In this document: positions 1-64,000 of the stretch, in pieces | Position numbering within the stretch: position 1 is the first letter of the stretch | How the letters are laid out: each line of letters opens with the position of its first letter | Origin: Acutalibacteraceae bacterium | GTDB lineage: Bacteria; Bacillota; Clostridia; Oscillospirales; Acutalibacteraceae | Direction: 5' to 3' | Assembly: GCA_045646305.1 (NCBI GenBank) | Contig: JAZRKK010000065.1 | Location: forward strand, 11,660 to 75,659 | DNA length: 64,000 nt | Translations under genes and position numbers: made by a program | Notes under the pieces: model-generated | Told to the model about the DNA's origin: nothing | The model's input: the letters and a program-made list of their open reading frames with translations, nothing else | The model's database searches: none

Positions 1-3000
1 ATCATGTTGATTACGTAACCACCGTTAATACGATCACTAAGTACTCTGCTCTTTCCATAATCAGACATACTTTCGTATGTAGCATCATTAGATGCTTGGC
101 CTATGAGATAATTAGTTTGAGTAGATGCGCTATTAACGCTTGAGTATGATTCATTTCCGTAAGTATAGCAATTGTTTACATATAGCGCTACACCTGAAGG
201 ATTTGCAAAGAGTATTGCGCCTTCGTTGGCACTGGTTGTTTTAGCTGCGATGTAACTGTTTGCTACGCCGCAATTTTCAATTACAACAAGGTCGCTTGTG
301 GTTTTGTCACCATAACTAGCACTTGGAGTATTAGCTGCGATAGCAGCCGCACGCCAACCACCTGATGCGTTGTTTACAGAAAGATATGCGTTTTTAACAG
401 TTACGTTTGAAATTGTAGCGTTACCATCAACGTTAGGGAACAATGCAGCATATTTGCTTTCTGCATTACAGTACATACCGTAAATTTCAACACCATTACC
501 ATCGAAGTGACCACCAAAGAAACCTGATGCCCAGCCTTGGAATGCTTTGTCTGTCCACTGGAGCAAACCAGTAGTTTTTGTAAAGTAGTCCTTAACTTCT
601 GTTACATTGCCACGTGATAAAATTTCACTTGCATGAGATTCATCCTGAAGAACAATTTTGCCGATATTGTCAGCAATTTCGAAGTATTTAGGTGTGTAAC
701 CATTAGCTTCACCATTTGTTGTGTAATCAAGACCTTGATATGCAACATAAGCAAGCTCGGCTGCTGTGTTGATGATGATTGGATTTTCTTTTGTACCTTC
801 ACCCTCGGTAGGTGCGGTACGGTTACCATCCCAATAAATTGTCTTTTTATTGGTTGGTGTGTACTCAGCTTGAAGAGGTGTTGGACAATCAGCGCCTATG
901 AGCCATTCTGTATCAAAGTCGAGAGCACAGGTTGATATTGCCTTTGCGCCTTTAAGGTCAGCGGGATTAATAGTTTTAATCTGATTGTCGGCATAATCAT
1001 ATTTCGAGTTCGCGAACTGAACTTGCTTTGACGGTGCGTCAGTATAAACATTGATGTAAGAACTGCTTTTTGCACCGCCGTTTTGGAAGTTATGTTTTGC
1101 TGATGAATATGGAGCAGCACCAATAAATATAGAGTCAGTAATCATGCTGTCAGCGTTGTTACCATAAGCAGCAATTGCGCTGAGTGTGTTACCATTTGCT
1201 TTCCAACCATTATCATTGTAATAATAAGTATCGCCTAAGGTAAGGCCTGTTGGGTTAGTAACATCATCGGTACGGTCAAAGCCCATGTTGTAAGATATAA
1301 CATCGTTTACCACACAGTTGTCAACCTTAAGTATCTGTTGGTAACCTCCTAGAGCCATTGAACCAAGCATAACAGCGCTGCTAGCATAAACTGTTGAACT
1401 TGCAGTAAAGCCACTTGTGCTACCACTTTGTCTGGTTGAAACTACGCAACATGATTCAACAGAAATATTACTAAATTTGTTTATACAATCTTTGTTAGTA
1501 TCATATTTTGCACTTGGAGATGACTCAGAAATAATTGCGCCACCGTATCCAATTACATATGAAGACCTAACGTTAATATTTTTGATTTCAGCCTTATATG
1601 TATATCCGAACAAGCTACCTGCGCCCGTGTGAACCATACCGTAGATTGTAACACCGTTACCGTCAAAATTACCTTGGAAAGGCTTATCATTGTTTGAAGA
1701 CCTGTTCCAGTTTTGCCAGGTAACACCCTTAGAGTTTCCTCCTAAGTTAAATTTCTGAGTGCTCCAACCACCATCAGTTTTGTAAGTAACTGTCTTGTTA
1801 GGATCATCAAACCAAGCCATTGTGCCTTCGGCATCTAGGTTTTTAAGTTCATCAAAGCCACCTGCATCATCAACACGAGTCTTTGTCTGTAAAACGAATG
1901 CTGAAATATTGTCAGGTACTTTGTAGTATTCCTTAGTTGTTGCAACACCTTCTTTTACAATGTAAAGAAGTTTTTCTGCAGTATCGATAATGAATGGGTT
2001 GCTTTCAGAGTTTGGTTTGCTTGGGTCAAGCAATGTAGGAGCAACGCCTGCGCCACCACCATAATAAACAACCTTGTTCTTCTGGGTTGGTACATCATTC
2101 TTAGTACCAAGAGCTGTGGTTGCAGCGTCGGCATAGTTAAGCAATGATGCTGCTACCTTTTTGTCAGCAAGTTCGTATTTTGCCTTGATTTCTTCACTTG
2201 CGTAAGTAACATCGCCACTCAAGATTGCGTTAGCGTATTCGCCAAGTGAAATTTGTTGTGACATACCCCACTCGGTTACAGAGCCATTTGTTGCAACAAG
2301 TGTAGGTACCCAAATGGTATTTACATCACGAGCTGCGAGGTTAGGAATTGTAAACATCATAGCATCTGCGCCCAATTTAGCACTTGCGCTTGATGCAGTA
2401 GGTTCGGTAAGAGTGATAAATTCGGTAACACCAGACTTGTCAGCCTTACCTACGTAAAGAACAGGGGTATAACCCGCTGAAGGAGTGAAGTGGAAGTTAA
2501 AGTCGAGTGTTCCATCTTCATTGTATGTCATATTGCTGCCGAGAAGTTCCATTTTACCGTTAGAGGTAGTTGAAACACTAGGCTTGTCGATAGCAGCAAG
2601 TGATGGATAATCATTTATGTTAGCAAACCATTCGCTACCCCATTTGAGGTTTGGCATAGCAGTTTTAGCGCCAGTACCGATAGCGTCAGATGGGTTTATC
2701 TTAGCAATTTGATTTGCTGCGTATGTAGTTTTTATACTACCGTTTATATATACATCAACAGTTTCTGCATCAGTATAAACATTCGAGAATCTTTCGGCAG
2801 TAAAGTTGGTCCAACCTGAGATGTTGGTCTTATCGCCGTAAGGAACAACGCCTAGAATAATAGAGTTAGTTACCTTATTTCTGTTGCTTGGGTTAGCTTC
2901 GTTAGTTTTATCGAAAGCCCAACCATTGATGAAATAAGTACTTGAGGTTGTTGTTTCGGTTGAGCCTGACTTTTTATAGGTAAGTGGTGCCATACCTGTG

Positions 3001-5813
3001 GTTGCTTTCCATAAGTCACCAAATTGGCCACCAAGTGTAAGGGGAACCTCGGCACTTGCGCTAGTGTAGTTTATGCCAGTGTTGCCATAAACTAAGCAAT
3101 TGTTTAAGTTGAACAAGTCACCGCTAACTGTACCTACGAACAAACCATGTTCGGTTATATTGCCCTTGTATGCTGATTCTACATAGCTGTTTATAAGAGC
3201 ACAGTCTTCGATGTTTATAACACCTGTATATTTAAGACCATAGATTGGTGAACCAGTCATAGCAACGATTGCACCAACACGTCTTGCAGAGTATATATAT
3301 GAGTTATTGAGTGAGAAACCACCAATTTCAATTGGGTTGTCGAGATTTGTGTCGTATCTAGTGGTAGTAGTGCTTGATAATTTTTCTACCTGATTTGCAG
3401 AATCCCAGCTACCGATTTTTACGTCTTTGTATACTGCGTTGCCTTCATCAGCAAAGTATGGGTCAACACATGAGAAAAGACCAGCATTGGTCTTGCCAGT
3501 TGTATAAAGACCGTAAATTTTAACACCGTTACCGTTGAAGTTACCATTGAAATACCATTCTTGTGTCAATGTAACCCAATCCTTAACGCCACTAAGGCCG
3601 GTAAGATAGGTTTTAACATCTTCAGCACTGGTAAGTCCCATAAGGTATTCAGCGTCTACAATGTTTTCAGGCTGAAGAATGATGTTTTTGATTCCATCAG
3701 CCATCTTGTACCATTTTCCGTTGAATGTACCACTCTTGTTGCCTAATGTACCACCTGCGTTACAGATATAGTTAAGCTCTTCAGCGGTATGAATGATGAT
3801 TGGGTTTTCTTTGCTACCATCAGCACCTTCTGCGTTTGCTGGTGCTACGGAAGTACCATCCCAATAGATTGTGCTTGATGCAGTAGCACCACCGCCAAGG
3901 AATGGATATTCGCCATCAGCACCATAGCTCCAAACAGAATCCCAAGCAAGGTTAGGACAGTTTGTAACCGCATTATAGCCCAATACACTTTCACCAGTGA
4001 TTGAGAACATAACTGCAGGAGATGAACCATCTACACCGTAGTTGATTGTTGTCCAAGCTGTTGCGGTATTAACGCCGTCTACTTTTTCAACCTTTGTCTG
4101 CCATTTCATAGTCAATGGAGCATCTGTGTATATGTTGCTGTAAAGCGAACGGGTTGAACGGTTAGCAGAAAAGCCGTTGCTAATGTCATTTTCACCTGTA
4201 CCATTATGTAGATATGGTGTAGCGCCCAAGATTATACTATTTTTGATAGTTGCTGCGCGATGAGCAATACCAGCGATAGTAGCACCGTAAGGATAGTTTT
4301 GATTTGATGCGAAAACGTTACCGTAAACTAAGCAGTTTTCGATATTAGCGCCTGCGCGACCAGCCCAAACTCCACTACGCTTCATATATGAATCAAATGG
4401 GCCTGCGATAAGACCATTGTTACGAACGTCAGTACCAGCAGCTGAGCTTGAATACATATAGTTGTTTACAATAGAACATTTTTTAACGTTCATATTCCAG
4501 TCGTAATATACACCGGTTTTGGAAATGCTCTTACCAACGATAAAGCCCATACCATAAGTACCAGTAAGATATGAGTTTTTAATGTTAACGTTAGAAATTG
4601 TTACGGTTTTTGTTGAAGCAGAGATAGCTTTGCTTGTGTCCTGTAAGGTTGCATTTAGTGCATCATCTACAACATGTACGTATGGGAAAAGACCGGCAGC
4701 ATCAGTGCTTCCCTGTAATACTTCATCATAAAGACCATAGAAAGTAGCGCCGTTACCGTCAAAGTTACCAGCAAACGCAAAGTCACTTGCACATCCAAAT
4801 GTAGCACTTGGATCGTTTGTTGTAGGCTTGTTTACATCCCACTTAAAGCCGCCATTTTCAACAAAGTATGCTTTAACTTCATTTGCGTCATCGCAATTCA
4901 TAACAGCTGAAGCAGCCTTTTCTGACTGTAATACAACATTGTCGATACCATCAGCCAACTTGAAGTACTTATCCTTAGTAGCGTCAATGCCAGCTTGTGT
5001 AGCAATATAGTAAAGTTCTTCTACGCTGTTGATGATGATAGGAGAAGCAGATGTACCAAGCTGTTCGCCATCTTCTTCGTCAATAAGCTCATCATCATAA
5101 GCACCTTCAGCACTCCAAGTAATGGTAAGACCATTTAAACTTTCAGTGCTTGGAACGAGCTGATAGCCAAGTTCCTCTTCGCAAATTGTACAATAAGAAT
5201 CTGCATATACAGAGTAACCATTTACTGTATCAACATTGATAGGTGAACCCTTTACTGCAACAACGTGTTCGCATTTTGCAGTAATATCGCATACGATATC
5301 AGCAGCGGTATATATAAATACATCGCCTTCGTTATCGTTACCATTTGTTAACTGCAATTTTTTAAGTGTTACAGGGAAAGGACCTGCAGTATTTACAGTT
5401 TTTGTAAACTTAAGTGTGATTTCAAGTGTGATTTTAGCGAAGTTGTCAGCGATTTCGTTAGCGCTGATATCCACCGCTTTACCGCCCTTTTCGAAAGAAA
5501 GGCCGTAGTCATCAGCTGCGAATGTTTCGCCATCGGCACGTTCGCCACCTGAAATTACAACGTTTTCGAGCACAAAACACTCAGACTCAACATCAAACAA
5601 TGCGTTATAAATACCGCCGTTTAATATGTTTGTTGAGTCGATTGTGAGGTTAACGGTAGCTTTTGTTAAATCTTTGCTAACAGAAGCGCTTGACCAGCTG
5701 TAACAAGCTGAGTCCTCGGCGTTAGCAGTAATCAAGCAACCAAAAACCGCGCTCGCACAGATTGCTATTGTGAGAATTACTGATAGCAATTTGCTTGAAA
5801 GTTTCTTTGTCAT
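1..5813 (-). CDS. Giant secreted modular cell-surface protein. About 1937 N-terminal codons are present; the C-terminus lies beyond the window start.
   Basis: Not in the ORF track because there is no stop codon inside the window. No other minus-strand ORF of 60 aa or more is listed in this frame. Hand translation from the ATG (complement of 5811-5813, AAGGAG about 11 nt upstream) stays open to position 3. The N-terminus MTKKLSSKLLSVILTIAICASAVFG looks like a signal peptide. Four modules each carry (E)NP[IF]II-x-[ST][AV]E[EK]L (near 5045, 3810, 2000, 790) and then F-x-G-x-F-[DN]-G-N-G-x-x-[IF]-Y-G (near 4760, 3530, 1660, 500). Confidence 0.8.
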   Translation of the reverse strand, partial: MTKKLSSKLLSVILTIAICASAVFGCLITANAEDSACYSWSSASVSKDLTKATVNLTIDSTNILNGGIYNALFDVESECFVLENVVISGGERADGETFAADDYGLSFEKGGKAVDISANEIADNFAKITLEITLKFTKTVNTAGPFPVTLKKLQLTNGNDNEGDVFIYTAADIVCDITAKCEHVVAVKGSPINVDTVNGYSVYADSYCTICEEELGYQLVPSTESLNGLTITWSAEGAYDDELIDEEDGEQLGTSASPIIINSVEELYYIATQAGIDATKDKYFKLADGIDNVVLQSEKAASAVMNCDDANEVKAYFVENGGFKWDVNKPTTNDPSATFGCASDFAFAGNFDGNGATFYGLYDEVLQGSTDAAGLFPYVHVVDDALNATLQDTSKAISASTKTVTISNVNIKNSYLTGTYGMGFIVGKSISKTGVYYDWNMNVKKCSIVNNYMYSSSAAGTDVRNNGLIAGPFDSYMKRSGVWAGRAGANIENCLVYGNVFASNQNYPYGATIAGIAHRAATIKNSIILGATPYLHNGTGENDISNGFSANRSTRSLYSNIYTDAPLTMKWQTKVEKVDGVNTATAWTTINYGVDGSSPAVMFSITGESVLGYNAVTNCPNLAWDSVWSYGADGEYPFLGGGATASSTIYWDGTSVAPANAEGADGSKENPIIIHTAEELNYICNAGGTLGNKSGTFNGKWYKMADGIKNIILQPENIVDAEYLMGLTSAEDVKTYLTGLSGVKDWVTLTQEWYFNGNFNGNGVKIYGLYTTGKTNAGLFSCVDPYFADEGNAVYKDVKIGSWDSANQVEKLSSTTTTRYDTNLDNPIEIGGFSLNNSYIYSARRVGAIVAMTGSPIYGLKYTGVINIEDCALINSYVESAYKGNITEHGLFVGTVSGDLFNLNNCLVYGNTGINYTSASAEVPLTLGGQFGDLWKATTGMAPLTYKKSGSTETTTSSTYFINGWAFDKTNEANPSNRNKVTNSIILGVVPYGDKTNISGWTNFTAERFSNVYTDAETVDVYINGSIKTTYAANQIAKINPSDAIGTGAKTAMPNLKWGSEWFANINDYPSLAAIDKPSVSTTSNGKMELLGSNMTYNEDGTLDFNFHFTPSAGYTPVLYVGKADKSGVTEFITLTEPTASSASAKLGADAMMFTIPNLAARDVNTIWVPTLVATNGSVTEWGMSQQISLGEYANAILSGDVTYASEEIKAKYELADKKVAASLLNYADAATTALGTKNDVPTQKNKVVYYGGGAGVAPTLLDPSKPNSESNPFIIDTAEKLLYIVKEGVATTKEYYKVPDNISAFVLQTKTRVDDAGGFDELKNLDAEGTMAWFDDPNKTVTYKTDGGWSTQKFNLGGNSKGVTWQNWNRSSNNDKPFQGNFDGNGVTIYGMVHTGAGSLFGYTYKAEIKNINVRSSYVIGYGGAIISESSPSAKYDTNKDCINKFSNISVESCCVVSTRQSGSTSGFTASSTVYASSAVMLGSMALGGYQQILKVDNCVVNDVISYNMGFDRTDDVTNPTGLTLGDTYYYNDNGWKANGNTLSAIAAYGNNADSMITDSIFIGAAPYSSAKHNFQNGGAKSSSYINVYTDAPSKQVQFANSKYDYADNQIKTINPADLKGAKAISTCALDFDTEWLIGADCPTPLQAEYTPTNKKTIYWDGNRTAPTEGEGTKENPIIINTAAELAYVAYQGLDYTTNGEANGYTPKYFEIADNIGKIVLQDESHASEILSRGNVTEVKDYFTKTTGLLQWTDKAFQGWASGFFGGHFDGNGVEIYGMYCNAESKYAALFPNVDGNATISNVTVKNAYLSVNNASGGWRAAAIAANTPSASYGDKTTSDLVVIENCGVANSYIAAKTTSANEGAILFANPSGVALYVNNCYTYGNESYSSVNSASTQTNYLIGQASNDATYESMSDYGKSRVLSDRINGGYVINM

Positions 5814-5979
5814 GATTTCTCAATCTCCTTTTTAGGTATCTAACATACCTTGATTTTTGTTCTGCGCACCTGCGCAGAGAAGAAATATAGACCGCCGGAT
5901 AACCCAATTTGCCCACTATATATAGTGGGGGTTATTGTATAAAATACAATAAGGGCATAATCGGCAAATATACTACTTT

Positions 5980-6008
5980 ATAATATATCAAAAGTGTTGC
6001 TTTGTCAA
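5980..6008 (-). promoter_or_regulatory. Sigma-A-like promoter for the giant surface-protein gene
   Basis: On the minus strand: TTGACA (6008-6003), a 17-nt spacer, then TATTAT (5985-5980). This implies a leader of about 160 nt. Confidence 0.4.
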
Positions 6009-6074
6009 TATATTTTTATAATTTGTTAATTTTTTTAAACTTTTTTAAAATATTACCTTTTTTGCGCAAAAATA

Positions 6075-6097
6075 AAAATCCGCCAACGGCGGATTTT
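6075..6097 (-). terminator. Rho-independent terminator after the dnaD/dnaC-like operon
   Basis: 10-bp stem AAAATCCGCC/GGCGGATTTT with a 3-nt loop. It starts 2 nt after the stop codon at 6099 and is followed on the minus strand by TATTTT. Confidence 0.75.
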
Positions 6098-6098
6098 G

Positions 6099-7052
6099 TT
6101 ATTTTTGTATTGCTTTAATTTGTCTTATATCATTGCCGATAAACTTTTTGGCTGTGTACTTTATTAGGCGTGATGCTACACGAGGTGTGTATTTGTTTGC
6201 TATGTCGCCCATTGAAAGATTTGTGTTTATAATGGTTGGTTTTCCACTTAGGTCGCGTGTGTTTATAATGTTGTAAAGCAAACTTTGTATATAAGGTGAT
6301 ACAAACTCGCCACCCAAGTCATCAATAACAAGCAAATCGCAATCAATCGCAGCGTTGTACTTTGTGTTGGTGTGGCGCTCAAAATGTTCGGTTTCCATTT
6401 CGCTAAACAAATTGTAAGCCGCGCCATATATAACATCAAAACCACGATTTAAAAGTTCATAAGTAATAGCCAAGGTAAGATGTGTTTTACCAAGACCTGT
6501 GTCACCCATAAAAAGTAGGCTTTCACTTGTTTTTGGATTAAAGTTTAAAACATATTCTCGACAAAGTTTCAAAATGGCGGTCATACGCTTACGAGGGTTG
6601 GCGCCATCAATATCTTCATTTTTGTAAAAATTAAGGTCGAAGTTTTCAAAACGACAAGTATCAAGCGGTAAACTTGAGGTTAAATCCTCGATAAGTAATT
6701 TTTTTGCTTGTGAGTGTATGCAATCGCAAATTTTTCCATTTATGTAACCGGTATCACGACAAGCATTGCATTCATAAACAACATCGGTAATACTTGCGCT
6801 TTTTAAAATTGCTTCGCGCAAAGCGGAAAGCTCGGTCATTTCGCTTTGAAGTTTGGCAAGAGTTGATGTATCGCCAGAAATGGCGATTGTTGCGATAGCG
6901 GCGCCGAGACTTGATAAACGAGAACTAATTTTTGCAAATTCGGGGTTTGTTTTTTGTAAGTTTTTTATAGCCTCATCAAACATAGCGTTTTTGTATCGCA
7001 ACACTTCTTGCTGTTTTTGAAACGCTTTTGCGTAACTTTGTTCACGTGTCAT
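6099..7052 (-). CDS. DnaC/DnaI-type replicative helicase loader ATPase
   Basis: Walker A GDTGLGKTHL, Walker B DLLVIDDLG, and an N-terminal Cys cluster CNACRDTGY..CDC. The start was moved to ATG 7052 (AAAGGA 9 nt upstream); the track start at 7070 is TTG. Confidence 0.8.
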   Translation of the reverse strand: MTREQSYAKAFQKQQEVLRYKNAMFDEAIKNLQKTNPEFAKISSRLSSLGAAIATIAISGDTSTLAKLQSEMTELSALREAILKSASITDVVYECNACRDTGYINGKICDCIHSQAKKLLIEDLTSSLPLDTCRFENFDLNFYKNEDIDGANPRKRMTAILKLCREYVLNFNPKTSESLLFMGDTGLGKTHLTLAITYELLNRGFDVIYGAAYNLFSEMETEHFERHTNTKYNAAIDCDLLVIDDLGGEFVSPYIQSLLYNIINTRDLSGKPTIINTNLSMGDIANKYTPRVASRLIKYTAKKFIGNDIRQIKAIQK

Positions 7053-7075
7053 AGGACAAGTTCCTTTCAAGTTGT

Positions 7076-7981
7076 TCAGTCATTATTTAGCATCTTTTCA
7101 AACAAATCCAAATCATAACCTGCGTAGTCGTTTTTTGTTGATTGTTTTGGTTTTTGTTTTTTAGATACTATTTGCTCGGGTTTTGTGATTGCATCTTTGT
7201 GCCAAGTTTCGATTATTTTAGCTATGTAGGCAAAAGATAGTTTTGTTTTTGAATCTATACAAGCATCGTAAGCCGCTTTGAGCAATTCGGAGCTTACGTT
7301 CCATTCGTTTATCCAAAGATTGCTAAGTTCGAGCTCTTTGGTGCTAGGGTTGCGGCGCTCTATACCAAAAGCGGTTTGCACCATCTGCCAAGCAAGGCTT
7401 TGTTTTGCCGACTCGGTAATAACAGCCTCGGCATCCATAACAGTTTCAACGCCACGACTTATCCAATTAGCTGCTGTTTTTTTGACAAAAGAAAGATTGC
7501 ATTTACCTTCGCGAGCAGCAAAACCCAAAAGCAACAATATAACCGAAGCATCCATACCGTGATCGTCATAAAGAGATACCAACAATTGACTTTCGTTTTG
7601 TTTTAAATTTCTGCCAAATTTGAGTTGTGCCTCACGAAGCAAAAACATTAACTGCTTATCCTCGAGACCTCGTTTTATAACATCTGAACGAGAAGGTAAC
7701 TCGGAATTTATGATAACAGTTTTAGGCTCGGTTTGTTTTTCTGCTTCGCCGAAAAGTATGTTACATTGTTGCCAAAAGTCGAGCGCATCGCAAACTTCGC
7801 TAATCGGTAAAGACAGCGCATCTGAAATGTTTTTTGGGTCTATACCGTTAGATATGTTTCGCATAAAAAACAATAAAACTTTCAGTTGGGTGTGGGTGGC
7901 CGTTTTTAAATATGTATCAGCAACCGCACTCGGAACAGCAAACGTGTTTCCAAATACGCTTGGGTTGATTGTGTATTTCAT
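7076..7981 (-). CDS. DnaD-domain replication initiation protein
   Basis: 301-aa ORF immediately upstream of the helicase loader. The C-terminal region (..SFAYIAKIIETWHKDAITKPEQI) is typical of the DnaD/DnaB_2 domain. Confidence 0.65.
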   Translation of the reverse strand: MKYTINPSVFGNTFAVPSAVADTYLKTATHTQLKVLLFFMRNISNGIDPKNISDALSLPISEVCDALDFWQQCNILFGEAEKQTEPKTVIINSELPSRSDVIKRGLEDKQLMFLLREAQLKFGRNLKQNESQLLVSLYDDHGMDASVILLLLGFAAREGKCNLSFVKKTAANWISRGVETVMDAEAVITESAKQSLAWQMVQTAFGIERRNPSTKELELSNLWINEWNVSSELLKAAYDACIDSKTKLSFAYIAKIIETWHKDAITKPEQIVSKKQKPKQSTKNDYAGYDLDLFEKMLNND

Positions 7982-8044
7982 AAAAACGCCTCCCTTTTAA
8001 ATAATGTATATATATTATATATAGGTAATTTTAGTTTGTAAAGA

Positions 8045-8827
8045 TTAAAAAATTTGACCTAGTAATTTTTTATGTGAGTCAAAAAGTTGCTGTGGTTCAC
8101 CAAAAGCGTTTCGGTAAACCTCGATAACAGCATCCCCAGCATAACCACGCTGGGTGGCAGTAGTTAAAAACTTTTTAAAATCAAAATTTCCTCCATTACA
8201 AGGAATCATACAATCGCTTTCGCTGTTGTGATCGCTTAAATGCAGATGCTTTATTTTGTTTCCTAAAAGATTTAAAACATCGTATGGTGAATAACCACCA
8301 CGTATGCTTTGCTTTACATCTAGGCAAAACTGTACGTTGTCACCCAAATAATTAGACATATCCTCAAGTGTTTCAAGGCTACCCGCACGGAAATTTACAA
8401 CATTTTCCTGAAGTAAGGTTGCTCCGTTTTGGCGTACAACCTCCGCTACACGAGCAAATCGGTCAAAGTAGCCGTGATTGTCCATTGTGCCATTATATTT
8501 ACCGCCGTGCATAATAACATATTTTGCTCCTAGTTCGGCAGCAATTTCGCCATAGCGCTTATAAATATCAAGCCCTTCGTAAAAACGGCGGTCATAATTT
8601 GAAAAAAGCATAAACGATTCAGCAAGCGACATTGTTGGATGAATGCTTGATACAGTTATATCATATTCATTTTTTATTTTTAAAAGTTCACTTGTGAATT
8701 CGGGTTGCAATTCGCAATTAGCGTTAAAAAATATTTCGGTAATTTCTACGCCATTTTGCGCTATCAGTTTAAAACAATCTTCGGTATACATTGGATAAAG
8801 GCATGATGTTGATATACCTATTTTCAT
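8045..8827 (-). CDS. Sugar phosphate isomerase/epimerase (xylose-isomerase-like TIM barrel)
   Basis: 260-aa ORF. The pattern MKIGISTS..., ..YVIMHGG.., ..LLQEN.., ..HLHLSDHN is typical of the AP_endonuc_2 / xylose-isomerase-like fold. Confidence 0.6.
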   Translation of the reverse strand: MKIGISTSCLYPMYTEDCFKLIAQNGVEITEIFFNANCELQPEFTSELLKIKNEYDITVSSIHPTMSLAESFMLFSNYDRRFYEGLDIYKRYGEIAAELGAKYVIMHGGKYNGTMDNHGYFDRFARVAEVVRQNGATLLQENVVNFRAGSLETLEDMSNYLGDNVQFCLDVKQSIRGGYSPYDVLNLLGNKIKHLHLSDHNSESDCMIPCNGGNFDFKKFLTTATQRGYAGDAVIEVYRNAFGEPQQLFDSHKKLLGQIF

Positions 8828-10500
8828 AAAGTTTCCTCCGGTGTGACAAAGATTGTTTTGTTGGTTGTATAAATCACCATTCCGGCTTTTGCGCCATTTG
8901 GTTTTTTAACATATTTTACAGGTGTATAATCTACGGGAACATTCGATGAACTTGCTGCTTTTGAATTTTTAGCGGCAAGTCTAGCGGCAAACAAGATTGT
9001 TTCATCGCTAAGCTCAGCACCAGAGCAAAGTACCACCACGTGTGAACCGTGAATGTTTTTTGTGTGGAACCACATATCATTTTTCGAAGCAAGCGTACAA
9101 GTTATATAATCATTTTGTAAATTGTTTTTGCCAACAATTATACGATAGCCTTCGCAAGATGTATATTCCACAAGCTGTGATTGTGGTTTTTTTCTTGACT
9201 GTTTTTTTGTAGTTTGTTTTATATATCCGCCAAGCGCTAGTTCCTCGCGTATTTCAGAAATATCAGCAAGATTTTTACAACGAGTAAGGCTTTCTGATAC
9301 TGATTCTAAATATTCGATTTCTTTAACATCGTTATCTATAAGCGCACCGAGCGACTGAACAGCGGCGCAGCTTTTTTTGTAATCTTTAAAATACTTCGCA
9401 GCGTTTTGTTGCGGCGTAAGAGCCGGGTCGAGCGGTATTTCAATCACTGACAAATTTTCATCATAATAATTTTGAACACAAGCAACAGTGCTGCCTTGTT
9501 CTATTGCGTAAAGATTTGCTTTCAGAAGTTCGCCATTTATTCTAAGGTCCTCACGGTCACGATTGTCCGAAAGTTCTTTTTGGCGAATTGCCATTCTTCG
9601 CTTTGCACGAGTTATAAGGTTTGATAAAAGCTTGGTAATATCGGCAGATGCCTTGTGTATACGAGCGGCATTTTCACGCTCAAAATAAAAAGCATCCAAC
9701 AATTCAGAAGGAGAATTGAATTTCTTTGTTGTGTAAAGACTGCCATATTGAGAAATAGGCATATAACAAAAGTCGGCCGGTGTTCCATCGGGTTTTGTAA
9801 GTATAACAAACTCGCCTGATAAAAGGTTGTCTTTTAATTTTTTTAAGGCAGTCGCTATACTTGGCTCATTTGATAACTCTCGGCAAACTAGCGGCGATAC
9901 GCCCTCTAACGTTTGTAAAAACGCTTGCGATAAATCATCAGAGTTAATATTTAAAATTTGATTTTCAACCGTTTGTAAATCGGTTTCAAGAATATTCGTC
10001 TTGTTCTGAGAATCAGGATATCTGTAAGTAGCGCCCGACATAATAAGACGATCGCTTTTTTCTATATCGCTGCGATGAACAGCATCATAAATCTTTCCAT
10101 CATCTCCAACAAGAATGATGTTGCTACTGTTACCAATTAGTTCGCAAATTATTTTAGGTCTTACTCTATCCCCCATCTCGTTGGTGGCATCAAAGGTAAA
10201 TTCTATTACACGCTCAAGGCCCTTTTGCGAAACATCAACAAGCCTTGCCGAAGAAAAAATCTTTCGAGCAAGCATACAAAACATTGGTGGAGTGTCGGGG
10301 TTTTCATATTTTTGTTCGGTAAAATGTACACGCGCAGTACCAGACGCCGCGCTTAAAACAAGGCGTTTTACAAAACCTTTTTTACGCAGTGTTAGCACCA
10401 GCACATCACGTGTTGGCTGATAGATTTTATCTACGTGAGAGTCAATTGCTGATCGCAATTCATTTGTCACGGTGTGTAAAAATCCGCCATCAAAAGCCAT
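8824..10500 (-). CDS. rqcH: NFACT-family ribosome quality-control protein (RqcH / FbpA-like)
   Basis: 558 aa. NFACT-N-like N-terminus MAFDGGFLHTVTNEL...IYQP and a C-terminal DUF814-type motif WFHTKNIHGSHVVV. Confidence 0.8.
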   Translation of the reverse strand: MAFDGGFLHTVTNELRSAIDSHVDKIYQPTRDVLVLTLRKKGFVKRLVLSAASGTARVHFTEQKYENPDTPPMFCMLARKIFSSARLVDVSQKGLERVIEFTFDATNEMGDRVRPKIICELIGNSSNIILVGDDGKIYDAVHRSDIEKSDRLIMSGATYRYPDSQNKTNILETDLQTVENQILNINSDDLSQAFLQTLEGVSPLVCRELSNEPSIATALKKLKDNLLSGEFVILTKPDGTPADFCYMPISQYGSLYTTKKFNSPSELLDAFYFERENAARIHKASADITKLLSNLITRAKRRMAIRQKELSDNRDREDLRINGELLKANLYAIEQGSTVACVQNYYDENLSVIEIPLDPALTPQQNAAKYFKDYKKSCAAVQSLGALIDNDVKEIEYLESVSESLTRCKNLADISEIREELALGGYIKQTTKKQSRKKPQSQLVEYTSCEGYRIIVGKNNLQNDYITCTLASKNDMWFHTKNIHGSHVVVLCSGAELSDETILFAARLAAKNSKAASSSNVPVDYTPVKYVKKPNGAKAGMVIYTTNKTIFVTPEETL

Positions 10501-10501
10501 T

Positions 10502-11179
10502 TTATCCTCCTAAAATATTTTTTAAATCCTCACTTAAAGCAAGGTAATATTTATACTCTTCTTGTTTATGAGTTACTTTCGATAAATCATTTGCGCATTT
10601 TTGTGCTATGCGATATTGCTTTTCTATGTACTTTATAGAGTCATCACAATCGGGATTTAATATACCAATTACCGATTGAGTAGCCGTAATATCATATGCG
10701 GTTCCAGAATAACGCACACACATTATTGAATAGATTTTTCCATTTTCGCTTAATGCCATTTCTTTTTCTATCGCAAAACCTTTTTGCGACAAAAACAATC
10801 GAAGCTCTTTGGCAGCCGTAGTAGGTTGTAATATAAGACTTACCGTGCTATCACATAAAAATTTTGCACGATCGATTATACCACTTATAACTTCGCCACC
10901 CATACCAGCAATTATCACCGTATCGGCATCATCACGCGTAACAGATGCTAGTCCATCACACAGTATAAGTTTTACATCTTTAATGCCTAGCGCTTGTAAA
11001 TTTGTTTTAGCGGACTGTAATGGCTTTTCATTTATGTCGGTTGCCATAACATTTTTACACTTTTTTGAACTATATAAAAATGCGGGCAGATAGCCGTGGT
11101 CTGTACCCACATCGCAAACGCTACTGCCCTCATTTACAAATTCCGCAATAAGCGATAGTCTTTTACTTAATTCTAGCAT
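10502..11179 (-). CDS. trmK: tRNA (adenine22-N1)-methyltransferase
   Basis: 225 aa. LSKRLSLIAEFV..VCDVGTDHGYLP is the characteristic TrmK SAM-methyltransferase N-terminus. Confidence 0.75.
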   Translation of the reverse strand: MLELSKRLSLIAEFVNEGSSVCDVGTDHGYLPAFLYSSKKCKNVMATDINEKPLQSAKTNLQALGIKDVKLILCDGLASVTRDDADTVIIAGMGGEVISGIIDRAKFLCDSTVSLILQPTTAAKELRLFLSQKGFAIEKEMALSENGKIYSIMCVRYSGTAYDITATQSVIGILNPDCDDSIKYIEKQYRIAQKCANDLSKVTHKQEEYKYYLALSEDLKNILGG

Positions 11180-11379
11180 TACTTATCTTGAAAATATGCA
11201 TTAAGTTTTTCTACAAGTTCATCTGCATTTGCGCCGTGAACTGCACAAGCCTGTTCTATTGACTCGCCGCGTGAAGCTGGACAGCCAAGGCAATGCATAC
11301 CAATTTCAAAAAAGTATTTTGCAGCGCCTGTATCTATATCCAAAACATCGCCTACGATCATATCTTTTGTAATTTTCAT
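11179..11379 (-). CDS. DUF1858 / hybrid-cluster-protein-associated redox disulfide domain protein
   Basis: 66 aa. MHCLGCPASRGESIEQAC motif. The stop overlaps the trmK start. Confidence 0.6.
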   Translation of the reverse strand: MKITKDMIVGDVLDIDTGAAKYFFEIGMHCLGCPASRGESIEQACAVHGANADELVEKLNAYFQDK

Positions 11380-11407
11380 TTTATTTACTTCCTTTCAATA
11401 TTTAAAC

Positions 11408-12379
11408 TTAAAACAATTTTGGGTTTTCATCCAAATTGGTTCTTGTGTGATTAAATAATTTGCGATTGTCAAGCGCCCAAACTCTGCCTGAAAAATCATT
11501 AGGCTGAGCAGATGCAACTGCCTCGCGCATTTCAAAAATTCTTGCATCCATAAGGTCAAGTTCTGAAAGAACCTCGGCCTCTATAAACATTGGTCTTACT
11601 GCTGCGCCAAATTCAGGTTCGCCATGGTGAGATAGTATCATGTGTTGAAGAAGCACTGATACTCTGCGATCAATACCGAGACGCTCGGCGTATTTGTCGA
11701 TCTTGGTCGCGCCCATAGCAATATGACCTAGCAAATTACCTTCAATTGTATAACCATCTGCAACACCTGCATCGTTTACATCAAATTCATCTATTTTTGA
11801 TATATCGTGAAGTATCGCACCAGCAAGTAAGAGTTCACGGTCAATAAATGGATAAACCGCACACACACCTTCGCACAAACGAACGATTGATAATGTATGC
11901 ATCAAAAGTCCACCGCGAAGCGCGTGATGAAGTTTAAATGCAGCCGGCCAAAAAAGTAAATTTTCACGATTATCAGAAAGCATTGTTGTAACAATGGTCT
12001 TTAAATTAGTATCTGTAAATGATGATGCTATATTCATAAGTTCATCATACATTTGTTCAGAACTATAACCAGATGTACGAACAAAATCTTCAATATGAAC
12101 ATTATCCGAATCTATCGCAGGTCGAATTCTTTCAATTCTTAACTGATCCGCGCCATTGTATTGCGAGATAGTTCCGCGAATTTTTACAAGATCGTTTGCC
12201 TTATATTCACCATGTTCTGCGGCTGTATATCGCCAAAGTTTTCCATTGATTTCGCCTGTGCTGTCGCCCAAGGTAAAATCAAGATAGGTGTCGCCTTTTG
12301 TTGATGTTTTTATTTCAACACTTTTTACAAGGCAAAAGCCGTCTACACGGCCTGTGTTATCAACAGGTGTAAAATTCAT
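11408..12379 (-). CDS. yhaM: 3'-5' exoribonuclease YhaM (OB-fold plus HD domain)
   Basis: 323 aa. N-terminal OB-fold region, and an HD domain with LLAGAILHDISK and ILSHHGEPEFGA. Confidence 0.75.
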   Translation of the reverse strand: MNFTPVDNTGRVDGFCLVKSVEIKTSTKGDTYLDFTLGDSTGEINGKLWRYTAAEHGEYKANDLVKIRGTISQYNGADQLRIERIRPAIDSDNVHIEDFVRTSGYSSEQMYDELMNIASSFTDTNLKTIVTTMLSDNRENLLFWPAAFKLHHALRGGLLMHTLSIVRLCEGVCAVYPFIDRELLLAGAILHDISKIDEFDVNDAGVADGYTIEGNLLGHIAMGATKIDKYAERLGIDRRVSVLLQHMILSHHGEPEFGAAVRPMFIEAEVLSELDLMDARIFEMREAVASAQPNDFSGRVWALDNRKLFNHTRTNLDENPKLF

Positions 12380-12398
12380 AATTACATTCCTTTACAAT

Positions 12399-13583
12399 TT
12401 ATTGACCGGTAAAATCACGATCAAATGTTATTACGCAAACGTAGGTTTTATCTCTTTCGCGTGCTTTTTGGCAAATTATATCATTAAGTTCTTTTTCACC
12501 AATTTTTACATCAGATGGAATAACAACATCAAAAATTAAGTTTGTTCGTGTATCAGATGCCGGTGTCATACGAAAATCATGAAGAGTCAATTTTTCATTG
12601 ATTTCTTTAATAACATCCACCATTGTTTCACGAGCTTTTGCGATTGATTCATTATTTGTGTCAATTGGATCCATATGTATAACTAAATTGACCGCTAATT
12701 TTTCAATAACCAACTTTTCACAAAGGTCGATTTTTTCGTGACAAGCAACTATATTAGCATCGTGTGGAACCTCAACGTGTACCGATGCAAATTGGCGACC
12801 CGGTCCGTAGTTATGCACTATCAAATCGTGTATACCATAAAACTCATCAAAGCTTAAAATTATATCACTTATGTCTTTTATAAGTTCCTGTTCGGGTGGA
12901 CCACCTAATATTTCATCGAGCGTATCACGAGCTGAACTAAATCCAGACCAAAGTATAAACAATGCCACACCAATAGCCATAACGGCATCAAGATTAAATG
13001 GCAAATTCGCAAATTTTGTGATTATTGCAGCTGCCAAAATAGCGCCTGTTGCTATGCAATCGTTTAGACTGTCTTTAGCTGTCGCTACAAGGGCTGTCGA
13101 TTCTATTGTTTTTCCGATTTTTTTATTAAAGAAATAAAGCCAACATTTCGTAATTATCGATGCTATAAGCGCCATAATCGAAAGTGTAGAAAACTCAGGA
13201 GAATCAACGCCATCACGCAAAGCGATTGCTGAATCTTTTAACAATTCAAATCCTACAAGCAATATCAAAAACGATACTACAAATGCCGAAATATATTCCA
13301 TTCTACCATGTCCAAATGGATGGTCACGATCGGCTGGTTTACCCGCAAGTTTAAAACCTATTAGCGTTACAACCGATGAACCAGCATCAGCTAGATTGTT
13401 TAAACCGTCCGCAGTTACAGACAACACTCCACCTAAAAGACCAATAAATATTTTTAGCGCACTTAGTAGTACATTAACACAAATCCCAACCACACTACCT
13501 AAATTACCATATCTATTACGCGCTTCAAGCGATTTTGTGTCTTTATAATCTTTTACAAAAAGTTTTATAAGCAACGCTGTCAT
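12399..13583 (-). CDS. Cation diffusion facilitator family transporter
   Basis: 394 aa. Six predicted TM helices, the motifs ADGLNNLADAGSS and HPFGHGRMEY, and a C-terminal cytoplasmic domain. The start overlaps the ddl stop. Confidence 0.8.
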   Translation of the reverse strand: MTALLIKLFVKDYKDTKSLEARNRYGNLGSVVGICVNVLLSALKIFIGLLGGVLSVTADGLNNLADAGSSVVTLIGFKLAGKPADRDHPFGHGRMEYISAFVVSFLILLVGFELLKDSAIALRDGVDSPEFSTLSIMALIASIITKCWLYFFNKKIGKTIESTALVATAKDSLNDCIATGAILAAAIITKFANLPFNLDAVMAIGVALFILWSGFSSARDTLDEILGGPPEQELIKDISDIILSFDEFYGIHDLIVHNYGPGRQFASVHVEVPHDANIVACHEKIDLCEKLVIEKLAVNLVIHMDPIDTNNESIAKARETMVDVIKEINEKLTLHDFRMTPASDTRTNLIFDVVIPSDVKIGEKELNDIICQKARERDKTYVCVITFDRDFTGQ

Positions 13584-14776
13584 TAAAGCTTTGCTCCTTT
13601 ACTTCCTTTTGAACCAAAAGATACGCCTGATAAAATGTTTGTATCAATTGTAAAGGTTAGATTGTCACGATTTCGTTGTCTACGGAATGCAATCTCGACC
13701 AAACGATCAAGCATATCGGTATATTTTAATCCTGTTGCTTCCCATAAGTAGAATGCAAGAGAGCCCGGTATTGTGTTAATTTCGTTAGCGTAAACTTTGT
13801 TTGTATCAGTATCTAACAAAAAGTCTATACGAACTACACCAGAAGCGCCTATAGCTTTAAATATTTTGCAAGAAAGTTCTCTAATTTCTGTTGCCTTAGC
13901 CTCATCGATATCGGCAGGGATTTTTCTTCCAAGCGAAGCCATGCCTTTTGAAGCTCCACCATTTTTACCGCCACCTAGATATTTATCTTCATAAGAAAGA
14001 ATCTCATCATTCATAAATGGCTCTTCGCAAACTGATGCTTCACATTCATCACTATCACCAAGCACCGAACAGTTAATCTCACGAAGATTGCAAATTGCTT
14101 TTTCTACAAGGATAACATCAGAAAAACTAATGCCAAGGCGAATTGCTTCATCAAGTTCATCTAGAGAATTAACCTTTGTAATACCAACGCTAGAACCTAA
14201 ATTCACAGGCTTTACTATAAGTGGAAAACCTATTTGAGCATTGATTTTACTTACAATACTCTCTTTATCCAACGTATATTCTCTTGCGCGGAATTTTATA
14301 CAGTCAAGAACAGGGAGTCCAGCTGACTTTAAAACATCTTTAAAAACTGCCTTATCCATACCGACAGCTGCTGAAATAATATCACAGCTTATATATGGCA
14401 AACCTAAAAACTCAAAATATCCTGCCATTGTTCCATCTTCGCAATTAGTGCCGTGAACAATTGGAAACGCTAAATCAACAGCTACATCTGGAATTTTTTT
14501 GAATTTTTTCTGATCAAGAAAGTGCATTAAAACTCTATCTTTTTCTTTTATAAAGGTTACTCTTTTAGCGGTTTTGAAAAGTTCTGGCAAATCGCGATAG
14601 TTTTCAATTTCAAAAAGAATATCACCTGTATACATTGAACCATCTTTTGAAACATAAACAGGGGTTATGTCATACTTTTCACGATTTATAGAGCGCATTG
14701 CTTGAACCGCTGAGATAATAGATACCTCGTGCTCAACAGTACGGCAACCGAAAAATACTGCAATATTTGTTTTCAT
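13583..14776 (-). CDS. ddl: D-alanine--D-alanine ligase family (long form)
   Basis: 397 aa. N-terminus VFFGCRTVEHEVSIISA, an ATP-grasp core, and C-terminal ANEINTIPG. There is an extra Gly/Lys-rich insert YEDKYLGGGKNGGASKGMASLGRKIP. Confidence 0.75.
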   Translation of the reverse strand: MKTNIAVFFGCRTVEHEVSIISAVQAMRSINREKYDITPVYVSKDGSMYTGDILFEIENYRDLPELFKTAKRVTFIKEKDRVLMHFLDQKKFKKIPDVAVDLAFPIVHGTNCEDGTMAGYFEFLGLPYISCDIISAAVGMDKAVFKDVLKSAGLPVLDCIKFRAREYTLDKESIVSKINAQIGFPLIVKPVNLGSSVGITKVNSLDELDEAIRLGISFSDVILVEKAICNLREINCSVLGDSDECEASVCEEPFMNDEILSYEDKYLGGGKNGGASKGMASLGRKIPADIDEAKATEIRELSCKIFKAIGASGVVRIDFLLDTDTNKVYANEINTIPGSLAFYLWEATGLKYTDMLDRLVEIAFRRQRNRDNLTFTIDTNILSGVSFGSKGSKGAKL

Positions 14777-14791
14777 AATAAAAACCTCTAA

Positions 14792-16366
14792 TCATTTAAG
14801 ATAGTTGTCGGGCAAATCATTTTCCCAAAGAACAACACTGTTATAATCAAGCATAGGTGTATAAATTTCTGTCGCTTCTTTAAAACTTGAAACAACATAT
14901 ACGTTATTTTGGTCGAAATCCGTAGTGTTTATAGCATCCATCATTGGTTTTGAACGTTCTTTTCCTACAAGAATTATTACATCACAATATTTTGATGCCT
15001 CAAGCCCTAACGCATAATTACAATCATATTCGCGAGAACCCAATTCAATTAGTCCGGGAGTTACTATTATCTTGCGTTTTCCTTCAAAAGAACCCAGTAC
15101 TCTTACCGCCTCAAGGCAACCCTCTGGATTTGAATTATAAGCATCATCTATAAGCAATGAACCGTTTGTAAAATTTTTAAGTTCAAGTCGATGCTCTGTT
15201 GGTTTTAATGAACCAATCGCAAACTTTATATCATTTTCATTTACGCCTAAAATGTGTGCCATTGCAGCAGCAGCTAAAATATCACTTACCGAATGAACAC
15301 CTAAAAGGCGAGTGCTAACGGTAAATACAGTTCCATCTAACCATAAATCAAATGTTGTTCCATCTTCACCACAAACTATATTTTTAGCCTGGTATTTTGT
15401 ACCTTCGCCAAAATACACAACATCACTACGGCTATCACTTCTTTCCTTGATTCCAACACTATCAAGGTTAGCAAGTGTTATACCACCTTTTTTTCTAACA
15501 GCACTAGCTAGTTCAAACTTTGTCCTAAAAACGTTGTTAACTGATTTAAAGGTTTCAAGATGTTGCTCACCAACTGAGGTAATAATGCCGTAATCAGGAT
15601 GCGCTATGTCGCAAATTTCTTTTATGTCACCAACATTTTTAGCACCCATCTCACAAACAAACATTTGTGTTTGTGGTTTTATATGGCCGCGAACAGTACG
15701 CACAACTCCCATAGGAGTGTTAAAACTTTGTGGAGTGCAAACGGTATTGTATTTTTCGCTTAAAATTCGATTTAGGATAAACTTGGTTGTTGTTTTGCCA
15801 TAACTACCAGTAATTCCTATAACAGTCAAATTTTTATGTGATTTTAAAATACGCTTTGCATCATTTATATACCAAGCACCAACTGCCTTTTCGATTGGAT
15901 ATGTTACAAGCCAAATTATCGTTGTCAAAACTGGAGTTACAACTGACAACGCAACACAAAGTATACGAGCCATGTTTCCGAAAACAGTGTAATAAGAGTA
16001 TATACTACCAAAAAGCACTACTCCTAAAATTACAATAGCTGTAATATACAATCTTTTTACTCTATCGGTAAAAACGAGTTTTTTAATTGATTTTTTATGT
16101 GTTTTGATATTCGAAAGAATTCTTACTACCAACAACACTATTGCAAGTATTAAGCACAACCATACTCTGTTTTTCAAAATAAATGTTGTAAGTGCACAAT
16201 AAAGTATTGCGCTTACAGCAAGTTCCAGCGTATAAGAGCCGCTTACCCATTTAAAATATCTTGATAGGAAGTATGAATTTTGCTGTAACATTTGAATTTG
16301 ACGATAAAGAGAAAATACTGCGCCAACCGTTAACAATAATAATGATACAAAAGGAATATATACCAT
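14792..16366 (-). CDS. MurF-type Mur ligase with an N-terminal multi-pass membrane domain
   Basis: 524 aa. P-loop GITGSYGKTTTK, plus EMGAKNVGDI, HLETFKS and DDAYNSNPEG (MurF-like). The first 165 aa or so form 4-5 hydrophobic helices in place of the usual MurF N-domain. Confidence 0.65.
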   Translation of the reverse strand: MVYIPFVSLLLLTVGAVFSLYRQIQMLQQNSYFLSRYFKWVSGSYTLELAVSAILYCALTTFILKNRVWLCLILAIVLLVVRILSNIKTHKKSIKKLVFTDRVKRLYITAIVILGVVLFGSIYSYYTVFGNMARILCVALSVVTPVLTTIIWLVTYPIEKAVGAWYINDAKRILKSHKNLTVIGITGSYGKTTTKFILNRILSEKYNTVCTPQSFNTPMGVVRTVRGHIKPQTQMFVCEMGAKNVGDIKEICDIAHPDYGIITSVGEQHLETFKSVNNVFRTKFELASAVRKKGGITLANLDSVGIKERSDSRSDVVYFGEGTKYQAKNIVCGEDGTTFDLWLDGTVFTVSTRLLGVHSVSDILAAAAMAHILGVNENDIKFAIGSLKPTEHRLELKNFTNGSLLIDDAYNSNPEGCLEAVRVLGSFEGKRKIIVTPGLIELGSREYDCNYALGLEASKYCDVIILVGKERSKPMMDAINTTDFDQNNVYVVSSFKEATEIYTPMLDYNSVVLWENDLPDNYLK

Positions 16367-16381
16367 AAGTTTACCTCGTTT

Positions 16382-17143
16382 TTATTTTATAAAACTTCTT
16401 AAAATTGCATGAGCCTCATAAGGCTTTTCGCAAAACGAAAAATGCCCTGTTCCCTTTATAACACAAAGTCCGGAATCTGATATAAGGCTTTCAATTGTTT
16501 TAGCATCCTCTAAAGGAGTTGCGGTGTCATTTTCACCCCAAATAAGAAGTGTTGGACATTTTATGTTAGGCAATATATCACGAATATCCGTGTTTACAAG
16601 TTTTACCAATGTTTTACGTAGCACTTCAGGCGCTGCATTATAATCTGCCGAGCCGTAATGTGCACGTGCTTTTTGAAGCAAATTTTCAGTATGATTTTTA
16701 AGCACCGGCAATGTTAAAACTTTTTTAATAATTTTAAAATTGCGAACACGCATTTTTTGTTTAAAACTCTTTTTAGGTATTAACCCAGCAGCATCAAGCA
16801 AAACAATCTTAGGTGGATTAACCTTTCCATCAGCTACAAGTTTCATTGTTACCCTACCGCCATGCGAATGGCCTATCATAATAGGGTTTTCTAAATTCAT
16901 AACTGCTAAAAAGCTTAAAACAAAATCACAATAATCATCCACGTCCCAAGGTTCGCTCATTGTTTCGCTGTTTCCGCAACCTGGAAAATTAACTGCATAA
17001 AGTTTGCATCTGTCCGAAAGCGCAGCAGCTATTCCTCGGTAGGTATCAAATGATGCGCCCCATCCGTGAAGCAACAAAACAGGAATATCACCTGACCCAA
17101 AAATTTCATATTCAGTTTTAAGTCCCTTAATTTCAGTAAACAA
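16382..17143 (-). CDS. Alpha/beta hydrolase
   Basis: 253 aa. Oxyanion region VLLLHGWG, nucleophile elbow GHSHGG, and a late GHF histidine region. The start codon is TTG. Confidence 0.7.
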   Translation of the reverse strand: MFTEIKGLKTEYEIFGSGDIPVLLLHGWGASFDTYRGIAAALSDRCKLYAVNFPGCGNSETMSEPWDVDDYCDFVLSFLAVMNLENPIMIGHSHGGRVTMKLVADGKVNPPKIVLLDAAGLIPKKSFKQKMRVRNFKIIKKVLTLPVLKNHTENLLQKARAHYGSADYNAAPEVLRKTLVKLVNTDIRDILPNIKCPTLLIWGENDTATPLEDAKTIESLISDSGLCVIKGTGHFSFCEKPYEAHAILRSFIK

Positions 17144-17246
17144 AAAACCACCTCATTTTTACATACATAATTATTATATCATTTTATTTTATATATTACA
17201 ATAGCATTTTTTATGTATATTAGGTAAAAATATTTTTGGTGATTAT

Positions 17247-17606
17247 ATGAAAATAAGGAAATTTTTAAAACCTGTGTTTATGGGAATAGCAGTTGGTGTA
17301 GTAAATGGTACTTTCGGCGCAGGCGGCGGTATGATAGCAGTTCCGTTGTTAAAGCGAAACGGACTTGACCAAAAGGCTGCGCAATCAAATGCGATAGCGG
17401 TTATATTGCCAATAACCATTATCAGCGCGATACTATATCTTTTAAAAGGAAATGTCAAGATTACCGACAGTTTTTACTTTATACCCACAGGGATTTTAGG
17501 ATCGGTTATCGCAACATTTGCTCTTGAAAAATTTTCAAATAAATTTTTACAAAAAATATTTAGTATTTTTATGATTTACGCAGGCATTCGCCTGCTGACC
17601 AAGTGA
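17247..17606 (+). CDS. TauE/SafE (TSUP) family half-transporter, first half
   Basis: 119 aa, about 4 TM helices, Gly-rich GTFGAGGGMIAVPLL motif. Confidence 0.7.
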   Translation: MKIRKFLKPVFMGIAVGVVNGTFGAGGGMIAVPLLKRNGLDQKAAQSNAIAVILPITIISAILYLLKGNVKITDSFYFIPTGILGSVIATFALEKFSNKFLQKIFSIFMIYAGIRLLTK

Positions 17607-17968
17607 ATATTGGCGCCCTTTTAGCAGGGCTTTTTTCCGGAATAATTGGCGGTATGGGTATGGGCGGCGGTGCAGTACTGATTATTTATCTTACAGTTTT
17701 TAAAAACGCAGAACAGCTACAAGCTCAAGGTGTAAATTTATTATTTTTTATACCCATCGCAACAGTTGCGATTGTTATTTATATTTTTAAAAAACAAATT
17801 AAATGGAGTGTTACTATACCACTTGCAATAGGTGGGATTTTGGGCGCTATTGGTGGTTTTTTATTAACGGATTTGATTGGTGGTAATTTCACAGCAAAAT
17901 TGTTTGGTGGTTTTCTTATTTTTCTTGGAATAAAAGAATTATTTAACAAAACAAAAAGTAACTCTTGA
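17603..17968 (+). CDS. TauE/SafE (TSUP) family half-transporter, second half
   Basis: 121 aa, about 4 TM helices, GGMGMGGGAVLIIYL motif. The GTG start overlaps the upstream stop by 4 nt. Confidence 0.7.
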   Translation: MNIGALLAGLFSGIIGGMGMGGGAVLIIYLTVFKNAEQLQAQGVNLLFFIPIATVAIVIYIFKKQIKWSVTIPLAIGGILGAIGGFLLTDLIGGNFTAKLFGGFLIFLGIKELFNKTKSNS

Positions 17969-17982
17969 AAGAAAGTAAAGCC

Positions 17983-18012
17983 TATGCTATAATAAAAACG
18001 AATAAATGTTCG
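17983..18012 (+). promoter_or_regulatory. lexA promoter -10 element with a LexA (Cheo/SOS) box
   Basis: Extended -10 TGCTATAAT (17985-17993), followed by CGAATAAATGTTCG (17999-18012). This is a near match to the Firmicute SOS box CGAAC-N4-GTTCG. It lies 14 nt upstream of the lexA start. Confidence 0.7.
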
Positions 18013-18025
18013 GCGAGGTGTTTTT

Positions 18026-18613
18026 ATGGATAAGGCTCCGCTTACCCCAAAGCAAGAGGCTGTTTATAATTTTCTTGTTAAAAAGATGCAAAACGGAATC
18101 CCCCCTACCGTACGTGAAATTTGTAACGCTACCGGTATTAAATCCACTTCCACAGTACACGCTATACTTGGCGCATTGGAGGAACAGGGTTATATTTTGC
18201 GAGATGCAAAATATTCTCGAGCTATAAGACTTGAAAACGATTTTGAGGCATCAATGGTACCGCTTGTTGGTCGCGTTACTGCCGGTCAACCTATTTTAGC
18301 GGTTGAACAAATCGAAGACTACATTCCCTACCCAACCAAAGATGCCGAAGGCCTTTTTGCGCTTAAGGTTGTAGGATACAGTATGCGAGATGCTGGCATA
18401 TTGCCTGATGATATTGTAATCGCTGACAAAAATGCGCCTTGTCGCAGTGGTGATATCATAATCGGTATGGACGGCGATGAAGCAACTGTAAAGCGTTTGC
18501 TTATTAAGGGTAACCAAGTAATATTTATGCCGGAAAACCCTGATTTTTCGCCCATTTATCCTCAAAAACCTATGGTGCTTGGTAAAGTGGTAGGTAGTTT
18601 TAGAAAGTATTAA
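18026..18613 (+). CDS. lexA: LexA repressor
   Basis: 195 aa. Winged-HTH N-terminus ([28 protein letters not shown]), cleavage region VAGQP, and a Ser/Lys dyad context GYSMRDAGI ... VKRL. Confidence 0.9.
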
Positions 18614-18621
18614 GGTGTGTT

Positions 18622-19068
18622 ATGCAAAAAATTGTTGAAATTTTTACCGATGGCGCTTGTTCTGGCAATCCAGGCCCAGGCGGATGGGGTGCTGTGCTTC
18701 GATACAATGGGCATGAAAAAGAACTTTCAGGCGGAGAAAAAGACACAACAAACAACCGCATGGAACTTACCGCTGTAATAAAAGCGCTTGAACAACTAAA
18801 AGAGCCTTGTAAGGTAACACTTACCACCGATTCTAAGTATGTTTCCGATGGTGTAGGCAAAGGATGGGCTGAGTCTTGGCAACAAAACGGTTGGCGCAAG
18901 GCCGATAAAAAGCCGGCTCTTAACCCTGATTTGTGGGAAAGACTTTTAGAGCTTCTCAAAATTCACAATGTAACAATAAATTGGGTGAAAGGCCATGCAG
19001 GTCATCCTGAAAACGAACGTTGTGATGAACTGGCTGTTGCTTTTTATAAAAACTTACAAAACAACTAA
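18622..19068 (+). CDS. rnhA: Ribonuclease HI
   Basis: 148 aa. [29 protein letters not shown], and [15 protein letters not shown]. Confidence 0.9.
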
Positions 19069-19071
19069 AAA

Positions 19072-19098
19072 AAGAGTGAGGTTTTATTCCTCACTCTT
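19072..19098. terminator. Bidirectional terminator between rnhA and the kinase gene
   Basis: Stem AAGAGTGAGG/CCTCACTCTT flanked by A and T runs. The stop codon of the minus-strand gene lies in the loop. Confidence 0.7.
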
Positions 19099-19977
19099 TT
19101 TTAATTGCTCTAATTTTTCTTTTGTCACAAGACCATCACTAAACGCCGTTGCGCTACCTGCTGTAACTGCCGTTTTTAAACAGTTTTTATAATCGCTACC
19201 ATTAAGATACTCAGCCAAAAATGCAGCTATCGCACTATCGCCCGAGCCAACCGCGCTAATAACATCGCCTTTTGGTGCTTTTTGGACATAGGACTTGCCA
19301 TCTTCATCAATTAATACTGCGCCTTTGTCAGACAAAGTTACCATTACATTCTTAGCACCTAGTCCTTGTAATTTTTGAGCATAATTTAATGCCGTATCAA
19401 AATCAGTGATTTCGATATTAAAAATCTCGCCTAGTTCATGATGGTTAGGTTTTATTAAAAAAGGTTTATATTTTAGTGTATCAAACAACAAATCTTTTTC
19501 AGCATCTACCACAAAATTTATATCTTTTGTTTTTAGATTTTCAAGTATGTTTTGGTATACATCCTGCGGTAAAGACTTTGGCACACTGCCCGAAATTACC
19601 AAAAAATCTCCTTTTTGAAGTTTATCAAACTTTAAATAAAGTTCTTCAAGTTCACCAAAAGATATATCCGGTCCTGTGGCATTTATATCCGTATCATTTA
19701 GTTTTACGTTTATTCGTGTGTTACCTGACACATTTACAAAATCGCACTCTATGCCATTTTGTTTCAAATGATTCTCAATTGCTGTGCCGATAAACCCACC
19801 AACAAAACCCAAGCATACCGAATTTACCCCAAACTCTTTTAAAACGATGGAAACATTTATTCCCTTGCCACCAAAACGAATTTGTTCGGTTTTAGTTCGA
19901 TTTACTTGACCCAGCTTTAAATCATCAAGTGCGATATAATAATCTACCGCCGGATTAAAGGTTAAAGTATATATCAT
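19084..19977 (-). CDS. 1-phosphofructokinase / tagatose-6-phosphate kinase family (PfkB)
   Basis: 297 aa. N-terminus MIYTLTFNPAVDY, GGKGINVS, and C-terminal GSGDSAIAAF. Confidence 0.75.
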   Translation of the reverse strand: MIYTLTFNPAVDYYIALDDLKLGQVNRTKTEQIRFGGKGINVSIVLKEFGVNSVCLGFVGGFIGTAIENHLKQNGIECDFVNVSGNTRINVKLNDTDINATGPDISFGELEELYLKFDKLQKGDFLVISGSVPKSLPQDVYQNILENLKTKDINFVVDAEKDLLFDTLKYKPFLIKPNHHELGEIFNIEITDFDTALNYAQKLQGLGAKNVMVTLSDKGAVLIDEDGKSYVQKAPKGDVISAVGSGDSAIAAFLAEYLNGSDYKNCLKTAVTAGSATAFSDGLVTKEKLEQLKKSEE

Positions 19978-19978
19978 T

Positions 19979-20779
19979 TTATTTTACCTTTTCTTTAATC
20001 TTGCTGTAAAACTCTTGCTGAAGTCTTGGAACAACCGTATCATTCTTTACATTTGCGATTATTTCGGCAAGGTCTTGTACTGCTGCGGCAATAGCGATTT
20101 CACCTTTTTCCTTCGTTGCGGCGCTTGGTTCTCCCGTTACATTTTGTGGCCATTTATCATACCACCAAAGTCCTGTGTAAACGCGACTACCCAAATTGGC
20201 GATTTCGTGCTTGGGCTTTATTCTTTCAGGCACTTTCTGATATTCTAATTTTACACTGCCAGGCGCTGTTGCCATAACCAAACTTGTTTCACGCTCATCA
20301 GCATGTCCGCCGCGCTCAGTATCCCAAATATCCAAATTTGCAAAACGACCATCACCATAAGCAAAACAACTATACAAGGTATAATCTACCTCGCGGTCAA
20401 GTTGCGACATTGCAAAATATTGCAAAAAGTTAGTGTTGCCCCCGTGACCACTGACAATAAGAATCTTTTTAAAACCATTGGATGCAATCTGGTCAAGCAA
20501 TTGCTCTAGCATTTGGCAAAGTAAATCTGTTTTAAAGTTTATAGCGCCTGTAAAACACGCCGCTTCATGAACTTGACCAAACCAATAGGTAGGAAATACA
20601 ACACAATTTTCTTTTTGCGCTGCGCGTACACATATATCGTGACACACAAGACCGTCCGTACCAAACGGCAAATGGTCGCCGTGTCGTTCGAGACAACCTA
20701 TCGGCAATATACAAAGTTGCTCTTTTTTAGATAATTCTTTAAAATCAGGGGGTGTTAAATATTCCCATCTTACTTCCAT
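19979..20779 (-). CDS. Creatininase-family amidohydrolase
   Basis: 266 aa. LPIGCLERHGDHLPFGTD and GHGGN motifs are typical of the creatininase fold. Confidence 0.65.
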   Translation of the reverse strand: MEVRWEYLTPPDFKELSKKEQLCILPIGCLERHGDHLPFGTDGLVCHDICVRAAQKENCVVFPTYWFGQVHEAACFTGAINFKTDLLCQMLEQLLDQIASNGFKKILIVSGHGGNTNFLQYFAMSQLDREVDYTLYSCFAYGDGRFANLDIWDTERGGHADERETSLVMATAPGSVKLEYQKVPERIKPKHEIANLGSRVYTGLWWYDKWPQNVTGEPSAATKEKGEIAIAAAVQDLAEIIANVKNDTVVPRLQQEFYSKIKEKVK

Positions 20780-20790
20780 AATTAAAACCT

Positions 20791-22749
20791 CTATTTTGTA
20801 TTAAACCAAACAGCCATTTTGCTTTCTTCGGTCCAAAGTTTACCAGCTGAAGCGTAGTCGGTAACTGTAAAATAGCCACCTTCGGTAGTTGGAATTTTTG
20901 CTTCTATCTCACAAGCATAAGGCGCTGTTTTTTCGTTTGGTATTACTATATCGACATATCCATCTTCGTTTACCTTTACACTAACAGCATCATCCACACT
21001 ATAACCCAAACGATTTTCACCAGCAAGCATTAGTGGACCATACTGAATAGCGATATGATTTCTAGTAGATGGATGTTCTCGGTCAAAGGTCGGGCACATA
21101 CAGTTAGCGCCCCAAATAACTTTGTTCATTAAAATTTGACTACCGTAAGCAATCGGCAAAATAGCCTTTGCTCTCATATCAAACTCAATTTCAACCACAT
21201 CGCCCTTTGCCCATTTGCGATATATAGAAATATAACCTTTAGTAACGCTAATTTGTTTTCCGTTTACGTAGCAAATTGTGTTTTCGCTCCACTCAGGATT
21301 TCGCAAAAGAAGCTCAAACTCATCATCGCAATCGGTATCGATTGTGATTTTTACGCTATTTTCAACAGGGTATTTTGTATCAAACAAAAGTTTTACCTTT
21401 TCGCCGTTTGCAAGTGGTTGATTAACCTCGCCTTTTTCATAAAGGTTTACAACCACGCCGGATTCACTTGTAAATACAGCCGATTTCATCGCAACGCCTA
21501 TACCAGCCGAACCAATACAAATACAACAACCGTAGTATCTACCGTCGCTGAATGGTTTAAGTCCACCTGTTCCGTTACCGCGAATTCCCGGGGTAAGAGG
21601 ACTATAACTATCAAAAGGCATTGGTACCATTGTAAGTTCGGGATATAATTTTGCTGCGGTAGTATCGATAGCGTTATCGGTGTTTACAGCACCTAAATAA
21701 CCATTATAAAGCGAACGCTCAAAAGCATCCATATACTTTGGATCACCTGTTATCAAATTAAGCTGATAGAAAAATTGCATTAAAGTTACGGTTACGCATG
21801 TTTCCTGTGCACGAGGATCACCACGATCGGGATTTGCCTGGCGAACAGTAGAATGGTCAAACAACTCGTGCGTACAACCAGCCGAACCAATAACAGTAAA
21901 GTCATCCTCTAAAACACGATTAGCAAAATTTATTATCGCTTTAAGATGTTTTTCGTTTTTAGTAATTCGGTAATATTCAAGCAGACCTACAAAACAAGAT
22001 GTCATTTCGTAAGCCTTGGTTACAGGGTACTGATATGGATGCAACTCATCACGGTATGCAAGTTCAAAAACATTTTCTACATCCATACCACCACAAGCAA
22101 CAATATATTCAGCAAAGTCTAAATATTTTTTCTCTCCAGTAAGTGAATAAAGACGCACAATTGGCTCAAGAATAGATGATGAATTAAGTCCGCGCCAATG
22201 ACGAGTAAGGCGAGTTATAAGCAATTTGCCCTCGCTTTGCCAACCAATGCGCTTTGTAAGATAATCTACTTGTTTTTTCATACATTCAATTACCTTTTGG
22301 TTAAACTTTTGGTCATCACATATTTCTACGAAATATTCCATACCTAAAAGCACATATTTACGGCTCCATAAGTCCCACCCATCGTACTCTTTTTCTACGC
22401 TGTATGTGCTTATTCTGCCAAGCTCATCCTGACTTTCAACCAAGTCATTAACAGTATTTTTTAAAATATCAAAAAGTTCTTTATCTTTTGAATATGAGTA
22501 AACAAAACATGCACCTCGCATCATTTTGCCCCAAAACTCACCACGCCAGCCGGCATCGTGATCATCAGGCGAGCATCGGAATTGTTCCACAAAAAGTTTC
22601 CACATTTTTGCATCACGAAGCTGCATATCGGTAATAAGATTAATGCTTCTGTGGAGCCAACCTTCAAAGTGCGCTTCACGGTTTATATCAAAAAATTTAT
22701 CGGTATCATTTCTTGGAAAATTTGCTGTTAAATTTCCATATATTTTCAT
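20791..22749 (-). CDS. Glycoside hydrolase family 127-like (DUF1680, beta-L-arabinofuranosidase type)
   Basis: 652 aa with no signal peptide. The size and overall pattern recall GH127. Assigned from memory only. Confidence 0.5.
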   Translation of the reverse strand: MKIYGNLTANFPRNDTDKFFDINREAHFEGWLHRSINLITDMQLRDAKMWKLFVEQFRCSPDDHDAGWRGEFWGKMMRGACFVYSYSKDKELFDILKNTVNDLVESQDELGRISTYSVEKEYDGWDLWSRKYVLLGMEYFVEICDDQKFNQKVIECMKKQVDYLTKRIGWQSEGKLLITRLTRHWRGLNSSSILEPIVRLYSLTGEKKYLDFAEYIVACGGMDVENVFELAYRDELHPYQYPVTKAYEMTSCFVGLLEYYRITKNEKHLKAIINFANRVLEDDFTVIGSAGCTHELFDHSTVRQANPDRGDPRAQETCVTVTLMQFFYQLNLITGDPKYMDAFERSLYNGYLGAVNTDNAIDTTAAKLYPELTMVPMPFDSYSPLTPGIRGNGTGGLKPFSDGRYYGCCICIGSAGIGVAMKSAVFTSESGVVVNLYEKGEVNQPLANGEKVKLLFDTKYPVENSVKITIDTDCDDEFELLLRNPEWSENTICYVNGKQISVTKGYISIYRKWAKGDVVEIEFDMRAKAILPIAYGSQILMNKVIWGANCMCPTFDREHPSTRNHIAIQYGPLMLAGENRLGYSVDDAVSVKVNEDGYVDIVIPNEKTAPYACEIEAKIPTTEGGYFTVTDYASAGKLWTEESKMAVWFNTK

Positions 22750-22903
22750 AAAAATACCTCCTAAGACAACTTAAATTAAATATAATACATAAATTTTTAA
22801 AAGTCAATTAAAACACAGCTGGAATTAAAATCTTAAATGTTTGTATGGAAAAAAATAAATTTATATGCTAAAATAATAAAAATCAAAAAAGGAGGCGGTA
22901 AAA

Positions 22904-24457
22904 ATGGAACTTAAAAACAAACTTACAAAACCATGGATTTTAATTGTAATCAGCGCAGTCTTATCAGCATTACCGCTTACTTTTGAAAATTTATTTTTTG
23001 TTTCTTGGGTTTCGTTCGTGCCACTTTTTTATGTGCTATTAAAACACAGTGGTGACAAGTTGCACCTTGCATTTGGACGAGGATTTTTATTCGGACTAAT
23101 ATACCATTTATGTATTTATTATTGGTTTTTGTGGTTTTATCCACTTGACTTTGTAAATCTTACTAGCGGATCATCAGTTGCGGTTGTATTGCTCGCATGG
23201 ATTGGCATCAGTGCTGCACACGGTGCGCTGTGGTGTTTACCTTTCGTTGTTTGTGAATTAAGTTTCAAAAATTTAAATTACAAACCATTGCTTACCGCAT
23301 TAGGTATTTTGTGTATTATCCTTGCACAAAAAATCCCCTACATTAGCGAACTTTCTTTTCCTTGGGCAAGAATTTCGCTCGGCCAATATAAAGCTACCGC
23401 GCTTATACAAGGCGCCTCGCTTTTTGGCATTGATGGGGTTGATATGCTAATACTTTTGGTAAATGGGCTTATTACACTCGCTATAATATCGCGCAACAAA
23501 AAACGAATACTATCGCTCGTATCAGCGTTGATTATATTCTCCGGAAATCTTGGGTTCGGTTTGGTAAGAATTAATATCACTAACAACAAACAACCCCTTA
23601 CCATTATGACAGTTCAAGGCAGTGTTGAACAAAGTGATAAATGGTCAAGTGAGGGTGATGAGATTTGCTATGACATTTATTCCGACCTTACCAAAGAAAA
23701 TATAACCGATGATGTCGATTTAATCTTGTGGCCGGAAAGCGCCGTGCCCAAAGTTTATAAATCAGAAAAATCACTTAAACAATACAAAAATTTATCAAAA
23801 GAACTTAACTCACCAATACTTGCCGGCGTTCTGCTTAAAAATGATGGTGACCACACCAATAATGCCACTTTGATTGACAAGGATGGTGTTGTCGCAAATT
23901 ATGCCAAACGCCAGTTAGTTCCTTTTGGTGAATATATGCCATACCAAAAAGCATTATCAAAGCTGTTTCCGTATTTAACTAAACTTAATATTATTGAGGA
24001 TGACTATGTATCGGGTGACAGCACTGAAATTATGGAAATCGAGGGTGGAAAGCTTGGTAATATTATTTGTTTTGAAAGCATTTATCCTGCCCTTACTAGA
24101 CAAAGCACACTTGATGGCGCCGAGGTTTTAATCGAGATTACAAACGATTCTTGGTTAAAGGACTCCCCCGCTATGTACCAACACCTCGCACACGGAGTTT
24201 TCCGAAGTGTTGAAAACGGAAGATACCTTGTGCGCAGCGCAAATTCTGGTGTATCGGCGGTAATCGATAATCGAGGCAGGGTGATAAAATTGCTCGAACC
24301 TGATGTTCAAGGCGTAATAACCGACACGGTATATTTTAGCGATGAACAAACGCTTTATACCAAAACAGGTAATATTCTTTTTCCACTTTATTGCATAGCG
24401 GTTTTAATTTGGGCTACAATTTTGTATATTAAAAGAATAAAAAAGGTAGATAGGTAA
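22904..24457 (+). CDS. lnt: Apolipoprotein N-acyltransferase
   Basis: 517 aa. A multi-TM N-terminal half, then a CN-hydrolase domain with the E-K-C triad contexts LILWPESA, AKRQLVPFGEY and IICFES. Confidence 0.8.
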   Translation: MELKNKLTKPWILIVISAVLSALPLTFENLFFVSWVSFVPLFYVLLKHSGDKLHLAFGRGFLFGLIYHLCIYYWFLWFYPLDFVNLTSGSSVAVVLLAWIGISAAHGALWCLPFVVCELSFKNLNYKPLLTALGILCIILAQKIPYISELSFPWARISLGQYKATALIQGASLFGIDGVDMLILLVNGLITLAIISRNKKRILSLVSALIIFSGNLGFGLVRINITNNKQPLTIMTVQGSVEQSDKWSSEGDEICYDIYSDLTKENITDDVDLILWPESAVPKVYKSEKSLKQYKNLSKELNSPILAGVLLKNDGDHTNNATLIDKDGVVANYAKRQLVPFGEYMPYQKALSKLFPYLTKLNIIEDDYVSGDSTEIMEIEGGKLGNIICFESIYPALTRQSTLDGAEVLIEITNDSWLKDSPAMYQHLAHGVFRSVENGRYLVRSANSGVSAVIDNRGRVIKLLEPDVQGVITDTVYFSDEQTLYTKTGNILFPLYCIAVLIWATILYIKRIKKVDR

Positions 24458-24470
24458 TTCCCATCTACCT
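24444..24470 (+). terminator. Terminator after lnt
   Basis: Stem AGGTAGAT/ATCTACCT followed by TTTTTATTTT. The lnt stop codon lies inside the hairpin. Confidence 0.6.
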
Positions 24471-24550
24471 TTTTTATTTTTATTAATTGTTAAAGCAGAG
24501 AAGCGAAACCTGACTTCTGTTAACATGCTATCGTTCTATTTTTTCACATA

Positions 24551-25510
24551 TTAATTCAATTCAAAAACGACTTCTTCTGTTACGAGGATTTCCCTACCAT
24601 CCAATGACTTTGTTTTAATTACAATAGGAAAAGACAATTCCAACTTATTCCCTTCAAATATATCGTATCTTGCCCCTCTTTCACCAATCGTATAATTGAT
24701 TAACACACCTTTGTATGCCTCTTCTAAGTATTCATTTATTCTACGCAAAAAATCATCTATATTAAAATCATTAATTTCAATATGGTCGTATTTACCAACA
24801 TCAAAAACAGCATAAGCACAAAGTTCGCCTTTTGAGTTCAACCAAATCGAAATACCATCAGTCGTAGGTATTCCATTGAAAGTCTTCAAAAACTGATAGT
24901 CCACTATACCAGAAATAGGTTCATATTTTTTGACTATATCATATTTAAAATCAGGATGTAACAAATCAAGATATTTTCTTGCATTTTCCTCCTCGTTTTT
25001 ATTTGCACCAGAAAAAACTTGTATTCCTTCAAGATTTATAAAGTTTTTAATTGTTCCATCTTGGCTAATAGCGATTTCTGCTTGTTCGTTCTTAAAAACG
25101 TCATTATTCTCTCCCGTATACTGATTTATCTTGCTTTCATAATACGGAATATCAATATATTCAGTCCCCAAAAAACTAATAGACTTGCTTTTTATATTGT
25201 CTTTTTTATATTTACTGAATTGCGAGTTCTTATCAACGATATGCTCTTTTGTTGTTTGAGAAATATCATCAACATTAGAATTTCTAAAATACATTTTTGT
25301 AGTTTGGGCATCTACATTGATTACTTCTTTTTTGTTTTGTAAATCAGCATTAACATCGTCTATTTCCTTTGTATTTTTATTCTCACTATCCGTTTCAATT
25401 ATTGATGTTTTTGATTTCTGTTGTATTTCAGAACAATTATATTGCTTAGTTCTACAAGCGCACAAAACCAATACGCTTATAATTAAAAAATAAATTAAAA
25501 ATTTTTTCAT
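24551..25510 (-). CDS. Hypothetical secreted protein or lipoprotein
   Basis: 319 aa. N-terminus MKKFLIYFLIISVLVLCAC (signal peptide with Cys). No recognisable catalytic motif. Confidence 0.6.
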   Translation of the reverse strand: MKKFLIYFLIISVLVLCACRTKQYNCSEIQQKSKTSIIETDSENKNTKEIDDVNADLQNKKEVINVDAQTTKMYFRNSNVDDISQTTKEHIVDKNSQFSKYKKDNIKSKSISFLGTEYIDIPYYESKINQYTGENNDVFKNEQAEIAISQDGTIKNFINLEGIQVFSGANKNEEENARKYLDLLHPDFKYDIVKKYEPISGIVDYQFLKTFNGIPTTDGISIWLNSKGELCAYAVFDVGKYDHIEINDFNIDDFLRRINEYLEEAYKGVLINYTIGERGARYDIFEGNKLELSFPIVIKTKSLDGREILVTEEVVFELN

Positions 25511-25542
25511 AGTGGCACTCCTTTCACTATAAAATCACATAC

Positions 25543-27462
25543 CTATGATACTAATTTTTGGGTCAAACTCCCTTTGATGTACGTATGTCCGTCCTCCAAC
25601 CCACCATAATCTCCATTATGATCTACAAAAACAGCCGCAATCGCATCGTTTTTTGCTTGCGCAATTGTTTTGCCTTCACCACAGCTCACTAAAAATTGCT
25701 CCAACCAAGTATCTACTTGACTAGTACTTACTTCTGTCGTCCATCCTATTACAGTCATAGCACCTTTTTGGTGGGTAATATTAACCATATTTTCCGCACC
25801 TTCTCCACCTTCACCTGCACTACAACTTCCATAAATCACACAACGTTCACCACTAAGCGCACCATCCGACAAGGCTGCTATTTGATTATATTCTAAATAC
25901 GATATTCCTTCAGTAGAATGGTTTAAAGTAAGATAATCTTTTGCACCATGTGTATGGATAACCCAAATCATTGAGTTTTTCATTCTATTAAGCGCTGTTG
26001 ATGCTGTTACTCCTGTAAAAATACCATTAGTAGCCGTTACACCTATATTAGAAATTGCTGTTCTAACAGCATCAGTATAATACACACTTCTCGATTGCTC
26101 ACCCTCAAATTTTATTCCATATAATGTTATACTACCATGTGGTGGTGCGTTGTTATAATATCCATCATAAAATGCGGGGTTTTCATTTGAACCATCTACT
26201 GCATAAAGAGTGACCCTCAGTTCTTCTTTGGGCAATGTTGACCAGTCAATAGGTATTGAATATCCGTAATATCCCGTACCATAGCCTGCCGCAGCTACAT
26301 CTGGGCGGTAAATATTTGCTATTGTAGGCTTTGCTAAAACCGTTTCGCCATCTAATGTTCTAACATACAGGTGAACTTGTATTGAACTGTTTACAGCATC
26401 GGGTTTCCAAGCCCAACCGCTAACGCCTGTACTACTAAGGCTGTCAAGTGCTCCACCAGCCTTTCGCACAGTAAATGTTTTTGGTGAATTACCAAGATGC
26501 GGATTAGTACCACCATAAGCATGTATACCATACACACTTACAGTATATGTTCCCGATGGATAACTGCACCAATTCATATCATAACTAAATGCATGTTTTC
26601 CATTTCCATATCCTGCTGCATATAAATCCGCACGATACTGATTTGCCGTTAATGGAAACGCCGTTTGCGAACCTGTTGAATTATTTTTTATATAAACATG
26701 AACATCAATCGGTGTATCAGGCTGTCCCGTTTGATAAGCCCATCCTGATATTTTTGAAGAATTAACCAACTCAAAATGACCTATCGGATCAGGTGGGTTT
26801 TCTACCAACTCAAAACCCCAATGCTGATACAATTCACCAACATAATTAGATAAATATATATTGCCCGCCGAGGTGGCGCTTGTTCCACCAGCACTACCGT
26901 TAGAATTACCGTACGCCGCCAAATATAGATTTGGATTTGCTTTCATAGAAATTCTGTACTGTCCTTGACCTATTAATACAATATTAAATTGCTGAGAGGT
27001 AGGATCAGTTGGATTATATAATTTTATATTTTGGCCATGAGTAAGCGGAGCGCTACCTCGCGTTACATCAACAACACGATTGCTACCATCAGAGCTACAC
27101 ATAGCATAAATCATATAAGAATCACTATCGGCAAAATATACCACTCTAAATTTTTGTTCGATACTACCATCGGCGGTCCACTGGTATATATTTGCTCCGT
27201 TTGCATCAGTGCCATAATGAACATTCATATACTTACCGCTACCAACATTTTTAATACGGTAAACTGCGCCACTTTTTATCCCCGATGTTGCCGCCATGGT
27301 TGAAATCGAGTTATCCTGAACAATGGGTTCTATTTCAATTTCACTATCAGTAATTTGTGAATTTAAATCGGTTGCAATATTTAAATCCTCCGCCGATACA
27401 TTAACCGAGAGTGTAACCAGCAGCGTTAGACACAGCAATACCGCTGTGATTTTTCGTTTCAT
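25543..27462 (-). CDS. Secreted multidomain protein: ricin-B-type lectin domain, two tandem GW-type repeats, and a C-terminal domain with a His-Gly ... Cys dyad
   Basis: The start was moved to MKRKITAVLLCLTLLVTLSVNVSA (signal peptide). Q-x-W-like lectin repeats: IYQW, QQF, YQHW. There is a tandem ~100-aa repeat: ISGWAYQ..ANQYRADLYAAGYGNG and VSGWAWK..ANIYRPDVAAAGYGTG. The C-terminal domain carries VIHTHGA and YGSCSAG. Confidence 0.7.
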   Translation of the reverse strand: MKRKITAVLLCLTLLVTLSVNVSAEDLNIATDLNSQITDSEIEIEPIVQDNSISTMAATSGIKSGAVYRIKNVGSGKYMNVHYGTDANGANIYQWTADGSIEQKFRVVYFADSDSYMIYAMCSSDGSNRVVDVTRGSAPLTHGQNIKLYNPTDPTSQQFNIVLIGQGQYRISMKANPNLYLAAYGNSNGSAGGTSATSAGNIYLSNYVGELYQHWGFELVENPPDPIGHFELVNSSKISGWAYQTGQPDTPIDVHVYIKNNSTGSQTAFPLTANQYRADLYAAGYGNGKHAFSYDMNWCSYPSGTYTVSVYGIHAYGGTNPHLGNSPKTFTVRKAGGALDSLSSTGVSGWAWKPDAVNSSIQVHLYVRTLDGETVLAKPTIANIYRPDVAAAGYGTGYYGYSIPIDWSTLPKEELRVTLYAVDGSNENPAFYDGYYNNAPPHGSITLYGIKFEGEQSRSVYYTDAVRTAISNIGVTATNGIFTGVTASTALNRMKNSMIWVIHTHGAKDYLTLNHSTEGISYLEYNQIAALSDGALSGERCVIYGSCSAGEGGEGAENMVNITHQKGAMTVIGWTTEVSTSQVDTWLEQFLVSCGEGKTIAQAKNDAIAAVFVDHNGDYGGLEDGHTYIKGSLTQKLVS

Positions 27463-27627
27463 TTTTTCTTTCTCCTTTAACTTTAAATGAATGTGTTTTT
27501 GTTTCATTTAAACTATCCATCGGTATCGCCGTCCTTTCTTACGGTATAATATTCCCTTTTATACCTTTCTATTAATAGGATAGCACATAAGCAACGCTTT
27601 GTCAATAATATTTTATGTTACAAAATA

Positions 27628-27656
27628 TTGACTTTCCAAAACATTTTTAATACAAT
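27628..27656 (+). promoter_or_regulatory. Sigma-A-like promoter of the PadR unit
   Basis: TTGACT (27628-27633), a 17-nt spacer, then TACAAT (27651-27656). An 8-bp inverted repeat AATATTTT-N7-AAAATATT overlaps the -35 region. Confidence 0.55.
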
Positions 27657-27677
27657 AAATATGTACTAAGCAAAGAG

Positions 27678-28028
27678 GTGAGTCCAACGGGTATTTCAGA
27701 AGGGCTTAAACGCGGAACTATCGAATTAACATTATTGACGCTTTTAAGCCAAAAGGATATGTACGGCTATGAAATTTGTCAGCAATTAAGGGAACTAACA
27801 AACGGACTTTACGTTGTAACCGAGGGTTCGCTTTATCCCGTGCTTTATCGTTTAATGGAAAAAGGTTGTATCAGCGACCGCAGTGAAAGGGTTGGCAAAC
27901 GCCGCACTCGTGTGTACTATCACATAGAGCAGGCGGGTATTGACTATCTTGATGAAATCAAACGCGAGTATTTTTCAATGCACAACGGTATTTTGCTTGT
28001 GCTTGGTGAAAACGGGGAGGGCGAATAA
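27678..28028 (+). CDS. PadR-family transcriptional regulator
   Basis: 116 aa. LTLLTLLSQKDMYGYEICQQL..SLYPVLYRLMEKG is the classic PadR winged helix. The GTG start is uncertain. Confidence 0.8.
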   Translation: MSPTGISEGLKRGTIELTLLTLLSQKDMYGYEICQQLRELTNGLYVVTEGSLYPVLYRLMEKGCISDRSERVGKRRTRVYYHIEQAGIDYLDEIKREYFSMHNGILLVLGENGEGE

Positions 28029-28029
28029 A

Positions 28030-28416
28030 ATGAAAAAGCAGTTAAAGGCTTATTTTAAAAATATAAAGAAAAATTTGCCCTGCGTAAACTCGGCAATGCG
28101 TACAATGCTTGACGATTTAAAGGTTTCGGCGGAAGTCTTTATCCAAGAAAATAATATTATTGACTTTGCCCAAATCGAGCAGCATTTTGGCGCAGCAGAG
28201 GATATAGCCAAGGAATTTGCCGTGGGTATTGATAATGCATACATAAAATCATATAAATTCAAAAAGCGTGTCACAACGATTGCAATTTCTATACTTGCTG
28301 CAATTTTGATTATAGTAGCATCTCTTGCAATATACATAGTTGTAAGCAGTGAAATAAATACAGTTGCTAACGAAGACACTACAATCACATACGAATATGA
28401 GGAAAACAAAAAATGA
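28030..28416 (+). CDS. Small membrane-anchored protein co-transcribed with PadR
   Basis: ATG at 28030, 1 nt after the padR stop and in frame with track ORF 27940-28416. One C-terminal TM helix (ISILAAILIIVASLAIYIVV). Confidence 0.6.
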   Translation: MKKQLKAYFKNIKKNLPCVNSAMRTMLDDLKVSAEVFIQENNIIDFAQIEQHFGAAEDIAKEFAVGIDNAYIKSYKFKKRVTTIAISILAAILIIVASLAIYIVVSSEINTVANEDTTITYEYEENKK

Positions 28417-28910
28417 AAAAATTACTATCTATAATTTTAACAACCGTTATTTTTATTTCACTTTTTAGTTTTAACACCTTGGCAATTGAGTATAAAGAAA
28501 CGACCGATAAAGAAATAATAATAAGTGAAACAACCGAATATTTCGAGGATGGCAGTTCAATAACCACCACAATAACTCAATTTTTAAATGAAAATCAAAC
28601 CCGCGCAACCAAAACCGTTAGCGGCTCAAAAACAAAAACGGCAAAAAACAGCAGTGGTGATGTTTTGTATAAATTTAAAGTGACAGGAACCTTTAGTGTA
28701 AACGAGGGTGTTAGCGCTACCTGCACCGCCGTTAGCTGCAGTGCAAGTGATTTCGCAAGTGGTTGGAGTCTTGATTCATCAACTACAAGCAAATCGGGAA
28801 ACACCGCCAATGCAACAGGAAATTTTAAATACAAAGTTTTGGGTATAACTACCAGAAACCAACAAACACAAGCTTCACTCTCTTGCAATGTAAATGGAGT
28901 CCTCTCATAA
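28413..28910 (+). CDS. Small secreted hypothetical protein
   Basis: 165 aa. Signal peptide MKKLLSIILTTVIFISLFSFNTLA. The start overlaps the upstream stop by 4 nt. Confidence 0.6.
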   Translation: MKKLLSIILTTVIFISLFSFNTLAIEYKETTDKEIIISETTEYFEDGSSITTTITQFLNENQTRATKTVSGSKTKTAKNSSGDVLYKFKVTGTFSVNEGVSATCTAVSCSASDFASGWSLDSSTTSKSGNTANATGNFKYKVLGITTRNQQTQASLSCNVNGVLS

Positions 28911-28939
28911 ATATAAATATCTTTTTTACCCTCCAACAA

Positions 28940-28976
28940 AACAACGGGCTGACTCGTAACGAGTCAGCCCGTTGTT
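28940..28976. terminator. Bidirectional terminator between convergent genes
   Basis: Perfect 17-bp stem AACAACGGGCTGACTCG / CGAGTCAGCCCGTTGTT with a 3-nt loop. Confidence 0.8.
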
Positions 28977-30854
28977 TTAGTTTTTGTTATTAAATAAATG
29001 GTAATAATAAACCGGTAATGCGCTCCAGCCGTGACATAGGCTTCCTGCACCGCCAAAGTCGGCTTCACCAAGCATTGTTTCCCAAAATGTTGTAGCGCCG
29101 TGGTCTAACATATATCCGTAAAGTTCACGGATTTCATTTAGGATAAACTCTTTATTATCTGGGTTCGCCGCAAGTAAAGCATCATATTTGTAAATAAGCA
29201 TTGAAAGCGAGGTTTCAATTAAGTTTTTATCCTCTTTAATTGCTTTTACTGTACGCTCATCACCAAGCCCTATAAGCAAAGCAAACGAATTACCAAGTTG
29301 TGATTTAAAACTACGGTCATCGGTGCGAAGCACAAAATTACCATCGTTTTCATCAAAAAACTCATCGTTTATCGCTTTTTTAATAGCATCAAAATCACAT
29401 TCGAATTCTATGCCGGCCATATCGCACATCTCGCAGAACATTTTGCCCGAATACACAAACGCGCAGTTAAGAATCAAGTGGAAGCAATCCTTATATTCAT
29501 AACCATTTTGACCAGGAATTCTATCGTGGCTTCCATCACTCCACTCGTAAAAATTCCAATACGGAGCATTGAATTGGCGAATAAGATTGTTGCTTTCTAG
29601 CTTTTCTTTAAAGTTTTTCATTATTTTAAGCATTGTAGGCATTGCGGTTTCTAAAATTGTTTTATCGCCTGTATGCTTAATGTATTCATAAACCTCTACG
29701 GGATACATAACCGAGAAAAACGGAATTGCAGGTCCATCAACCGAAGGATATGTAAGTTCCAAAAATCCATCAGGACGAGCGCCACGCGCTATAAGTTCAA
29801 GACTGGCTTTGGCAAATTCGGTTTCACGGAATGTATAATAACCGCAAAGCATTTGATTGCGAGAGTCAAGCACATAAAGCGCTTGTTCACGCCAAGGGGT
29901 GTCTTCATAATGCATATTCATACAAAGTCGGAGTGTACGAACACAAACATCATATATTTTTTGATCAAGAGGATTATCAAGCTTTATTGGAGTTTCGGTA
30001 AGTGGATAAATATATGGCATTATACCAACCGATACAACCTCGATACCATCATCTAAAAATGCTTGGATATATCTACCTGACATTCTAATAAAATACTGCT
30101 CAAATTCGTGTTCGCCCTCGCATAACTCGAAATTAAAAGCAAATTCTCTATCCCAAATAGAATAACGCACACCGCCATCGGTTATATGCTGACCATAAGC
30201 GATTTTTGCTGTTCCTGGTTTTGCTGCTTTGAATTTAACTCGCAAATAACCCGCTGTTTCACGACCTAAATCATAAAGGTTTTTATCCTTGTCAATAAGA
30301 TTGCCTTCAACAAATGGTAATTCGATGGTTTTTTTGACAGGGCGAGACTTGATGTTATAGGTCATATCAATCTCGACAGCAGGTATATCACATACATAAC
30401 TACCCAAGCGCATGTCACTTACAAAACCCATTTGGCTAGAAACTAATTTTGTAGTATTTTGGATATATCGGTTATCATAACCACCAAAAACACCCTCGTG
30501 GCTGTATGCAACGGTAGTATCATCTACATCAAGTGTGTAAATAACACCTGCTTTATCCACGATATGAATATGGGTACGAACACCCTCGTATCTCGCAGTA
30601 AGAGTAAATGTGTTTTCGCCATCAATACAAAATTTGGTTATATCAATTTCATCATAATATTTTTCAAACGGATAACCTGCATACTGACCAAAACTTGCCA
30701 CTTTACCGTTCACTTGCAAAACATAGTCCATTTCAGCACAAACTGTAAAGGTTGCTTTTTTGCCGGTAAAATTGAATTTTTCTTCAAAAACTACATATTC
30801 GTTTTGTTTTGGTTCGTGATTTATCCAAATCCATTTTGCATTTTTGTTAAACAT
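28977..30854 (-). CDS. GH78-like six-hairpin glycosidase (alpha-L-rhamnosidase family)
   Basis: The start was moved to ATG 30854 (AGGAG 7 nt upstream). N-terminus MFNKNAKWIWINHEP and C-terminal ..FWETM..GSLCHGWSALPVYY recall bacterial rhamnosidases. No signal peptide. Confidence 0.5.
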   Translation of the reverse strand: MFNKNAKWIWINHEPKQNEYVVFEEKFNFTGKKATFTVCAEMDYVLQVNGKVASFGQYAGYPFEKYYDEIDITKFCIDGENTFTLTARYEGVRTHIHIVDKAGVIYTLDVDDTTVAYSHEGVFGGYDNRYIQNTTKLVSSQMGFVSDMRLGSYVCDIPAVEIDMTYNIKSRPVKKTIELPFVEGNLIDKDKNLYDLGRETAGYLRVKFKAAKPGTAKIAYGQHITDGGVRYSIWDREFAFNFELCEGEHEFEQYFIRMSGRYIQAFLDDGIEVVSVGIMPYIYPLTETPIKLDNPLDQKIYDVCVRTLRLCMNMHYEDTPWREQALYVLDSRNQMLCGYYTFRETEFAKASLELIARGARPDGFLELTYPSVDGPAIPFFSVMYPVEVYEYIKHTGDKTILETAMPTMLKIMKNFKEKLESNNLIRQFNAPYWNFYEWSDGSHDRIPGQNGYEYKDCFHLILNCAFVYSGKMFCEMCDMAGIEFECDFDAIKKAINDEFFDENDGNFVLRTDDRSFKSQLGNSFALLIGLGDERTVKAIKEDKNLIETSLSMLIYKYDALLAANPDNKEFILNEIRELYGYMLDHGATTFWETMLGEADFGGAGSLCHGWSALPVYYYHLFNNKN

Positions 30855-30864
30855 TTTTATTCTC

Positions 30865-31542
30865 CTATCTACCGAAAACATTTTGGGTTGTTATGCCTTT
30901 AATGTGACGAGCATCATTTACAAGTGTAAATTTAGGCGCTATAAGTTCACCCACTTTACCATCAAAAACCACTTCGGTTATCGCGGTATAGTCACAACCA
31001 ATAGTGTAACAAGCATATAAAAACGGAATATTAAAAATGTGCGATATCGCAGCTGTCGAAGCACCAGCGTGACTTGCGAGTAATATTGTATCTTTGTTTT
31101 CGGATGTTATTCGGTAATATTTCCCCTCGCGCTCGAAACCAAAATTTTTAAGCCAGTTGTCGAATTCACACGCAACCTTATTGTAGTCAGAGGCAAGTGT
31201 GACGCCTTTGTATTCTGGGTCACTTTGCCAATCGGCGTTTATGATGTCTTTGCCTTTTCGGGTCCATTCCTCTGCCAATGTCCACGGATGAACATAATCC
31301 TCGGTGTCTTTTACTCCCCATCTGATTTCTCGAATAAAATCAAGTTGGGTAACTTCTAGATTATGTCTGGCGGCTATATGCTCGGCTGTTTGTACAGCTC
31401 GACCGCAAGAGGAGGAAAACATTTTATCAATTTTTTCATCCTTTAATCGCTCGGCCGCCGCTTCTGCTTGGGGGTGACCAAGTTCGGTAAGACAGTCTTT
31501 TATATAATCGGGGTGACCGTGTCTAACAAATATAATTTTCAT
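30865..31542 (-). CDS. Histidine phosphatase family protein (phosphoglycerate-mutase-like)
   Basis: 225 aa. N-terminal catalytic motif IIFVRHGHPD, and a later SHAG histidine region. Confidence 0.75.
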   Translation of the reverse strand: MKIIFVRHGHPDYIKDCLTELGHPQAEAAAERLKDEKIDKMFSSSCGRAVQTAEHIAARHNLEVTQLDFIREIRWGVKDTEDYVHPWTLAEEWTRKGKDIINADWQSDPEYKGVTLASDYNKVACEFDNWLKNFGFEREGKYYRITSENKDTILLASHAGASTAAISHIFNIPFLYACYTIGCDYTAITEVVFDGKVGELIAPKFTLVNDARHIKGITTQNVFGR

Positions 31543-31556
31543 ATTGTTTCCTCATA

Positions 31557-33185
31557 TCAAATCATTTTGCTCGGTGTTTTTTCATACCAATTAAATGTTT
31601 TTTCTTTGCCATTAAGTAACCATTTTTCAGGTATAGCATTTTCCATCCAATCAAGCGGTATAAGAGTATCGGTTTGAAGCGAATTAATGCGATAAGCCTC
31701 TTTTAACTCGCAAAGCTCTGACTCGTTCATAACACCGGGTTTTGGGGATACAAACAGAGGTGTTCCGCTACAAGCAACAGCGGACAACCATTCCCTATTC
31801 ATATTCCAATCAATTTCACCCATAATACCTACACAGTCAGCATCCGCAAGGAAAAACGCTTCGTGATGTAACATTCTAAATGCTAATGCATTTACACCAT
31901 ACTTTCGAACACGTTCCCACTCTTTGCCGCTTGTATCATCACCTGTACGATTAAGATGAACAAGACCTGCTGCTAAATGACCGATTACATTACAACCAAG
32001 AATAATTGCACGACCCTTTGAGGCATTGTAAATAACACGGTAAAAATCAAGTATAACTTCGGCTGTTGTTTTGTTACGATTATAAAAACACCAACCATCT
32101 TTTACAAACTCGCGTGGGCGTTCAAATCCCCAAAAGCCTAACATATCAAAGGTTGAAAAGTCGTGCTTTATAAGGGTATAACCCCAATCACATATTGTAG
32201 TAATAAGGTTTTCTACATATTTAAGTGTGTCAGGGTGTGATGCATCAAGATATTGATTATCCCAATTAGCGCGCATTTCGCTGTCTTGTGTAGTAACTTC
32301 AAATTTTCTATCCGAAAGAGGTCTAATCCAAATACCAGGTCTAGCGCCTAAATCTTTCATTTGACCGGCAAGTAATTTCATATCGTAAAACTTGCCCTCG
32401 CGCAAAACATCCCATGGAGCATCACAAGAATTTTTTTGCCAACCATCATCAAGTACTATGTAAGGTTTGTTTTCTAAATCGCCACAACACTCCATCAGCA
32501 GTCGTGTGTCTTGCAAAATTTCATCATGCGAAGTTTTACCATAAGCGTAGTACCAATTGTTTGTGCCGTAAACCTTATGATCAACAGTTAGTGGAGCATC
32601 GCATAGATGTTTGTAATAATCTTTTAGTGCATCAAAAGCCGATACATTTCGGTAATCAGCAAACAAAACATCACAAACCGAAAGTATACGACCGTCTAAA
32701 ATAACACCTCGGCCACCACAACGAATGTCAAGCCAAAGGGTAACTCCGTTAGTGTCGTATTGCCACATACACATAGCGTTTGGCGCCGCTTTTACACCAA
32801 AGCACTCGGTATATCTGCCGGAAAAATCACGATTTTGGTCACTACCATTAGATACAGCGCAAACCCAAGGCATCATTCGGTCGGCAATTATACTTCGCCA
32901 TTCTAGGTCGCAATACGCGCGTTCCCACGCATCGCCATACACCTTAATTATATCTGATCTTTTTTCTTGTGTTGTAAAATTCCAACGCAAAGTAACATAT
33001 TTAACAGGGGTAGTATCAGCCGTAAGGTCAATATGTAACAAATCTTTTTCTAAAGAAAATTTTACAACAACATCTTCGTTTTTAATACACTCATTAAATT
33101 GATAATTATCATTGCCATTTTCAGTGTAAAGACATACATAATCAGGAGTTCTTATCTGCATAAACATCGCCCTTTCGCACGTCAT
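31557..33185 (-). CDS. Clan GH-D (GH36/GH27-like) alpha-galactosidase-type glycosidase
   Basis: 542 aa. VLDDGWQ, GIWIRP, LIKHDFS and RTGDD resemble the DDGW / KxD / RxxxD motifs of melibiase-type enzymes. An alternative start is ATG 33161, which has better RBS spacing. Confidence 0.5.
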   Translation of the reverse strand: MTCERAMFMQIRTPDYVCLYTENGNDNYQFNECIKNEDVVVKFSLEKDLLHIDLTADTTPVKYVTLRWNFTTQEKRSDIIKVYGDAWERAYCDLEWRSIIADRMMPWVCAVSNGSDQNRDFSGRYTECFGVKAAPNAMCMWQYDTNGVTLWLDIRCGGRGVILDGRILSVCDVLFADYRNVSAFDALKDYYKHLCDAPLTVDHKVYGTNNWYYAYGKTSHDEILQDTRLLMECCGDLENKPYIVLDDGWQKNSCDAPWDVLREGKFYDMKLLAGQMKDLGARPGIWIRPLSDRKFEVTTQDSEMRANWDNQYLDASHPDTLKYVENLITTICDWGYTLIKHDFSTFDMLGFWGFERPREFVKDGWCFYNRNKTTAEVILDFYRVIYNASKGRAIILGCNVIGHLAAGLVHLNRTGDDTSGKEWERVRKYGVNALAFRMLHHEAFFLADADCVGIMGEIDWNMNREWLSAVACSGTPLFVSPKPGVMNESELCELKEAYRINSLQTDTLIPLDWMENAIPEKWLLNGKEKTFNWYEKTPSKMI

Positions 33186-33264
33186 ACTATTTAATTTTGA
33201 TTATATATTAGAAAGCACTTTTTTGCAATATCAATTTAGCCTTAAAACGATTTTTATGTTAGAA

Positions 33265-33292
33265 AAAAAGCGAGGATTATTCCTCGCTTTTT
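33265..33292 (-). terminator. Terminator of the pflBA operon
   Basis: Stem AAAAAGCGAGGA/TCCTCGCTTTTT. The pflA stop codon is in the loop, and a T-run follows on the minus strand. Confidence 0.7.
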
Positions 33293-34002
33293 ATAATTTT
33301 ATTAAGTTTTGTCATAATGTCGTTGTTCGCTTCTGGTAAATGCCCAAAACGGAACTCCATACCCATATTCTCATACTTTGTTGTGCAAATTTTTCTAAAA
33401 GGCAAAAGTTCGACCTTATCAACACAGGAATAACTATTTGCAATTTGTTTTAACAAATGTATGTTTTCCTCGTTATCGTTAATTGTAGGTATTATTACCT
33501 GTCGCAAGGTGGTGGGTATTTTTTGCTTGTTTAGATATTTCAAAAACTCGATAGGTTTTTGCATTTCACAACCAACATACTCCATATAATCGGCATCATT
33601 TGTATACTTAATATCAAGTAAAACTCGGTCAGTAACGGTTAGCAGTCTTTTTACATTGGTATCTAAAATGCTACCCGATGTATCAAGGCATGTGTTTATA
33701 CCCACGTTATGACAAAGTTTGAATATTTCGTATGCAAACTCACTTTGAAGCAATGGCTCGCCACCCGAAAGGGTGATACCCCCAACTTCACCAAAATAGT
33801 CCTTGTAATTTTGAGCCTTTTTAACTATTTGCTCTGCCGTGTACTGAGTACCTATGCCCTCTTCTAACGTATCGGGATTATGACAACAGCCACACTGCAA
33901 ATTACATCCTTGCAAAAACACCACAAATCGCACACCAGGTCCATCAACAGTACCTAGACTTTGAATCGAATGAACAAAACCCTTTGCGCCGCTTTTTATC
34001 AT
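33277..34002 (-). CDS. pflA: Pyruvate formate-lyase activating enzyme (radical SAM)
   Basis: 241 aa. [24 protein letters not shown] contains the CxxxCxxC cluster. The start overlaps the pflB stop. Confidence 0.9.
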
Positions 34003-36230
34003 ACTGTTTCGTGGAATGTACGGCTTATAACCTCACGTTGTTGTTCACGAGAAAGCTTGTTAAAGTTAACAGCATAACCCGAAACACGAATTGTAAGGTT
34101 TGGATATTTTTCAGGATTTTCATAAGCATCCATAAGTGTTTCACGATTGAGCACGTTTATGTTTATATGATGTGCACCCTTTGTGAAATAACCATCAAGA
34201 ATTGCAACCAAGTTGTTAATTCTTTCGTCATCTGTTTTACCAAGTGCTTCAGGAGTAATTGAAAATGTATTTGAAATACCATCACGGCAATCATCATAGC
34301 TAATTTTTGCAACTGAGTTAAGTGAAGCCAACGCGCCGTTTTGTTCACGGTTGTGCATTGGGTTAGCACCTGGTGCAAAAGGTTCACCTGATTTTCTACC
34401 ATCAGGGGTTGCGCCTGTGTTTTTACCATACATAACGTTTGAAGTAATTGTAAGTACTGACAATGTATGAATAGCATCACGATAGGTTGCTGTTTTACGA
34501 AGTTCGGTAATAACCTTATGAGCCATATCTTTTGCGATTAGGTCAACGCGGTCATCATCATTACCAAATTTAGGGAAATCGCCCAAGGTTTCGTAATCAA
34601 CGATATAGCCCTCTTCATTACGAACCGGTTTTACTGTTGCATATTTAATTGCGCTAAGCGAGTCAGCAACAACTGAAAATCCTGCTACACCAAACGCCAT
34701 CAAACGCTCAACATCTGTATCGTGAAGTGCCATTTGAACCTTTTCGTAGCAATACTTATCGTGCATATAGTGGATTATATTCATTGTGTTTACGTAAAGA
34801 TGTGACAACCACTTGATATATATGTCATATCTTTCCATAACGGTTTCAAAATCAAGTTTTTCACTAGTGATTGGTTCCATCTGAGGACCAATGTGAATAC
34901 CGGTCATTGCATCATAACCACCGTTAAGGGCAATGTTTAAAAGCTTAGCTAGGTTACAACGTGCGCCGAAGAACTGCATCTGCTTACCAATTCTCATTGC
35001 TGATACGCAGCAAGCGATTGCATAGTCATCACCGTAAATTGGGCGCATTAAGTCATCGCTTTCATATTGTATAGAGTCAGTATCTTTAGAAACCTTAGCA
35101 CAGAACTTTTTAAATCCATCAGGTAAATCCTTTGACCAAAGTACAGTTAAGTTTGGTTCTGGTGATGAACCAAGAGTGTAAAGTGTGTTAAGAATACGGA
35201 AGCTACTCTTTGTAACAAGAGTTCTACCATCTTCGCCCATACCGCCGACAGCTTCAGTAATCCACATAGGATCGCCGCCGAAAAGTTCGTTGTATTCAGG
35301 TGTACGCAAGTGACGCGCAATACGAAGTTTGATAACAAAATCATCAAACAATTCCTGTGCTTGTTGTTCGGTAAGTGTACCGTTTGCAATATCACGTTCA
35401 ATATATATATCAAAGAAACTTGCAACTCTACCAAGCGACATAGCTGCACCATTTTGTTCTTTAATAGCGCCAAGATATGCAAAGTATGTCCACTGAATAG
35501 CTTCGTGTGTGTTGGCAGCAGGACCACTTATATCAAAGCCATGTTGAGCCGCCATATCTTTAAGTTTTCCAAGGAAAGAAATTTGCTTAAAGAGTTCTTC
35601 ATCACAACGAATTGTTTTTGTGTCAAATGCTTTATCAGCCAACGCTAATTTATCTTTTTTCTTTTCTTCAATAAGTCTATCAATACCATAAACAGCTACA
35701 CGGCGATAGTCACCAATAATACGACCACGACCATAAGCATCAGGCAAACCTGTGATAACATGGCACTTACGAGCTAAACGCATTTCCTCGGTGTATGCAC
35801 GGAATACGCCCTCGTTGTGAGTGGTACGGAAACGGAATTCATCCTCGATAGTTTCAGAAAGTTTGTAACCATACGCTTCACAAGCCTGACGTGCCATACG
35901 AATACCACCAAAAGGACTTACACCTCTCTTTAATGGGCGGTTTGTTTGCATACCAACAATAAGCTCATTTTCCTTGTCAATATATCCTGGTGAAAAACTT
36001 GTAAGCGAAGAAACGGTTGCTGTGTCTATGTCAAGCACACCGCCGAATTGGCGCTCAAGCGCAAAAAGCGCTTGTACCTTTTTCATTAAGTTGTTTGTAC
36101 GTTCGGTAGCACCTTCTAAGAAAGATTCATCACCTTTGTACTCTGTGTAGTTTTTTTGAATAAAGTCACGTACGTTTATTTCATCCTGCCATACGCCTTC
36201 TTTAAATCCTAACCAATTTTTGTGTTCCAT
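33999..36230 (-). CDS. pflB: Formate C-acetyltransferase (pyruvate formate-lyase)
   Basis: 743 aa. Active-site CC (IACCVSAM) and the C-terminal glycyl-radical motif RVSGYAVNF. Confidence 0.95.
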
Positions 36231-36261
36231 ATATTATACCTCCTGTATTATGCTGTTTGCC

Positions 36262-36390
36262 CAAAAAAAGAGCAAATCAGTACATTTTACTGACTTGCCC
36301 AGACGGTCGGCACTAATTGATGTTTTCATCAATAAAATCTTTTACATTCCCTCTGCGACAATTCGCAAAATTCCGTCAGTCATGCAAAAG
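36262..36390 (-). promoter_or_regulatory. ZTP (pfl-motif) riboswitch with an intrinsic terminator in the pflB leader
   Basis: Minus-strand RNA elements: P1 CUUUUGCAU...AUGUAAAAG; junction GACUGACGG; P2 UUGCGA-AUUG-UCGCAG; AGGGA; 3' subdomain GACCGUCUGGGCA, where CCGUC can pair with GACGG to form the pseudoknot. This is followed by stem GCAAGUCAGUA/UACUGAUUUGC plus U7. The genomic context (pfl) is the archetype for this riboswitch class. Confidence 0.7.
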
Positions 36391-36407
36391 CGTTAGTTAG
36401 TATCTGT

Positions 36408-36436
36408 ATTATAATACACAATATATAGTTTGTCAA
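36408..36436 (-). promoter_or_regulatory. Consensus sigma-A promoter of pflB
   Basis: Minus strand: TTGACA (36436-36431), a 17-nt spacer, then TATAAT (36413-36408). Confidence 0.7.
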
Positions 36437-36485
36437 TGCAAAATTAAAAGAAAATATTGTGTTTTTGTCAAAAAAACACAAACTA

Positions 36486-36514
36486 TTGACATTGCGAGCG
36501 ACAATATGTACAAT
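36486..36514 (+). promoter_or_regulatory. Sigma-A promoter of the downstream membrane-protein gene
   Basis: TTGACA (36486-36491), a 17-nt spacer, then TACAAT (36509-36514). Confidence 0.6.
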
Positions 36515-36528
36515 ATGTAGTATGCATA

Positions 36529-37245
36529 ATGTGTATATTGTGGGGTGCGATTTTGAAAAAAATTAAAATTTATAGTGAAATTATATACGTAATAGCGCAG
36601 TTAGGGCTCACTTTAGCCGTAGCAATAATGGCAGCGGCGGATTTTGGCGTATCTATGATCGTAGCACCCGCATATATTGTAAGCCAAAAATTCACAATAT
36701 TTACCTTTGGACAATGGGATTACATAATTCAGGGCGTATTATTCATAATATTTTGTGTTTGTATGAAAAAATTTAAACTTACCTATTTCGTATCTTTTAT
36801 TACCTGTGTAATTTATGGCACCATATTAGATGTGTGGCGCGAAATTATACCTATATTAAATCCTGCTGTAACTGCACCTGGAAGTATGGATTTGTGGGTA
36901 CGAATAGTTATGTTTGTTTTAGGCGAACTTCTTACGGCGTTTACGGTAATGTTGTTTTTTAAGACATACATTTATCCACAGGTTTGCGATTTATTTGTAA
37001 AAGGTATTGTAGAAAAATACGGACTTAATCAAATTAAATGCAAACGTATTTTCGACCTTAGTTGTTTAACACTTTCACTCGTTCTTACGCTTGTTTTATT
37101 TAAAAGTTTTGTAGGAATAAAACTTGGAACAGTAATAATTGCTATTGTAAACAGTGTGCTTATTGGATTTTTCGCAAAACTGTATGACAAATATTTCGAA
37201 ACTGTCGAACTTTTTCCAAAATTCGCAAATAAATTCAAATTTTAA
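36529..37245 (+). CDS. Integral membrane protein of unknown function (YczE/YitT-like)
   Basis: 238-aa ORF with about 6 hydrophobic helices. The real start may be the TTG at 36553 (LKKIKIY). Confidence 0.55.
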   Translation: MCILWGAILKKIKIYSEIIYVIAQLGLTLAVAIMAAADFGVSMIVAPAYIVSQKFTIFTFGQWDYIIQGVLFIIFCVCMKKFKLTYFVSFITCVIYGTILDVWREIIPILNPAVTAPGSMDLWVRIVMFVLGELLTAFTVMLFFKTYIYPQVCDLFVKGIVEKYGLNQIKCKRIFDLSCLTLSLVLTLVLFKSFVGIKLGTVIIAIVNSVLIGFFAKLYDKYFETVELFPKFANKFKF

Positions 37246-37259
37246 AAAGGAAAATTTAT

Positions 37260-37916
37260 ATGACTTATAATGAAATAAAGAAAAACCAAGATATTCGCAA
37301 TTATATATCAGCCGCAGATGAATCCTTATTAGCGCTTGGTTTTACCGAGCATAGTTTTGCTCACGTAACATCTGTCGCTGAAAAGGCAGGATATATTTTA
37401 TCTACCTTAGGTTATGATGACAGAACAGTTGAGCTTGTTAAAATTGCGGGTTATCTTCACGATATAGGAAATCTTGTAAACCGAATCGAGCATAGCCAAA
37501 GTGGTGCTGTTATGGCATTTAGAATCCTTGATAATCTCGGCTTTGCTTCAAGCGAAATTGCTGATATTGTAACCGCGATAGGCAATCATGATGAAGGAAC
37601 GGGAGTTCCTGTAAGCGAATTTGCCGCAGCGCTTATTTTAGCCGACAAATCAGATGTTAGGCGTAATAGAGTTCGTAATATAAAAAAATTAAATTTTGAT
37701 ATTCACGACAGAGTGAATTATTCAGTAACAAGCTCAGATCTTACGATTGCGGATGATAAAAAAACAATAACCTTAACTCTTACAATTGATACGAATTATG
37801 GCTCGGTTATGGATTATTTCGAAATTTTTATGGAACGAATGATTCTTTGCCGTAAGTCAGCAGAAAAATTAGGACTTAAATTCCAACTGGTTATAAACAA
37901 TCAACAATTACTATAA
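37260..37916 (+). CDS. HD-domain phosphohydrolase
   Basis: 218 aa. HSFAHV, GYLHDIGN and GNHDE metal-binding motifs. Confidence 0.75.
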   Translation: MTYNEIKKNQDIRNYISAADESLLALGFTEHSFAHVTSVAEKAGYILSTLGYDDRTVELVKIAGYLHDIGNLVNRIEHSQSGAVMAFRILDNLGFASSEIADIVTAIGNHDEGTGVPVSEFAAALILADKSDVRRNRVRNIKKLNFDIHDRVNYSVTSSDLTIADDKKTITLTLTIDTNYGSVMDYFEIFMERMILCRKSAEKLGLKFQLVINNQQLL

Positions 37917-37920
37917 AAAA

Positions 37921-37948
37921 ACAAGCAAGGCTTTAACACCTTGCTTGT
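37921..37948. terminator. Bidirectional terminator between the HD gene and galT
   Basis: Stem ACAAGCAAGG/CCTTGCTTGT flanked by A6 and T5 runs. Confidence 0.75.
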
Positions 37949-37951
37949 TTT

Positions 37952-39445
37952 TTATTTGTTAACGTATTCAATAAATTTGATAAATGCCGCTTGACCTTTT
38001 TCATCACGCTTAAACACACCTGCGTCTTCAAGTACTTTAGAAAACACAATACCGATTTCATCTTTGATAATCTTATCAATATTGTCAGCGTTTATATCAG
38101 CATATTTTGCCTTAATCTCATCTGCCCAATCAGCATGTTTTTCAATGCTTTCAATAGCTCTGATATCAGCGCCCTCAAGCATAGCTTTTTGAAGTTCAGC
38201 CATTTCATCCTTTAGACGAGCAGGAAGCACCGCAAGACCCATAACCTCGATAAGGCCAATATTTTCTTTCTTAATATGATGAAGTTCTGGATGCGGATGG
38301 AAGTATCCAAGTGGATATTCCTCGGTGGTAATATTGTTGCGAAGCACTAAATCAAGTTCGTATTTACCATCGCGCATACGAGCGATTGGCGTTGCGGCGT
38401 TGTGTGGCTCGCCATCAGTTTGAGCAAACACAAACACACTTTCATCAGTATATCCTTGCCAAGTGGTGAAGATTTTATCAGCAAGATCGATAACTCGTTC
38501 TGCGCTGTCGCCTGTAAGTCTAATTACTGACATAGGCCATTTTACAAGACCTGCGGTAATATCTTCATAACCTTTGAATACTATTGGATATTCAATAGGC
38601 GCTTTTTCCATAGCAAAGCTATAACGACCACCTTGGAAATGTTCGTGGCTTAAAATTGAACCACCAACGATTGGCAAACCAGCGTTAGAACCAATAAAGT
38701 AGTGTGGGAACATTTTTACAAAATCAAAGAGTTTACAAAATGCTTTTTTGTTTACAAGCATAGGTGTATGCTCTGAATTAAGTAAAATGCAGTGCTCAGG
38801 ATAATAAACGTATGGTGAATACTGCATAAACCAATCTTCATCAGTAAGGCGAACAGGAATTAATCGATGATTTTGACGCGCCGGAAAATTAAGTCTTCCA
38901 GCATATCCTTCGCACTCTTTACAAAGCAAACACTTTGGATAATCAGATTGTGGAGCATTTTTTGCTGCCATAATCTCCTCAAGGCTTTTTTCAGGTTTTG
39001 AAAGATTTATTGTAATATCAAGATCACCATATTCGGTAGGAGAAAGCCATTTAATATCCTTTGCAATTCTATAAGTGCGAATATAGTCACTATCTTTTGA
39101 AAGTTTGTGATAATAATCGGTTGCGCACTCAGGAGATACGTTGTAGCGGCTGAAAAATTCAAATTCAACCTCTGATGGGCGTGGCATCATTAGACCCATC
39201 AATTTGGTATCGAAAAGGTCCTTAGCTGTTATATTATCTTCAATAATTCCCTTTTCAACCGCATAGTCAAGAATTGCACCAAGTGTGCTTTCTAAATCAA
39301 CATCTGTAAATTCTTGCTCACACTCTAACTCGCCAAGTTTTAAAGCATCGACAAGTAGATTTGTTACATAGATTTGGTCGCGATTTGTAAACAAACCTTT
39401 TTCAAGACCATAGCATATAAGTTTTTTAACTTCGGCTTGTATCAT
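37952..39445 (-). CDS. galT: UDP-glucose--hexose-1-phosphate uridylyltransferase (type 2 GalT)
   Basis: 497 aa, the typical Firmicute long-form GalT size. Contains a HEHFQGG histidine-triad-like motif. Confidence 0.8.
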   Translation of the reverse strand: MIQAEVKKLICYGLEKGLFTNRDQIYVTNLLVDALKLGELECEQEFTDVDLESTLGAILDYAVEKGIIEDNITAKDLFDTKLMGLMMPRPSEVEFEFFSRYNVSPECATDYYHKLSKDSDYIRTYRIAKDIKWLSPTEYGDLDITINLSKPEKSLEEIMAAKNAPQSDYPKCLLCKECEGYAGRLNFPARQNHRLIPVRLTDEDWFMQYSPYVYYPEHCILLNSEHTPMLVNKKAFCKLFDFVKMFPHYFIGSNAGLPIVGGSILSHEHFQGGRYSFAMEKAPIEYPIVFKGYEDITAGLVKWPMSVIRLTGDSAERVIDLADKIFTTWQGYTDESVFVFAQTDGEPHNAATPIARMRDGKYELDLVLRNNITTEEYPLGYFHPHPELHHIKKENIGLIEVMGLAVLPARLKDEMAELQKAMLEGADIRAIESIEKHADWADEIKAKYADINADNIDKIIKDEIGIVFSKVLEDAGVFKRDEKGQAAFIKFIEYVNK

Positions 39446-39457
39446 ATTGTCACCTTT

Positions 39458-40480
39458 TTACTGTATAGTTGGCTTGCAGGTTGTTTTGTCAGCAATGCAA
39501 ACCCATGAATTACCAGCGCTTACTTTAATTTCGTTACCATCGGTATCAGTAAATTTAAATCCATCAGAATCCTTGCCCTTTGACCATTTTATAAACTGAA
39601 CAGTACCGTTTGTAATGTAGTAACCATCGCCGTTTGAGAATTCAACCTTACGATGTTTGCCATCAGGATAGTTAGATATTGTTGTAAGAAGAACAAACAC
39701 GTTTTTAACTTGTGCTTCTGCTTTTGTGTAATAGTCAGTAACAACTGTGCTTCCTGTAAGTCTTGTATAAAGACCTGTTTCAGCATTGTATGTGAAGTTG
39801 GTCTTTTGTGCTGGGAATGGAACCTGAACATCTGTAGCAGCGCCGCCATCAAGAGCAAGTTCTTCTTCAGTAAAGTTTACCCAAGTATCAACATTTGAAG
39901 CTGCCATATCAAATTTTCCATCAATGTTTTCCCACAAATCTTTTGCGATAGCATAAAGAGTATGTTCGCTTTGAAGACCATTTGGAATTCTCTGAGCGCC
40001 CAAAGAGTTTGTATCAATGCTGATATGATCTAAATCTTTAAGATGTGGTTCGCAGTATGTTGGGTCTTGTCCACAATGAATATAAACAGCATCGTGTCCC
40101 ATTGCCAAATCAACATAAGGATAACGAGCGGAACGAACAGAACCGATTTTTTCAAGTTTTGTTATATCTTGATAAACAGCCATAAGACGTGTAATGCCGC
40201 CCTCAACTTCGGTTTCATAAACGATATCAGCATCAGCTATACCTGTTTGAACCTTTTGAGCAACGCTTACATTGTTCACCATAATAGCAACTGGACGCTG
40301 TTTTATAGCCTCGGCTGATACATCCTTAATGCCTGTAAGAGGGTTAACAGAAAGTTCTTTTCCATCATCTTGAGTCACACCTTCGTAATTTGAAAGATTG
40401 TCATACACAACCTTTTGGTTACAACCCACAGCAAATATCATAAGCACAGCTAAAATAGCCGCTAAAAATTTTTTGAACAT
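39458..40480 (-). CDS. DUF3048-family lipoprotein (YerB-like)
   Basis: The start was moved to ATG 40480 (GGGGGA 6 nt upstream). Lipobox in MFKKFLAAILAVLMIFAVGC. The NPLTG...RPVAIMVNN pattern is typical of DUF3048. Confidence 0.7.
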   Translation of the reverse strand: MFKKFLAAILAVLMIFAVGCNQKVVYDNLSNYEGVTQDDGKELSVNPLTGIKDVSAEAIKQRPVAIMVNNVSVAQKVQTGIADADIVYETEVEGGITRLMAVYQDITKLEKIGSVRSARYPYVDLAMGHDAVYIHCGQDPTYCEPHLKDLDHISIDTNSLGAQRIPNGLQSEHTLYAIAKDLWENIDGKFDMAASNVDTWVNFTEEELALDGGAATDVQVPFPAQKTNFTYNAETGLYTRLTGSTVVTDYYTKAEAQVKNVFVLLTTISNYPDGKHRKVEFSNGDGYYITNGTVQFIKWSKGKDSDGFKFTDTDGNEIKVSAGNSWVCIADKTTCKPTIQ

Positions 40481-40631
40481 AAAAAATCCCCCAAATAAAT
40501 TTATATCTAACATTATAATATTTCGCTGCTATGTTTTCAAGGGTTTAAACAAAAATTTTTATATAAATTTTAATATATTTGGTATTGTTTATTTTACTGA
40601 TATACTGTATAATGGATTTGATTAGAGAAAA

Positions 40632-41789
40632 ATGGAGTGTTATGTTTTGAGCAAAACAATATATTTAGACAATAGCGCAACAACAAAACCTTGCGAAAAA
40701 ACTATAAAAAACATAAATATTGCGCTTGTCGATACTTGGGGAAATCCATCAAGTCTTTACGACATGGGATTTCACGCTCAAAAACTTGTTGACCAAACAA
40801 GAAAATCTGTTTCTTCTCTACTTAAATGCAACGAAAACGAAATATATTTTGTCGGCAGCGGCACCGAAGGAAATAACACCGCCTTACTAGGCGCGGCTTA
40901 TGCACGAAAAAAACGTGGCAACAGAATTGTAACAACCTCTATCGAACATCCATCTGTTTTGGAAACTGTTAAGCGCCTTGAAAACGAAGGCTTTGAAGTA
41001 GTTTTTGTAAAACCACAATCAAACGGCGTTGTATCGGTTGAAGATTTAAAAAATGCAATCAATAAAGATACTATCCTTGTTAGTATTATGCTCGTTAACA
41101 ACGAAACAGGTGCAATCCAACCTGTAAAAGATGTCGCAAATATAATCAAAACCTCAAATGCACCCGCGCTGCTTCACTGTGATGGTGTACAGGCTTTTGG
41201 TAAAATGCCCATAAACATTAACGAATTGGGTGTTGATTTGTTTACTGCGAGTGGTCATAAAATTCACGGACCAAAAGGCGTAGGCATTCTTTACATCAAA
41301 AAAGGAGTTACAATAAAACCTTTGGTTACCGGTGGCGGACAAGAAAAAAATATGCGTTCAGGCACCGAATCGGTACCACTGATTTACGGACTTGATGGCG
41401 CAATTGATAGTCTTGGTAATATAAACGAAGCTTTAAAGTCGCAAAAAGAAATCCATAACTACGCAAAAGAAACGCTTGTTAGCACTGGATTAGTTACAAT
41501 AAATTCTCCCGAAGATGCGCTACCTTATATTTTAAATATCTCGGTAAACGGATACCGCTCGGAAACGTTGCTTCATTTTCTAGAGGCGCAAAGAGTCTAC
41601 GTATCATCTGGTAGTGCTTGTGCCAAAGGCGAAGGCAGTTACGTTTTGCGTGAAATGGGACTTAGCAAAAACACCGTTGATTCAGCGCTACGCATTAGTT
41701 TTTCACGCGATAACACAAAAGAAGATATCGATGTGCTAAAAGAAGCGCTCATCACAGCAACTCAAAAATTAAGAAGGTCTACAAAATGA
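40632..41789 (+). CDS. Cysteine desulfurase (NifS/IscS class V aminotransferase)
   Basis: 385 aa. IYLDNSATTKP, the SGHKIHGPKG PLP-lysine motif, and SSGSACA catalytic Cys. The start is uncertain (an alternative TTG lies 18 nt downstream). Confidence 0.85.
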   Translation: MECYVLSKTIYLDNSATTKPCEKTIKNINIALVDTWGNPSSLYDMGFHAQKLVDQTRKSVSSLLKCNENEIYFVGSGTEGNNTALLGAAYARKKRGNRIVTTSIEHPSVLETVKRLENEGFEVVFVKPQSNGVVSVEDLKNAINKDTILVSIMLVNNETGAIQPVKDVANIIKTSNAPALLHCDGVQAFGKMPININELGVDLFTASGHKIHGPKGVGILYIKKGVTIKPLVTGGGQEKNMRSGTESVPLIYGLDGAIDSLGNINEALKSQKEIHNYAKETLVSTGLVTINSPEDALPYILNISVNGYRSETLLHFLEAQRVYVSSGSACAKGEGSYVLREMGLSKNTVDSALRISFSRDNTKEDIDVLKEALITATQKLRRSTK

Positions 41790-42955
41790 AAGAAATTATA
41801 CTTATAAAAGATGGCGAACTAGCCCTTAAAGGTCTTAATCGCCGACAATTTGAAGATAAAATGGTGGGTACTATTCGCCGCAGACTTAAAAGTTTGGGCA
41901 AGGTAGTTGTCGAACGCGCTCAATCCACAATTTATATTAAACCACAAGATGATGATTTTGATTTTGCTGAAGCGCTTGATCGCATGAGCCGTATATTTGG
42001 TATTGCGGCATTCAGTCGTGCTTGTGTTTGCGAAAAAAATATGGATGATATTTTATCAAAAGCTCCCGAGTATCTTTCCGATACTCTTCGCAACATCAAA
42101 ACATTTAAGGTTGAAGCAAAACGCGCAGACAAAAACTTTCCTTTAAAATCACCCGAGATTTGCCGTGAGGTTGGTGGTGCTATTCTTCGTGCATTCCCCC
42201 ATCTTCGCGTTGATGTTCACAATCCTGACGAAATTATTACTGTCGAAGTGCGTGATTATGCGGCTTACGTTCGCGGTGGTCAGATAAAAGGCGCCGGTGG
42301 TTTACCTGTTGGCACAGCAGGTCGTGCTCAAGTTTTAATTTCAGGCGGTATTGATAGTCCTGTTGCGGCATACACAATGGCAAAACGTGGACTTGTGCTT
42401 AATGCGATTCATTTTGCTTCTCCTCCTTACACAAGCATTCGCGCAGAACAAAAAGTTCGCGATTTGCTTGGAAAGGTTGCTCGATACAGCGGTGTTATAA
42501 AACTTGCAATAGTTCCATTTACTGAAATTCAAGAAGAAATTGGCAAACATTGCCCCGAAGATTATTTCACACTTGTAATGAGACGTATGATGATGCGAAT
42601 TGCATGTCGTGTATCCGAAGCAGATGGATGTTTAGGACTTGTAACAGGCGAAAGTTTAGGTCAAGTAGCAAGTCAAACATTACCTGCTATTGCCGCTACC
42701 GATGAAGTGTGTACTATGCCTGTACTTCGCCCACTCATCGGCATGGACAAAGAAGAGATTATTGCTATTTCTAAAAAGATAGATGCTTTCGATATATCAA
42801 TACTTCCTTACGAGGATTGCTGCACTGTGTTTACACCAAAGCACCCTCACACAAAACCTAAAAAAGGTCAATGTGAAGAAGCAGAAAAAAACCTTGATAT
42901 AGAACCTCTTATTGAACGCGCTATAGCAGGAATAGAATATTCGTATATAGAATAA
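41786..42955 (+). CDS. thiI: tRNA 4-thiouridine(8) synthase
   Basis: 389 aa. THUMP-like N-terminal half and a PP-loop SGGIDSPVA. The start overlaps the desulfurase stop. Confidence 0.85.
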   Translation: MKEIILIKDGELALKGLNRRQFEDKMVGTIRRRLKSLGKVVVERAQSTIYIKPQDDDFDFAEALDRMSRIFGIAAFSRACVCEKNMDDILSKAPEYLSDTLRNIKTFKVEAKRADKNFPLKSPEICREVGGAILRAFPHLRVDVHNPDEIITVEVRDYAAYVRGGQIKGAGGLPVGTAGRAQVLISGGIDSPVAAYTMAKRGLVLNAIHFASPPYTSIRAEQKVRDLLGKVARYSGVIKLAIVPFTEIQEEIGKHCPEDYFTLVMRRMMMRIACRVSEADGCLGLVTGESLGQVASQTLPAIAATDEVCTMPVLRPLIGMDKEEIIAISKKIDAFDISILPYEDCCTVFTPKHPHTKPKKGQCEEAEKNLDIEPLIERAIAGIEYSYIE

Positions 42956-42974
42956 TATTTAAAAGTGGGAAAAT

Positions 42975-43889
42975 ATGGCAGGAAAACATTCAAGAAATTT
43001 TTTCGAAAAGAAAAGCGAAAGTGTTAAAAAAGTTTTAGATGCAAATTCTCAAACACAACATAACATTTCAACACCTTTCAAAGTAATAATATCCATAACT
43101 GCATTAGCCTTATGCGTTTCACTTGTTTTAGTTTGCGCTTATTTCATACCTGGCAAACTTCACGAAAATTTGTTGCGCACAGCCGAAACTCGATTCGAAA
43201 ACGGATCTACTCATCAAGAAGGTTTGCAGATACTAGAAAGTTATAACAGTGATATTAAAGCTTGGCTTAAAATCGACTCATTGGGTATTAACTACGCGGT
43301 ATGTCAAAGTGACAACGACAGTTACTATATGAATCACAACCAAGATGGCAAAAAAAGTCGTTATGGTGCATTGTTTTTATCATCGACCGACACATTTAAA
43401 CGCAATGGAGATAAAAACATTGTTATATTTGGCAACAACATGAAAGATGGCTCTATGTTTGGGTCGCTAAAAAAATATCGCAATCTTAACTTTTACAAAC
43501 AAAATCCTAGTTTTGAACTTTATTACGAAGACAAGGATGAAAGTTATGTAGTTTTTGCGGTTATGTTAATTTCCTCATTGGATAATGACTCAGGAAATTA
43601 CAATCCATCAAAAAGTTATTTTATAGATCAAAACGAATTTAATCAGTGGTTTACTGAAACCCAAAGCCGCAGTATTATAAGCACAAATGTTACCGTGAAT
43701 TATGGCGATGAGTTTTTAAGCTTAGTAACCCCAGCAAACGACTTTGATGGTGCAAGACTTGTTGTTTTGGCTAAAAAAAGCACCCCTTGGGAAATTTCTC
43801 AAACCGATACCGAAAGTGCAAGATTTAATTCCAATATTAAATATCCGAAAATTTGGTATACCGAAAGAGGTCTTGAGTACCCATATTAA
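42975..43889 (+). CDS. Class B sortase homologue lacking the catalytic His and Cys (pseudo-sortase)
   Basis: 304 aa. N-terminal TM anchor and the SrtB signatures WLKIDSLGINYAVCQ and MKDGSMFGSLKKY. However, IFGNNM sits where SrtB has YGHNM (codon 43434-43436 = AAC), and SLVTPAND sits where SrtB has TLSTC (codon 43731-43733 = CCA). The downstream Arg (GARLVVLAKK) is retained. Confidence 0.7.
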   Translation: MAGKHSRNFFEKKSESVKKVLDANSQTQHNISTPFKVIISITALALCVSLVLVCAYFIPGKLHENLLRTAETRFENGSTHQEGLQILESYNSDIKAWLKIDSLGINYAVCQSDNDSYYMNHNQDGKKSRYGALFLSSTDTFKRNGDKNIVIFGNNMKDGSMFGSLKKYRNLNFYKQNPSFELYYEDKDESYVVFAVMLISSLDNDSGNYNPSKSYFIDQNEFNQWFTETQSRSIISTNVTVNYGDEFLSLVTPANDFDGARLVVLAKKSTPWEISQTDTESARFNSNIKYPKIWYTERGLEYPY

Positions 43890-43914
43890 ATAAAAAAATG
43901 AAAGGAACACTAAA

Positions 43915-44919
43915 ATGATACAAAATTTAAAGGTGGACATTATTTATCATTCTACTCCTTCCGATTTTGAAATGGAATTTAATTTATGTGGTTGTTGTAG
44001 AATGCGATTACTAAACGATAAGACTACTGATAAAAAAGCCTTTATCAAATCTTTGACAACCGCTGTTTCACGCAGCCGTGTGATAATTGCCTGTGGCCCT
44101 CTTTTTGGCGCTGAAGGACTTATAAAAACAGTCGCAAAAGCAATTGGAAGTCACGCTACACCTTGCGACAATGCAACCTATGGCATAAAAAGCGATGAAA
44201 TAATCGAAATCATCGGCGGCTCAACACCTTTGGTGACACCTGATGGTTATTTTGGTGGATGTATTATTGAAAGTGGTCCACAAACAATTGTTTTGCTTAC
44301 CGAAAATCGCAATTTCCGCAAGGCAATAATGCAAAATCTTATTCATCCATATATTGAAGAACTTTGCTACACTCCAACAAAATCGGTTATCTCAGCTCCC
44401 GCCAACCAAAGCGAACCTGTAACTGAATATATAACCGAACCTGATTTAGAGTACGATACCGAAACAGATGTAGTTGAAAACGTGTACGAAGCATCATCTT
44501 CAACCGATGAAAATGTTGTTGAATTTGTTATGGATGAAGATGTTGAAGATAACACAAATGAAGATTCTCAAGAAACCACACCTCAAAACGATGCTTTCTT
44601 TGATAACTTATACACCGCAATCGAGTCAAAAGAGGAGATAAAAGAAAGATATGAACATCCTTATGTTCCCTCTGAAAGTGACAATATGTTTTTGACAACT
44701 ATTCAACCAACGGATGATGATTATGAGGATACCCACGCTCATTCAAACGCAGATCTAAAAGCTATGAACGTATCAATTGTAATCCTTGTTTTGCTTTTAT
44801 TATTATCTATTTTGGCACTTGTTTATCTTGTTGTGCTAAAGCCAATGACTATGGGTGTTTCAAGTGCAGATTATATCAAAGAAATTTTCAATATTGCAAA
44901 TAGCAGTACGCTGGTTTAA
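43915..44919 (+). CDS. Hypothetical protein: N-terminal CinA/MoCF-like fold (weak similarity), acidic linker, C-terminal TM anchor
   Basis: 334 aa. VIIACGPLFGAEGLIKTVAKAIG weakly resembles the CinA N-domain. The linker is Asp/Glu-rich, and there is a C-terminal helix VSIVILVLLLLLSILALVYLVVL. Confidence 0.5.
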   Translation: MIQNLKVDIIYHSTPSDFEMEFNLCGCCRMRLLNDKTTDKKAFIKSLTTAVSRSRVIIACGPLFGAEGLIKTVAKAIGSHATPCDNATYGIKSDEIIEIIGGSTPLVTPDGYFGGCIIESGPQTIVLLTENRNFRKAIMQNLIHPYIEELCYTPTKSVISAPANQSEPVTEYITEPDLEYDTETDVVENVYEASSSTDENVVEFVMDEDVEDNTNEDSQETTPQNDAFFDNLYTAIESKEEIKERYEHPYVPSESDNMFLTTIQPTDDDYEDTHAHSNADLKAMNVSIVILVLLLLLSILALVYLVVLKPMTMGVSSADYIKEIFNIANSSTLV

Positions 44920-44931
44920 AGGAGTTAGTTT

Positions 44932-45408
44932 ATGAACTTATGGAGTAGTACCATAGGCAAAATATTTATGACATTTATAATCTCGATGGTGCCTGTAATC
45001 GAGCTTCGAGGAGCTATTCCAATCGCTGTTGGAAATGGCCTTGAATATTGGATTGCCGTTCTTGTTGCTATCATTGGAAATCTTCTTCCTGTACCATTTA
45101 TTATTTTGTTTATTAGAAAAATATTTGAGCTTATGCGTAAATGGTCATCAAAGCTTGACAGTCTTGTTACCAAACTTGAAAAACGTGCCGAAAGCAAATC
45201 AGATGTTGTTCAAAAATATGCTTTTTGGGGATTGTTTCTTTTAGTTGCAATCCCACTCCCAGGAACAGGTGCTTGGACGGGCGCTTTGGTTGCGGCAATG
45301 CTTGATATGCGACTTAAACGCGCATTCCCGGCAATAGCGCTTGGTGTTATCGGTGCCGCAGCAATAGTAACATTCGTTACATTCGGCGCTGATAAATTGT
45401 TCTTTTAA
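44932..45408 (+). CDS. Small multidrug-export-family membrane protein (COG2426)
   Basis: 158 aa, about 4 TM helices. The MVPVIELRGAIPIA motif is typical of the Sm_multidrug_ex family. Confidence 0.65.
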   Translation: MNLWSSTIGKIFMTFIISMVPVIELRGAIPIAVGNGLEYWIAVLVAIIGNLLPVPFIILFIRKIFELMRKWSSKLDSLVTKLEKRAESKSDVVQKYAFWGLFLLVAIPLPGTGAWTGALVAAMLDMRLKRAFPAIALGVIGAAAIVTFVTFGADKLFF

Positions 45409-45426
45409 TTTAGTATTAAAATTTTT

Positions 45427-45458
45427 AAAAGTCTTTAGGAATTTTCCTAAAGACTTTT
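45427..45458 (+). terminator. Rho-independent terminator
   Basis: Stem AAAAGTCTTTAGG/CCTAAAGACTTTT followed by a T-run. Confidence 0.75.
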
Positions 45459-45537
45459 TTATTTATTAAATATCATTTATATTTCACTTTTAAAAATCAT
45501 AAAATGTATTAAACTAAACATACATAAGGGTGATATT

Positions 45538-46056
45538 ATGCGAGAAAAAACTCCACAAGATTATGCTAACGAACTTTTGAAAATGTATCGCGAAAACGCA
45601 GAAGTTTTAGATAATACTCAACAACTAGCTCCACAGAAACCAACATTGCCGACAACATCTTTTGAAGATGGAACAGGCGGTTTGCAAATAAATGCAACAA
45701 CTCTTAGCCGACTCTACCCTGTAAAAAATGCACTTGTAACAGTTTTTACAGGAAATCCCGATAATATGACAGTTATTGAAACAGGCATCACCGATGAAAG
45801 TGGAAAAACCGATGTCTTTAACCTTAAAACGCCGCCTCGTGCTGACTCACAACAAGCTGAAAACGGAGGCAATACACCTTATGCTAGTTACAATGTTTCG
45901 GTACGAAGCGATGGCTATGTAGAACAAATCGCCATGAATGTGCCTGTTTTCCCTGGTGTTGTTTCGGTTCAAGGAGTTGACCTTTTGCCAATATCTGCTG
46001 CGGGTAACAACACAAGCCCTCAAATAATCCAAGAAGGCAACAACTACAACTTGTAG
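45538..46056 (+). CDS. Protein resembling the N-terminal pre-pro region of the SleC-type spore cortex-lytic enzyme
   Basis: 172 aa. The pattern NALVTVF...DESGKTDVFNLKTPP...PYASYNVSVRSDGY matches my recollection of the SleC N-terminal (carboxypeptidase-regulatory-like) segment. It sits 14 nt upstream of the SleC-core-like gene. Confidence 0.45.
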   Translation: MREKTPQDYANELLKMYRENAEVLDNTQQLAPQKPTLPTTSFEDGTGGLQINATTLSRLYPVKNALVTVFTGNPDNMTVIETGITDESGKTDVFNLKTPPRADSQQAENGGNTPYASYNVSVRSDGYVEQIAMNVPVFPGVVSVQGVDLLPISAAGNNTSPQIIQEGNNYNL

Positions 46057-46070
46057 AAAGGTTTGATTTT

Positions 46071-47432
46071 ATGCCCGAGGTATTAACACCCGTTATTCCA
46101 CAAAACATAACCGTACATTTGGGCGCTCCTGATGCAGCAGCCCAAAACGTTACTGTAAACTTCGTTGACTATATAAAAAATGTTGCCTCTAGTGAGATTT
46201 ATCCCACTTGGCCCGAAGATGCCATCAGAGCCAACATTTACGCTATTATCAGTTTTGCTCTCAATCGAATATATACCGAATGGTACCCATCGCAAAATTA
46301 TAACTTTGACATAACCAATTCCACAGCATTTGACCAAGCCTTTGTACCGAACCGAGAAATTTTTGAAAATATAAGCGTTATTGTAGATGATATTTTTAAT
46401 GATTATGTAGTCCGCCAAGGCGAAATACAACCGCTCTTTACCCAATTTTGCAACGGAACAACATCGCGCTGTGACGGACTTTCACAATGGGGAACAGTTG
46501 ACCTTGCGCGAGCAGGACTTACACCCTACCAAATTTTACAAAACTATTATGGTCAAGATATCGGCATAGTTGAAAATGCACCTATTTCCGAAATAGAATC
46601 TTCTTATCCCGGAGTCCCACTTCGAGTTGGCGACTCGGGAAATAATGTAAAAATCATTCAAACCGAGCTTAATCGCATTGCGCAAAACTATCCAGCCATA
46701 CCTAAAATACGAGCGGAGAACGGTATTTTCGGTGTTGATACCGAAGATTCTGTTCGCAAATTTCAAGAAATTTTCGGTCTTCCTCAAACAGGTGAAGTCG
46801 ACAAAGCGACATGGTACAAGATAAAGCGATACTACGTTGGTGTAAAAGGTCTTTCCGAACTCGTTAGCGAAGGGGTAAGCATCAGCGAAGCTCAAATCCC
46901 CTTTTCCACTCAGCTACGCGAAGGCTCACAAGGAATCGGTGTAAAGACTGTTCAATATTATCTTAATATCTTAGCGTATTTCAATCCATCACTTACAGCA
47001 CCACCTCTTGACAGCATTTATGGACCTTCCACCACAAACGCAGTTCGTGTTTTTCAGCAATATTATGGTTTGCCTGTAACAGGTGTCGTTAACACAGCCA
47101 CCTGGAATGTGCTTAATCGCATATATTCCGAAACGGTAGAGTTTTTGCCTGAGGGCTATTCGGGGCAATTTGCCAAGCTTTATCCAGGCTATCTTTTAAG
47201 CGAAGGTATGAGCGGAGAAAATGTTCGTGATTTACAAACATATCTTTCCCTTATCGGACAAAATCTTTCGGCCATTCCTATAATACCCGTAACCGGATAT
47301 TTCGGTCCGCAAACACGTGCGGCAGTAATCGCATTTCAAAATGCATTTGGCATAAACCCAACCGGTGCTGTCGGTGCGGTTACATGGAACACAATTGCAC
47401 AGCAATATGATTTTTTAATAGGCGACAACTAA
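46071..47432 (+). CDS. SleC-like spore cortex-lytic enzyme core with three peptidoglycan-binding (PG_binding_1) repeats
   Basis: 453 aa. YIKNVASSEIYPTWPEDAIRANIYAIISFALNRIYTEWY matches the conserved SleC core as I remember it. Three repeats of the type G..G..V..[IL]Q..LN..(5-8 aa)..P.I...G.[FY]G..T..AV..FQ..[FY]GL..TG.V...TW. Confidence 0.6.
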   Translation: MPEVLTPVIPQNITVHLGAPDAAAQNVTVNFVDYIKNVASSEIYPTWPEDAIRANIYAIISFALNRIYTEWYPSQNYNFDITNSTAFDQAFVPNREIFENISVIVDDIFNDYVVRQGEIQPLFTQFCNGTTSRCDGLSQWGTVDLARAGLTPYQILQNYYGQDIGIVENAPISEIESSYPGVPLRVGDSGNNVKIIQTELNRIAQNYPAIPKIRAENGIFGVDTEDSVRKFQEIFGLPQTGEVDKATWYKIKRYYVGVKGLSELVSEGVSISEAQIPFSTQLREGSQGIGVKTVQYYLNILAYFNPSLTAPPLDSIYGPSTTNAVRVFQQYYGLPVTGVVNTATWNVLNRIYSETVEFLPEGYSGQFAKLYPGYLLSEGMSGENVRDLQTYLSLIGQNLSAIPIIPVTGYFGPQTRAAVIAFQNAFGINPTGAVGAVTWNTIAQQYDFLIGDN

Positions 47433-47439
47433 TAATAAT

Positions 47440-48972
47440 TTGTTGATTTTTGCAAAAGATAATACAAAAACAAAAGTTGGGAGAATTGTATTGTCTGGCA
47501 GTGTAAGTGATTATAAAAACGTTTTTTTGAGTGGTAATATTGATAAAGATATCGCACTTTTTAAAGATATTTTTAGTCGAGATGCGGTGCTAAGAACACG
47601 CGAAATTTTAATTAGCGAACAACTAAAATGTTGCCTTGTTTATATGGATGGTATGGTAAATTCAAGCATTCAAGGTGAAATGGTAGTAGAAGCATTAGTC
47701 GAAAGCGTACTACCAACAAATCAAACCATCACCTGTGACTTTATCGCAAAAAACTTGCTCTTTGCAAACGAGGTCGCCGAAACCGACAGTTTGCCCGATA
47801 TGCTACGGGCAATACTTTATGGTGATACAGTGCTCATCGCCGATAATAACAAGTCAGCGCTAACCATCAACACAAAAGGTTGGCGCACACGCGGCATCAA
47901 AGAGCCCGATTCCGAGCGTGTGCTTCAAGGTCCGCGTGAAGGTTTTGATGAAGCAGCTATGTTTAACCTTGCTATGATACGCCGAAAACTTCTTACACCC
48001 GACCTTTGTATCGAGCTGATTAGAATTGGTCGCCGTAGCGATACGCCGGTTTTTATTTGTTATCTTGGCTCTCTTGCAAATCCCGACACAGTAAAAGAAC
48101 TCAAAAATCGCCTTAAAAAAATAGACATTGATGGAATTCTTGATAGCAACTACATTGCCGAAAATATACGCGATTGTCGGCATAGTCTTTTAAAAACAAC
48201 TGGTTCTACCGAACGCCCCGACATTGTTGCGGCACGACTTCTTGAGGGAAGAATTGCGCTTGTGGTAGATGGAACACCTGTTGTGATGACATTACCATAT
48301 TTGTTTTCTGAAAATTTTCAATCGGATGAGGATTATTATATAAATTTTATGTTGGCATCTCTTGCTAGGGTTTTGAGGTGGTTTTGTTTTTTTGTAACAG
48401 TTAGCGTACCCGGTGTTTTTGTGGCATTAGTTACCCACCATTTTGACCTTTTGCCTACTCACTTTGCCTTGACTGTCGCGCGGCTTCGCTCGGGAGTTCC
48501 AATTTCGAGCGCAGTAGAATGTTTAAGCCTTATTTTAGCATTCGAAATTTTAAAAGAAGCAGGACTTCGCATGCCGCAAAACCTCGGCCACGCGCTAAGC
48601 GTAGTCGGTGGTTTGGTTGTCGGACAAGCCGCTGTTGAAGCGGGAATTATAAGTGCGCCTATGCTAATAGCTGTGTCTTTCAGCGCAATAGCCGGACTTA
48701 TGGTACCAAGGCTTATGAGTGCTGTGTTTTACTGGCGCATATTTATTGTTGTAATGTGTGCTGTGTTTGGTTTGTATGGATTTTTTATTGCTTCAACTGT
48801 ATTTATTTTACGAGTGTTTAGTATAAAATCATTTGGCGTAGATTATACCGAAGCTATTGTTAACCCCAATTTTCAATCATTAAAAGACACCTTTTTTCGA
48901 GCATCTTGGCGCAGTATGAAAACCCGACCACCATTTAACAAAAACAAGGTTCGAAAGGGGAATATCAAATGA
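47440..48972 (+). CDS. Spore germination protein, GerA family A subunit
   Basis: 510 aa. LLEGRIALVVDGTPVVMTLPYLF signature and a C-terminal TM bundle. The start is uncertain; TTG 47491 has a GGGAGA RBS. Confidence 0.85.
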   Translation: MLIFAKDNTKTKVGRIVLSGSVSDYKNVFLSGNIDKDIALFKDIFSRDAVLRTREILISEQLKCCLVYMDGMVNSSIQGEMVVEALVESVLPTNQTITCDFIAKNLLFANEVAETDSLPDMLRAILYGDTVLIADNNKSALTINTKGWRTRGIKEPDSERVLQGPREGFDEAAMFNLAMIRRKLLTPDLCIELIRIGRRSDTPVFICYLGSLANPDTVKELKNRLKKIDIDGILDSNYIAENIRDCRHSLLKTTGSTERPDIVAARLLEGRIALVVDGTPVVMTLPYLFSENFQSDEDYYINFMLASLARVLRWFCFFVTVSVPGVFVALVTHHFDLLPTHFALTVARLRSGVPISSAVECLSLILAFEILKEAGLRMPQNLGHALSVVGGLVVGQAAVEAGIISAPMLIAVSFSAIAGLMVPRLMSAVFYWRIFIVVMCAVFGLYGFFIASTVFILRVFSIKSFGVDYTEAIVNPNFQSLKDTFFRASWRSMKTRPPFNKNKVRKGNIK

Positions 48973-49523
48973 AAAGGTGCATAGTTTTTTTGTGTGTATT
49001 TTGTGTTCTTGTGTTGTGTGGTTGTAGTTATCGTGAAATAGACCGTGGGTATTTGGTAACAGCTATTGGCTTTCAAAAAGAAAATGTGAAATCCAAAATT
49101 TATATCGAGGCGATTTCATCATCCGATGTTAACGACAGCCCCCCTACACGCGTTGTGCTAGAAAGCGAGGGCTCTAACTTTGAAAACGCATTAACCAACC
49201 TTAACCGTTCGCTTGTAAAGCCATTATATTTCGAGCAATTAGGCGCCGCCGTTATCAGTGGCGACCAGACCGATGAAGGCATTTCGTTTTTAAAAAGCAT
49301 AAAAAACATAAACTATGGTATTTTTGTTGTAAAGACCGATGATATTGACTTGCTTTTTAAATCGCAAACTCCAAGTGGTGTTTTGGGATATGACATTATA
49401 GGCCTTATAAAAAATAACGGAAAATTTAAAAATCAGTTGTACCAAAACGGCAGATTGGATTTTTATCTTCCATTAGTAAATTTCAGCTCTGACAAACTGA
49501 CTTTAATGGAGGACACACTATGA
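48969..49523 (+). CDS. Ger(x)C-family germination lipoprotein, N-terminal half only
   Basis: 184 aa. Lipobox VLVLCGCSYREIDRGYLVTAIGF is typical of the GerxC N-terminus. This is about half the usual length, and the stop overlaps the next start. Confidence 0.7.
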   Translation: MKRCIVFLCVFCVLVLCGCSYREIDRGYLVTAIGFQKENVKSKIYIEAISSSDVNDSPPTRVVLESEGSNFENALTNLNRSLVKPLYFEQLGAAVISGDQTDEGISFLKSIKNINYGIFVVKTDDIDLLFKSQTPSGVLGYDIIGLIKNNGKFKNQLYQNGRLDFYLPLVNFSSDKLTLMEDTL

Positions 49524-50323
49524 CCAAAAAATATTCGACACACCTCTTTTCGCTTTGTGCGTTATTCGTGTTAGGGAACAGTATTATTTCATCCTCTGTT
49601 TATAATTTAAGCATTCTTGGACTATTTGTTTCGTTTGGTATTTCTTTTTTATTATTGGTTTTATCTTATTTAGTTTTCAAATTTTTTAAAAAGCAAAAAA
49701 TTATATTTCAAATTTTTCTATTTACGCTTTGCGCAACGGCAATTTGGGGCGCTGTATCTGCCTTTGCTGAGTATGTTGTATTTCTAAATTCAAATCAAAT
49801 GCCGCTTACAGGTATATATCTTTTATCGGTTGTGTTGATTGGCGTTGTAATTTTTATGTGCACTTGTAGTATATCTTCCATTTATAAATACTGTCTTTTT
49901 TCGGCTGTTATTTGCGGTTTGGTTATTATCGTTTGTTTTATAGGCGGTGTTAAAAACTATGATTTTTCAGTGATAAAAACACCCTTCCAAAAGCACACTT
50001 TAGCGCTAACCGACTTTTTGCCCATAATCATTTTGCCTATATTTCCCAAATTCAAATCACAAAGTTTTAAAGGTGTTTTCTTAGGAACATTATCCGCCTT
50101 TTCGGCAATTACCGTCTGCTTTTTTCAAACGCTTTTAACATTAGGCAGCGTAAAAAATGTAGATTACCCTTATTTAAAAGCTGTTAGCGTTATATCGTCA
50201 GGCAGTCTTTTTACTCGGCTTGATGGACTTGTGTATTTTTTGTTTTTTGTGACATCGGTCGTAAAAATGGCGGTATGTATAAAAGCGATTATTTTAACAA
50301 CCAAATATTTAAGTTCAAAATAA
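49520..50323 (+). CDS. GerAB-like germination permease subunit (short)
   Basis: 267 aa, polytopic, in the third position of a gerA-type operon. Shorter than typical B subunits. Confidence 0.6.
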   Translation: MTKKYSTHLFSLCALFVLGNSIISSSVYNLSILGLFVSFGISFLLLVLSYLVFKFFKKQKIIFQIFLFTLCATAIWGAVSAFAEYVVFLNSNQMPLTGIYLLSVVLIGVVIFMCTCSISSIYKYCLFSAVICGLVIIVCFIGGVKNYDFSVIKTPFQKHTLALTDFLPIIILPIFPKFKSQSFKGVFLGTLSAFSAITVCFFQTLLTLGSVKNVDYPYLKAVSVISSGSLFTRLDGLVYFLFFVTSVVKMAVCIKAIILTTKYLSSK

Positions 50324-50684
50324 AAGCGCCTCAAAGTGGGAGACACATCGTAAAGAAGTTTCTCCCAATTCTCTTTTTATATAAAAATTGACACTTTCAA
50401 CTTGAAAGTGTCATAATGGGTTACATAATTTGAAATAATACACATCTCAACGATACATACAATTAGTGTTATTGTGAGACCGGTCTCACAGTGATATTTT
50501 TCCTTGCGACAAAGTGATATTAAAACCTTTGGTTTTAGTTATATTATATTCGCCCTACAGCTCGCGAAGCGAATATCACTTGAACTTTAGTTCAAATATC
50601 ACTGCGAAGCAATATAACTCGCCTTTGGCGAATATAACTGAGGCACACTTCCATACGGAGTGTGCCTCTTATTGAGGCGCTTTT
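50322..50684. repeat. Inverted-repeat-bounded non-coding unit with a 9-mer repeat array (candidate sRNA or MITE-like element)
   Basis: 13-bp perfect terminal inverted repeats AAAAGCGCCTCAA (50322-50334) and TTGAGGCGCTTTT (50672-50684). AGTGATATT/AGTTATATT occurs at 50490, 50513 and 50537. AATATCACT/AATATAACT occurs at 50572, 50595, 50611 and 50631. There are short hairpins between the repeats, a terminal hairpin at 50640-50668, and no ORF of 60 aa or more. Confidence 0.5.
50388..50417 (+). promoter_or_regulatory. Strong sigma-A-like promoter with an embedded 12+12-bp palindrome
   Basis: TTGACA (50388-50393), an 18-nt spacer, then the extended -10 TGTCATAAT (50409-50417). TGACACTTTCAA-c-TTGAAAGTGTCA (50389-50413) is a perfect inverted repeat. 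No ORF lies downstream. Confidence 0.55.
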
Positions 50685-50698
50685 AAATTACCAAAAAC

Positions 50699-51229
50699 TT
50701 ATTCAATTCTCGAACCTAAAAATCTAGCCGCAACTTCAGCCAATTTTATATCGGTGTCGGTAAGGGTTGTATACCCATCTTTTTCAAGAAAAACCACGCT
50801 ACCGGTTATATCCCCTGCCGAAATTATTGGAGCCGCAACACAGATTTGGCGCTCACAACCATCAAGTGCAAAAACAGGTGTAGTATCATCTTTTAAAAAC
50901 ATTTGACGCTCTTCGGTAATTTTTTCAAGCTGAGCGCTAACCGGTTTTTCAAGTAATTCACGCTTTGGCGCACCGCCCACAGCCACGCAGTGATCACGGT
51001 CGCAAATAATAACTGCCAATCTGGTAGCCTCGGAAAGCGCCGCAGCATAATCGGCAGAAAAAGATGTCATCTCACCCATTGGCGAATACTTTTTGAAAAT
51101 AACTTCACCATTACTGGTAAAAATTTCCAACGGGTCTCCCTCACGGATTCGCATCGTTCTTCTAATTTCTTTTGGTATAACCACGCGACCGAGGTCATCA
51201 ATTCTTCTAACAATTCCAGTTGCTTTCAT
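50699..51229 (-). CDS. spoVT: Stage V sporulation protein T (AbrB-type N-domain plus GAF-like C-domain)
   Basis: The start was moved to ATG 51229 (AAGGAG 9 nt upstream). MKATGIVRRIDDLGRVVIPKEIRRTMRIREGDPLEIF is followed by a C-terminal domain of about 125 aa. At 176 aa it matches the size of SpoVT. Confidence 0.85.
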   Translation of the reverse strand: MKATGIVRRIDDLGRVVIPKEIRRTMRIREGDPLEIFTSNGEVIFKKYSPMGEMTSFSADYAAALSEATRLAVIICDRDHCVAVGGAPKRELLEKPVSAQLEKITEERQMFLKDDTTPVFALDGCERQICVAAPIISAGDITGSVVFLEKDGYTTLTDTDIKLAEVAARFLGSRIE

Positions 51230-51328
51230 ATATAAATTCTCCTTTAATTTCAAATCGTGATACTATTATTTGTCAACAAAGAAAAATTATACTTTCGTTT
51301 AAAAATCGTTTGTTGACTTTTTCAACTA

Positions 51329-51368
51329 AAAATGATATCATAATATCAAGATATTATGATATCATTTT
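51329..51368. promoter_or_regulatory. 40-bp perfect palindrome (putative operator) upstream of the RHH/R-M unit
   Basis: AAAATGATATCATAATATC-aa-GATATTATGATATCATTTT: 19-bp arms with no mismatch. A TTGACT box lies at 51312-51317, and the GGAGG RBS follows directly. Confidence 0.7.
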
Positions 51369-51380
51369 GGAGGGTTGCAG

Positions 51381-51560
51381 ATGAACAATTCCAAGACTCC
51401 GACATCAAAAAAAATAGGTATTCCCTTACGATTAGAGCCTAAATTGTACGAAAAAATGATGGATAGAGTTCAAAAAAAGAAAAAAGAGCAACGAGGATAT
51501 AGTATTAATCAGTTGCTTACTGAATTACTTGAAAAAGAATTAAAGGAGAATAAATTATGA
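51381..51560 (+). CDS. Ribbon-helix-helix (CopG/Arc-type) small DNA-binding protein, putative R-M controller
   Basis: 59 aa from ATG 51381 (GGAGGG 6 nt upstream). The predicted beta-strand IGIPLRLEP and the two helices LYEKMMDRV and SINQLLTELLEKEL fit an RHH fold. The stop overlaps the next gene. Confidence 0.6.
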   Translation: MNNSKTPTSKKIGIPLRLEPKLYEKMMDRVQKKKKEQRGYSINQLLTELLEKELKENKL

Positions 51561-53940
51561 TTAGAACTGATATAATTTCTACTATAGGAAGAGAATATCT
51601 TACAACTAACATAGAAAATGATGAGTTTAGTTACCCCAAAGCATATAAGGAGGCGGGGCTAATCTTTTCTCCTATAAAAAATTCTTCTGGTAGAAAATTC
51701 GAAAAATTAGATATTCGTTTTGTAAAAGATGGAATAACTGTTCTTGTGGAAACCAAACAACAATTTGTTGACCTTGACGAAGAACAGCTATCTGCTTATG
51801 TTGAATATGAAAAAGCGCTTACTGGAAATAAGATAATAGCAATATTGGCTAACACTGAAAACGATAGCATTAAAGTTTGGCGTGGTGTTGTTTCTAACAA
51901 TACTATTCTTGAAAAAGAAAATTCTTTGCGTTCGATGAACGAATATATAGATTTCTATACTTCAAAAATTAATGACAAAGAAAAAATTATGTCAAATACA
52001 TATAAGCTAAACAAAATGTTGCACAAGCACGGAATTGCTGAAGAATTGAGAAGCCAATTTGTAGGCACCTGTTTGTTAAGTTTAAAAAATGGTCTCGATT
52101 ATAATATCCCCTCATTATCAGCTTCCCAAATAAGAGCTCGGATTAAAGACACTTTAGAAGATTTATTAACCAACGATATTAACAAGGCAGGAAAATTATC
52201 GTTATTAGAAAAAAATGTTCTTCTCTCGCAAGATATAAGGGCATTACCTGTTGAGAGTTTTCGTGAAATATTAAAATATATAGATAAAAATATTTTGCCA
52301 TTTATAAATGATAAAAGCACTTCAGGACAAGACTTATTGAACCTTTTCTTTGTAACATTCAATAAATATGTTAAAACCAATAAAAATCTAGCTTTTACAC
52401 CGGATCACATCACTAGTTTTATGGCAAAAATCACTGGAATAAATAAGCACTCTGTTATTCTCGATCCTTGTTGTGGAAGCGGGTCTTTTTTGGTGAGAGC
52501 TATGACACAAGCATTAGAGGATTGTTCGACGGAAAAAGAACAAGATAAAATTAAAAAGCAAAATATTTTTGGTATCGAATACGATGAAAATATCTATGGC
52601 CTGTCTACAACTAATATGCTGATACATTCTGACGGAAATTCCAACATAGTCCAAGGCAGTTGCTTTGATTTTGAAGAATGGATACAGGCAGCAAAGCCAA
52701 ACGTAATTTTAATGAATCCTCCATACAATGCACAAAGAAAACACATGCCAAAAGCTTATACAAAAAGTTGGAGCAGGGACAAGAAAGAGGATCCGTCAAA
52801 AGGTCTATATTTTGTTAAATATATAGCTGATACACTGAATAAAGTAGATCTTCAAGCAACTCTCGCTGTCTTACTGCCTGTTGCTTGTGCCATTGGCACT
52901 AGCAAAGTAATAGAAAAACTAAAAATCGAAATTCTAAAAGAAAATACTTTAGACGCTGTTTTTACTCTTCCAGGTGATGTGTTCCATCCTGCTGCTGCGC
53001 CTTCAGCGTGTTGCATGGTCTTCAAGATAGGAAAAAGCACACTGACATCAGCAATCCTGCTACGTTTTTTGGGTACTATAAAAACGATGGCTTCAAGAAA
53101 AAGAAAAATTTAGGAAGGGTAGAACAAACAGACGTTAATGGTTATAGTCTTTGGAATCAAATAGAAAAAAATTGGATTGAGCTTTATCGAGATAGAAAAT
53201 CAGTAGATGGTCTCTCTGCAACACAAAGAGTAACCGGTAAAGATGAGTGGCTATGCGAAGCATATATGAAAACTGATTACTCAACCTTAACCGAAGGTTT
53301 ATTTCAGCAGACAATTAATAACTATATGTCGTATTTAATTAAATTTGGAAAATACCCAAACGCTACTTTATCACCTTCTTCTGCCCAGAAATTAAACATT
53401 GTTGATTGGAAAGAATTTTTTGTTTTGAAAACAGATAATACCCCTGGACTATTTTTGATTGAAAGTTGTAAATGTGGATGTGCAGGTGACCTTGACGACG
53501 GAGAGGATTTAAATTATATAGGCGCAAAAAAATCAGATAATGGTGTTATGAAAAAAGTAGCAAAAGATGAGAATTTATTATCTACGGGCAATGGTATTTT
53601 ATTTATATGCGATGGTGAAGGTTCCGTTGGATACACTAATTATATGGATGAAGATTTTATAGGTTCCACAACTACCTCTATAGGCTACAATAAAAACTTA
53701 AATGTGTATAATGCCTTATTTATGGTAACTGTTTTAGATCAAGAAAAATTTAAATATTCTTATGGTCGAAAATATCGTGCAAACTTAGAAAAAATAACAA
53801 TTAAATTACCAATCAAATATAATAACGATAAAACGCCGTATATTGATGATACACATGAATATTCTAATGATGGTTATGTCCCTGATTGGGATTATATGGA
53901 GAAATATATAAAATCATTACCTTATGGAGATAGGATCTAA
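51557..53940 (+). pseudogene. Type IIG-like fused endonuclease / N6-adenine methyltransferase / specificity protein, split by a frameshift
   Basis: Track ORFs 51557-53113 and 53008-53940 overlap in different frames. There is an N-terminal PD-ExK-like motif (KLDIRF...VLVETKQ), motif I DPCCGSGSF, and motif IV NPPY (52715-52726). The methyltransferase C-terminal motif continues across the shift: ..CCMVFKIGK | KHTDISNPATFFGYYKNDGF. Adding one A to the A5 run at 53042-53046 restores a single ORF of about 795 aa. Confidence 0.7.
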
Positions 53941-53943
53941 CAA

Positions 53944-53974
53944 CAAAAGCGAGGTGAAATTCACCTCGCTTTTG
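53944..53974. terminator. Palindromic terminator H1 (GCGAGGTGAAATTCACCTCGC family)
   Basis: CAAAAGCGAGGTG-aaatt-CACCTCGCTTTTG, 4 nt after the stop codon at 53940. Shared by the convergent remnant B. Confidence 0.75.
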
Positions 53975-54045
53975 TTATGTATAAAAACCGCCGAAAAACC
54001 CTGTTTTGACACCAATGCGTTCAATGGGGCAAACCGGCGATAACC

Positions 54046-54126
54046 CTAGTGTTTATGCGGTTTTCTCGACTTTTGTCCTATTATACCATATTCCTCAATT
54101 CTTCTCACAATTCCAGTTGCTTTCAT
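54046..54126 (-). pseudogene. spoVT/abrB 5'-end remnant B (26-codon ORF MKATGIVRRIEEYGIIGQKSRKPHKH)
   Basis: Hand translation. The first 10 codons are identical in protein to spoVT. AAGGAG lies upstream, and the sequence diverges after RRIE. Confidence 0.65.
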
Positions 54127-54378
54127 ATATTCATTTCTCCTTATCGACATTTTGTAGGGGACGGCGAAAAAACATCGATATCCAAACGGGATGTCGTAAA
54201 CGCCATCCCCTACAACAAAATTTTCAAATTGTTATGTTAGTATTTGTGATTAAAGGGAATTTATATTTGCTATTTATCATTTTTTGATTACAACTAACGG
54301 TTGTAAAATTTACAAATACCAAACGCTTGAATATTTTACTAAATGCAATTATACTTATGTTAAAGGAGTTGATTTATA

Positions 54379-55956
54379 ATGACATTAGGAAAATCAATCA
54401 TTAAAATACGCAACGCCATGAATTTATCGCAAGAACAATTTGCATCTATTTTTGACGTATCTCAACAATCGGTACAAAAGTGGGAAAGTGAAAATTCCTC
54501 ACCTTCACTTGATAAAATTATACAGATTTCAAAATATTTTGGTATTTCTTTAGATGCGTTGATTTTAGGAAATGACAACCGCATCGTAGAAGAAATGAAA
54601 AACTCTCATCTTGTGAAACCACAATATGAAAATATTCATGAATGGGAGTTTTATTCTTCAAATCTTTTAACCGAATATGCGCAATCTATAGAAGAAGGTT
54701 TAGATATTGAAAGGTATAAAGATATTTTTTCTTCTATAGCTAAATTACCCCAAAACGAAATTAAGAAAAAATTTGGTGATGTACTTTACGAAATTATAAG
54801 TAATGCAAACCAACGAAAAGATTATCCGTATATAGAGCCTTCAGATTTAGAAACTATCCAAAATTTAAGAAAGTCCTATTCCTATGAACCGCAATCGGAA
54901 ATAAACATTGAAGATAAGATTTTTGGTGCTTGGTTAGGTAGGATTTGCGGTTGTATGCTCGGTAAAACTTTAGAAGGAATTCGTACCAGCGAACTTATTC
55001 CATTTCTAAAAGCAACAAACAATTTCCCTTTACATCGCTATATTTCACAAGATGACACAAAAAATGAAATTACTCAAAAATTCGTATTTTCAATTGTTAA
55101 CAGACCACTAGCAGATTGCGTTGATGGTATGCCAGTAGATGATGATACCAACTATACCGTTTTATATCAGGAAATTATTGAAACATATGGAAAAGATTTT
55201 ACTCCTTTCGACATAGCTCAGACTTGGTTGAAACTTCAGTCTAAAGATTCCTATTGTACCGCCGAAAGAGTTGCTTTTTGTAATTTTGTGAAGGGTTATG
55301 CCCCACCTGAATCAGCAATTTACAAAAATCCTTATCGTGAATGGATTGGAGCACAAATTCGCGCAGATTACTTCGGATATATTAATCCCGGCAACCCAGA
55401 ACTTGCCGCAGAAATGGCATGGCGTGATGCATCTATATCACATACTAAAAACGGAATTTACGGTGAAATGTTTGTGGCGGCAATGCTCAGTATTGCTGCA
55501 GAAACAAATAATATCAGAGATATTATATTTGGCGGTCTTGCTCAAATTCCTCATACCTCCAGACTTTATGAAGAAATTATGTTTGTTTTGAACGCTTTCG
55601 AAACAAACATATCTAAAGAAGAGTGTTTCAAAACAATCCATGACAAATATGATGAATATACTGCACACGGTTGGTGTCATACCATTCCAAATGCAATGAT
55701 TGTAGCTGCATCACTTCTTTATGGAAACAGCGATTATGGCAAATCTATTTGTATGGCGGTAGAAACAGGATTTGATACGGATTGTAACGGTGCTACAGTT
55801 GGCTCAATTTTAGGTATGGCAAATGGCGTTGATACCATTCCTGAATATTGGTCAAAACCAATTAATAATACCTTACACACTTCGATTTTTGGTGTGGGTA
55901 CTGTGAAAATTAGTGATAGAGTAAAAATGACATTGAGGCACATAAATGAAAAATAA
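54379..55956 (+). CDS. XRE-type HTH domain fused to an ADP-ribosylglycohydrolase-family domain
   Basis: 525 aa. The N-terminus LSQEQFASIFDVSQQSVQKWESENSSPSLDKIIQISKYFGISLDALI is a classic HTH_3. The C-terminal ~350 aa have ARH-family features (GAWLGRICGCMLGKTLEG ... ETGFDTDCNGATVGSILG). Confidence 0.7.
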   Translation: MTLGKSIIKIRNAMNLSQEQFASIFDVSQQSVQKWESENSSPSLDKIIQISKYFGISLDALILGNDNRIVEEMKNSHLVKPQYENIHEWEFYSSNLLTEYAQSIEEGLDIERYKDIFSSIAKLPQNEIKKKFGDVLYEIISNANQRKDYPYIEPSDLETIQNLRKSYSYEPQSEINIEDKIFGAWLGRICGCMLGKTLEGIRTSELIPFLKATNNFPLHRYISQDDTKNEITQKFVFSIVNRPLADCVDGMPVDDDTNYTVLYQEIIETYGKDFTPFDIAQTWLKLQSKDSYCTAERVAFCNFVKGYAPPESAIYKNPYREWIGAQIRADYFGYINPGNPELAAEMAWRDASISHTKNGIYGEMFVAAMLSIAAETNNIRDIIFGGLAQIPHTSRLYEEIMFVLNAFETNISKEECFKTIHDKYDEYTAHGWCHTIPNAMIVAASLLYGNSDYGKSICMAVETGFDTDCNGATVGSILGMANGVDTIPEYWSKPINNTLHTSIFGVGTVKISDRVKMTLRHINEK

Positions 55957-56842
55957 AATACTTGTAATAGGCAGTGCAAATATAGACCTTGTTATACATT
56001 CCGACAAAATGCCCAAACTTGGTGAAACCTTGATTGGAAATAATTTTCAAACGAATGCAGGCGGCAAGGGACTTAACCAAGCCGTTGCAATAGCAAAGCT
56101 AAACGGTAATGTTTCGTTTTTAGGAGCAGTTGGGAAGGACTCTAACGGCGAATTTTTACTAAACACCTTAACGGAATATGGTGTAGAGTTTAAGGGAAAC
56201 ATTTCCGAAAACGCACCCACCGGCACCGCAATGATAACCGTTGTTGGCGGTGATAACTTCATTTTGCTGGATGCCGGTGCTAATAAAACCATTACCCCTG
56301 ATGTTGTTCGCGAGAAAAAGGAGCTTATTGCCAAAAGCGATTTTTGCGTTTTACAGCTTGAAATTCCAACCGAAACCATTTTGGAAATTTGCAAAATTGC
56401 ACAAGAAAACTGCACAAAGGTAGTTTTTAATCCCGCACCGTTTAAACAATTACCCAAAGAAATATATTCTTTTGTAGATTATCTTATTCCAAACGAACAC
56501 GAAGCCGAATCTCTTACAGGAATTTGTATAGATAGTAAGGCTTCGATAATAAAAGCAATAGAAAAAATCAAGCTGCTCGGCGTAAAAGATGTTGTTATAA
56601 CTTTAGGTGACAGAGGTTGTGCTTATACCGATGGCAACCAAGTGGTTTTCCGGTCTGCAGAAAATGTAACAGCAGTAGATACCACCTCTGCCGGAGATTG
56701 CTTTATCGGTGCGCTTATATCAGTGCTTTCTAAAAACAAGCCTATTTCTGAGGCGATAACTTTTGCTACCAAAGCGTCGGCGATCACCGTGACGCGCGAA
56801 GGAGCAGCAAAATCAATTCCCTTTGCAAATGAAGTGGAATAA
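55946..56842 (+). CDS. rbsK: Ribokinase (PfkB family)
   Basis: 298 aa. ILVIGSANIDLV, NAGGKGLNQAVA and DTTSAGDCFIGAL. The start overlaps the upstream gene by 11 nt. Confidence 0.8.
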   Translation: MKNKILVIGSANIDLVIHSDKMPKLGETLIGNNFQTNAGGKGLNQAVAIAKLNGNVSFLGAVGKDSNGEFLLNTLTEYGVEFKGNISENAPTGTAMITVVGGDNFILLDAGANKTITPDVVREKKELIAKSDFCVLQLEIPTETILEICKIAQENCTKVVFNPAPFKQLPKEIYSFVDYLIPNEHEAESLTGICIDSKASIIKAIEKIKLLGVKDVVITLGDRGCAYTDGNQVVFRSAENVTAVDTTSAGDCFIGALISVLSKNKPISEAITFATKASAITVTREGAAKSIPFANEVE

Positions 56843-56845
56843 ACC

Positions 56846-56874
56846 AAAAGCGAGGTGAATTTCACCTCGCTTTC
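56846..56874. terminator. Palindromic terminator H2 (same family as H1)
   Basis: AAAAGCGAGGTGAATTTCACCTCGCTTTC, 4 nt after the rbsK stop. Confidence 0.75.
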
Positions 56875-56945
56875 GTTATGTATCGGTCAAAATATGCTAT
56901 TTTCGTCAAAAATTTTTCTTCAAAAATCGCCCATAAACCCTGTGT

Positions 56946-57020
56946 TTATAAGGCTTTATCGCACTTTTGTGTTATTATTACACGAGCCTCAATTCTTCTC
57001 ACAATACCTGTTGCTTTCAT
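56946..57020 (-). pseudogene. spoVT/abrB 5'-end remnant C (24-codon ORF MKATGIVRRIEARVIITQKCDKAL)
   Basis: Hand translation. It has the same break point as remnant B. The downstream ~100 nt are homologous to B, and the upstream TTTACAGATACTA..AAGGAG is homologous to the spoVT upstream region. Confidence 0.65.
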
Positions 57021-57153
57021 ATATACAAAAATCTCCTTGCTTTACAAATTTGTACTGTTAGTATCTGTAAACACACGAGATTTATACTGTATAACTTTAC
57101 TTTTTAGTTAGAGTGTGATATAATCGAGAAAACTTTTTTAAGGAGAATATTTT

Positions 57154-57837
57154 ATGGGCAAAATTTCAGAAATTTTCAACTTCGATAACATCGGTTCAAA
57201 AATCAAAAATTTGGCAAAGTGGTCTTGTTGGATTACCATTTTACTTATTTGGATTGTTGCTCCGATTTCGTTTATTGCTTTGGTGGCTGATGATTGGACT
57301 GCTGAATTTTGCTGGATTCCGCTTGTTGGCGCTATTGTCGGTCCTGTTTTCGTGTGGATTGGCAGTTGGACAATGTACGCCTTTGGTGAGTTTGTTGATG
57401 ATATTCACGCTATGCGTGACAAAGAAGGAACTACAGAAGAGGTAAAAGCAAAACGCGAATTAGAGGCAAGAATAAAGCGCGAAGCCGAACTGAAAGCGCA
57501 ACAAGAAGCGGCCGAAAGGGCTAAACGTGAGGCAGAAGAAAGAGCTGCTCAAAACGAAAAACATTTAGACGATGATGAAATTTTATACGACCAACATATT
57601 TGTTCGTCCGAGGAGGAGCTAAAACAGTATATCGAAAAAGTATTAGATGAAAAATCTAGACCAAAAGAACTGTTAGATTTATACTGGAAGTACAAGAAAT
57701 ATGTTTATGGATATTATCCTGCAAGTGATGTAAAAAAAGCATTAGGAGAAGTAATTAAAATTTGCGAAAAAGAAGAGTATGAAGGAAATTCACAATTGAT
57801 GATAACTGTTTCTAAAAGAAAATTGTCAACTTTATAA
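57154..57837 (+). CDS. Hypothetical membrane protein with a charged coiled-coil segment
   Basis: 227 aa. Two TM helices, then KAKRELEARIKREAELKAQQEAAERAKREAEERAAQ. Confidence 0.6.
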   Translation: MGKISEIFNFDNIGSKIKNLAKWSCWITILLIWIVAPISFIALVADDWTAEFCWIPLVGAIVGPVFVWIGSWTMYAFGEFVDDIHAMRDKEGTTEEVKAKRELEARIKREAELKAQQEAAERAKREAEERAAQNEKHLDDDEILYDQHICSSEEELKQYIEKVLDEKSRPKELLDLYWKYKKYVYGYYPASDVKKALGEVIKICEKEEYEGNSQLMITVSKRKLSTL

Positions 57838-57870
57838 AAATAGCGGAGTGATAATCACTCCGCTATTTTT
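57836..57870. terminator. Palindromic terminator H5 (variant AGCGGAGTGA-taa-TCACTCCGCT)
   Basis: A5 and T5 flanks. The stops of both convergent ORFs (57835-57837 and 57863-57865) lie in or next to the stem. Confidence 0.75.
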
Positions 57871-58036
57871 TATATCTATTTACCTCGCTATGTATAGCCC
57901 AACAAAACGTTTCTTCCTGTGTCAATGAGTTATCCAGCGGCTCTCCCTCTCTTATCCTCATAGTGCGACGGATTTCTTTCGGTATAACAACACGACCCAA
58001 ATCGTCTATTCTACGAACTATTCCAGTGGCTTTCAT
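57863..58036 (-). CDS. Truncated AbrB/SpoVT-type protein D (57 aa), possibly a pseudogene
   Basis: The start was moved to ATG 58036 (AAGGAG 9 nt upstream). MKATGIVRRIDDLGRVVIPKEIRRTMRIREGEPL is followed by the unrelated tail DNSLTQEETFCWAIHSEVNRYKK. Confidence 0.55.
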   Translation of the reverse strand: MKATGIVRRIDDLGRVVIPKEIRRTMRIREGEPLDNSLTQEETFCWAIHSEVNRYKK

Positions 58037-58212
58037 ATATAAAAACTCCTTTGTTGATTTGATAACATTGTTATTATCTGTCAACAAAGGAGTTTTATAC
58101 TAGATTTAATCATTTTCACAATACACTGCCAAGATTTACTCTTAAAAATCATAGAATAAATATTTTTAAATCTCAATATAAAGCATAACAATCCGTACTA
58201 TTTAGAATATGC

Positions 58213-58719
58213 CTAATCGAATTTTTCCATAAACATTCCCTCAAGTTCTATACCACCCTCAACCTTTTTAGCAGTATAGTGTTCTGTTTTGCCGTTTGAA
58301 TATCCCTCCCACTCATTATGGTGTAATGAAAAAGTTATATTCGTATCAGAGACATCCCAAAAACCACGCATAACATCATTGTCTATATCACTCCTATGTT
58401 CTACTGTTCCATCTGCACAAAATTTAATTGCTACTGTATATTTTGCACTTTCATCTTGCATTGTTATGCGATAAGTTCCAACTATTTCTTCACGAAGCGC
58501 AGATTGAGCATTTGTAGCCGCATTAACGATAGAGCTTGTTTCGGTAGGTTCGCTTGATTCGGTTGAGTCACTTGAATTGGTAGAATCACTTGTTTGATTT
58601 TCAGTCGAAGTGATTTGTGAATTGTCGCTCATTACATCACTTGTAGTGTTATCTTTGCTACAAGCAGTTAAGCAAAACACGAAACAAATTGATAAAATTA
58701 TCGCTAAAGTCTTTTTCAT
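58213..58719 (-). CDS. Hypothetical lipoprotein
   Basis: The start was moved to ATG 58719 (GGGGA RBS). Lipobox in MKKTLAIILSICFVFCLTAC, followed by a Ser/Thr-rich linker. Confidence 0.65.
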   Translation of the reverse strand: MKKTLAIILSICFVFCLTACSKDNTTSDVMSDNSQITSTENQTSDSTNSSDSTESSEPTETSSIVNAATNAQSALREEIVGTYRITMQDESAKYTVAIKFCADGTVEHRSDIDNDVMRGFWDVSDTNITFSLHHNEWEGYSNGKTEHYTAKKVEGGIELEGMFMEKFD

Positions 58720-58776
58720 TTTATCTATCCCCAATCATAATGGATTTTATGATTGTATTATAAATCAAATGGCCAA

Positions 58777-58956
58777 TTATTGCAATATCGATTTATATCT
58801 TTCCACAACACTATGTATCGCAATGCAAAACTTATCGATTGGTGTCAATGTTGTCAGTAGAGGGTCTCCCTCTCTTATCCTCATAGTTCTTCTAATTTCT
58901 TTCGGGATAACAACACGACCAAGGTCTTCAATTCTTCTCACAATACCAGTTGCTTT
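58777..58956 (-). pseudogene. spoVT/abrB remnant E (start codon lost)
   Basis: Encodes (K)ATGIVRRIEDLGRVVIPKEIRRTMRIREGDPL plus the tail LTTLTPIDKFCIAIHSVVERYKSILQ, which is homologous to the tail of copy D. An in-frame TAA replaces the ATG. Confidence 0.65.
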
Positions 58957-59007
58957 TTAATATATAGTATGATATAATTAAAAAACAAACTGAAAGGTTG
59001 ATTTATT

Positions 59008-59550
59008 ATGAAAAAAAGAATTGTAAACGCAGTCCAGCTGTTATTAATTATCGTTTCGTATATTATGCTATCTATTGCTAATATAAAACTTGTTTCAGGT
59101 GGTGCTGTTTCTGTATTAGGCGCATCAAAAAAATATGCTTTACAGTTTTATCCTATGTGTGTTTTATATCTCGTTTGCGCTATAATGTGTATCGTTTCAA
59201 TAGTATCAAAAAAGGCTTATAAAGACGGAAAAATACATAGTATATTAGCTGTTATTTTGTTTTTTATCACCAATTGGAATATGGCAACATGTGTATCAAG
59301 TGATGAAATTGCTGTAAACAATTTCCCTGTTTTAGCTTTTGAAATCATTTTATTTCTAGCAGTTGTTATTTCTTTTGTAAAACGTTCCCCACTAATTGCT
59401 CCTACAGTTTCTGAACAACCACAAGTAGTTAATAATATTCAAGAAACAAGCAATGCCGATGAGCTTTTAAAATATAAAAATCTTTTAGACCAGGGTGCAA
59501 TAACACAAGAAGAATATGATAAAAAGAAAAGCGAATTATTGAATCAATAA
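59008..59550 (+). CDS. Membrane protein with a C-terminal SHOCT domain
   Basis: 180 aa, about 4 TM helices. The C-terminus ELLKYKNLLDQGAITQEEYDKKKSELL is a SHOCT motif. Confidence 0.65.
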   Translation: MKKRIVNAVQLLLIIVSYIMLSIANIKLVSGGAVSVLGASKKYALQFYPMCVLYLVCAIMCIVSIVSKKAYKDGKIHSILAVILFFITNWNMATCVSSDEIAVNNFPVLAFEIILFLAVVISFVKRSPLIAPTVSEQPQVVNNIQETSNADELLKYKNLLDQGAITQEEYDKKKSELLNQ

Positions 59551-59555
59551 TTATA

Positions 59556-59583
59556 ACAAGCGAGGTGAATTCACCTCGCTTGT
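59556..59583. terminator. Palindromic terminator H3 (same family)
   Basis: ACAAGCGAGGTGAATTCACCTCGCTTGT followed by T6, 6 nt after the stop codon at 59550. Confidence 0.75.
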
Positions 59584-59686
59584 TTTTTATAATAATTTAC
59601 TTTTAAAACAAAGTATGCTATAATTAAATAACAGATTAGTTAAACTTTTGATATTTTAGAACGAATTTTAAAAAAGGAGGAGAAAT

Positions 59687-60754
59687 ATGACTTTAAAAAG
59701 TGATGCTCTTTTTTGGAAAAAGAAAGAGTTTGTTTCATTTTTGCTGAGCATTCTTGTATTTTTTATTCATTCGTATTTTGCACAGGACATTGTCAGCGAC
59801 AGTTTTATTTCTGTTGTCAATCATAAGGTTTCTTACTTTTTTTCTTGTTCTATTACTCAGTTTGCTGTACCTATGTTTTTTGTTTTGTCGGGAATATCTT
59901 TTTTCAAGGGTTATGACAACAAAAAATATTTAACCAAAATTAAAAGCCGCTTGTTTACATTGGTTATACCGTATTTACTTTGGAACACGATTTGGATGCT
60001 TTGGGAAATTTTTACTTCTTATTCGTTTGTTTCAAAATTTTCCACAAATAGCGAACCCTACCCTTTGACCTTAACAAGTATACTAAAAGGTGTTTTTTTC
60101 TACGGGTGTAACACTCCGTTTTGGTTTATATTCAATTTAATCGTATTTTCATTTGCAGCACCGATTGTATTTTTGATTATTAAAAACAAATATGTAGGCA
60201 TAATTTCCATCATGTGTTTATCCATAATATCGTTATTTGGAATACAACTGCCAACGAGCGTGTTTTATTATCCTATGGCTATTGTTTTTTATATGATTGG
60301 CGCCATTATTGGTTATCATTTCTTTGATTTTGTTTCAAAAAAATCATCAAAACCAATGCAAATTGCTTCTTTAATTTTCATTTTGGCATATATTATAGCT
60401 AAAAATATAGCACCACAGGAAATACATATTAACAACTATTTAATCCAAACCATCGTATATACCCTTGCGGCATTTTCTTTATGGAACGTTACTGATATTT
60501 TTATCGAATGTATCAAACCCCGCGCAATCTATCGCCGCTCGTTTGCGATTTATGCGATGCACCTTAACATAGGCATAATTTTACTTAAATTATTTTCGTT
60601 TTGCACCCCACAAAATGAGTGGCTTGAAATTCCAAAATTTATAGTTATGATTGTTTTAACACTTGTAATCATAAATTTTATATGTGCTTTTTTAGAAAAG
60701 TTTGCCCCCAAAATTTACGCAACACTTATGGGAAATCGAATAAACAAAAATTAA
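59687..60754 (+). CDS. Acyltransferase family 3 (membrane O-acyltransferase)
   Basis: 355 aa, about 10 TM helices. The overall pattern is typical of the Acyl_transf_3 family. A GGAGG RBS is present. Confidence 0.65.
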   Translation: MTLKSDALFWKKKEFVSFLLSILVFFIHSYFAQDIVSDSFISVVNHKVSYFFSCSITQFAVPMFFVLSGISFFKGYDNKKYLTKIKSRLFTLVIPYLLWNTIWMLWEIFTSYSFVSKFSTNSEPYPLTLTSILKGVFFYGCNTPFWFIFNLIVFSFAAPIVFLIIKNKYVGIISIMCLSIISLFGIQLPTSVFYYPMAIVFYMIGAIIGYHFFDFVSKKSSKPMQIASLIFILAYIIAKNIAPQEIHINNYLIQTIVYTLAAFSLWNVTDIFIECIKPRAIYRRSFAIYAMHLNIGIILLKLFSFCTPQNEWLEIPKFIVMIVLTLVIINFICAFLEKFAPKIYATLMGNRINKN

Positions 60755-60775
60755 GCGAGGTGAAATTCACCTCGC
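60755..60775. terminator. Palindromic terminator H4 (same family)
   Basis: GCGAGGTGAAATTCACCTCGC starts immediately after the stop codon at 60754. It is shared with the convergent transporter gene. Confidence 0.7.
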
Positions 60776-60788
60776 CGCTTTTTATACA

Positions 60789-61748
60789 TTAAATAAAAAC
60801 ATTTATTAACCAATAAAGTGTTGGTATTGTCAAAACAGAAAGCACGGTTGTACCTAGTGTAAAGACAACCGCATTGTCGGAGTCACCGCCAAATTCATCA
60901 GCAAAGGTAGCTGCAAGTCCTGCTGTTGGCATAGCAAACGCAACAAACACGCCTAAAATTATGCTATCCATAGGAAGATCTATCGCAACCGACTTTAAGG
61001 CAATTAACGCCGCTGTTATGACAGCTGGGAATACAATCAATTTTAAGAATGAAACGTAATAAAGTTTTCCGGATTTAAAAAGTGACGAAAGGCTAACAGC
61101 GCCTAATTTGATACCCATGATAGTCATAGAAATTGGGGTAACTACCGAACTGAAATAATCGGAGAATGTGATTACCTCGGGAACGTAGTCGCTCACCTTT
61201 AAAAGATTAAATGCACAACCCAAAACAAATGCGATTAAAACAGGGTTTAAAAATGCTTTTTTAAAGCTTATATTTTTCTTGTCACCTGTGGTAAGGTAGG
61301 CGCCTAATGTATACATTAACACATTGTTGATAATGTTAAGTAGTATCAACACTGTAAAAACGGTTGACTCTCGACCAAACACAGCAATCGCAAGTGGTAT
61401 GCCTAAAAATCCGTTGTTGGCAAAAACCGAACAAAAACGCATCATACCGGCTGTTTTTTCATTGCCTTCCATCTTGACAAGTGGTTTTGATGCAAAAAAT
61501 ATAACAAAAGTATATGCAATACCAATCAGCGCAACCACACCCATCATTAACAAAGACTCTTTATTAAAAGTCAAATTATTAACAACACCCGAAAAAATCA
61601 GAAATGGCATTGCCAAATACATCAAAATTTTTGAAAGAACTCCTGATTGCTCGGGCTTTAGGATTTTGCCCTTTACTAAGATATATCCAGGAATAGCAAG
61701 TGCCACAAAAATTAGCACATTGCGCAACATAATTATAAACTCGCCCAT
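60789..61748 (-). CDS. AEC (auxin efflux carrier) family transporter
   Basis: 319 aa, about 10 TM helices. The size and hydrophobic profile are typical of AEC-family permeases. Confidence 0.65.
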   Translation of the reverse strand: MGEFIIMLRNVLIFVALAIPGYILVKGKILKPEQSGVLSKILMYLAMPFLIFSGVVNNLTFNKESLLMMGVVALIGIAYTFVIFFASKPLVKMEGNEKTAGMMRFCSVFANNGFLGIPLAIAVFGRESTVFTVLILLNIINNVLMYTLGAYLTTGDKKNISFKKAFLNPVLIAFVLGCAFNLLKVSDYVPEVITFSDYFSSVVTPISMTIMGIKLGAVSLSSLFKSGKLYYVSFLKLIVFPAVITAALIALKSVAIDLPMDSIILGVFVAFAMPTAGLAATFADEFGGDSDNAVVFTLGTTVLSVLTIPTLYWLINVFI

Positions 61749-61921
61749 AGTTAGCCTCCGATTTGTACTTTTGATAAGCTGTTTGTTTTTTTTAATTTTA
61801 CATCAAATCAAAGCAAATATCAAGGTTTTAAACAAATTTGATAGTTGTGTTTTTGTGCGCTTTACTTTTTTAAAAATTGTGTTTATAATATATATTGTTA
61901 TATTTGAAAGGGGGATTAGCT

Positions 61922-62635
61922 ATGCTTAAAGCGATTTGTGATATAAAAGACCCTGATTCTTTTTCAAAAATAGAACCTATAAATTCTAAGTTTTTTTGCC
62001 TTAAAGATGGTGAGTTTTTTGATGTCAAAATGCAGTATCCGATTTTAAATATTAAAAGCGCTGTGAAAGAATGTTATGTGCGCGAGGAAGTCTTTGAGCG
62101 ATTAAAGATCGCGCAAAACAATCTTCCACATGGATTAAAGCTTTGTATCTTGGATGCGTGGCGACCTTTTGCATTGCAAGAAGAACTTTACCAAATATAT
62201 TCAAAGCAAATTATTACACAGTTCAATTTAAAAGATTCACCTTTAGAGGTCAAACAAAAAGTAATAGCAAAGTATGTATCTACCCCCGTAAAAGACAAAC
62301 TTGAACCTGCTGTTCACACAACGGGTGGCGCTGTTGATGTTACGCTGATATGCGCCGATGGCACCCCTCTTGATATGGGAACAACATTTGATGCATTTAG
62401 CGAAAAGACAAAAACCAATTACTACGAAACGCATCAAGAAAACACTATCATTCGCAACAATCGCCGCATTTTGTATAACAGTATGATTTCTGCCGGATTT
62501 ACCAATTTGCCTTCGGAATGGTGGCATTATGACTTTGGAAACAAGTTTTGGGGGTATTATACTGACACACCCGCGTTTTATTCGGGAGTGTTTGATGTAA
62601 ATGAACTTTCAAAGTTTTTAAATCTTACCGATTAA
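61922..62635 (+). CDS. D-alanyl-D-alanine dipeptidase (VanX/DdpX, peptidase M15D)
   Basis: The start was moved to ATG 61922 (AAAGGGGGA RBS). LDAWRP, HTTGGAVDV and SEWWHYDF match the zinc and catalytic motifs of VanX-type dipeptidases. Confidence 0.75.
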   Translation: MLKAICDIKDPDSFSKIEPINSKFFCLKDGEFFDVKMQYPILNIKSAVKECYVREEVFERLKIAQNNLPHGLKLCILDAWRPFALQEELYQIYSKQIITQFNLKDSPLEVKQKVIAKYVSTPVKDKLEPAVHTTGGAVDVTLICADGTPLDMGTTFDAFSEKTKTNYYETHQENTIIRNNRRILYNSMISAGFTNLPSEWWHYDFGNKFWGYYTDTPAFYSGVFDVNELSKFLNLTD

Positions 62636-62677
62636 ATTTATAAATAGCACTTGAAAACAAACGATTAGAGTGATAAT

Positions 62678-63658
62678 ATGAAGCGGGAAAGGATGGTGAT
62701 TTGTTTGGTTTTGGCATATGTTTTCACTTTTTTAAAAAATGCTATTTACGGAACAACTAATTTTTTTACCAAAGGCCTAAACTCAAACAATATTGATGCC
62801 ATTGATATTTTAGCTTTGCGCTTTTTGCTAAGCTTTTTGGTTTTGTGGTTACTCAAGGTCACAAAAATAGTTAAAATAAATATTGGTATAAAAGATTTTT
62901 TCAAAAAAACCGAACGCCATCAATATATAAAACCTTTGTTTTTAGCGGCACTTTTTTCGCCTGTTATCGAAATGCTTTTTGAAACGACAGGCTTTACAAA
63001 AACCTCGGCTGTTACAGCGGGTGTTATTTTGTCATTGATGCCTATTTTTGCTTGTGTGATTGAAAGTTTGATTCTTAAAGAGAGCACAACAACAATGCAA
63101 AAAGTGTTTTTAATACTCGGTGTGGTTGGTGTTATATATATCGCAGTAAACACAAATACCTCAAGCGGTAGCGATACCTTGTTTGGAATATTTTGTTTGT
63201 TTTTGGCGACCATTGCGGGACCCACTTATTTGGTTTTTTCACGGCAAAGTTCAGGCAAATTCAAGCCTTTAGAAATCACCTATTTTTCTTGTCTTTTAGG
63301 CACGTTTGTTTTTAATGCTATGAGCGCTGTAAAACATTTATGGCAGGGCGATATTATTCATTACTTTGATCCGTATTTTAATCCTGAAAATATTCTTGGA
63401 TTTGTTACACTTTCTATCATATCCACCATTTTCTGTACCCTTATGAACAATTTTGCTATGTCAAAATTGCAAGCATCAACCGTATCGGCGTTTGGTGGTA
63501 TTTCAACGGTTGTTACAATCCTTATTGGCGTTATTTTTCTTAAAGAAACATTATACTATTTTCATTACATAGGGTTTGCGCTTATATTTATAAGAATTAT
63601 CGGCGTAAGCTATATCGCTATAAAAAAAGATAAACAAAAAATATCAGGAGGAAACTAA
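62678..63658 (+). CDS. EamA/DMT-family transporter
   Basis: 326 aa, about 10 TM helices in two EamA-like halves. Confidence 0.7.
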   Translation: MKRERMVICLVLAYVFTFLKNAIYGTTNFFTKGLNSNNIDAIDILALRFLLSFLVLWLLKVTKIVKINIGIKDFFKKTERHQYIKPLFLAALFSPVIEMLFETTGFTKTSAVTAGVILSLMPIFACVIESLILKESTTTMQKVFLILGVVGVIYIAVNTNTSSGSDTLFGIFCLFLATIAGPTYLVFSRQSSGKFKPLEITYFSCLLGTFVFNAMSAVKHLWQGDIIHYFDPYFNPENILGFVTLSIISTIFCTLMNNFAMSKLQASTVSAFGGISTVVTILIGVIFLKETLYYFHYIGFALIFIRIIGVSYIAIKKDKQKISGGN

Positions 63659-63659
63659 A

Positions 63660-64000
63660 ATGATATTTGGTGTTTTAAAAGATATTAAAGAGGGCGAAAA
63701 TCGTGTTATTTGCACACCGATTGAAGTTGCTTCGATTGTTGCGGCAGGACATACTGTTCTGGCTCAGCGCGATTGTGGCGTAGGCTCAGGTTTTTCAAAC
63801 GAAAAATACGAAGCTGCGGGCGCTGAGATTGTTGATACAATGGAAGAAATGTATGCTCGTTGTGATTTTCTTGCCAAGGTTAAGGAATTATTCCCCTGTG
63901 AATATGATTTGTTGCGCGAAGATCAACTCGTTTACTGTTGTATTCATCCGGCCGGTCACCCAGAAGAAGTTGATGCTATACTCAAGAGCAAATGTATCGC
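63660..64000 (+). CDS. ald: Alanine dehydrogenase, N-terminal part (continues beyond the window)
   Basis: MIFGVLKDIKEGENRVICTPIEVASIVAAGHTVLAQRDCGVGSGFSNEKYEAAGAEIV matches the AlaDH/PNT N-terminal domain. There is no stop codon before the window end. Confidence 0.8.
   Translation, partial: MIFGVLKDIKEGENRVICTPIEVASIVAAGHTVLAQRDCGVGSGFSNEKYEAAGAEIVDTMEEMYARCDFLAKVKELFPCEYDLLREDQLVYCCIHPAGHPEEVDAILKSKCI

Follow-up and report, generated by a model that had tools for sequence, protein, structure and literature searches.

A multi-copy non-coding element with a two-armed Gut-1 array and a MOBV-like promoter region, lying in a split terminator beside spoVT

The locus between the germination genes and spoVT

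The unit described here (50322-50684) lies in a 64,000-nucleotide stretch of the genome of an Acutalibacteraceae bacterium, referred to below as the window. Upstream of the unit are a GerA gene, a gene whose product has a GerAC N-terminal domain and a gene for a 267-aa membrane protein without a Pfam match, while its downstream neighbour is spoVT in convergent orientation, so that the placement between a convergent germination gene and spoVT given in a preliminary description of this DNA agrees with the gene context. The same description listed six sequence features and reported no ORF of 60 aa or more. The longest ORFs of the unit are indeed 58 and 53 aa, and all six features, including the small hairpins between the word copies, were found at their coordinates and are far from chance; only the palindrome GTGAGACCGGTCTCAC, present as described, had been given the wrong length of 16 bp, as it is really 9+9 nt at 50473-50490. 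The features, together with those added by the present analysis, are as follows.

50322-50334 and 50672-50684, no strand assigned: 13-nt inverted repeats, the left arm AAAAGCGCCTCAA and the right arm TTGAGGCGCTTTT of a host bidirectional terminator, outside the element and different at every copy
50335-50671, plus strand: inserted 'type-A' element of 337 bp, with 22 full copies, most of them between split terminator arms
50338-50379, plus strand: left end hairpin LH (50338-50366) and T-run, conserved, with compensatory changes among copies
50388-50428, plus strand: putative orphan MOBV-type oriT overlapping a sigma-70-type promoter, from a promoter scan and from the core seen upstream of Mob_Pre genes
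50388-50393: -35 box TTGACA, followed by an 18-nt spacer and TG
50412-50417: -10 box CATAAT, giving the promoter 11 of 12 consensus matches in total
50389-50400 and 50402-50413: perfect 12+12 palindrome, forming the oriT inverted repeat (50389-50413)
50404-50428: conserved oriT core GAAAGTGTCATAGTGGGTTACATAC
50429-50472, plus strand: leader from the oriT core to the array, from the alignment of copies and comparison with relaxase-linked loci
50473-50545, plus strand: open arm of the array, with an 18-bp palindromic hairpin, two copies of AGTGATATT and one of AGTTATATT, separated by hairpins
50490 and 50513 (starts), plus strand: word AGTGATATT
50537 (start), plus strand: word AGTTATATT
50544-50639, minus strand: closed arm of the array, with two copies of AATATCACT and two of AATATAACT as read on the plus strand, separated by hairpins
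50572, 50595, 50611 and 50631 (starts): reverse-complement words
50544-50554 and 50627-50637: covarying 10-11-bp helix bounding the closed arm
50640-50668, plus strand: right end hairpin RH, related to LH in inverted orientation and matching it at about 20 of 29 nt, with the terminal stem at 50640-50649 and 50659-50668

The 64-kb window contains 11 occurrences of the word pattern AGTKATATT where 2.04 are expected, a count reached in none of 100 shuffles, and seven of the 11 are packed into 150 bp. The sequence also folds far better than chance, with z-scores of -7.4 as RNA and -9.9 as DNA. A role of GTGATAT as a genome-wide signal of the Chi type was considered and set aside, as only 41 of its 602 occurrences (382 expected) fall in arrays.

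An insert at the tip of host terminators

The 13-bp repeats had been taken for the terminal repeats of the unit. Comparison of the 22 full type-A copies, which are spread over the genus and further families of the order, revealed that the repeats differ in sequence at every copy, while the insert between them stays 80-88% identical; because the flanks differ in this way, the repeats are not element ends and are instead the arms of a host bidirectional terminator, split at its tip by the 337-bp insert (approximately 50335-50671). Sixteen of the 22 copies are flanked by copy-specific arms of the form A-run/stem...stem/T-run with at least 9 complementary bases, a degree of complementarity seen in just 4.3% of 462 mismatched pairs of flanks. 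Convergent ORFs lie on either side of 14 of the 15 copies that have ORFs on both sides, with gaps of mostly 10-25 nt.

The orthologous site is empty in other species. In the species G008 the spoVT terminator is unsplit (AAAAGCGCCC-aata-GGGCGCTTT), and the argH terminator is likewise unsplit both there (AAAAGCCACTC-gttaca-GAGTGGCTTTT) and in the genome studied here (AAAACCCACTG-aatc-CAGTGGGTTTT), compared to a further genome, G003, in which it is split by 355 bp. None of 80 spoVT loci of relatives has an array at the spoVT terminator, a single one having an array elsewhere in the locus; a strain-level empty site was not found by exact-protein look-ups of the flanking genes or by a metagenome pattern scan. 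Terminator sites, the absence of a target duplication and an empty orthologous site together are what is expected of a hairpin-targeting MITE or stem-loop insertion, and the MITE-like insertion suggested by the preliminary description is borne out by a non-coding unit present in many copies. The search for other copies and homologues found around 12 in the 1.73-Mb genome itself, several of them at contig ends, and more in relatives and in other families; Gut-1 matches, discussed below, are present in 30 of 41 relatives, with a maximum of 38 per genome. Copies in other species are 83-86% identical to the window copy, while spoVT is only 69-77% identical, and the left module is found in 19 of 201 genomes of the order, distributed patchily over about 10 families at 72-96% identity. 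At the left end, LH and its T-run resemble a terminator for the upstream gene, and direct reading of the sequence suggests that the LH stem, GACAC(T)TC/GAAGTGTC, resembles an oriT hairpin.

No transposase or other enzyme linked to the element was found. This genome (G000) encodes no reverse transcriptase, Y1 transposase or IS1182 transposase, with no match to PF13751 or PF05598, the IS1182 transposase domains. Across the order, 30 IS1182 loci have no ends in common with the element, only one of 18 element-positive genomes has an IS1182 gene, and no autonomous partner combining matching ends with an IS1182 transposase came to light. An IS110 transposase gene is present on contig C29, where no element copy was found, and IS110 was rejected as the enzyme. 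As for the origin of the whole element, there was no plasmid match, and a phage source was discounted, the one match, to phage contig MT835815, being weak.

A putative transfer-origin core and the Gut-1 array

The promoter with a built-in palindrome had been correctly recognised, although this reading was incomplete, as sequence comparison identifies the region as homologous to the oriT/promoter region upstream of Mob_Pre (MOBV) relaxase genes. At four loci (L276, L281, L292 and L300) a Mob_Pre gene follows the core GAAAGTGTCATAGTGGGTTACATAC at a distance of 52-200 nt, and alignment reveals an invariant 28-nt core common to the element, to plasmid sites and to sites upstream of Mob_Pre genes; the core pattern read backwards, used as a control, gave no matches. 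Like the relaxase-linked sites, the element has an inverted repeat immediately 5' of the shared nick region. By analogy with pMV158, whose sites are AAGtaTAGTGTG and TGTG/TTATAC (PMC5863519), the predicted nick falls between G50420 and T50421. An adjacent cognate relaxase gene was not found, the unit having no ORF of 60 aa or more, and Mob_Pre is represented in this genome by one weak ORF on another contig. What looks like a perfect promoter is a relic of a relaxase gene; against a reading of the element as DNA, the promoter is conserved and is directed toward the array in both of two unrelated carrier types. The window copy itself shows signs of decay: its oriT core, elsewhere invariant, has two substitutions, one of its hairpins is broken and its Gut-1 score is sub-threshold. 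In the leader, the second inverted repeat of the oriT lacks its right arm.

In the preliminary description the unit was matched to no RNA family. A cmscan search of Rfam matched Gut-1 (RF01706) on the closed arm with 44.3 bits (minus strand, 50568-50640, E = 9e-7) and on the open arm with 23 bits (plus strand, 50489-50554). The window copy is thereby below the gathering threshold of the family, 50 bits, which sister copies in the same genome exceed (54.1 bits on C17, 54.1 on C70 and 52.0 on C25), and the cmscan alignment contains the four conserved heptamers and three variable-sequence hairpins of the family. These results place the array within the Gut-1 architecture and identify the 9-mer blocks as a divergent Gut-1 copy with two arms. 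Matches to other Rfam families, RsaE (E = 0.56) and microRNA models, were at chance level and were dismissed.

Every array found consists of two inverted arrays of one 7-nt word, with the words pointing toward the centre. Pairing between the left and right 9-mer blocks, as proposed previously, did not hold up, as all three full-word nested pairs of the window copy mismatch at the variable position; the conserved pairings are instead local hairpins and one 10-bp long-range helix. The suggested analysis of covariation was carried out, and the hairpins covary; 27 of 27 arrays are concordant in the closing helix, with only two main states and hence few independent events.

Elsewhere in this genome a PF05635 gene (C65:4656-5015, within a cassette at C65:4656-5230) has the same word directly next to its promoter, and across 49 genes the PF05635 subfamily tracks the flanking word. 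The closest solved structure of a PF05635 protein, 2RLD, was deposited with five chains. Strict dependence of the element on its cognate PF05635 protein is weakened by element-bearing genomes that are 95-99% complete and lack a close homologue, and several nearly complete genomes with GTGATAT arrays, e.g. G073 (96% complete), have no close homologue of the cognate protein. The window copy contains no PF05635 gene with arrays of that gene's word before or around it, and its words are spaced by about 23 bp versus 7 bp in related PF05635 cassettes; these spacings agree only if the spacers loop out.

Folded DNA, RNA and comparison with known elements

The question of whether the array is read as DNA or as RNA can be addressed from the pairs and loops of its hairpins. 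Over 631 pairs from 100 unique spacers, the stems are 90% Watson–Crick, and G·T pairs number 9-13 (1.4-2.1%), about as rare as A·C, versus 60 G·U among 843 pairs (7.1%) in tRNAs of the same genome. Among 117 unique loops of 3-4 nt, 75 are G..A loops as read on the ATWTCAC strand versus none as read on its complement, 106 are closed by a C-G pair and around half are triloops, so that the hairpin loops take the form C-GNA-G or C-GNNA-G on one strand only; 20 of 48 G..A tetraloops are GNYA and not GNRA. These stable loops form on the opposite strand to that of the Rfam model and are mirrored between the two arms, meaning that a single transcript would comprise one 'good' arm and one complementary arm. 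From these statistics the hairpins look like DNA hairpins and the array appears to behave more like folded DNA than a small RNA, and we infer that the element works as DNA and not as an sRNA gene.

A genuine sRNA gene of about 250 nt, an extended Gut-1 RNA transcribed from its own promoter from near 50424 to the terminal hairpin, whose RNA would be the functional product, for example as a sponge displaying single-stranded heptamers, is the strongest of the alternatives, although we regard it as unlikely; the mobile-element features would then merely explain how the gene spreads. It would account for a promoter with an extended -10 and near-consensus boxes that is conserved across copies, for the order of promoter, open arm, closed arm and GC-rich hairpin that is repeated among type-A copies and, by inference, among orphan copies next to tRNAs, for the compensatory changes in the hairpins and the RNA folding score, and for arrays persisting in genomes without the cognate protein, and Gut-1 is listed as an sRNA in Rfam (RF01706; Weinberg et al. 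2010, PMC2864571). Against it stand the scarcity of G·U pairs compared to tRNAs, the mirrored loops on the strand opposite to the Rfam model, the triloops and GNYA tetraloops, the poor U-run after the terminal hairpin, and a promoter that is explained by the lost relaxase gene.

What is observed at the locus is a multi-copy element in split terminators. The unit as a whole is probably a gene-less, non-autonomous mobile DNA element that entered, at the tip of its hairpin, the bidirectional terminator serving both the gerA-type operon and spoVT. It would consist of three modules: the hairpin ends LH and RH; a minimal MOBV-type oriT together with the usual promoter of a Mob_Pre relaxase gene, the gene itself being absent; and the two-armed Gut-1 array of 7-nt words GTGATAT/ATATCAC with spacer hairpins of arbitrary sequence. 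A relaxase acting in trans may nick the putative oriT and allow the element to be carried between cells, and the element may enter hairpin loops that are present only in single-stranded DNA. In such DNA the array would fold, its hairpins looping out to set the words side by side as a possible docking platform for a ring-shaped protein of the PF05635 (Avd/23S-IVS) family.

A further step, put forward as speculative and rather doubtful, is that Gut-1 is a single-stranded-DNA device and not an sRNA. Nicking at the orphan oriT would make the array the first DNA to be exposed or transferred as a single strand, the C-GNA-G mini-hairpins would gather the words into a ring-binding platform for Avd-like PF05635 pentamers or into a single-strand origin, and integration into terminator loops could proceed by the same single-strand chemistry, with no need for a classical transposase. 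Retrohoming of DGRs requires a hairpin with a GRNA loop (PMC3240598), and, if true, this proposal would link 23S rRNA intervening sequences, dispersed heptamer repeats and the DGR retrohoming hairpin.

It is improbable that the element is instead a domesticated structural element kept by the host in the manner of REP/BIME or Correia sequences, as a hairpin stack that replaces the terminator, insulates convergent genes and protects mRNA 3' ends. The position of 14 of 15 copies between convergent genes, replacing the terminator loop, the T-run after LH, six predicted terminator-like sites on both strands (0.4 expected) and conservation exceeding that of neighbouring genes would all fit, but the patchy occurrence across families noted above points to recent horizontal spread, simple unsplit terminators serve equally well in sister species, and the conserved single-stranded words and oriT core are left unexplained. 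A duplex DNA operator array, whose 9-mers are bound by a factor such as SpoVT to regulate the neighbours, would suit seven copies of one word in two orientations at 17-24 bp spacing beside spoVT, but is very improbable, as 79 of 80 spoVT loci of relatives have no such array, which makes the SpoVT link raised earlier unlikely, the same arrays lie at a dozen unrelated loci of this genome, compensatory changes in the spacer hairpins are not expected of sites read as duplex, and only looped-out spacers would reconcile the spacing with that of the PF05635 cassettes.

Gut-1 has been an orphan "RNA" since 2010, and this locus puts it inside a composite mobile element, with the Rfam model covering half of a mirrored unit and the pairing and loop statistics favouring folded DNA of the opposite strand. 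Gut-1 here accompanies a putative transfer origin of the relaxase type and inserts into the loops of terminator hairpins, which bears on the role of Gut-1, on the binding target of the very large PF05635 (23S-IVS protein/Avd-like) family and on how a gene-less element can spread between families of gut Clostridia. In annotation, the 'terminal repeats' should be read as arms of the host terminator and the 'perfect promoter' as what remains of a relaxase gene.

Bacterial MITEs such as Correia, BOX, RUP and ERIC are short, multi-copy, intergenic, modular and hairpin-rich, and may carry promoters. The present element differs from these in targeting hairpin apices, in carrying a putative oriT and in having no short target duplication. 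IS1272/TnSha1 of the IS1182 family in staphylococci (Furi et al. 2016, PMC4923244) and IS elements targeting REP palindromes (PMC1525189) resemble it in inserting into terminator or extragenic hairpins with no sequence specificity and no target duplication; those elements carry their own transposase gene and remove a part of the stem, whereas the element in the window has replaced no more than the loop and left the two arms in place.

The PF05635 heptamer cassettes and ORF-bearing 23S rRNA IVS (Coxiella; Warrier et al. 2016, PMC4990558) share with the element inverted arrays of a 7-nt word, linked to a gene for a PF05635 four-helix-bundle protein, and a location inside the loop of a pre-existing hairpin. 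The window copy differs in being gene-less and in having hairpins between its words; the gene-bearing cassette found in this genome has its two arms together on the same side of the gene. The MOBV oriT/Pmob, with MobM of pMV158 as prototype (PMC5863519), also has an inverted repeat directly 5' of a conserved nick region, ATAGTGGG/TTACATAC in the element compared to TAGTGTG/TTATAC in pMV158, and overlaps a -35/extended -10 promoter, and Mob_Pre genes of gut Clostridia and of plasmids are preceded by an identical core; in the element the relaxase gene downstream and the right arm of the second repeat are absent, and the nicking site is putative. Gut-1 as described from uncultured human-gut bacteria (PMC2864571) has, like the element, four heptamer words and three short variable hairpins, with the word GUGAAAU in place of GUGAUAU. 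Unlike the Gut-1 model, the real unit comprises two mirrored arrays and a long-range helix, is multi-copy and mobile, and has pair and loop statistics that point to DNA, on the strand opposite to the Rfam model.

A gene-less element in many copies

What occupies window positions 50322-50684 is a composite mobile element, gene-less and slightly decayed in this copy, lodged in the loop of a terminator. Every feature listed in the preliminary description was confirmed at this site, which is bordered upstream by the final gene of a gerA-type operon and downstream by spoVT, convergent with it; the upstream genes encode GerA, a protein with a GerAC N-terminal domain and a 267-aa membrane protein with no Pfam match. 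The unit is non-coding as claimed, with no ORF of at least 60 aa, and 11 occurrences of the word AGTKATATT in the 64-kb window compare with 2.04 expected, 7 of them lying within 150 bp. Counting related copies in the window's own genome (G000; 1.73 Mb assembly, 85% complete, 36% G+C) gives about 12, and several of them are at contig ends. Related copies sort into carrier types, the window copy being type A.

Parts of a type A copy, left to right, with window coordinates (forward strand); the insert proper is 337 bp, about 50335-50671
50338-50366: left end hairpin (LH), stem GACAC.TC / GAAGTGTC, then a T-run
50389-50413: palindrome (inverted repeat stem GACACTTTC / GAAAGTGTC) set within TTGACA-18-TGnCATAGT
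Next: leader, starting GGGTTACATAC
Next: open arm, in which spacer hairpins separate GTGATAT words
Next: closed arm, in which spacer hairpins separate words reading ATATCAC or ATATAAC
50640-50668: right end hairpin (RH), stem CACACTTCC / GGAGTGTG

The words point toward the centre in all arrays found. A 10-bp helix, T[A/T]TATTCGCC...GGCGAATA[T/A]A, encloses the closed arm; its variable position is concordant in 27/27 unique arrays, and one double compensation is seen in addition. Two loci, G000 C12:18318-18590 and L087, are type A deletion derivatives that keep LH, the probable oriT (described below) and RH and have mostly or wholly lost the array. Another conserved carrier, type B, is found in front of the array at G000 C56:16700-16860, C46:7720-7850 and C26 (reverse) ~52560-52700, and at L237:190-320 (G073); it comprises a start AAGGGTTTTAGGT(T/G)CTCCTAACAAG, a nested hairpin, CTTGTTACGGTATAAGAC and its own terminator (GGATGTGTAGAA.TTCT.C.CATCCGTTTTT). 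No Rfam family matches type B at E <= 0.01; it could be a further small RNA or a leader.

Insertion into terminators

The 13-bp repeats had been taken for the unit's own termini, but in 22 full type A copies the insert is conserved and the flanks differ each time, which identifies them as host terminator arms. These flanks consist of an A-run and stem at left and a stem and T-run at right, and are complementary over at least 9 bases in 16/22 copies, compared with 4.3% of 462 mismatched left/right pairs. Convergent ORFs flank 14 of the 15 copies having ORFs on both sides, mostly with gaps of 10-25 nt, and complete copies from other families within the order show the same flank arrangement. The argH terminator provides an orthologous filled/empty site pair: it is intact in G000 (AAAACCCACTG-aatc-CAGTGGGTTTT) and in one relative, G008 (AAAAGCCACTC-gttaca-GAGTGGCTTTT), and split in another, G003 (AAAAAGCCACTGT-[355 bp]-ACAGTGGCTTTTT). 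Likewise, the spoVT terminator is uninterrupted in G008 (AAAAGCGCCC-aata-GGGCGCTTT) and reads AAAAGCGCCTCAA-[337 bp]-TTGAGGCGCTTTT in the window; the supposed terminal repeats are a split host terminator. None of 80 spoVT loci of relatives has an array at this terminator, and no target duplication was seen at insert sites. At L159:1735-1830, from another Acutalibacteraceae MAG, the spoVT terminator is intact, and directly after it comes an array of a different word, GTTATGA, with spacer hairpins.

The proposal of a MITE-like insertion is borne out by multiple copies, patchy occurrence across families and the argH site. Of 201 genomes of the order, 19 have the left module, at 72-96% identity and dispersed among about 10 families, a pattern that fits horizontal spread; copies from other species are 83-86% identical to the window copy, versus 69-77% for spoVT.

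A probable orphaned transfer origin

The promoter with its palindrome is present as described, and a further reading can be added: it is probably an orphaned origin of transfer (oriT), with a core common to Mob_Pre-linked sites. A short-query search of plasmids with window 50402-50438 matched sites of two kinds. One is in a resistance segment of IncHI2 plasmids, 59 nt upstream of the gene for a "plasmid recombination protein" that matches Mob_Pre (4.6e-35); the other is in Kurthia plasmids. The core GAAAGTGTCATAGTGGGTTACATAC..TTT is invariant in the alignment with these sites, while the hairpins 5' of it differ in sequence. It occurs in 22/201 genomes of the order (reversed-pattern control, 0), lying 52-200 nt upstream of Mob_Pre genes at 3 loci. 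The core, which has 2 substitutions in the window copy, resembles the origin of pMV158. In that plasmid MobM, which contacts AAGtaTAGTGTG, cuts at TGTG/TTATAC, and the origin overlaps with the mob promoter (PMC5863519). By analogy, a nick is predicted between G50420 and T50421, which would leave the array directly 3' of it on the strand transferred. The right arm of the second inverted repeat, kept in relaxase-linked loci, is absent from type A copies.

In the Kurthia gibsonii plasmid pND2a (L275, 17471-23502), the core and a catB-type acetyltransferase gene are ~200 bp apart, and that gene adjoins an IS1182-family transposase gene. The sole candidate relaxase of the G000 assembly is a 564-aa ORF with a weak Mob_Pre match (36 bits; C50:34993-35304), and its contig showed no copy of the oriT core.

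The Gut-1 array, its possible partner and known systems

The preliminary description knew of no matching RNA family, but Rfam Gut-1 (RF01706) matches both blocks below its gathering score of 50 bits: the right block on the minus strand (44.3 bits) and the left on the plus strand (23 bits). Three copies in G000 exceed the threshold, and matches, mostly as convergent pairs, occur in 30/41 relatives (Acutalibacteraceae MAGs of gut samples), with a maximum of 38 per genome. Weinberg et al. described Gut-1, from human-gut sequences, as no more than a probable non-coding RNA (PMC2864571). Pair and loop statistics indirectly favour single-stranded DNA instead. Across 100 unique spacers of unrelated sequence, 90% of 631 hairpin pairs are Watson-Crick and G·T pairs number 9 or 13 by strand, as rare as A·C; G·U accounts for 60/843 pairs in the tRNAs of G000. 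Among 117 unique hairpins with 3-4-nt loops, about half of them triloops, 106 have a C-G closing pair; a G..A loop is present in 75 when the ATWTCAC strand is read and in 0 on the other, and GNYA makes up 20/48 G..A tetraloops. The classic case of a very stable mini-hairpin in DNA is C-GNA-G. The loop bias is mirrored between the arms, so each DNA strand has one well-formed arm, which would not hold for a single transcript, and the Rfam model is drawn on the weaker-loop strand.

One of two PF05635 genes in G000 (C65:4656-5015; closest solved relative 2RLD, deposited with five chains) has a GTGATAT two-armed array, as in the unit, abutting its TTGAAA-17-TATAAT promoter. Genomes of the genus have 0-9 such genes, each flanked by its own 7-8-nt word, tandem or hairpin-interrupted, and subfamily tracks word. 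Since the word periods, 7 bp in tandem and about 23 bp in interrupted arrays, are equivalent only with hairpins looped out, recognition of the words as single strand is suggested. Strict dependence on the protein is disfavoured because several element-bearing genomes, 95-99% complete, lack any close homologue of the cognate one. The array and PF05635 gene cassette at L075 (C65:4300-5300) lies between direct duplicates of ~40 bp comprising a terminator hairpin and flank (CTGTTATTAAAAACAAAAAGAGTCCCGAAGGACTCTTT), a junction type unlike the split-loop insertions. At L111, L101/L102 and L234, PF05635 genes armed with tandem heptamers are wedged among housekeeping genes (named by eye from translated ends), one between apparent ATP synthase gamma and beta genes and the others between the end of a topoisomerase-subunit-like gene and whichever gene follows it.

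As to what could move the element, G000 has no RT, Y1 transposase or IS1182 transposase, and its one IS110 gene is on C29, where no element copy was found. The LH, oriT and RH stems are related, so the element's ends may be hairpins of relaxase type, a hint that movement could be of a rolling-circle kind. For insertion into terminator hairpins without duplication, the published precedent is IS1272/TnSha1, an IS1182-family element (PMC4923244); no ends are shared between the element and IS1182 loci of the order, and IS1182 presence there does not track the element. In the Coxiella 23S IVS, a PF05635-family gene and tandem heptamers lie within a stem inside an rRNA hairpin (PMC4990558), and DGRs, with the related protein Avd, require a target hairpin of any stem sequence with a GRNA loop (PMC3240598). 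Neither a DNA-level reading of Gut-1 nor the combination of parts seen here was found in the searchable literature; individually, these parts, namely the Gut-1 motif, a MOBV oriT and hairpin-targeting insertion, are all of known kinds.

Follow-up and report, generated by a model that had tools for sequence, protein, structure and literature searches.

The window (the whole 64-kb stretch of DNA that was analysed, from an Acutalibacteraceae bacterium) carries the 5' end of spoVT five times on the minus strand, as one intact gene (A) and four truncated copies (B to E) on the same strand. Copy A is located at 50699..51229 (-), starts with ATG at 51229 and encodes 176 aa (Pfam SpoVT_C, 1.3e-34; MazE_antitoxin, 2.6e-10). 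Copies B, C and D start with ATG at 54126, 57020 and 58036, respectively, and copy E has TAA at 58959 where the ATG would be. All five gene starts listed in the initial annotation were present. A 32-nt gene-start probe matched A, B and C in the window with three or fewer mismatches, with zero matches expected from shuffles. The two break-point classes proposed earlier could be placed more exactly. In B and C the last spoVT nucleotides retained are the GA of codon 11 (class 1, nt 31-32), and in D and E they are the GA of codon 32 (class 2, nt 94-95). Intact spoVT contains both target sites, with the GA dinucleotides at 51199/51198 and 51136/51135, respectively. The GC content of the island is 33.5% compared to 37.8% for positions 1-50698 and 35.7% for positions 60791-64000. 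It is more AT-rich than its flanks, as had been stated, but only modestly so.

The truncated copies are attL-type scars of two site-specific systems, each with its crossover at a GA dinucleotide, and the sequences beyond the junctions are P' arms of element ends. Within the window P' motifs were found at the four scars only. In scar B (class 1, 53944..54126, -) older spoVT codons 1-10 and the GA are joined to the P' arm GGAATATGGTATAATAGGACAAAAG, followed by a non-coding tail of about 110 nt, the box TATACATAACAAAAGCGAGGTGA and a hairpin terminator. The outer motif of its P' arm, AGGACAAAA, mirrors the true P arm found in related locus L042. Scar C (class 1, 56845..57020, -) comprises spoVT codons 1-10 and the GA, the P' arm GGCTCGTGTAATAATAACACAAAAG, the tail and the hairpin, and keeps a forespore-type promoter upstream, to about 57095. 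At 15/28 positions its P' arm is symmetric to the P arm of L113, a value reached by 24 of 10000 shuffles. Scar D (class 2, 57863..58036, -) is an intact ORF of 57 aa made up of SpoVT residues 1-32 and a tail (..PLDNSLTQEETFCWAIHSEVNRYKK) that begins with the P' arm GCCGCTGGATAACTCATTGACAC. The promoter is kept upstream of it, to about 58110. Scar E (class 2, 58777..58959, -) has lost its start codon to TAA as well as its promoter, and contains the P' arm CCCTCTACTGACAACATTGACAC and the tail LTTLTPIDKFCIAIHSVVERYKSILQ without a hairpin. A 3' box had been reported as common to all four copies. This was the case for B and C, which share TATACATAAC(A/G)AAAGCGAGGTGAA and a hairpin, a plain GC-rich stem followed by a T run. 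In D, however, ATACATAGCGAGGT falls within the tail codons AIHSEV and the hairpin is a different one, and in E the ATACATAG codons are present but the hairpin is absent.

Class-1 tails are 80-88% identical between species, and the similarity continues through stop codons. In the class-2 tail coding periodicity is weak (entropy 0.60/0.48/0.84 at the three codon positions). As the reading frame of this tail is shared across the core, the tail would be the native C-terminal coding end of a large serine recombinase (LSR) gene. The copies could instead be functional paralogues expressed in the forespore, with D and E encoding small AbrB/SpoVT-like proteins, B and C giving small RNAs or peptides, and the accessory genes incidental. 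Tail conservation and coding periodicity are both compatible with this, as are the forespore-type promoters kept in C and D and the intact D-type ORF, for which at least 120 clusters of full-length homologues of 57-60 aa were present in metagenomes. The AbrB-like fold takes about 50 residues, of which just 32-33 are retained in D and E and 11 in B and C. None of copies B to E has a complete swapped-hairpin DNA-binding domain (about 45-50 residues; MazE_antitoxin above the Pfam cut-off), and precomputed Pfam matches on scar-type ORFs were mostly "weak". Paralogues would also not be expected to have lost start codon and promoter, as in E, or to stay similar across stop codons, as in class 1. Scar edges match insertion polymorphisms to the nucleotide, and the tail conservation would otherwise be explained by an LSR C-terminal coding end together with a P' site. 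Functional paralogy is therefore very unlikely.

Of 79 related species-level genomes in which spoVT is intact, 25 have the same two scar classes upstream of the gene. These 25 genomes have one to five same-strand scars each (five in L017) and 36 in all, in addition to the four of the window, and both break points are identical across all of them. The spoVT start thus appears, from the genomes compared, to be an insertion hot spot in many gut Clostridia. No earlier published description of it was found. Local tandem duplication of the spoVT 5' region, with neutral decay and unrelated insertions afterwards, would account for the copies being co-oriented and close together, but it is contradicted by the identical break points and by the way the copies have diverged. 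A and D differ at 24 nt over 33 codons, with 17 codons changed synonymously and one non-synonymously. Across 14 class-2 scars from several genomes 1388 differing codons were synonymous and 77 were non-synonymous. Differences that are mainly synonymous indicate that each copy evolved within a working gene and did not decay in place after duplication. Some copies also match those of other species at least as well as gene A. B is 85% identical to L004 6972-7156 and only 68% identical to A, and C is 85% identical to L017 2620-2800. The probability left to tandem duplication is negligible.

The island comprises four cassettes that lack a recombinase (923, 953, 2894 and 2897 bp) and, probably, two further cassettes that are eroded. 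Cassette delta (class 1, 51199..54095, 2897 bp) was delimited by a repeat spacing of 2897, Pfam matches and junction positions. Read on the plus strand, it begins with a promoter of its own and with spoVT codons 1-10, which now form the start of gene A. It carries a 61-aa ORF (51375-51560) called RHH in the initial annotation, an N6_Mtase ORF (51557-53113) and, overlapping the latter, a specificity-domain (Methylase_S) ORF (53008-53940). It ends in a hairpin (53949-53969) and the P' tail that now closes scar B. Cassette gamma (class 1, 54096..56989, 2894 bp) has its promoter and codons 1-10 now in scar B. Its cargo is an HTH_3-ADP-ribosylglycohydrolase (ADP_ribosyl_GH) gene (54379-55956) and a PfkB kinase gene (55946-56842), and its end is the hairpin at 56850-56870 and the P' tail of scar C. 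Cassette beta (class 2, 56990..57942) has 953 bp left, with promoter and codons 1-10 now in scar C. Its codons 11-31 now lie within gene A, giving an original size of 1016 bp (repeat spacing 1016). It encodes a 227-aa coiled-coil membrane protein (57154-57837), after which come a hairpin (57840-57866) and the P' tail that belongs to scar D. A sequence 83% identical to the N-terminal 90 aa of this protein adjoins an intact spoVT in L031. Cassette alpha (class 2, 57943..58865, 923 bp; spacing 923) has its promoter and codons 1-31 now in scar D, encodes a 173-aa putative lipoprotein on the same strand as spoVT (58213-58734) and has the P' tail of scar E at its other end. L017 6335-6629 is 85% identical to this tail together with the beginning of the cargo gene.

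In the outer part of the island (58960..60790) there are genes for a SHOCT protein (59008-59550) and an acyltransferase (Acyl_transf_3, 59687-60754). Hairpins of the same family follow both genes, at 59560-59583 and 60755-60775, respectively. The two units are probably older cassettes that have lost their spoVT scars to erosion. Pfam thus bore out the cargo proposed earlier for the N6_Mtase and Methylase_S, HTH_3 and ADP_ribosyl_GH, PfkB, SHOCT and Acyl_transf_3 genes. The RHH, coiled-coil and lipoprotein ORFs had no significant Pfam match. Accessory and defence genes made up the 60 cassette ORFs from 22 loci, and no recombinase family was among the 25 families listed for them. The window had been said to encode no recombinase, and a search of its 64 kb gave no homologue of serine or tyrosine recombinases at E ≤ 0.5.

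Insertion polymorphisms were visible between related genomes. L084 and L087 are near-identical metagenome strains with flanks 98-99% identical, and L084 has an extra cassette of 5.5 kb which carries no recombinase. Both of its junctions lie exactly after the codon-11 GA (AGAATTGA|GGAATATGG and CGTATAGA|CGACCTCGG, compared to AGAATTGA|CGACCTCGG at the empty site in L087), and the GA is the sole sequence shared at the crossover. The cassette supplies its own diverged promoter and first 32 nt, and the host side is 99-100% identical. At the second site the spoVT arms of L081 and L087 have 14 synonymous differences, the last at nt 93, and show no difference from the GA (nt 94-95) through the following 166 nt compared. 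The same element end thus follows two different spoVT starts, with the boundary exactly at the codon-32 GA. In L092 and L114 minimal cassettes (0.8-1.3 kb) were found in the order scar, cargo, full-length spoVT (with one in-frame stop in L092). Identical variants of promoter mimic and tail recur across species with different cargo.

Other boundaries were less regular. In the sister species L016 and L017, with flanks 93-94% identical, the interval between the asparaginase gene and spoVT has only modules in common. The variable region stops at -83 of spoVT and not at a GA, which indicates that other processes also reshape the island. L081 has 1.6 kb of the left end of an LSR element (97% identical to L084) followed by a promoter and spoVT start. 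This derived cassette stops inside a gene (Couple_hipA), so that at least some cassettes arose by illegitimate deletion. Both cases would be accommodated if scars came only from autonomous LSR elements splitting spoVT, with repair by homologous or homology-facilitated illegitimate recombination. The incoming DNA would then bring an intact spoVT with its upstream genes, and the cassettes would be donor flanks and not mobile units. Consistent with this, no circular cassette was found among the contigs examined. A homologous crossover would not, however, give the L084/L087 junctions, both exactly at GA with a diverged cassette side and a near-identical host side. Nor would donor flanks be expected to join identical mimics and tails to different cargo in different species. 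The donor-flank explanation is unlikely.

Autonomous elements with LSRs were present at both sites in relatives. In an element of 8.8 kb the LSR ORF runs across attP into spoVT. The LSR of L084 (Resolvase + Recombinase + Zn_ribbon_recom) reads on into SpoVT_C, and this was the case in all of the best 120 clusters. Unfused relatives have a tail of 25-30 aa after an (E/D)G(D/E)P core. On integration the LSR trades a tail of about 25 aa for the 145-aa C-terminal part of SpoVT. In an ICE-like element (L113) tandem LSR genes adjoin the codon-11 junction. Split spoVT genes were found in relatives only (L084, L113), that of the window being intact. In L042 and L113 the codon-11 junctions have true P arms adjacent to LSR genes. 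Two blocks of these P arms show dyad symmetry with the P' arms of B and C (15-16/28; reached by 24/10000 shuffles). For class 2, attL and attR of L084 have GGCGACCCGCTG in common. The reconstructed attP contains an inverted repeat of 14 nt without mismatches, GTCAATGTTATCAA ... TTGATAACATTGAC, which is centred on the GA, with 7 nt on each side of it. Crossover at a central dinucleotide without longer identity, and inverted-repeat half-sites around that dinucleotide in an attP of about 50 bp, are features of LSR att sites.

The island is very probably a nested stack of small mobile cassettes that entered the first 100 nt of the spoVT coding sequence by serial site-specific insertion of the serine-recombinase type. 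There would be two targets, class 1 centred on the codon-11 GA and class 2 on the codon-32 GA. A cassette would pass through a circular form, bearing at one end a forespore-type promoter, an RBS and spoVT codons 1-10 or 1-31 as a mimic of the left arm of the target, and at the other the P' arm of an attachment site for the recombinase, then a terminator. Crossover at the GA would fuse the mimic to the remaining spoVT, so that the gene stays intact. The gene start present before would end up upstream as an attL-type scar, joined to the P' arm. The four events would have left scars E and D (class 2) and then C and B (class 1), with at least two older cassettes beyond E. On this nested model the 5' end of spoVT would be a mosaic, with codons 1-10 from delta, 11-31 from beta and the remainder ancestral.

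Repeated integration of circles carrying a piece of the target gene had been suggested in the initial annotation as either single-crossover or site-specific. The site-specific form fits, as evidenced by the exact L084/L087 junctions, the codon-32 boundary of L081/L087 and the LSR elements at both sites. A RecA-type Campbell event is not supported since only 2 nt are shared at the class-1 crossover. The exact GA junctions, the inverted-repeat attP, the LSR genes at both sites in relatives and the wide occurrence are all evident at the sequence level. The exact junctions of the recombinase-less 5.5-kb cassette suggest that LSRs of the kind seen in relatives may move the cassettes of the window in trans. 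Canonical phage-type LSRs recombine attP with attB, or attL with attR together with an RDF, and accept no other pairings (PMC3783163). The site of a recombinase-less cassette combines a left arm of B type with a right arm of P' type and is attL-like, so that under these pairing rules the trans step would need relaxed partner choice or an attR route.

A wider reading is tentative and rather improbable. The spoVT start might be a dedicated gene-capture platform of gut Clostridia, in which LSRs shuttle recombinase-less cassettes by non-canonical pairing, the left arm being disguised as the target promoter and first codons. If so, the attL-like cassette site would pair with the intact gene or with an attR. 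In autonomous elements the exchange of the tail for the SpoVT C-terminal domain would couple recombinase activity or direction to integration state, and possibly to forespore development. This would also be the first gene-intervening system in a forespore gene.

In B. subtilis spoVT is a forespore (sigma-G) gene. The gene-intervening elements skin in sigK, SPbeta in spsM and gin in gerE are likewise LSR-bearing elements inside sporulation-gene coding sequence (PMC5595907, PMC4191935, PMC5025042). The elements described split mother-cell genes and are excised in the mother cell. The gin element is reported to have no phage genes and "as many as three" of a further feature, here taken to mean recombinase genes, which would resemble the tandem LSR genes of L113. 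The island of the window was rejected as such an element, the spoVT gene being unsplit because each cassette rebuilds it. The excerpted description of the clostridial transposon Tn5397 gives its LSR, TndX, a crossover at a central GA and a role in excision as well as integration, and the element is like a conjugative transposon (PMC4430133). A comparable set of genes is present in the L113 element. In the same excerpt the target preference of Tn5397 is Fic-domain DNA, compared to spoVT here, and stacked recombinase-less cassettes with target mimics are not described (PMC4430133).

Integron arrays are also divided into recombinase-less units by directly repeated sites, and a trans enzyme could move the units. 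The same applies to CIME/ICE accretion, known at fda in Streptococcus thermophilus. Unlike these the spoVT island has no adjacent integrase and no attC-type folded sites, its cassettes have their own promoters, and its chemistry is serine-type with a 2-nt crossover, not tyrosine-type. An integron was rejected, as no tyrosine recombinase match was found in the window, each cassette is bounded by a gene start and a P' arm, and the hairpins are plain stems. An attP inside the integrase gene is known from Myxococcus phage Mx8 (intP/intX) and fusellovirus SSV1 (int). Integration alters the recombinase C-terminus there as in the spoVT LSRs, but the Mx8 and SSV1 enzymes are tyrosine recombinases, whereas the LSR acquires a folded domain of the target protein.

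The closest analogue is the SCC composite islands at rlmH. In SCC/SCCmec at rlmH (orfX) of staphylococci, and in the Enterococcus cassette chromosome, LSRs insert cassettes at one site at the end of a housekeeping gene (PMC11470126, PMC6222049). Many cassettes (ACME, COMER and defence cassettes) have no recombinase of their own and are moved by the Ccr of a neighbouring cassette (PMC11470126, PMC6222049). Both systems preserve the gene end, have repeated att sites between tandem cassettes and carry accessory and defence cargo. At spoVT the att direct repeats (four scars and the intact site) divide the island into units, and an inserted unit restores the target-gene end, as in the L084 cassette and in L092 and L114. 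The spoVT island differs from SCC in its host, a gut Clostridia lineage, in its target, a sporulation-regulator gene, and in the absence of a recombinase from the island of the window. It also has two att sites 63 nt apart in one gene, two LSR families and nested scars. Its target is the 5' end of the gene and not a few 3' codons, and each spoVT cassette must therefore carry a promoter, an RBS and start codons.

The initial annotation had described one intact spoVT gene accompanied by repeated copies of its start, and this arrangement was confirmed. The intact gene (copy A) is located at 50699-51229 on the minus strand and contains the Pfam domains SpoVT_C and MazE_antitoxin. Four truncated copies, termed scars, lie upstream of it on the same strand: B (ATG 54126), C (ATG 57020), D (ATG 58036) and E (58959, with TAA in place of ATG). 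A 32-nt gene-start probe detected A, B and C at three or fewer mismatches, with a chance expectation of zero. Over 33 codons A and D differed at 24 nt, giving 17 synonymous codons and 1 non-synonymous. The copies diverge mostly at synonymous sites, which indicates that each evolved within a working spoVT start and is at odds with local duplication followed by neutral decay. spoVT is a forespore gene. An upstream motif that has been retained, GTATAA-N16/17-GATA(C/A)TA, resembles the forespore sigma-G/F consensus and may be a promoter of that type. In scar B (54150-54215, minus strand) the conserved promoter block of A, C and D is missing, and the RBS is instead preceded by a long inverted repeat, GTAGGGGATGGCG...CGCCGTCCCCTAC. 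A similar structure was present at position 2627 of L017, the locus of a relative. On the other side of the intact gene, a Gut-1 RNA (RF01706)-like match was located at 50568-50640 on the minus strand, beginning 59 nt beyond the end of spoVT in the 3' direction. It scored 44.3 bits (E 3.6e-6), compared to a gathering score of 50.

In each of the four scars the break falls on the GA dinucleotide, as expected. B and C break at the GA of codon 11 (nt 31-32; class 1) and D and E at the GA of codon 32 (nt 94-95; class 2). The island is more AT-rich than its flank, as had been noted, with a GC content of 33.5% compared to 37.8% in the upstream 50 kb. Within the window the hairpin GCGAGGTGAAWTTCACCTCGC is confined to the island, with a fourth near-copy at 59560-59583. 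Neither serine nor tyrosine recombinase homologues were found in the 64 kb, in agreement with the initial annotation, and its cargo assignments were largely borne out by Pfam.

Four cassettes were delimited in the window, with sizes taken from the repeat spacings. The class 2 cassettes are alpha (923 bp), encoding a putative lipoprotein, and beta (1016 bp originally, of which 953 bp are still contiguous), encoding a coiled-coil membrane protein. The class 1 cassettes are gamma (2894 bp), encoding HTH-ARH and a PfkB kinase, and delta (2897 bp), encoding an ORF previously called RHH together with methylase and specificity ORFs. The N6_Mtase ORF (51557-53113) and the Methylase_S specificity ORF (53008-53940) of delta are both on the plus strand and overlap by approximately 100 nt in different frames. 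This overlap reflects either one R-M gene with a frameshift or a unit built of two ORFs. In a nested model alpha and beta would have entered first at codon 32, leaving E and D, and gamma and delta would have followed into codon 11 of the working gene, leaving C and B. The present spoVT start would then be a mosaic. Further out than E, a hairpin of the island family follows the SHOCT gene (59560-59583) and another follows the acyltransferase gene (60755-60775), and a remnant of a cassette tail end precedes each hairpin on the minus strand. For these reasons the two units are probably older cassettes with eroded scars.

Related arrangements at other loci lend support to this reading of the window. 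The membrane-protein gene of beta directly adjoins an intact spoVT at locus L031, and the tail of E with the start of its cargo gene had 85% identity to a cassette at L017. Loci L092 and L114 contain minimal cassettes of the same build as those of the window. The spoVT gene downstream of the minimal class 2 cassette in L092 (10808-11340) has an in-frame TGA at codon 23, so that it is a pseudogene or else was misassembled.

When each species was represented by one genome, a scan returned 80 spoVT loci, 79 of them intact. All 80 were from uncultured Acutalibacteraceae, Oscillospiraceae and related Clostridia, and the best had just 64% identity to the window SpoVT. One to five extra same-strand spoVT starts were located upstream in 25 of the 79 intact loci, amounting to 36 scars excluding the four of the window. 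With those four counted, 20 scars were class 1 and 16 were class 2, and 4 fell outside both. A class 2 scar is an ORF of about 57-60 aa comprising SpoVT residues 1-33 and the tail xTTLTPFDKFCxAIHSVVERYKxxx. A class 1 scar comprises 11 codons and about 110 nt of sequence that is similar through stop codons, followed by TATACATAGCAAA and a hairpin. Both classes are mixed within arrays, the order in L017 being 2', 1, 1, 2, 2, spoVT. The cargo consists of unrelated accessory genes (60 cassette ORFs from 22 loci), including AraC regulators, GH3, BspA-LRR, N6_Mtase/Eco57I, Abi_2, Schlafen/AlbA_2, TOTE primase and TIR_2. No recombinase family was among the 25 families listed for these ORFs.

Gene content upstream of spoVT is hypervariable. 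Within the upstream 5 kb the largest shared ORF family was present at 3 of 52 loci, compared to 13 of 70 downstream. Clustering of the upstream ORFs gave almost entirely non-recurrent content and no recurrent recombinase. In the sister species L016 (4998-9918) and L017 (921-9917), whose flanks are 93-94% identical, only modules are common between the conserved asparaginase gene and spoVT -83. No record was returned by exact-protein look-up of the window SpoVT and the D ORF (P0001). A metagenome scan with the SpoVT C-terminal domain found no contig of the same species, the best match having 67% identity. A pattern scan of viral contigs for class 1 scars gave a single match, L091 245-550 (IMG/VR IMGVR_UViG_3300029489_000263), where the neighbour of the scar is, by our own reading of the sequence, the N-terminus of an IS256-like transposase.

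From its sequence, class 2 was assigned as an attachment site for a large serine recombinase (LSR). Full-length homologues of the D ORF were present in at least 120 clusters from gut metagenomes, and one of these, P0031, occurred in three different upstream contexts. At locus L084 P0031 is followed by an 8.8-kb element with an HTH gene, HipA, an AAA ATPase and a D5-type primase. The last ORF of the element (13688-15835) encodes 715 aa with Resolvase, Recombinase, Zn_ribbon_recom and SpoVT_C domains. It reads ...VNVINDGDPLEIFTD..., so the LSR gene runs straight into spoVT from codon 31 on. The attL of this element is ...CGCGAG GGCGACCCGCTG TTGATAACATTGACACC and the attR is ...GTCAATGTTATCAATGAC GGCGACCCGCTG GAGATT, with 12 nt common to both. 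The reconstructed attP, GTCAATGTTATCAA-TGACGGC-GA-CCCGCTG-TTGATAACATTGAC, contains a perfect 14-nt inverted repeat centered on the GA of codon 32. In the window, the tails of D and E open with the motif of the class 2 P' arm, one half of the attP (GATAACTCATTGACAC and TGACAACATTGACAC). At loci L081 and L087 one and the same element end is joined to two distinct spoVT arms. Between these arms there are 14 differences, all synonymous, with nt 93 as the last, and from the GA (nt 94-95) there were zero mismatches over the next 166 nt compared. This natural polymorphism locates the class 2 crossover at the GA.

The LSR and spoVT frames coincide across the core, and the LSR ORF in the excised circle must therefore end in the class 2 tail. 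Unfused relatives of the LSR have a tail of 25-30 aa after an (E/D)G(D/E)P core, e.g., P0366 (...REGEGFVTTLSLIERYCYAIV...). The weak coding periodicity of the class 2 tail (entropy by codon position 0.60/0.48/0.84) would be explained by its being the C-terminal coding end of the LSR, and the class 2 hairpin would be the terminator of the LSR gene. In-frame LSR-SpoVT_C fusions (704-718 aa) abound in metagenomes of the human gut. They form at least 120 protein clusters, accounting for every one of the best 120 (P0121-P0240), and one cluster alone has 511 member sequences. The excised form was sought by tblastn with a chimera of LSR plus tail. Against phages the best match ended at the edge of its record and the next, MT836658.1, was again an LSR-SpoVT_C fusion. 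Against plasmids only distant LSRs were matched (25-30% identity). None of the contigs of <15 kb examined for circularity had terminal repeats.

Class 1 was assigned as another site of the serine type. L084 contains an extra 5.5 kb, and the sequence on either side of it has 98-99% identity to L087. The empty site in L087 reads AGAATTGA/CGACCTCGG, and the left and right junctions in L084 read AGAATTGA/GGAATATGGTATAATAGG and CGTATAGA/CGACCTCGG. The 5.5-kb cassette has a promoter and first 32 nt of its own, both diverged, and the codon-11 GA alone is common to both partners at the crossover. A 2-nt crossover is typical of serine recombinases. The identical overlap required by tyrosine recombinases is longer, and homologous recombination depends on far more identity. 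The initial annotation had proposed Campbell-type integration, either by single crossover or site-specific. The site-specific version is supported, and homologous Campbell integration was rejected because the class 1 crossover has just 2 nt of identity. The landing place of the cassette is the class 2 attL of L084, which shows that class 2 scars still hold a usable class 1 site.

True P arms, as distinct from cassette copies of the spoVT promoter and first codons, were found at the codon-11 GA in L042 (...TTTTGTCCTTACTTGACACAAGCA-GA-CGATTTAGG) and L113 (...GAGGACTTGACACGAGCA-GA-CGATCTGGG), each just downstream of LSR genes. The L042 LSR is truncated. The ICE-like element of L113 (10001-15370) has three to four serine recombinase genes in tandem at its end, with a spoVT devoid of codons 1-10 directly downstream. 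In P0279 an LSR of the class 1 family is deleted into mid-spoVT. When reverse-complemented, the two P arms agree with the P' arms of scars B and C in two blocks, of which the inner is GCTCGTGT and the outer is (A/G)GACAAAA or ACACAAAA. Agreement extends to 15-16 of 28 positions, a level reached by 24 of 10000 shuffles. An RNA model for the class 1 tails was set aside because their similarity through stop codons and the P'-arm reading explain them. The tails matched no known RNA family, and the Rfam search of the island gave nothing above the gathering score. A P-arm-like 14-mer in the D 5' UTR (58059-58072, 2 mismatches) was rejected, as chance alone would give about 0.4 matches of this quality in the window.

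The site of a recombinase-less cassette is attL-like, since its left arm resembles spoVT (B-type) and its right arm is a P' arm. Phage-type LSRs pair attP with attB only, or attL with attR in the presence of a directionality factor (PMC3783163). Under these rules, movement of such cassettes would call either for LSRs that are less strict about their partner sites or for an autonomous element already in place whose attR receives the cassette. Among the LSRs of clostridial transposons, TndX uses a central GA and mediates integration as well as excision (PMC4430133). At L081 the cassette derived from the LSR element has its end inside a gene, and cassettes can therefore arise by illegitimate deletion.

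The spoVT start is a widespread hot spot of insertion among uncultured Clostridia of the gut (Acutalibacteraceae and Oscillospiraceae). It appears to be undescribed; full-text literature searches gave no paper that connects spoVT with serine recombinases or with intervening elements. The array marks a place of turnover of defence and carbohydrate-use genes in host genomes. The two attB/attP pairs occur naturally and have exactly placed crossover points, and each comes with a candidate for its cognate LSR (P0121-like for class 2, P0242-like for class 1). They may serve as integration tools in hard-to-engineer gut Firmicutes. The findings also raise the question of whether element mobility is tied to sporulation, through a split forespore regulator or a sensor domain fused to the recombinase.

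The tandem recombinases of L113 may resemble the gin element of B. cereus gerE, which presumably carries several recombinase genes (PMC5595907). Skin, SPbeta and gin are intervening elements splitting mother-cell sporulation genes (PMC5595907). The autonomous spoVT elements are related to these, whereas spoVT belongs to the forespore and is intact in the window. The closest analogue appears to be the composite island of staphylococcal cassettes (SCC) at rlmH, to which the spoVT array may be likened as an LSR-based cassette stack. SCC insertion is LSR-driven, the gene end is preserved and att repeats lie between tandem cassettes; many cassettes lack a recombinase and are moved in trans (PMC11470126, PMC6222049). 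In contrast to SCC, the spoVT system uses the 5' end of the gene, so a cassette must carry a promoter and start codons. This mimic lets elements use a gene start without inactivation, making the system a 5'-end counterpart of SCC islands. It also differs in having two nested att sites with two LSR families, and in the attP of the autonomous class 2 element lying inside the LSR ORF, so that integration would swap the tail of the enzyme for the SpoVT C-terminal domain.
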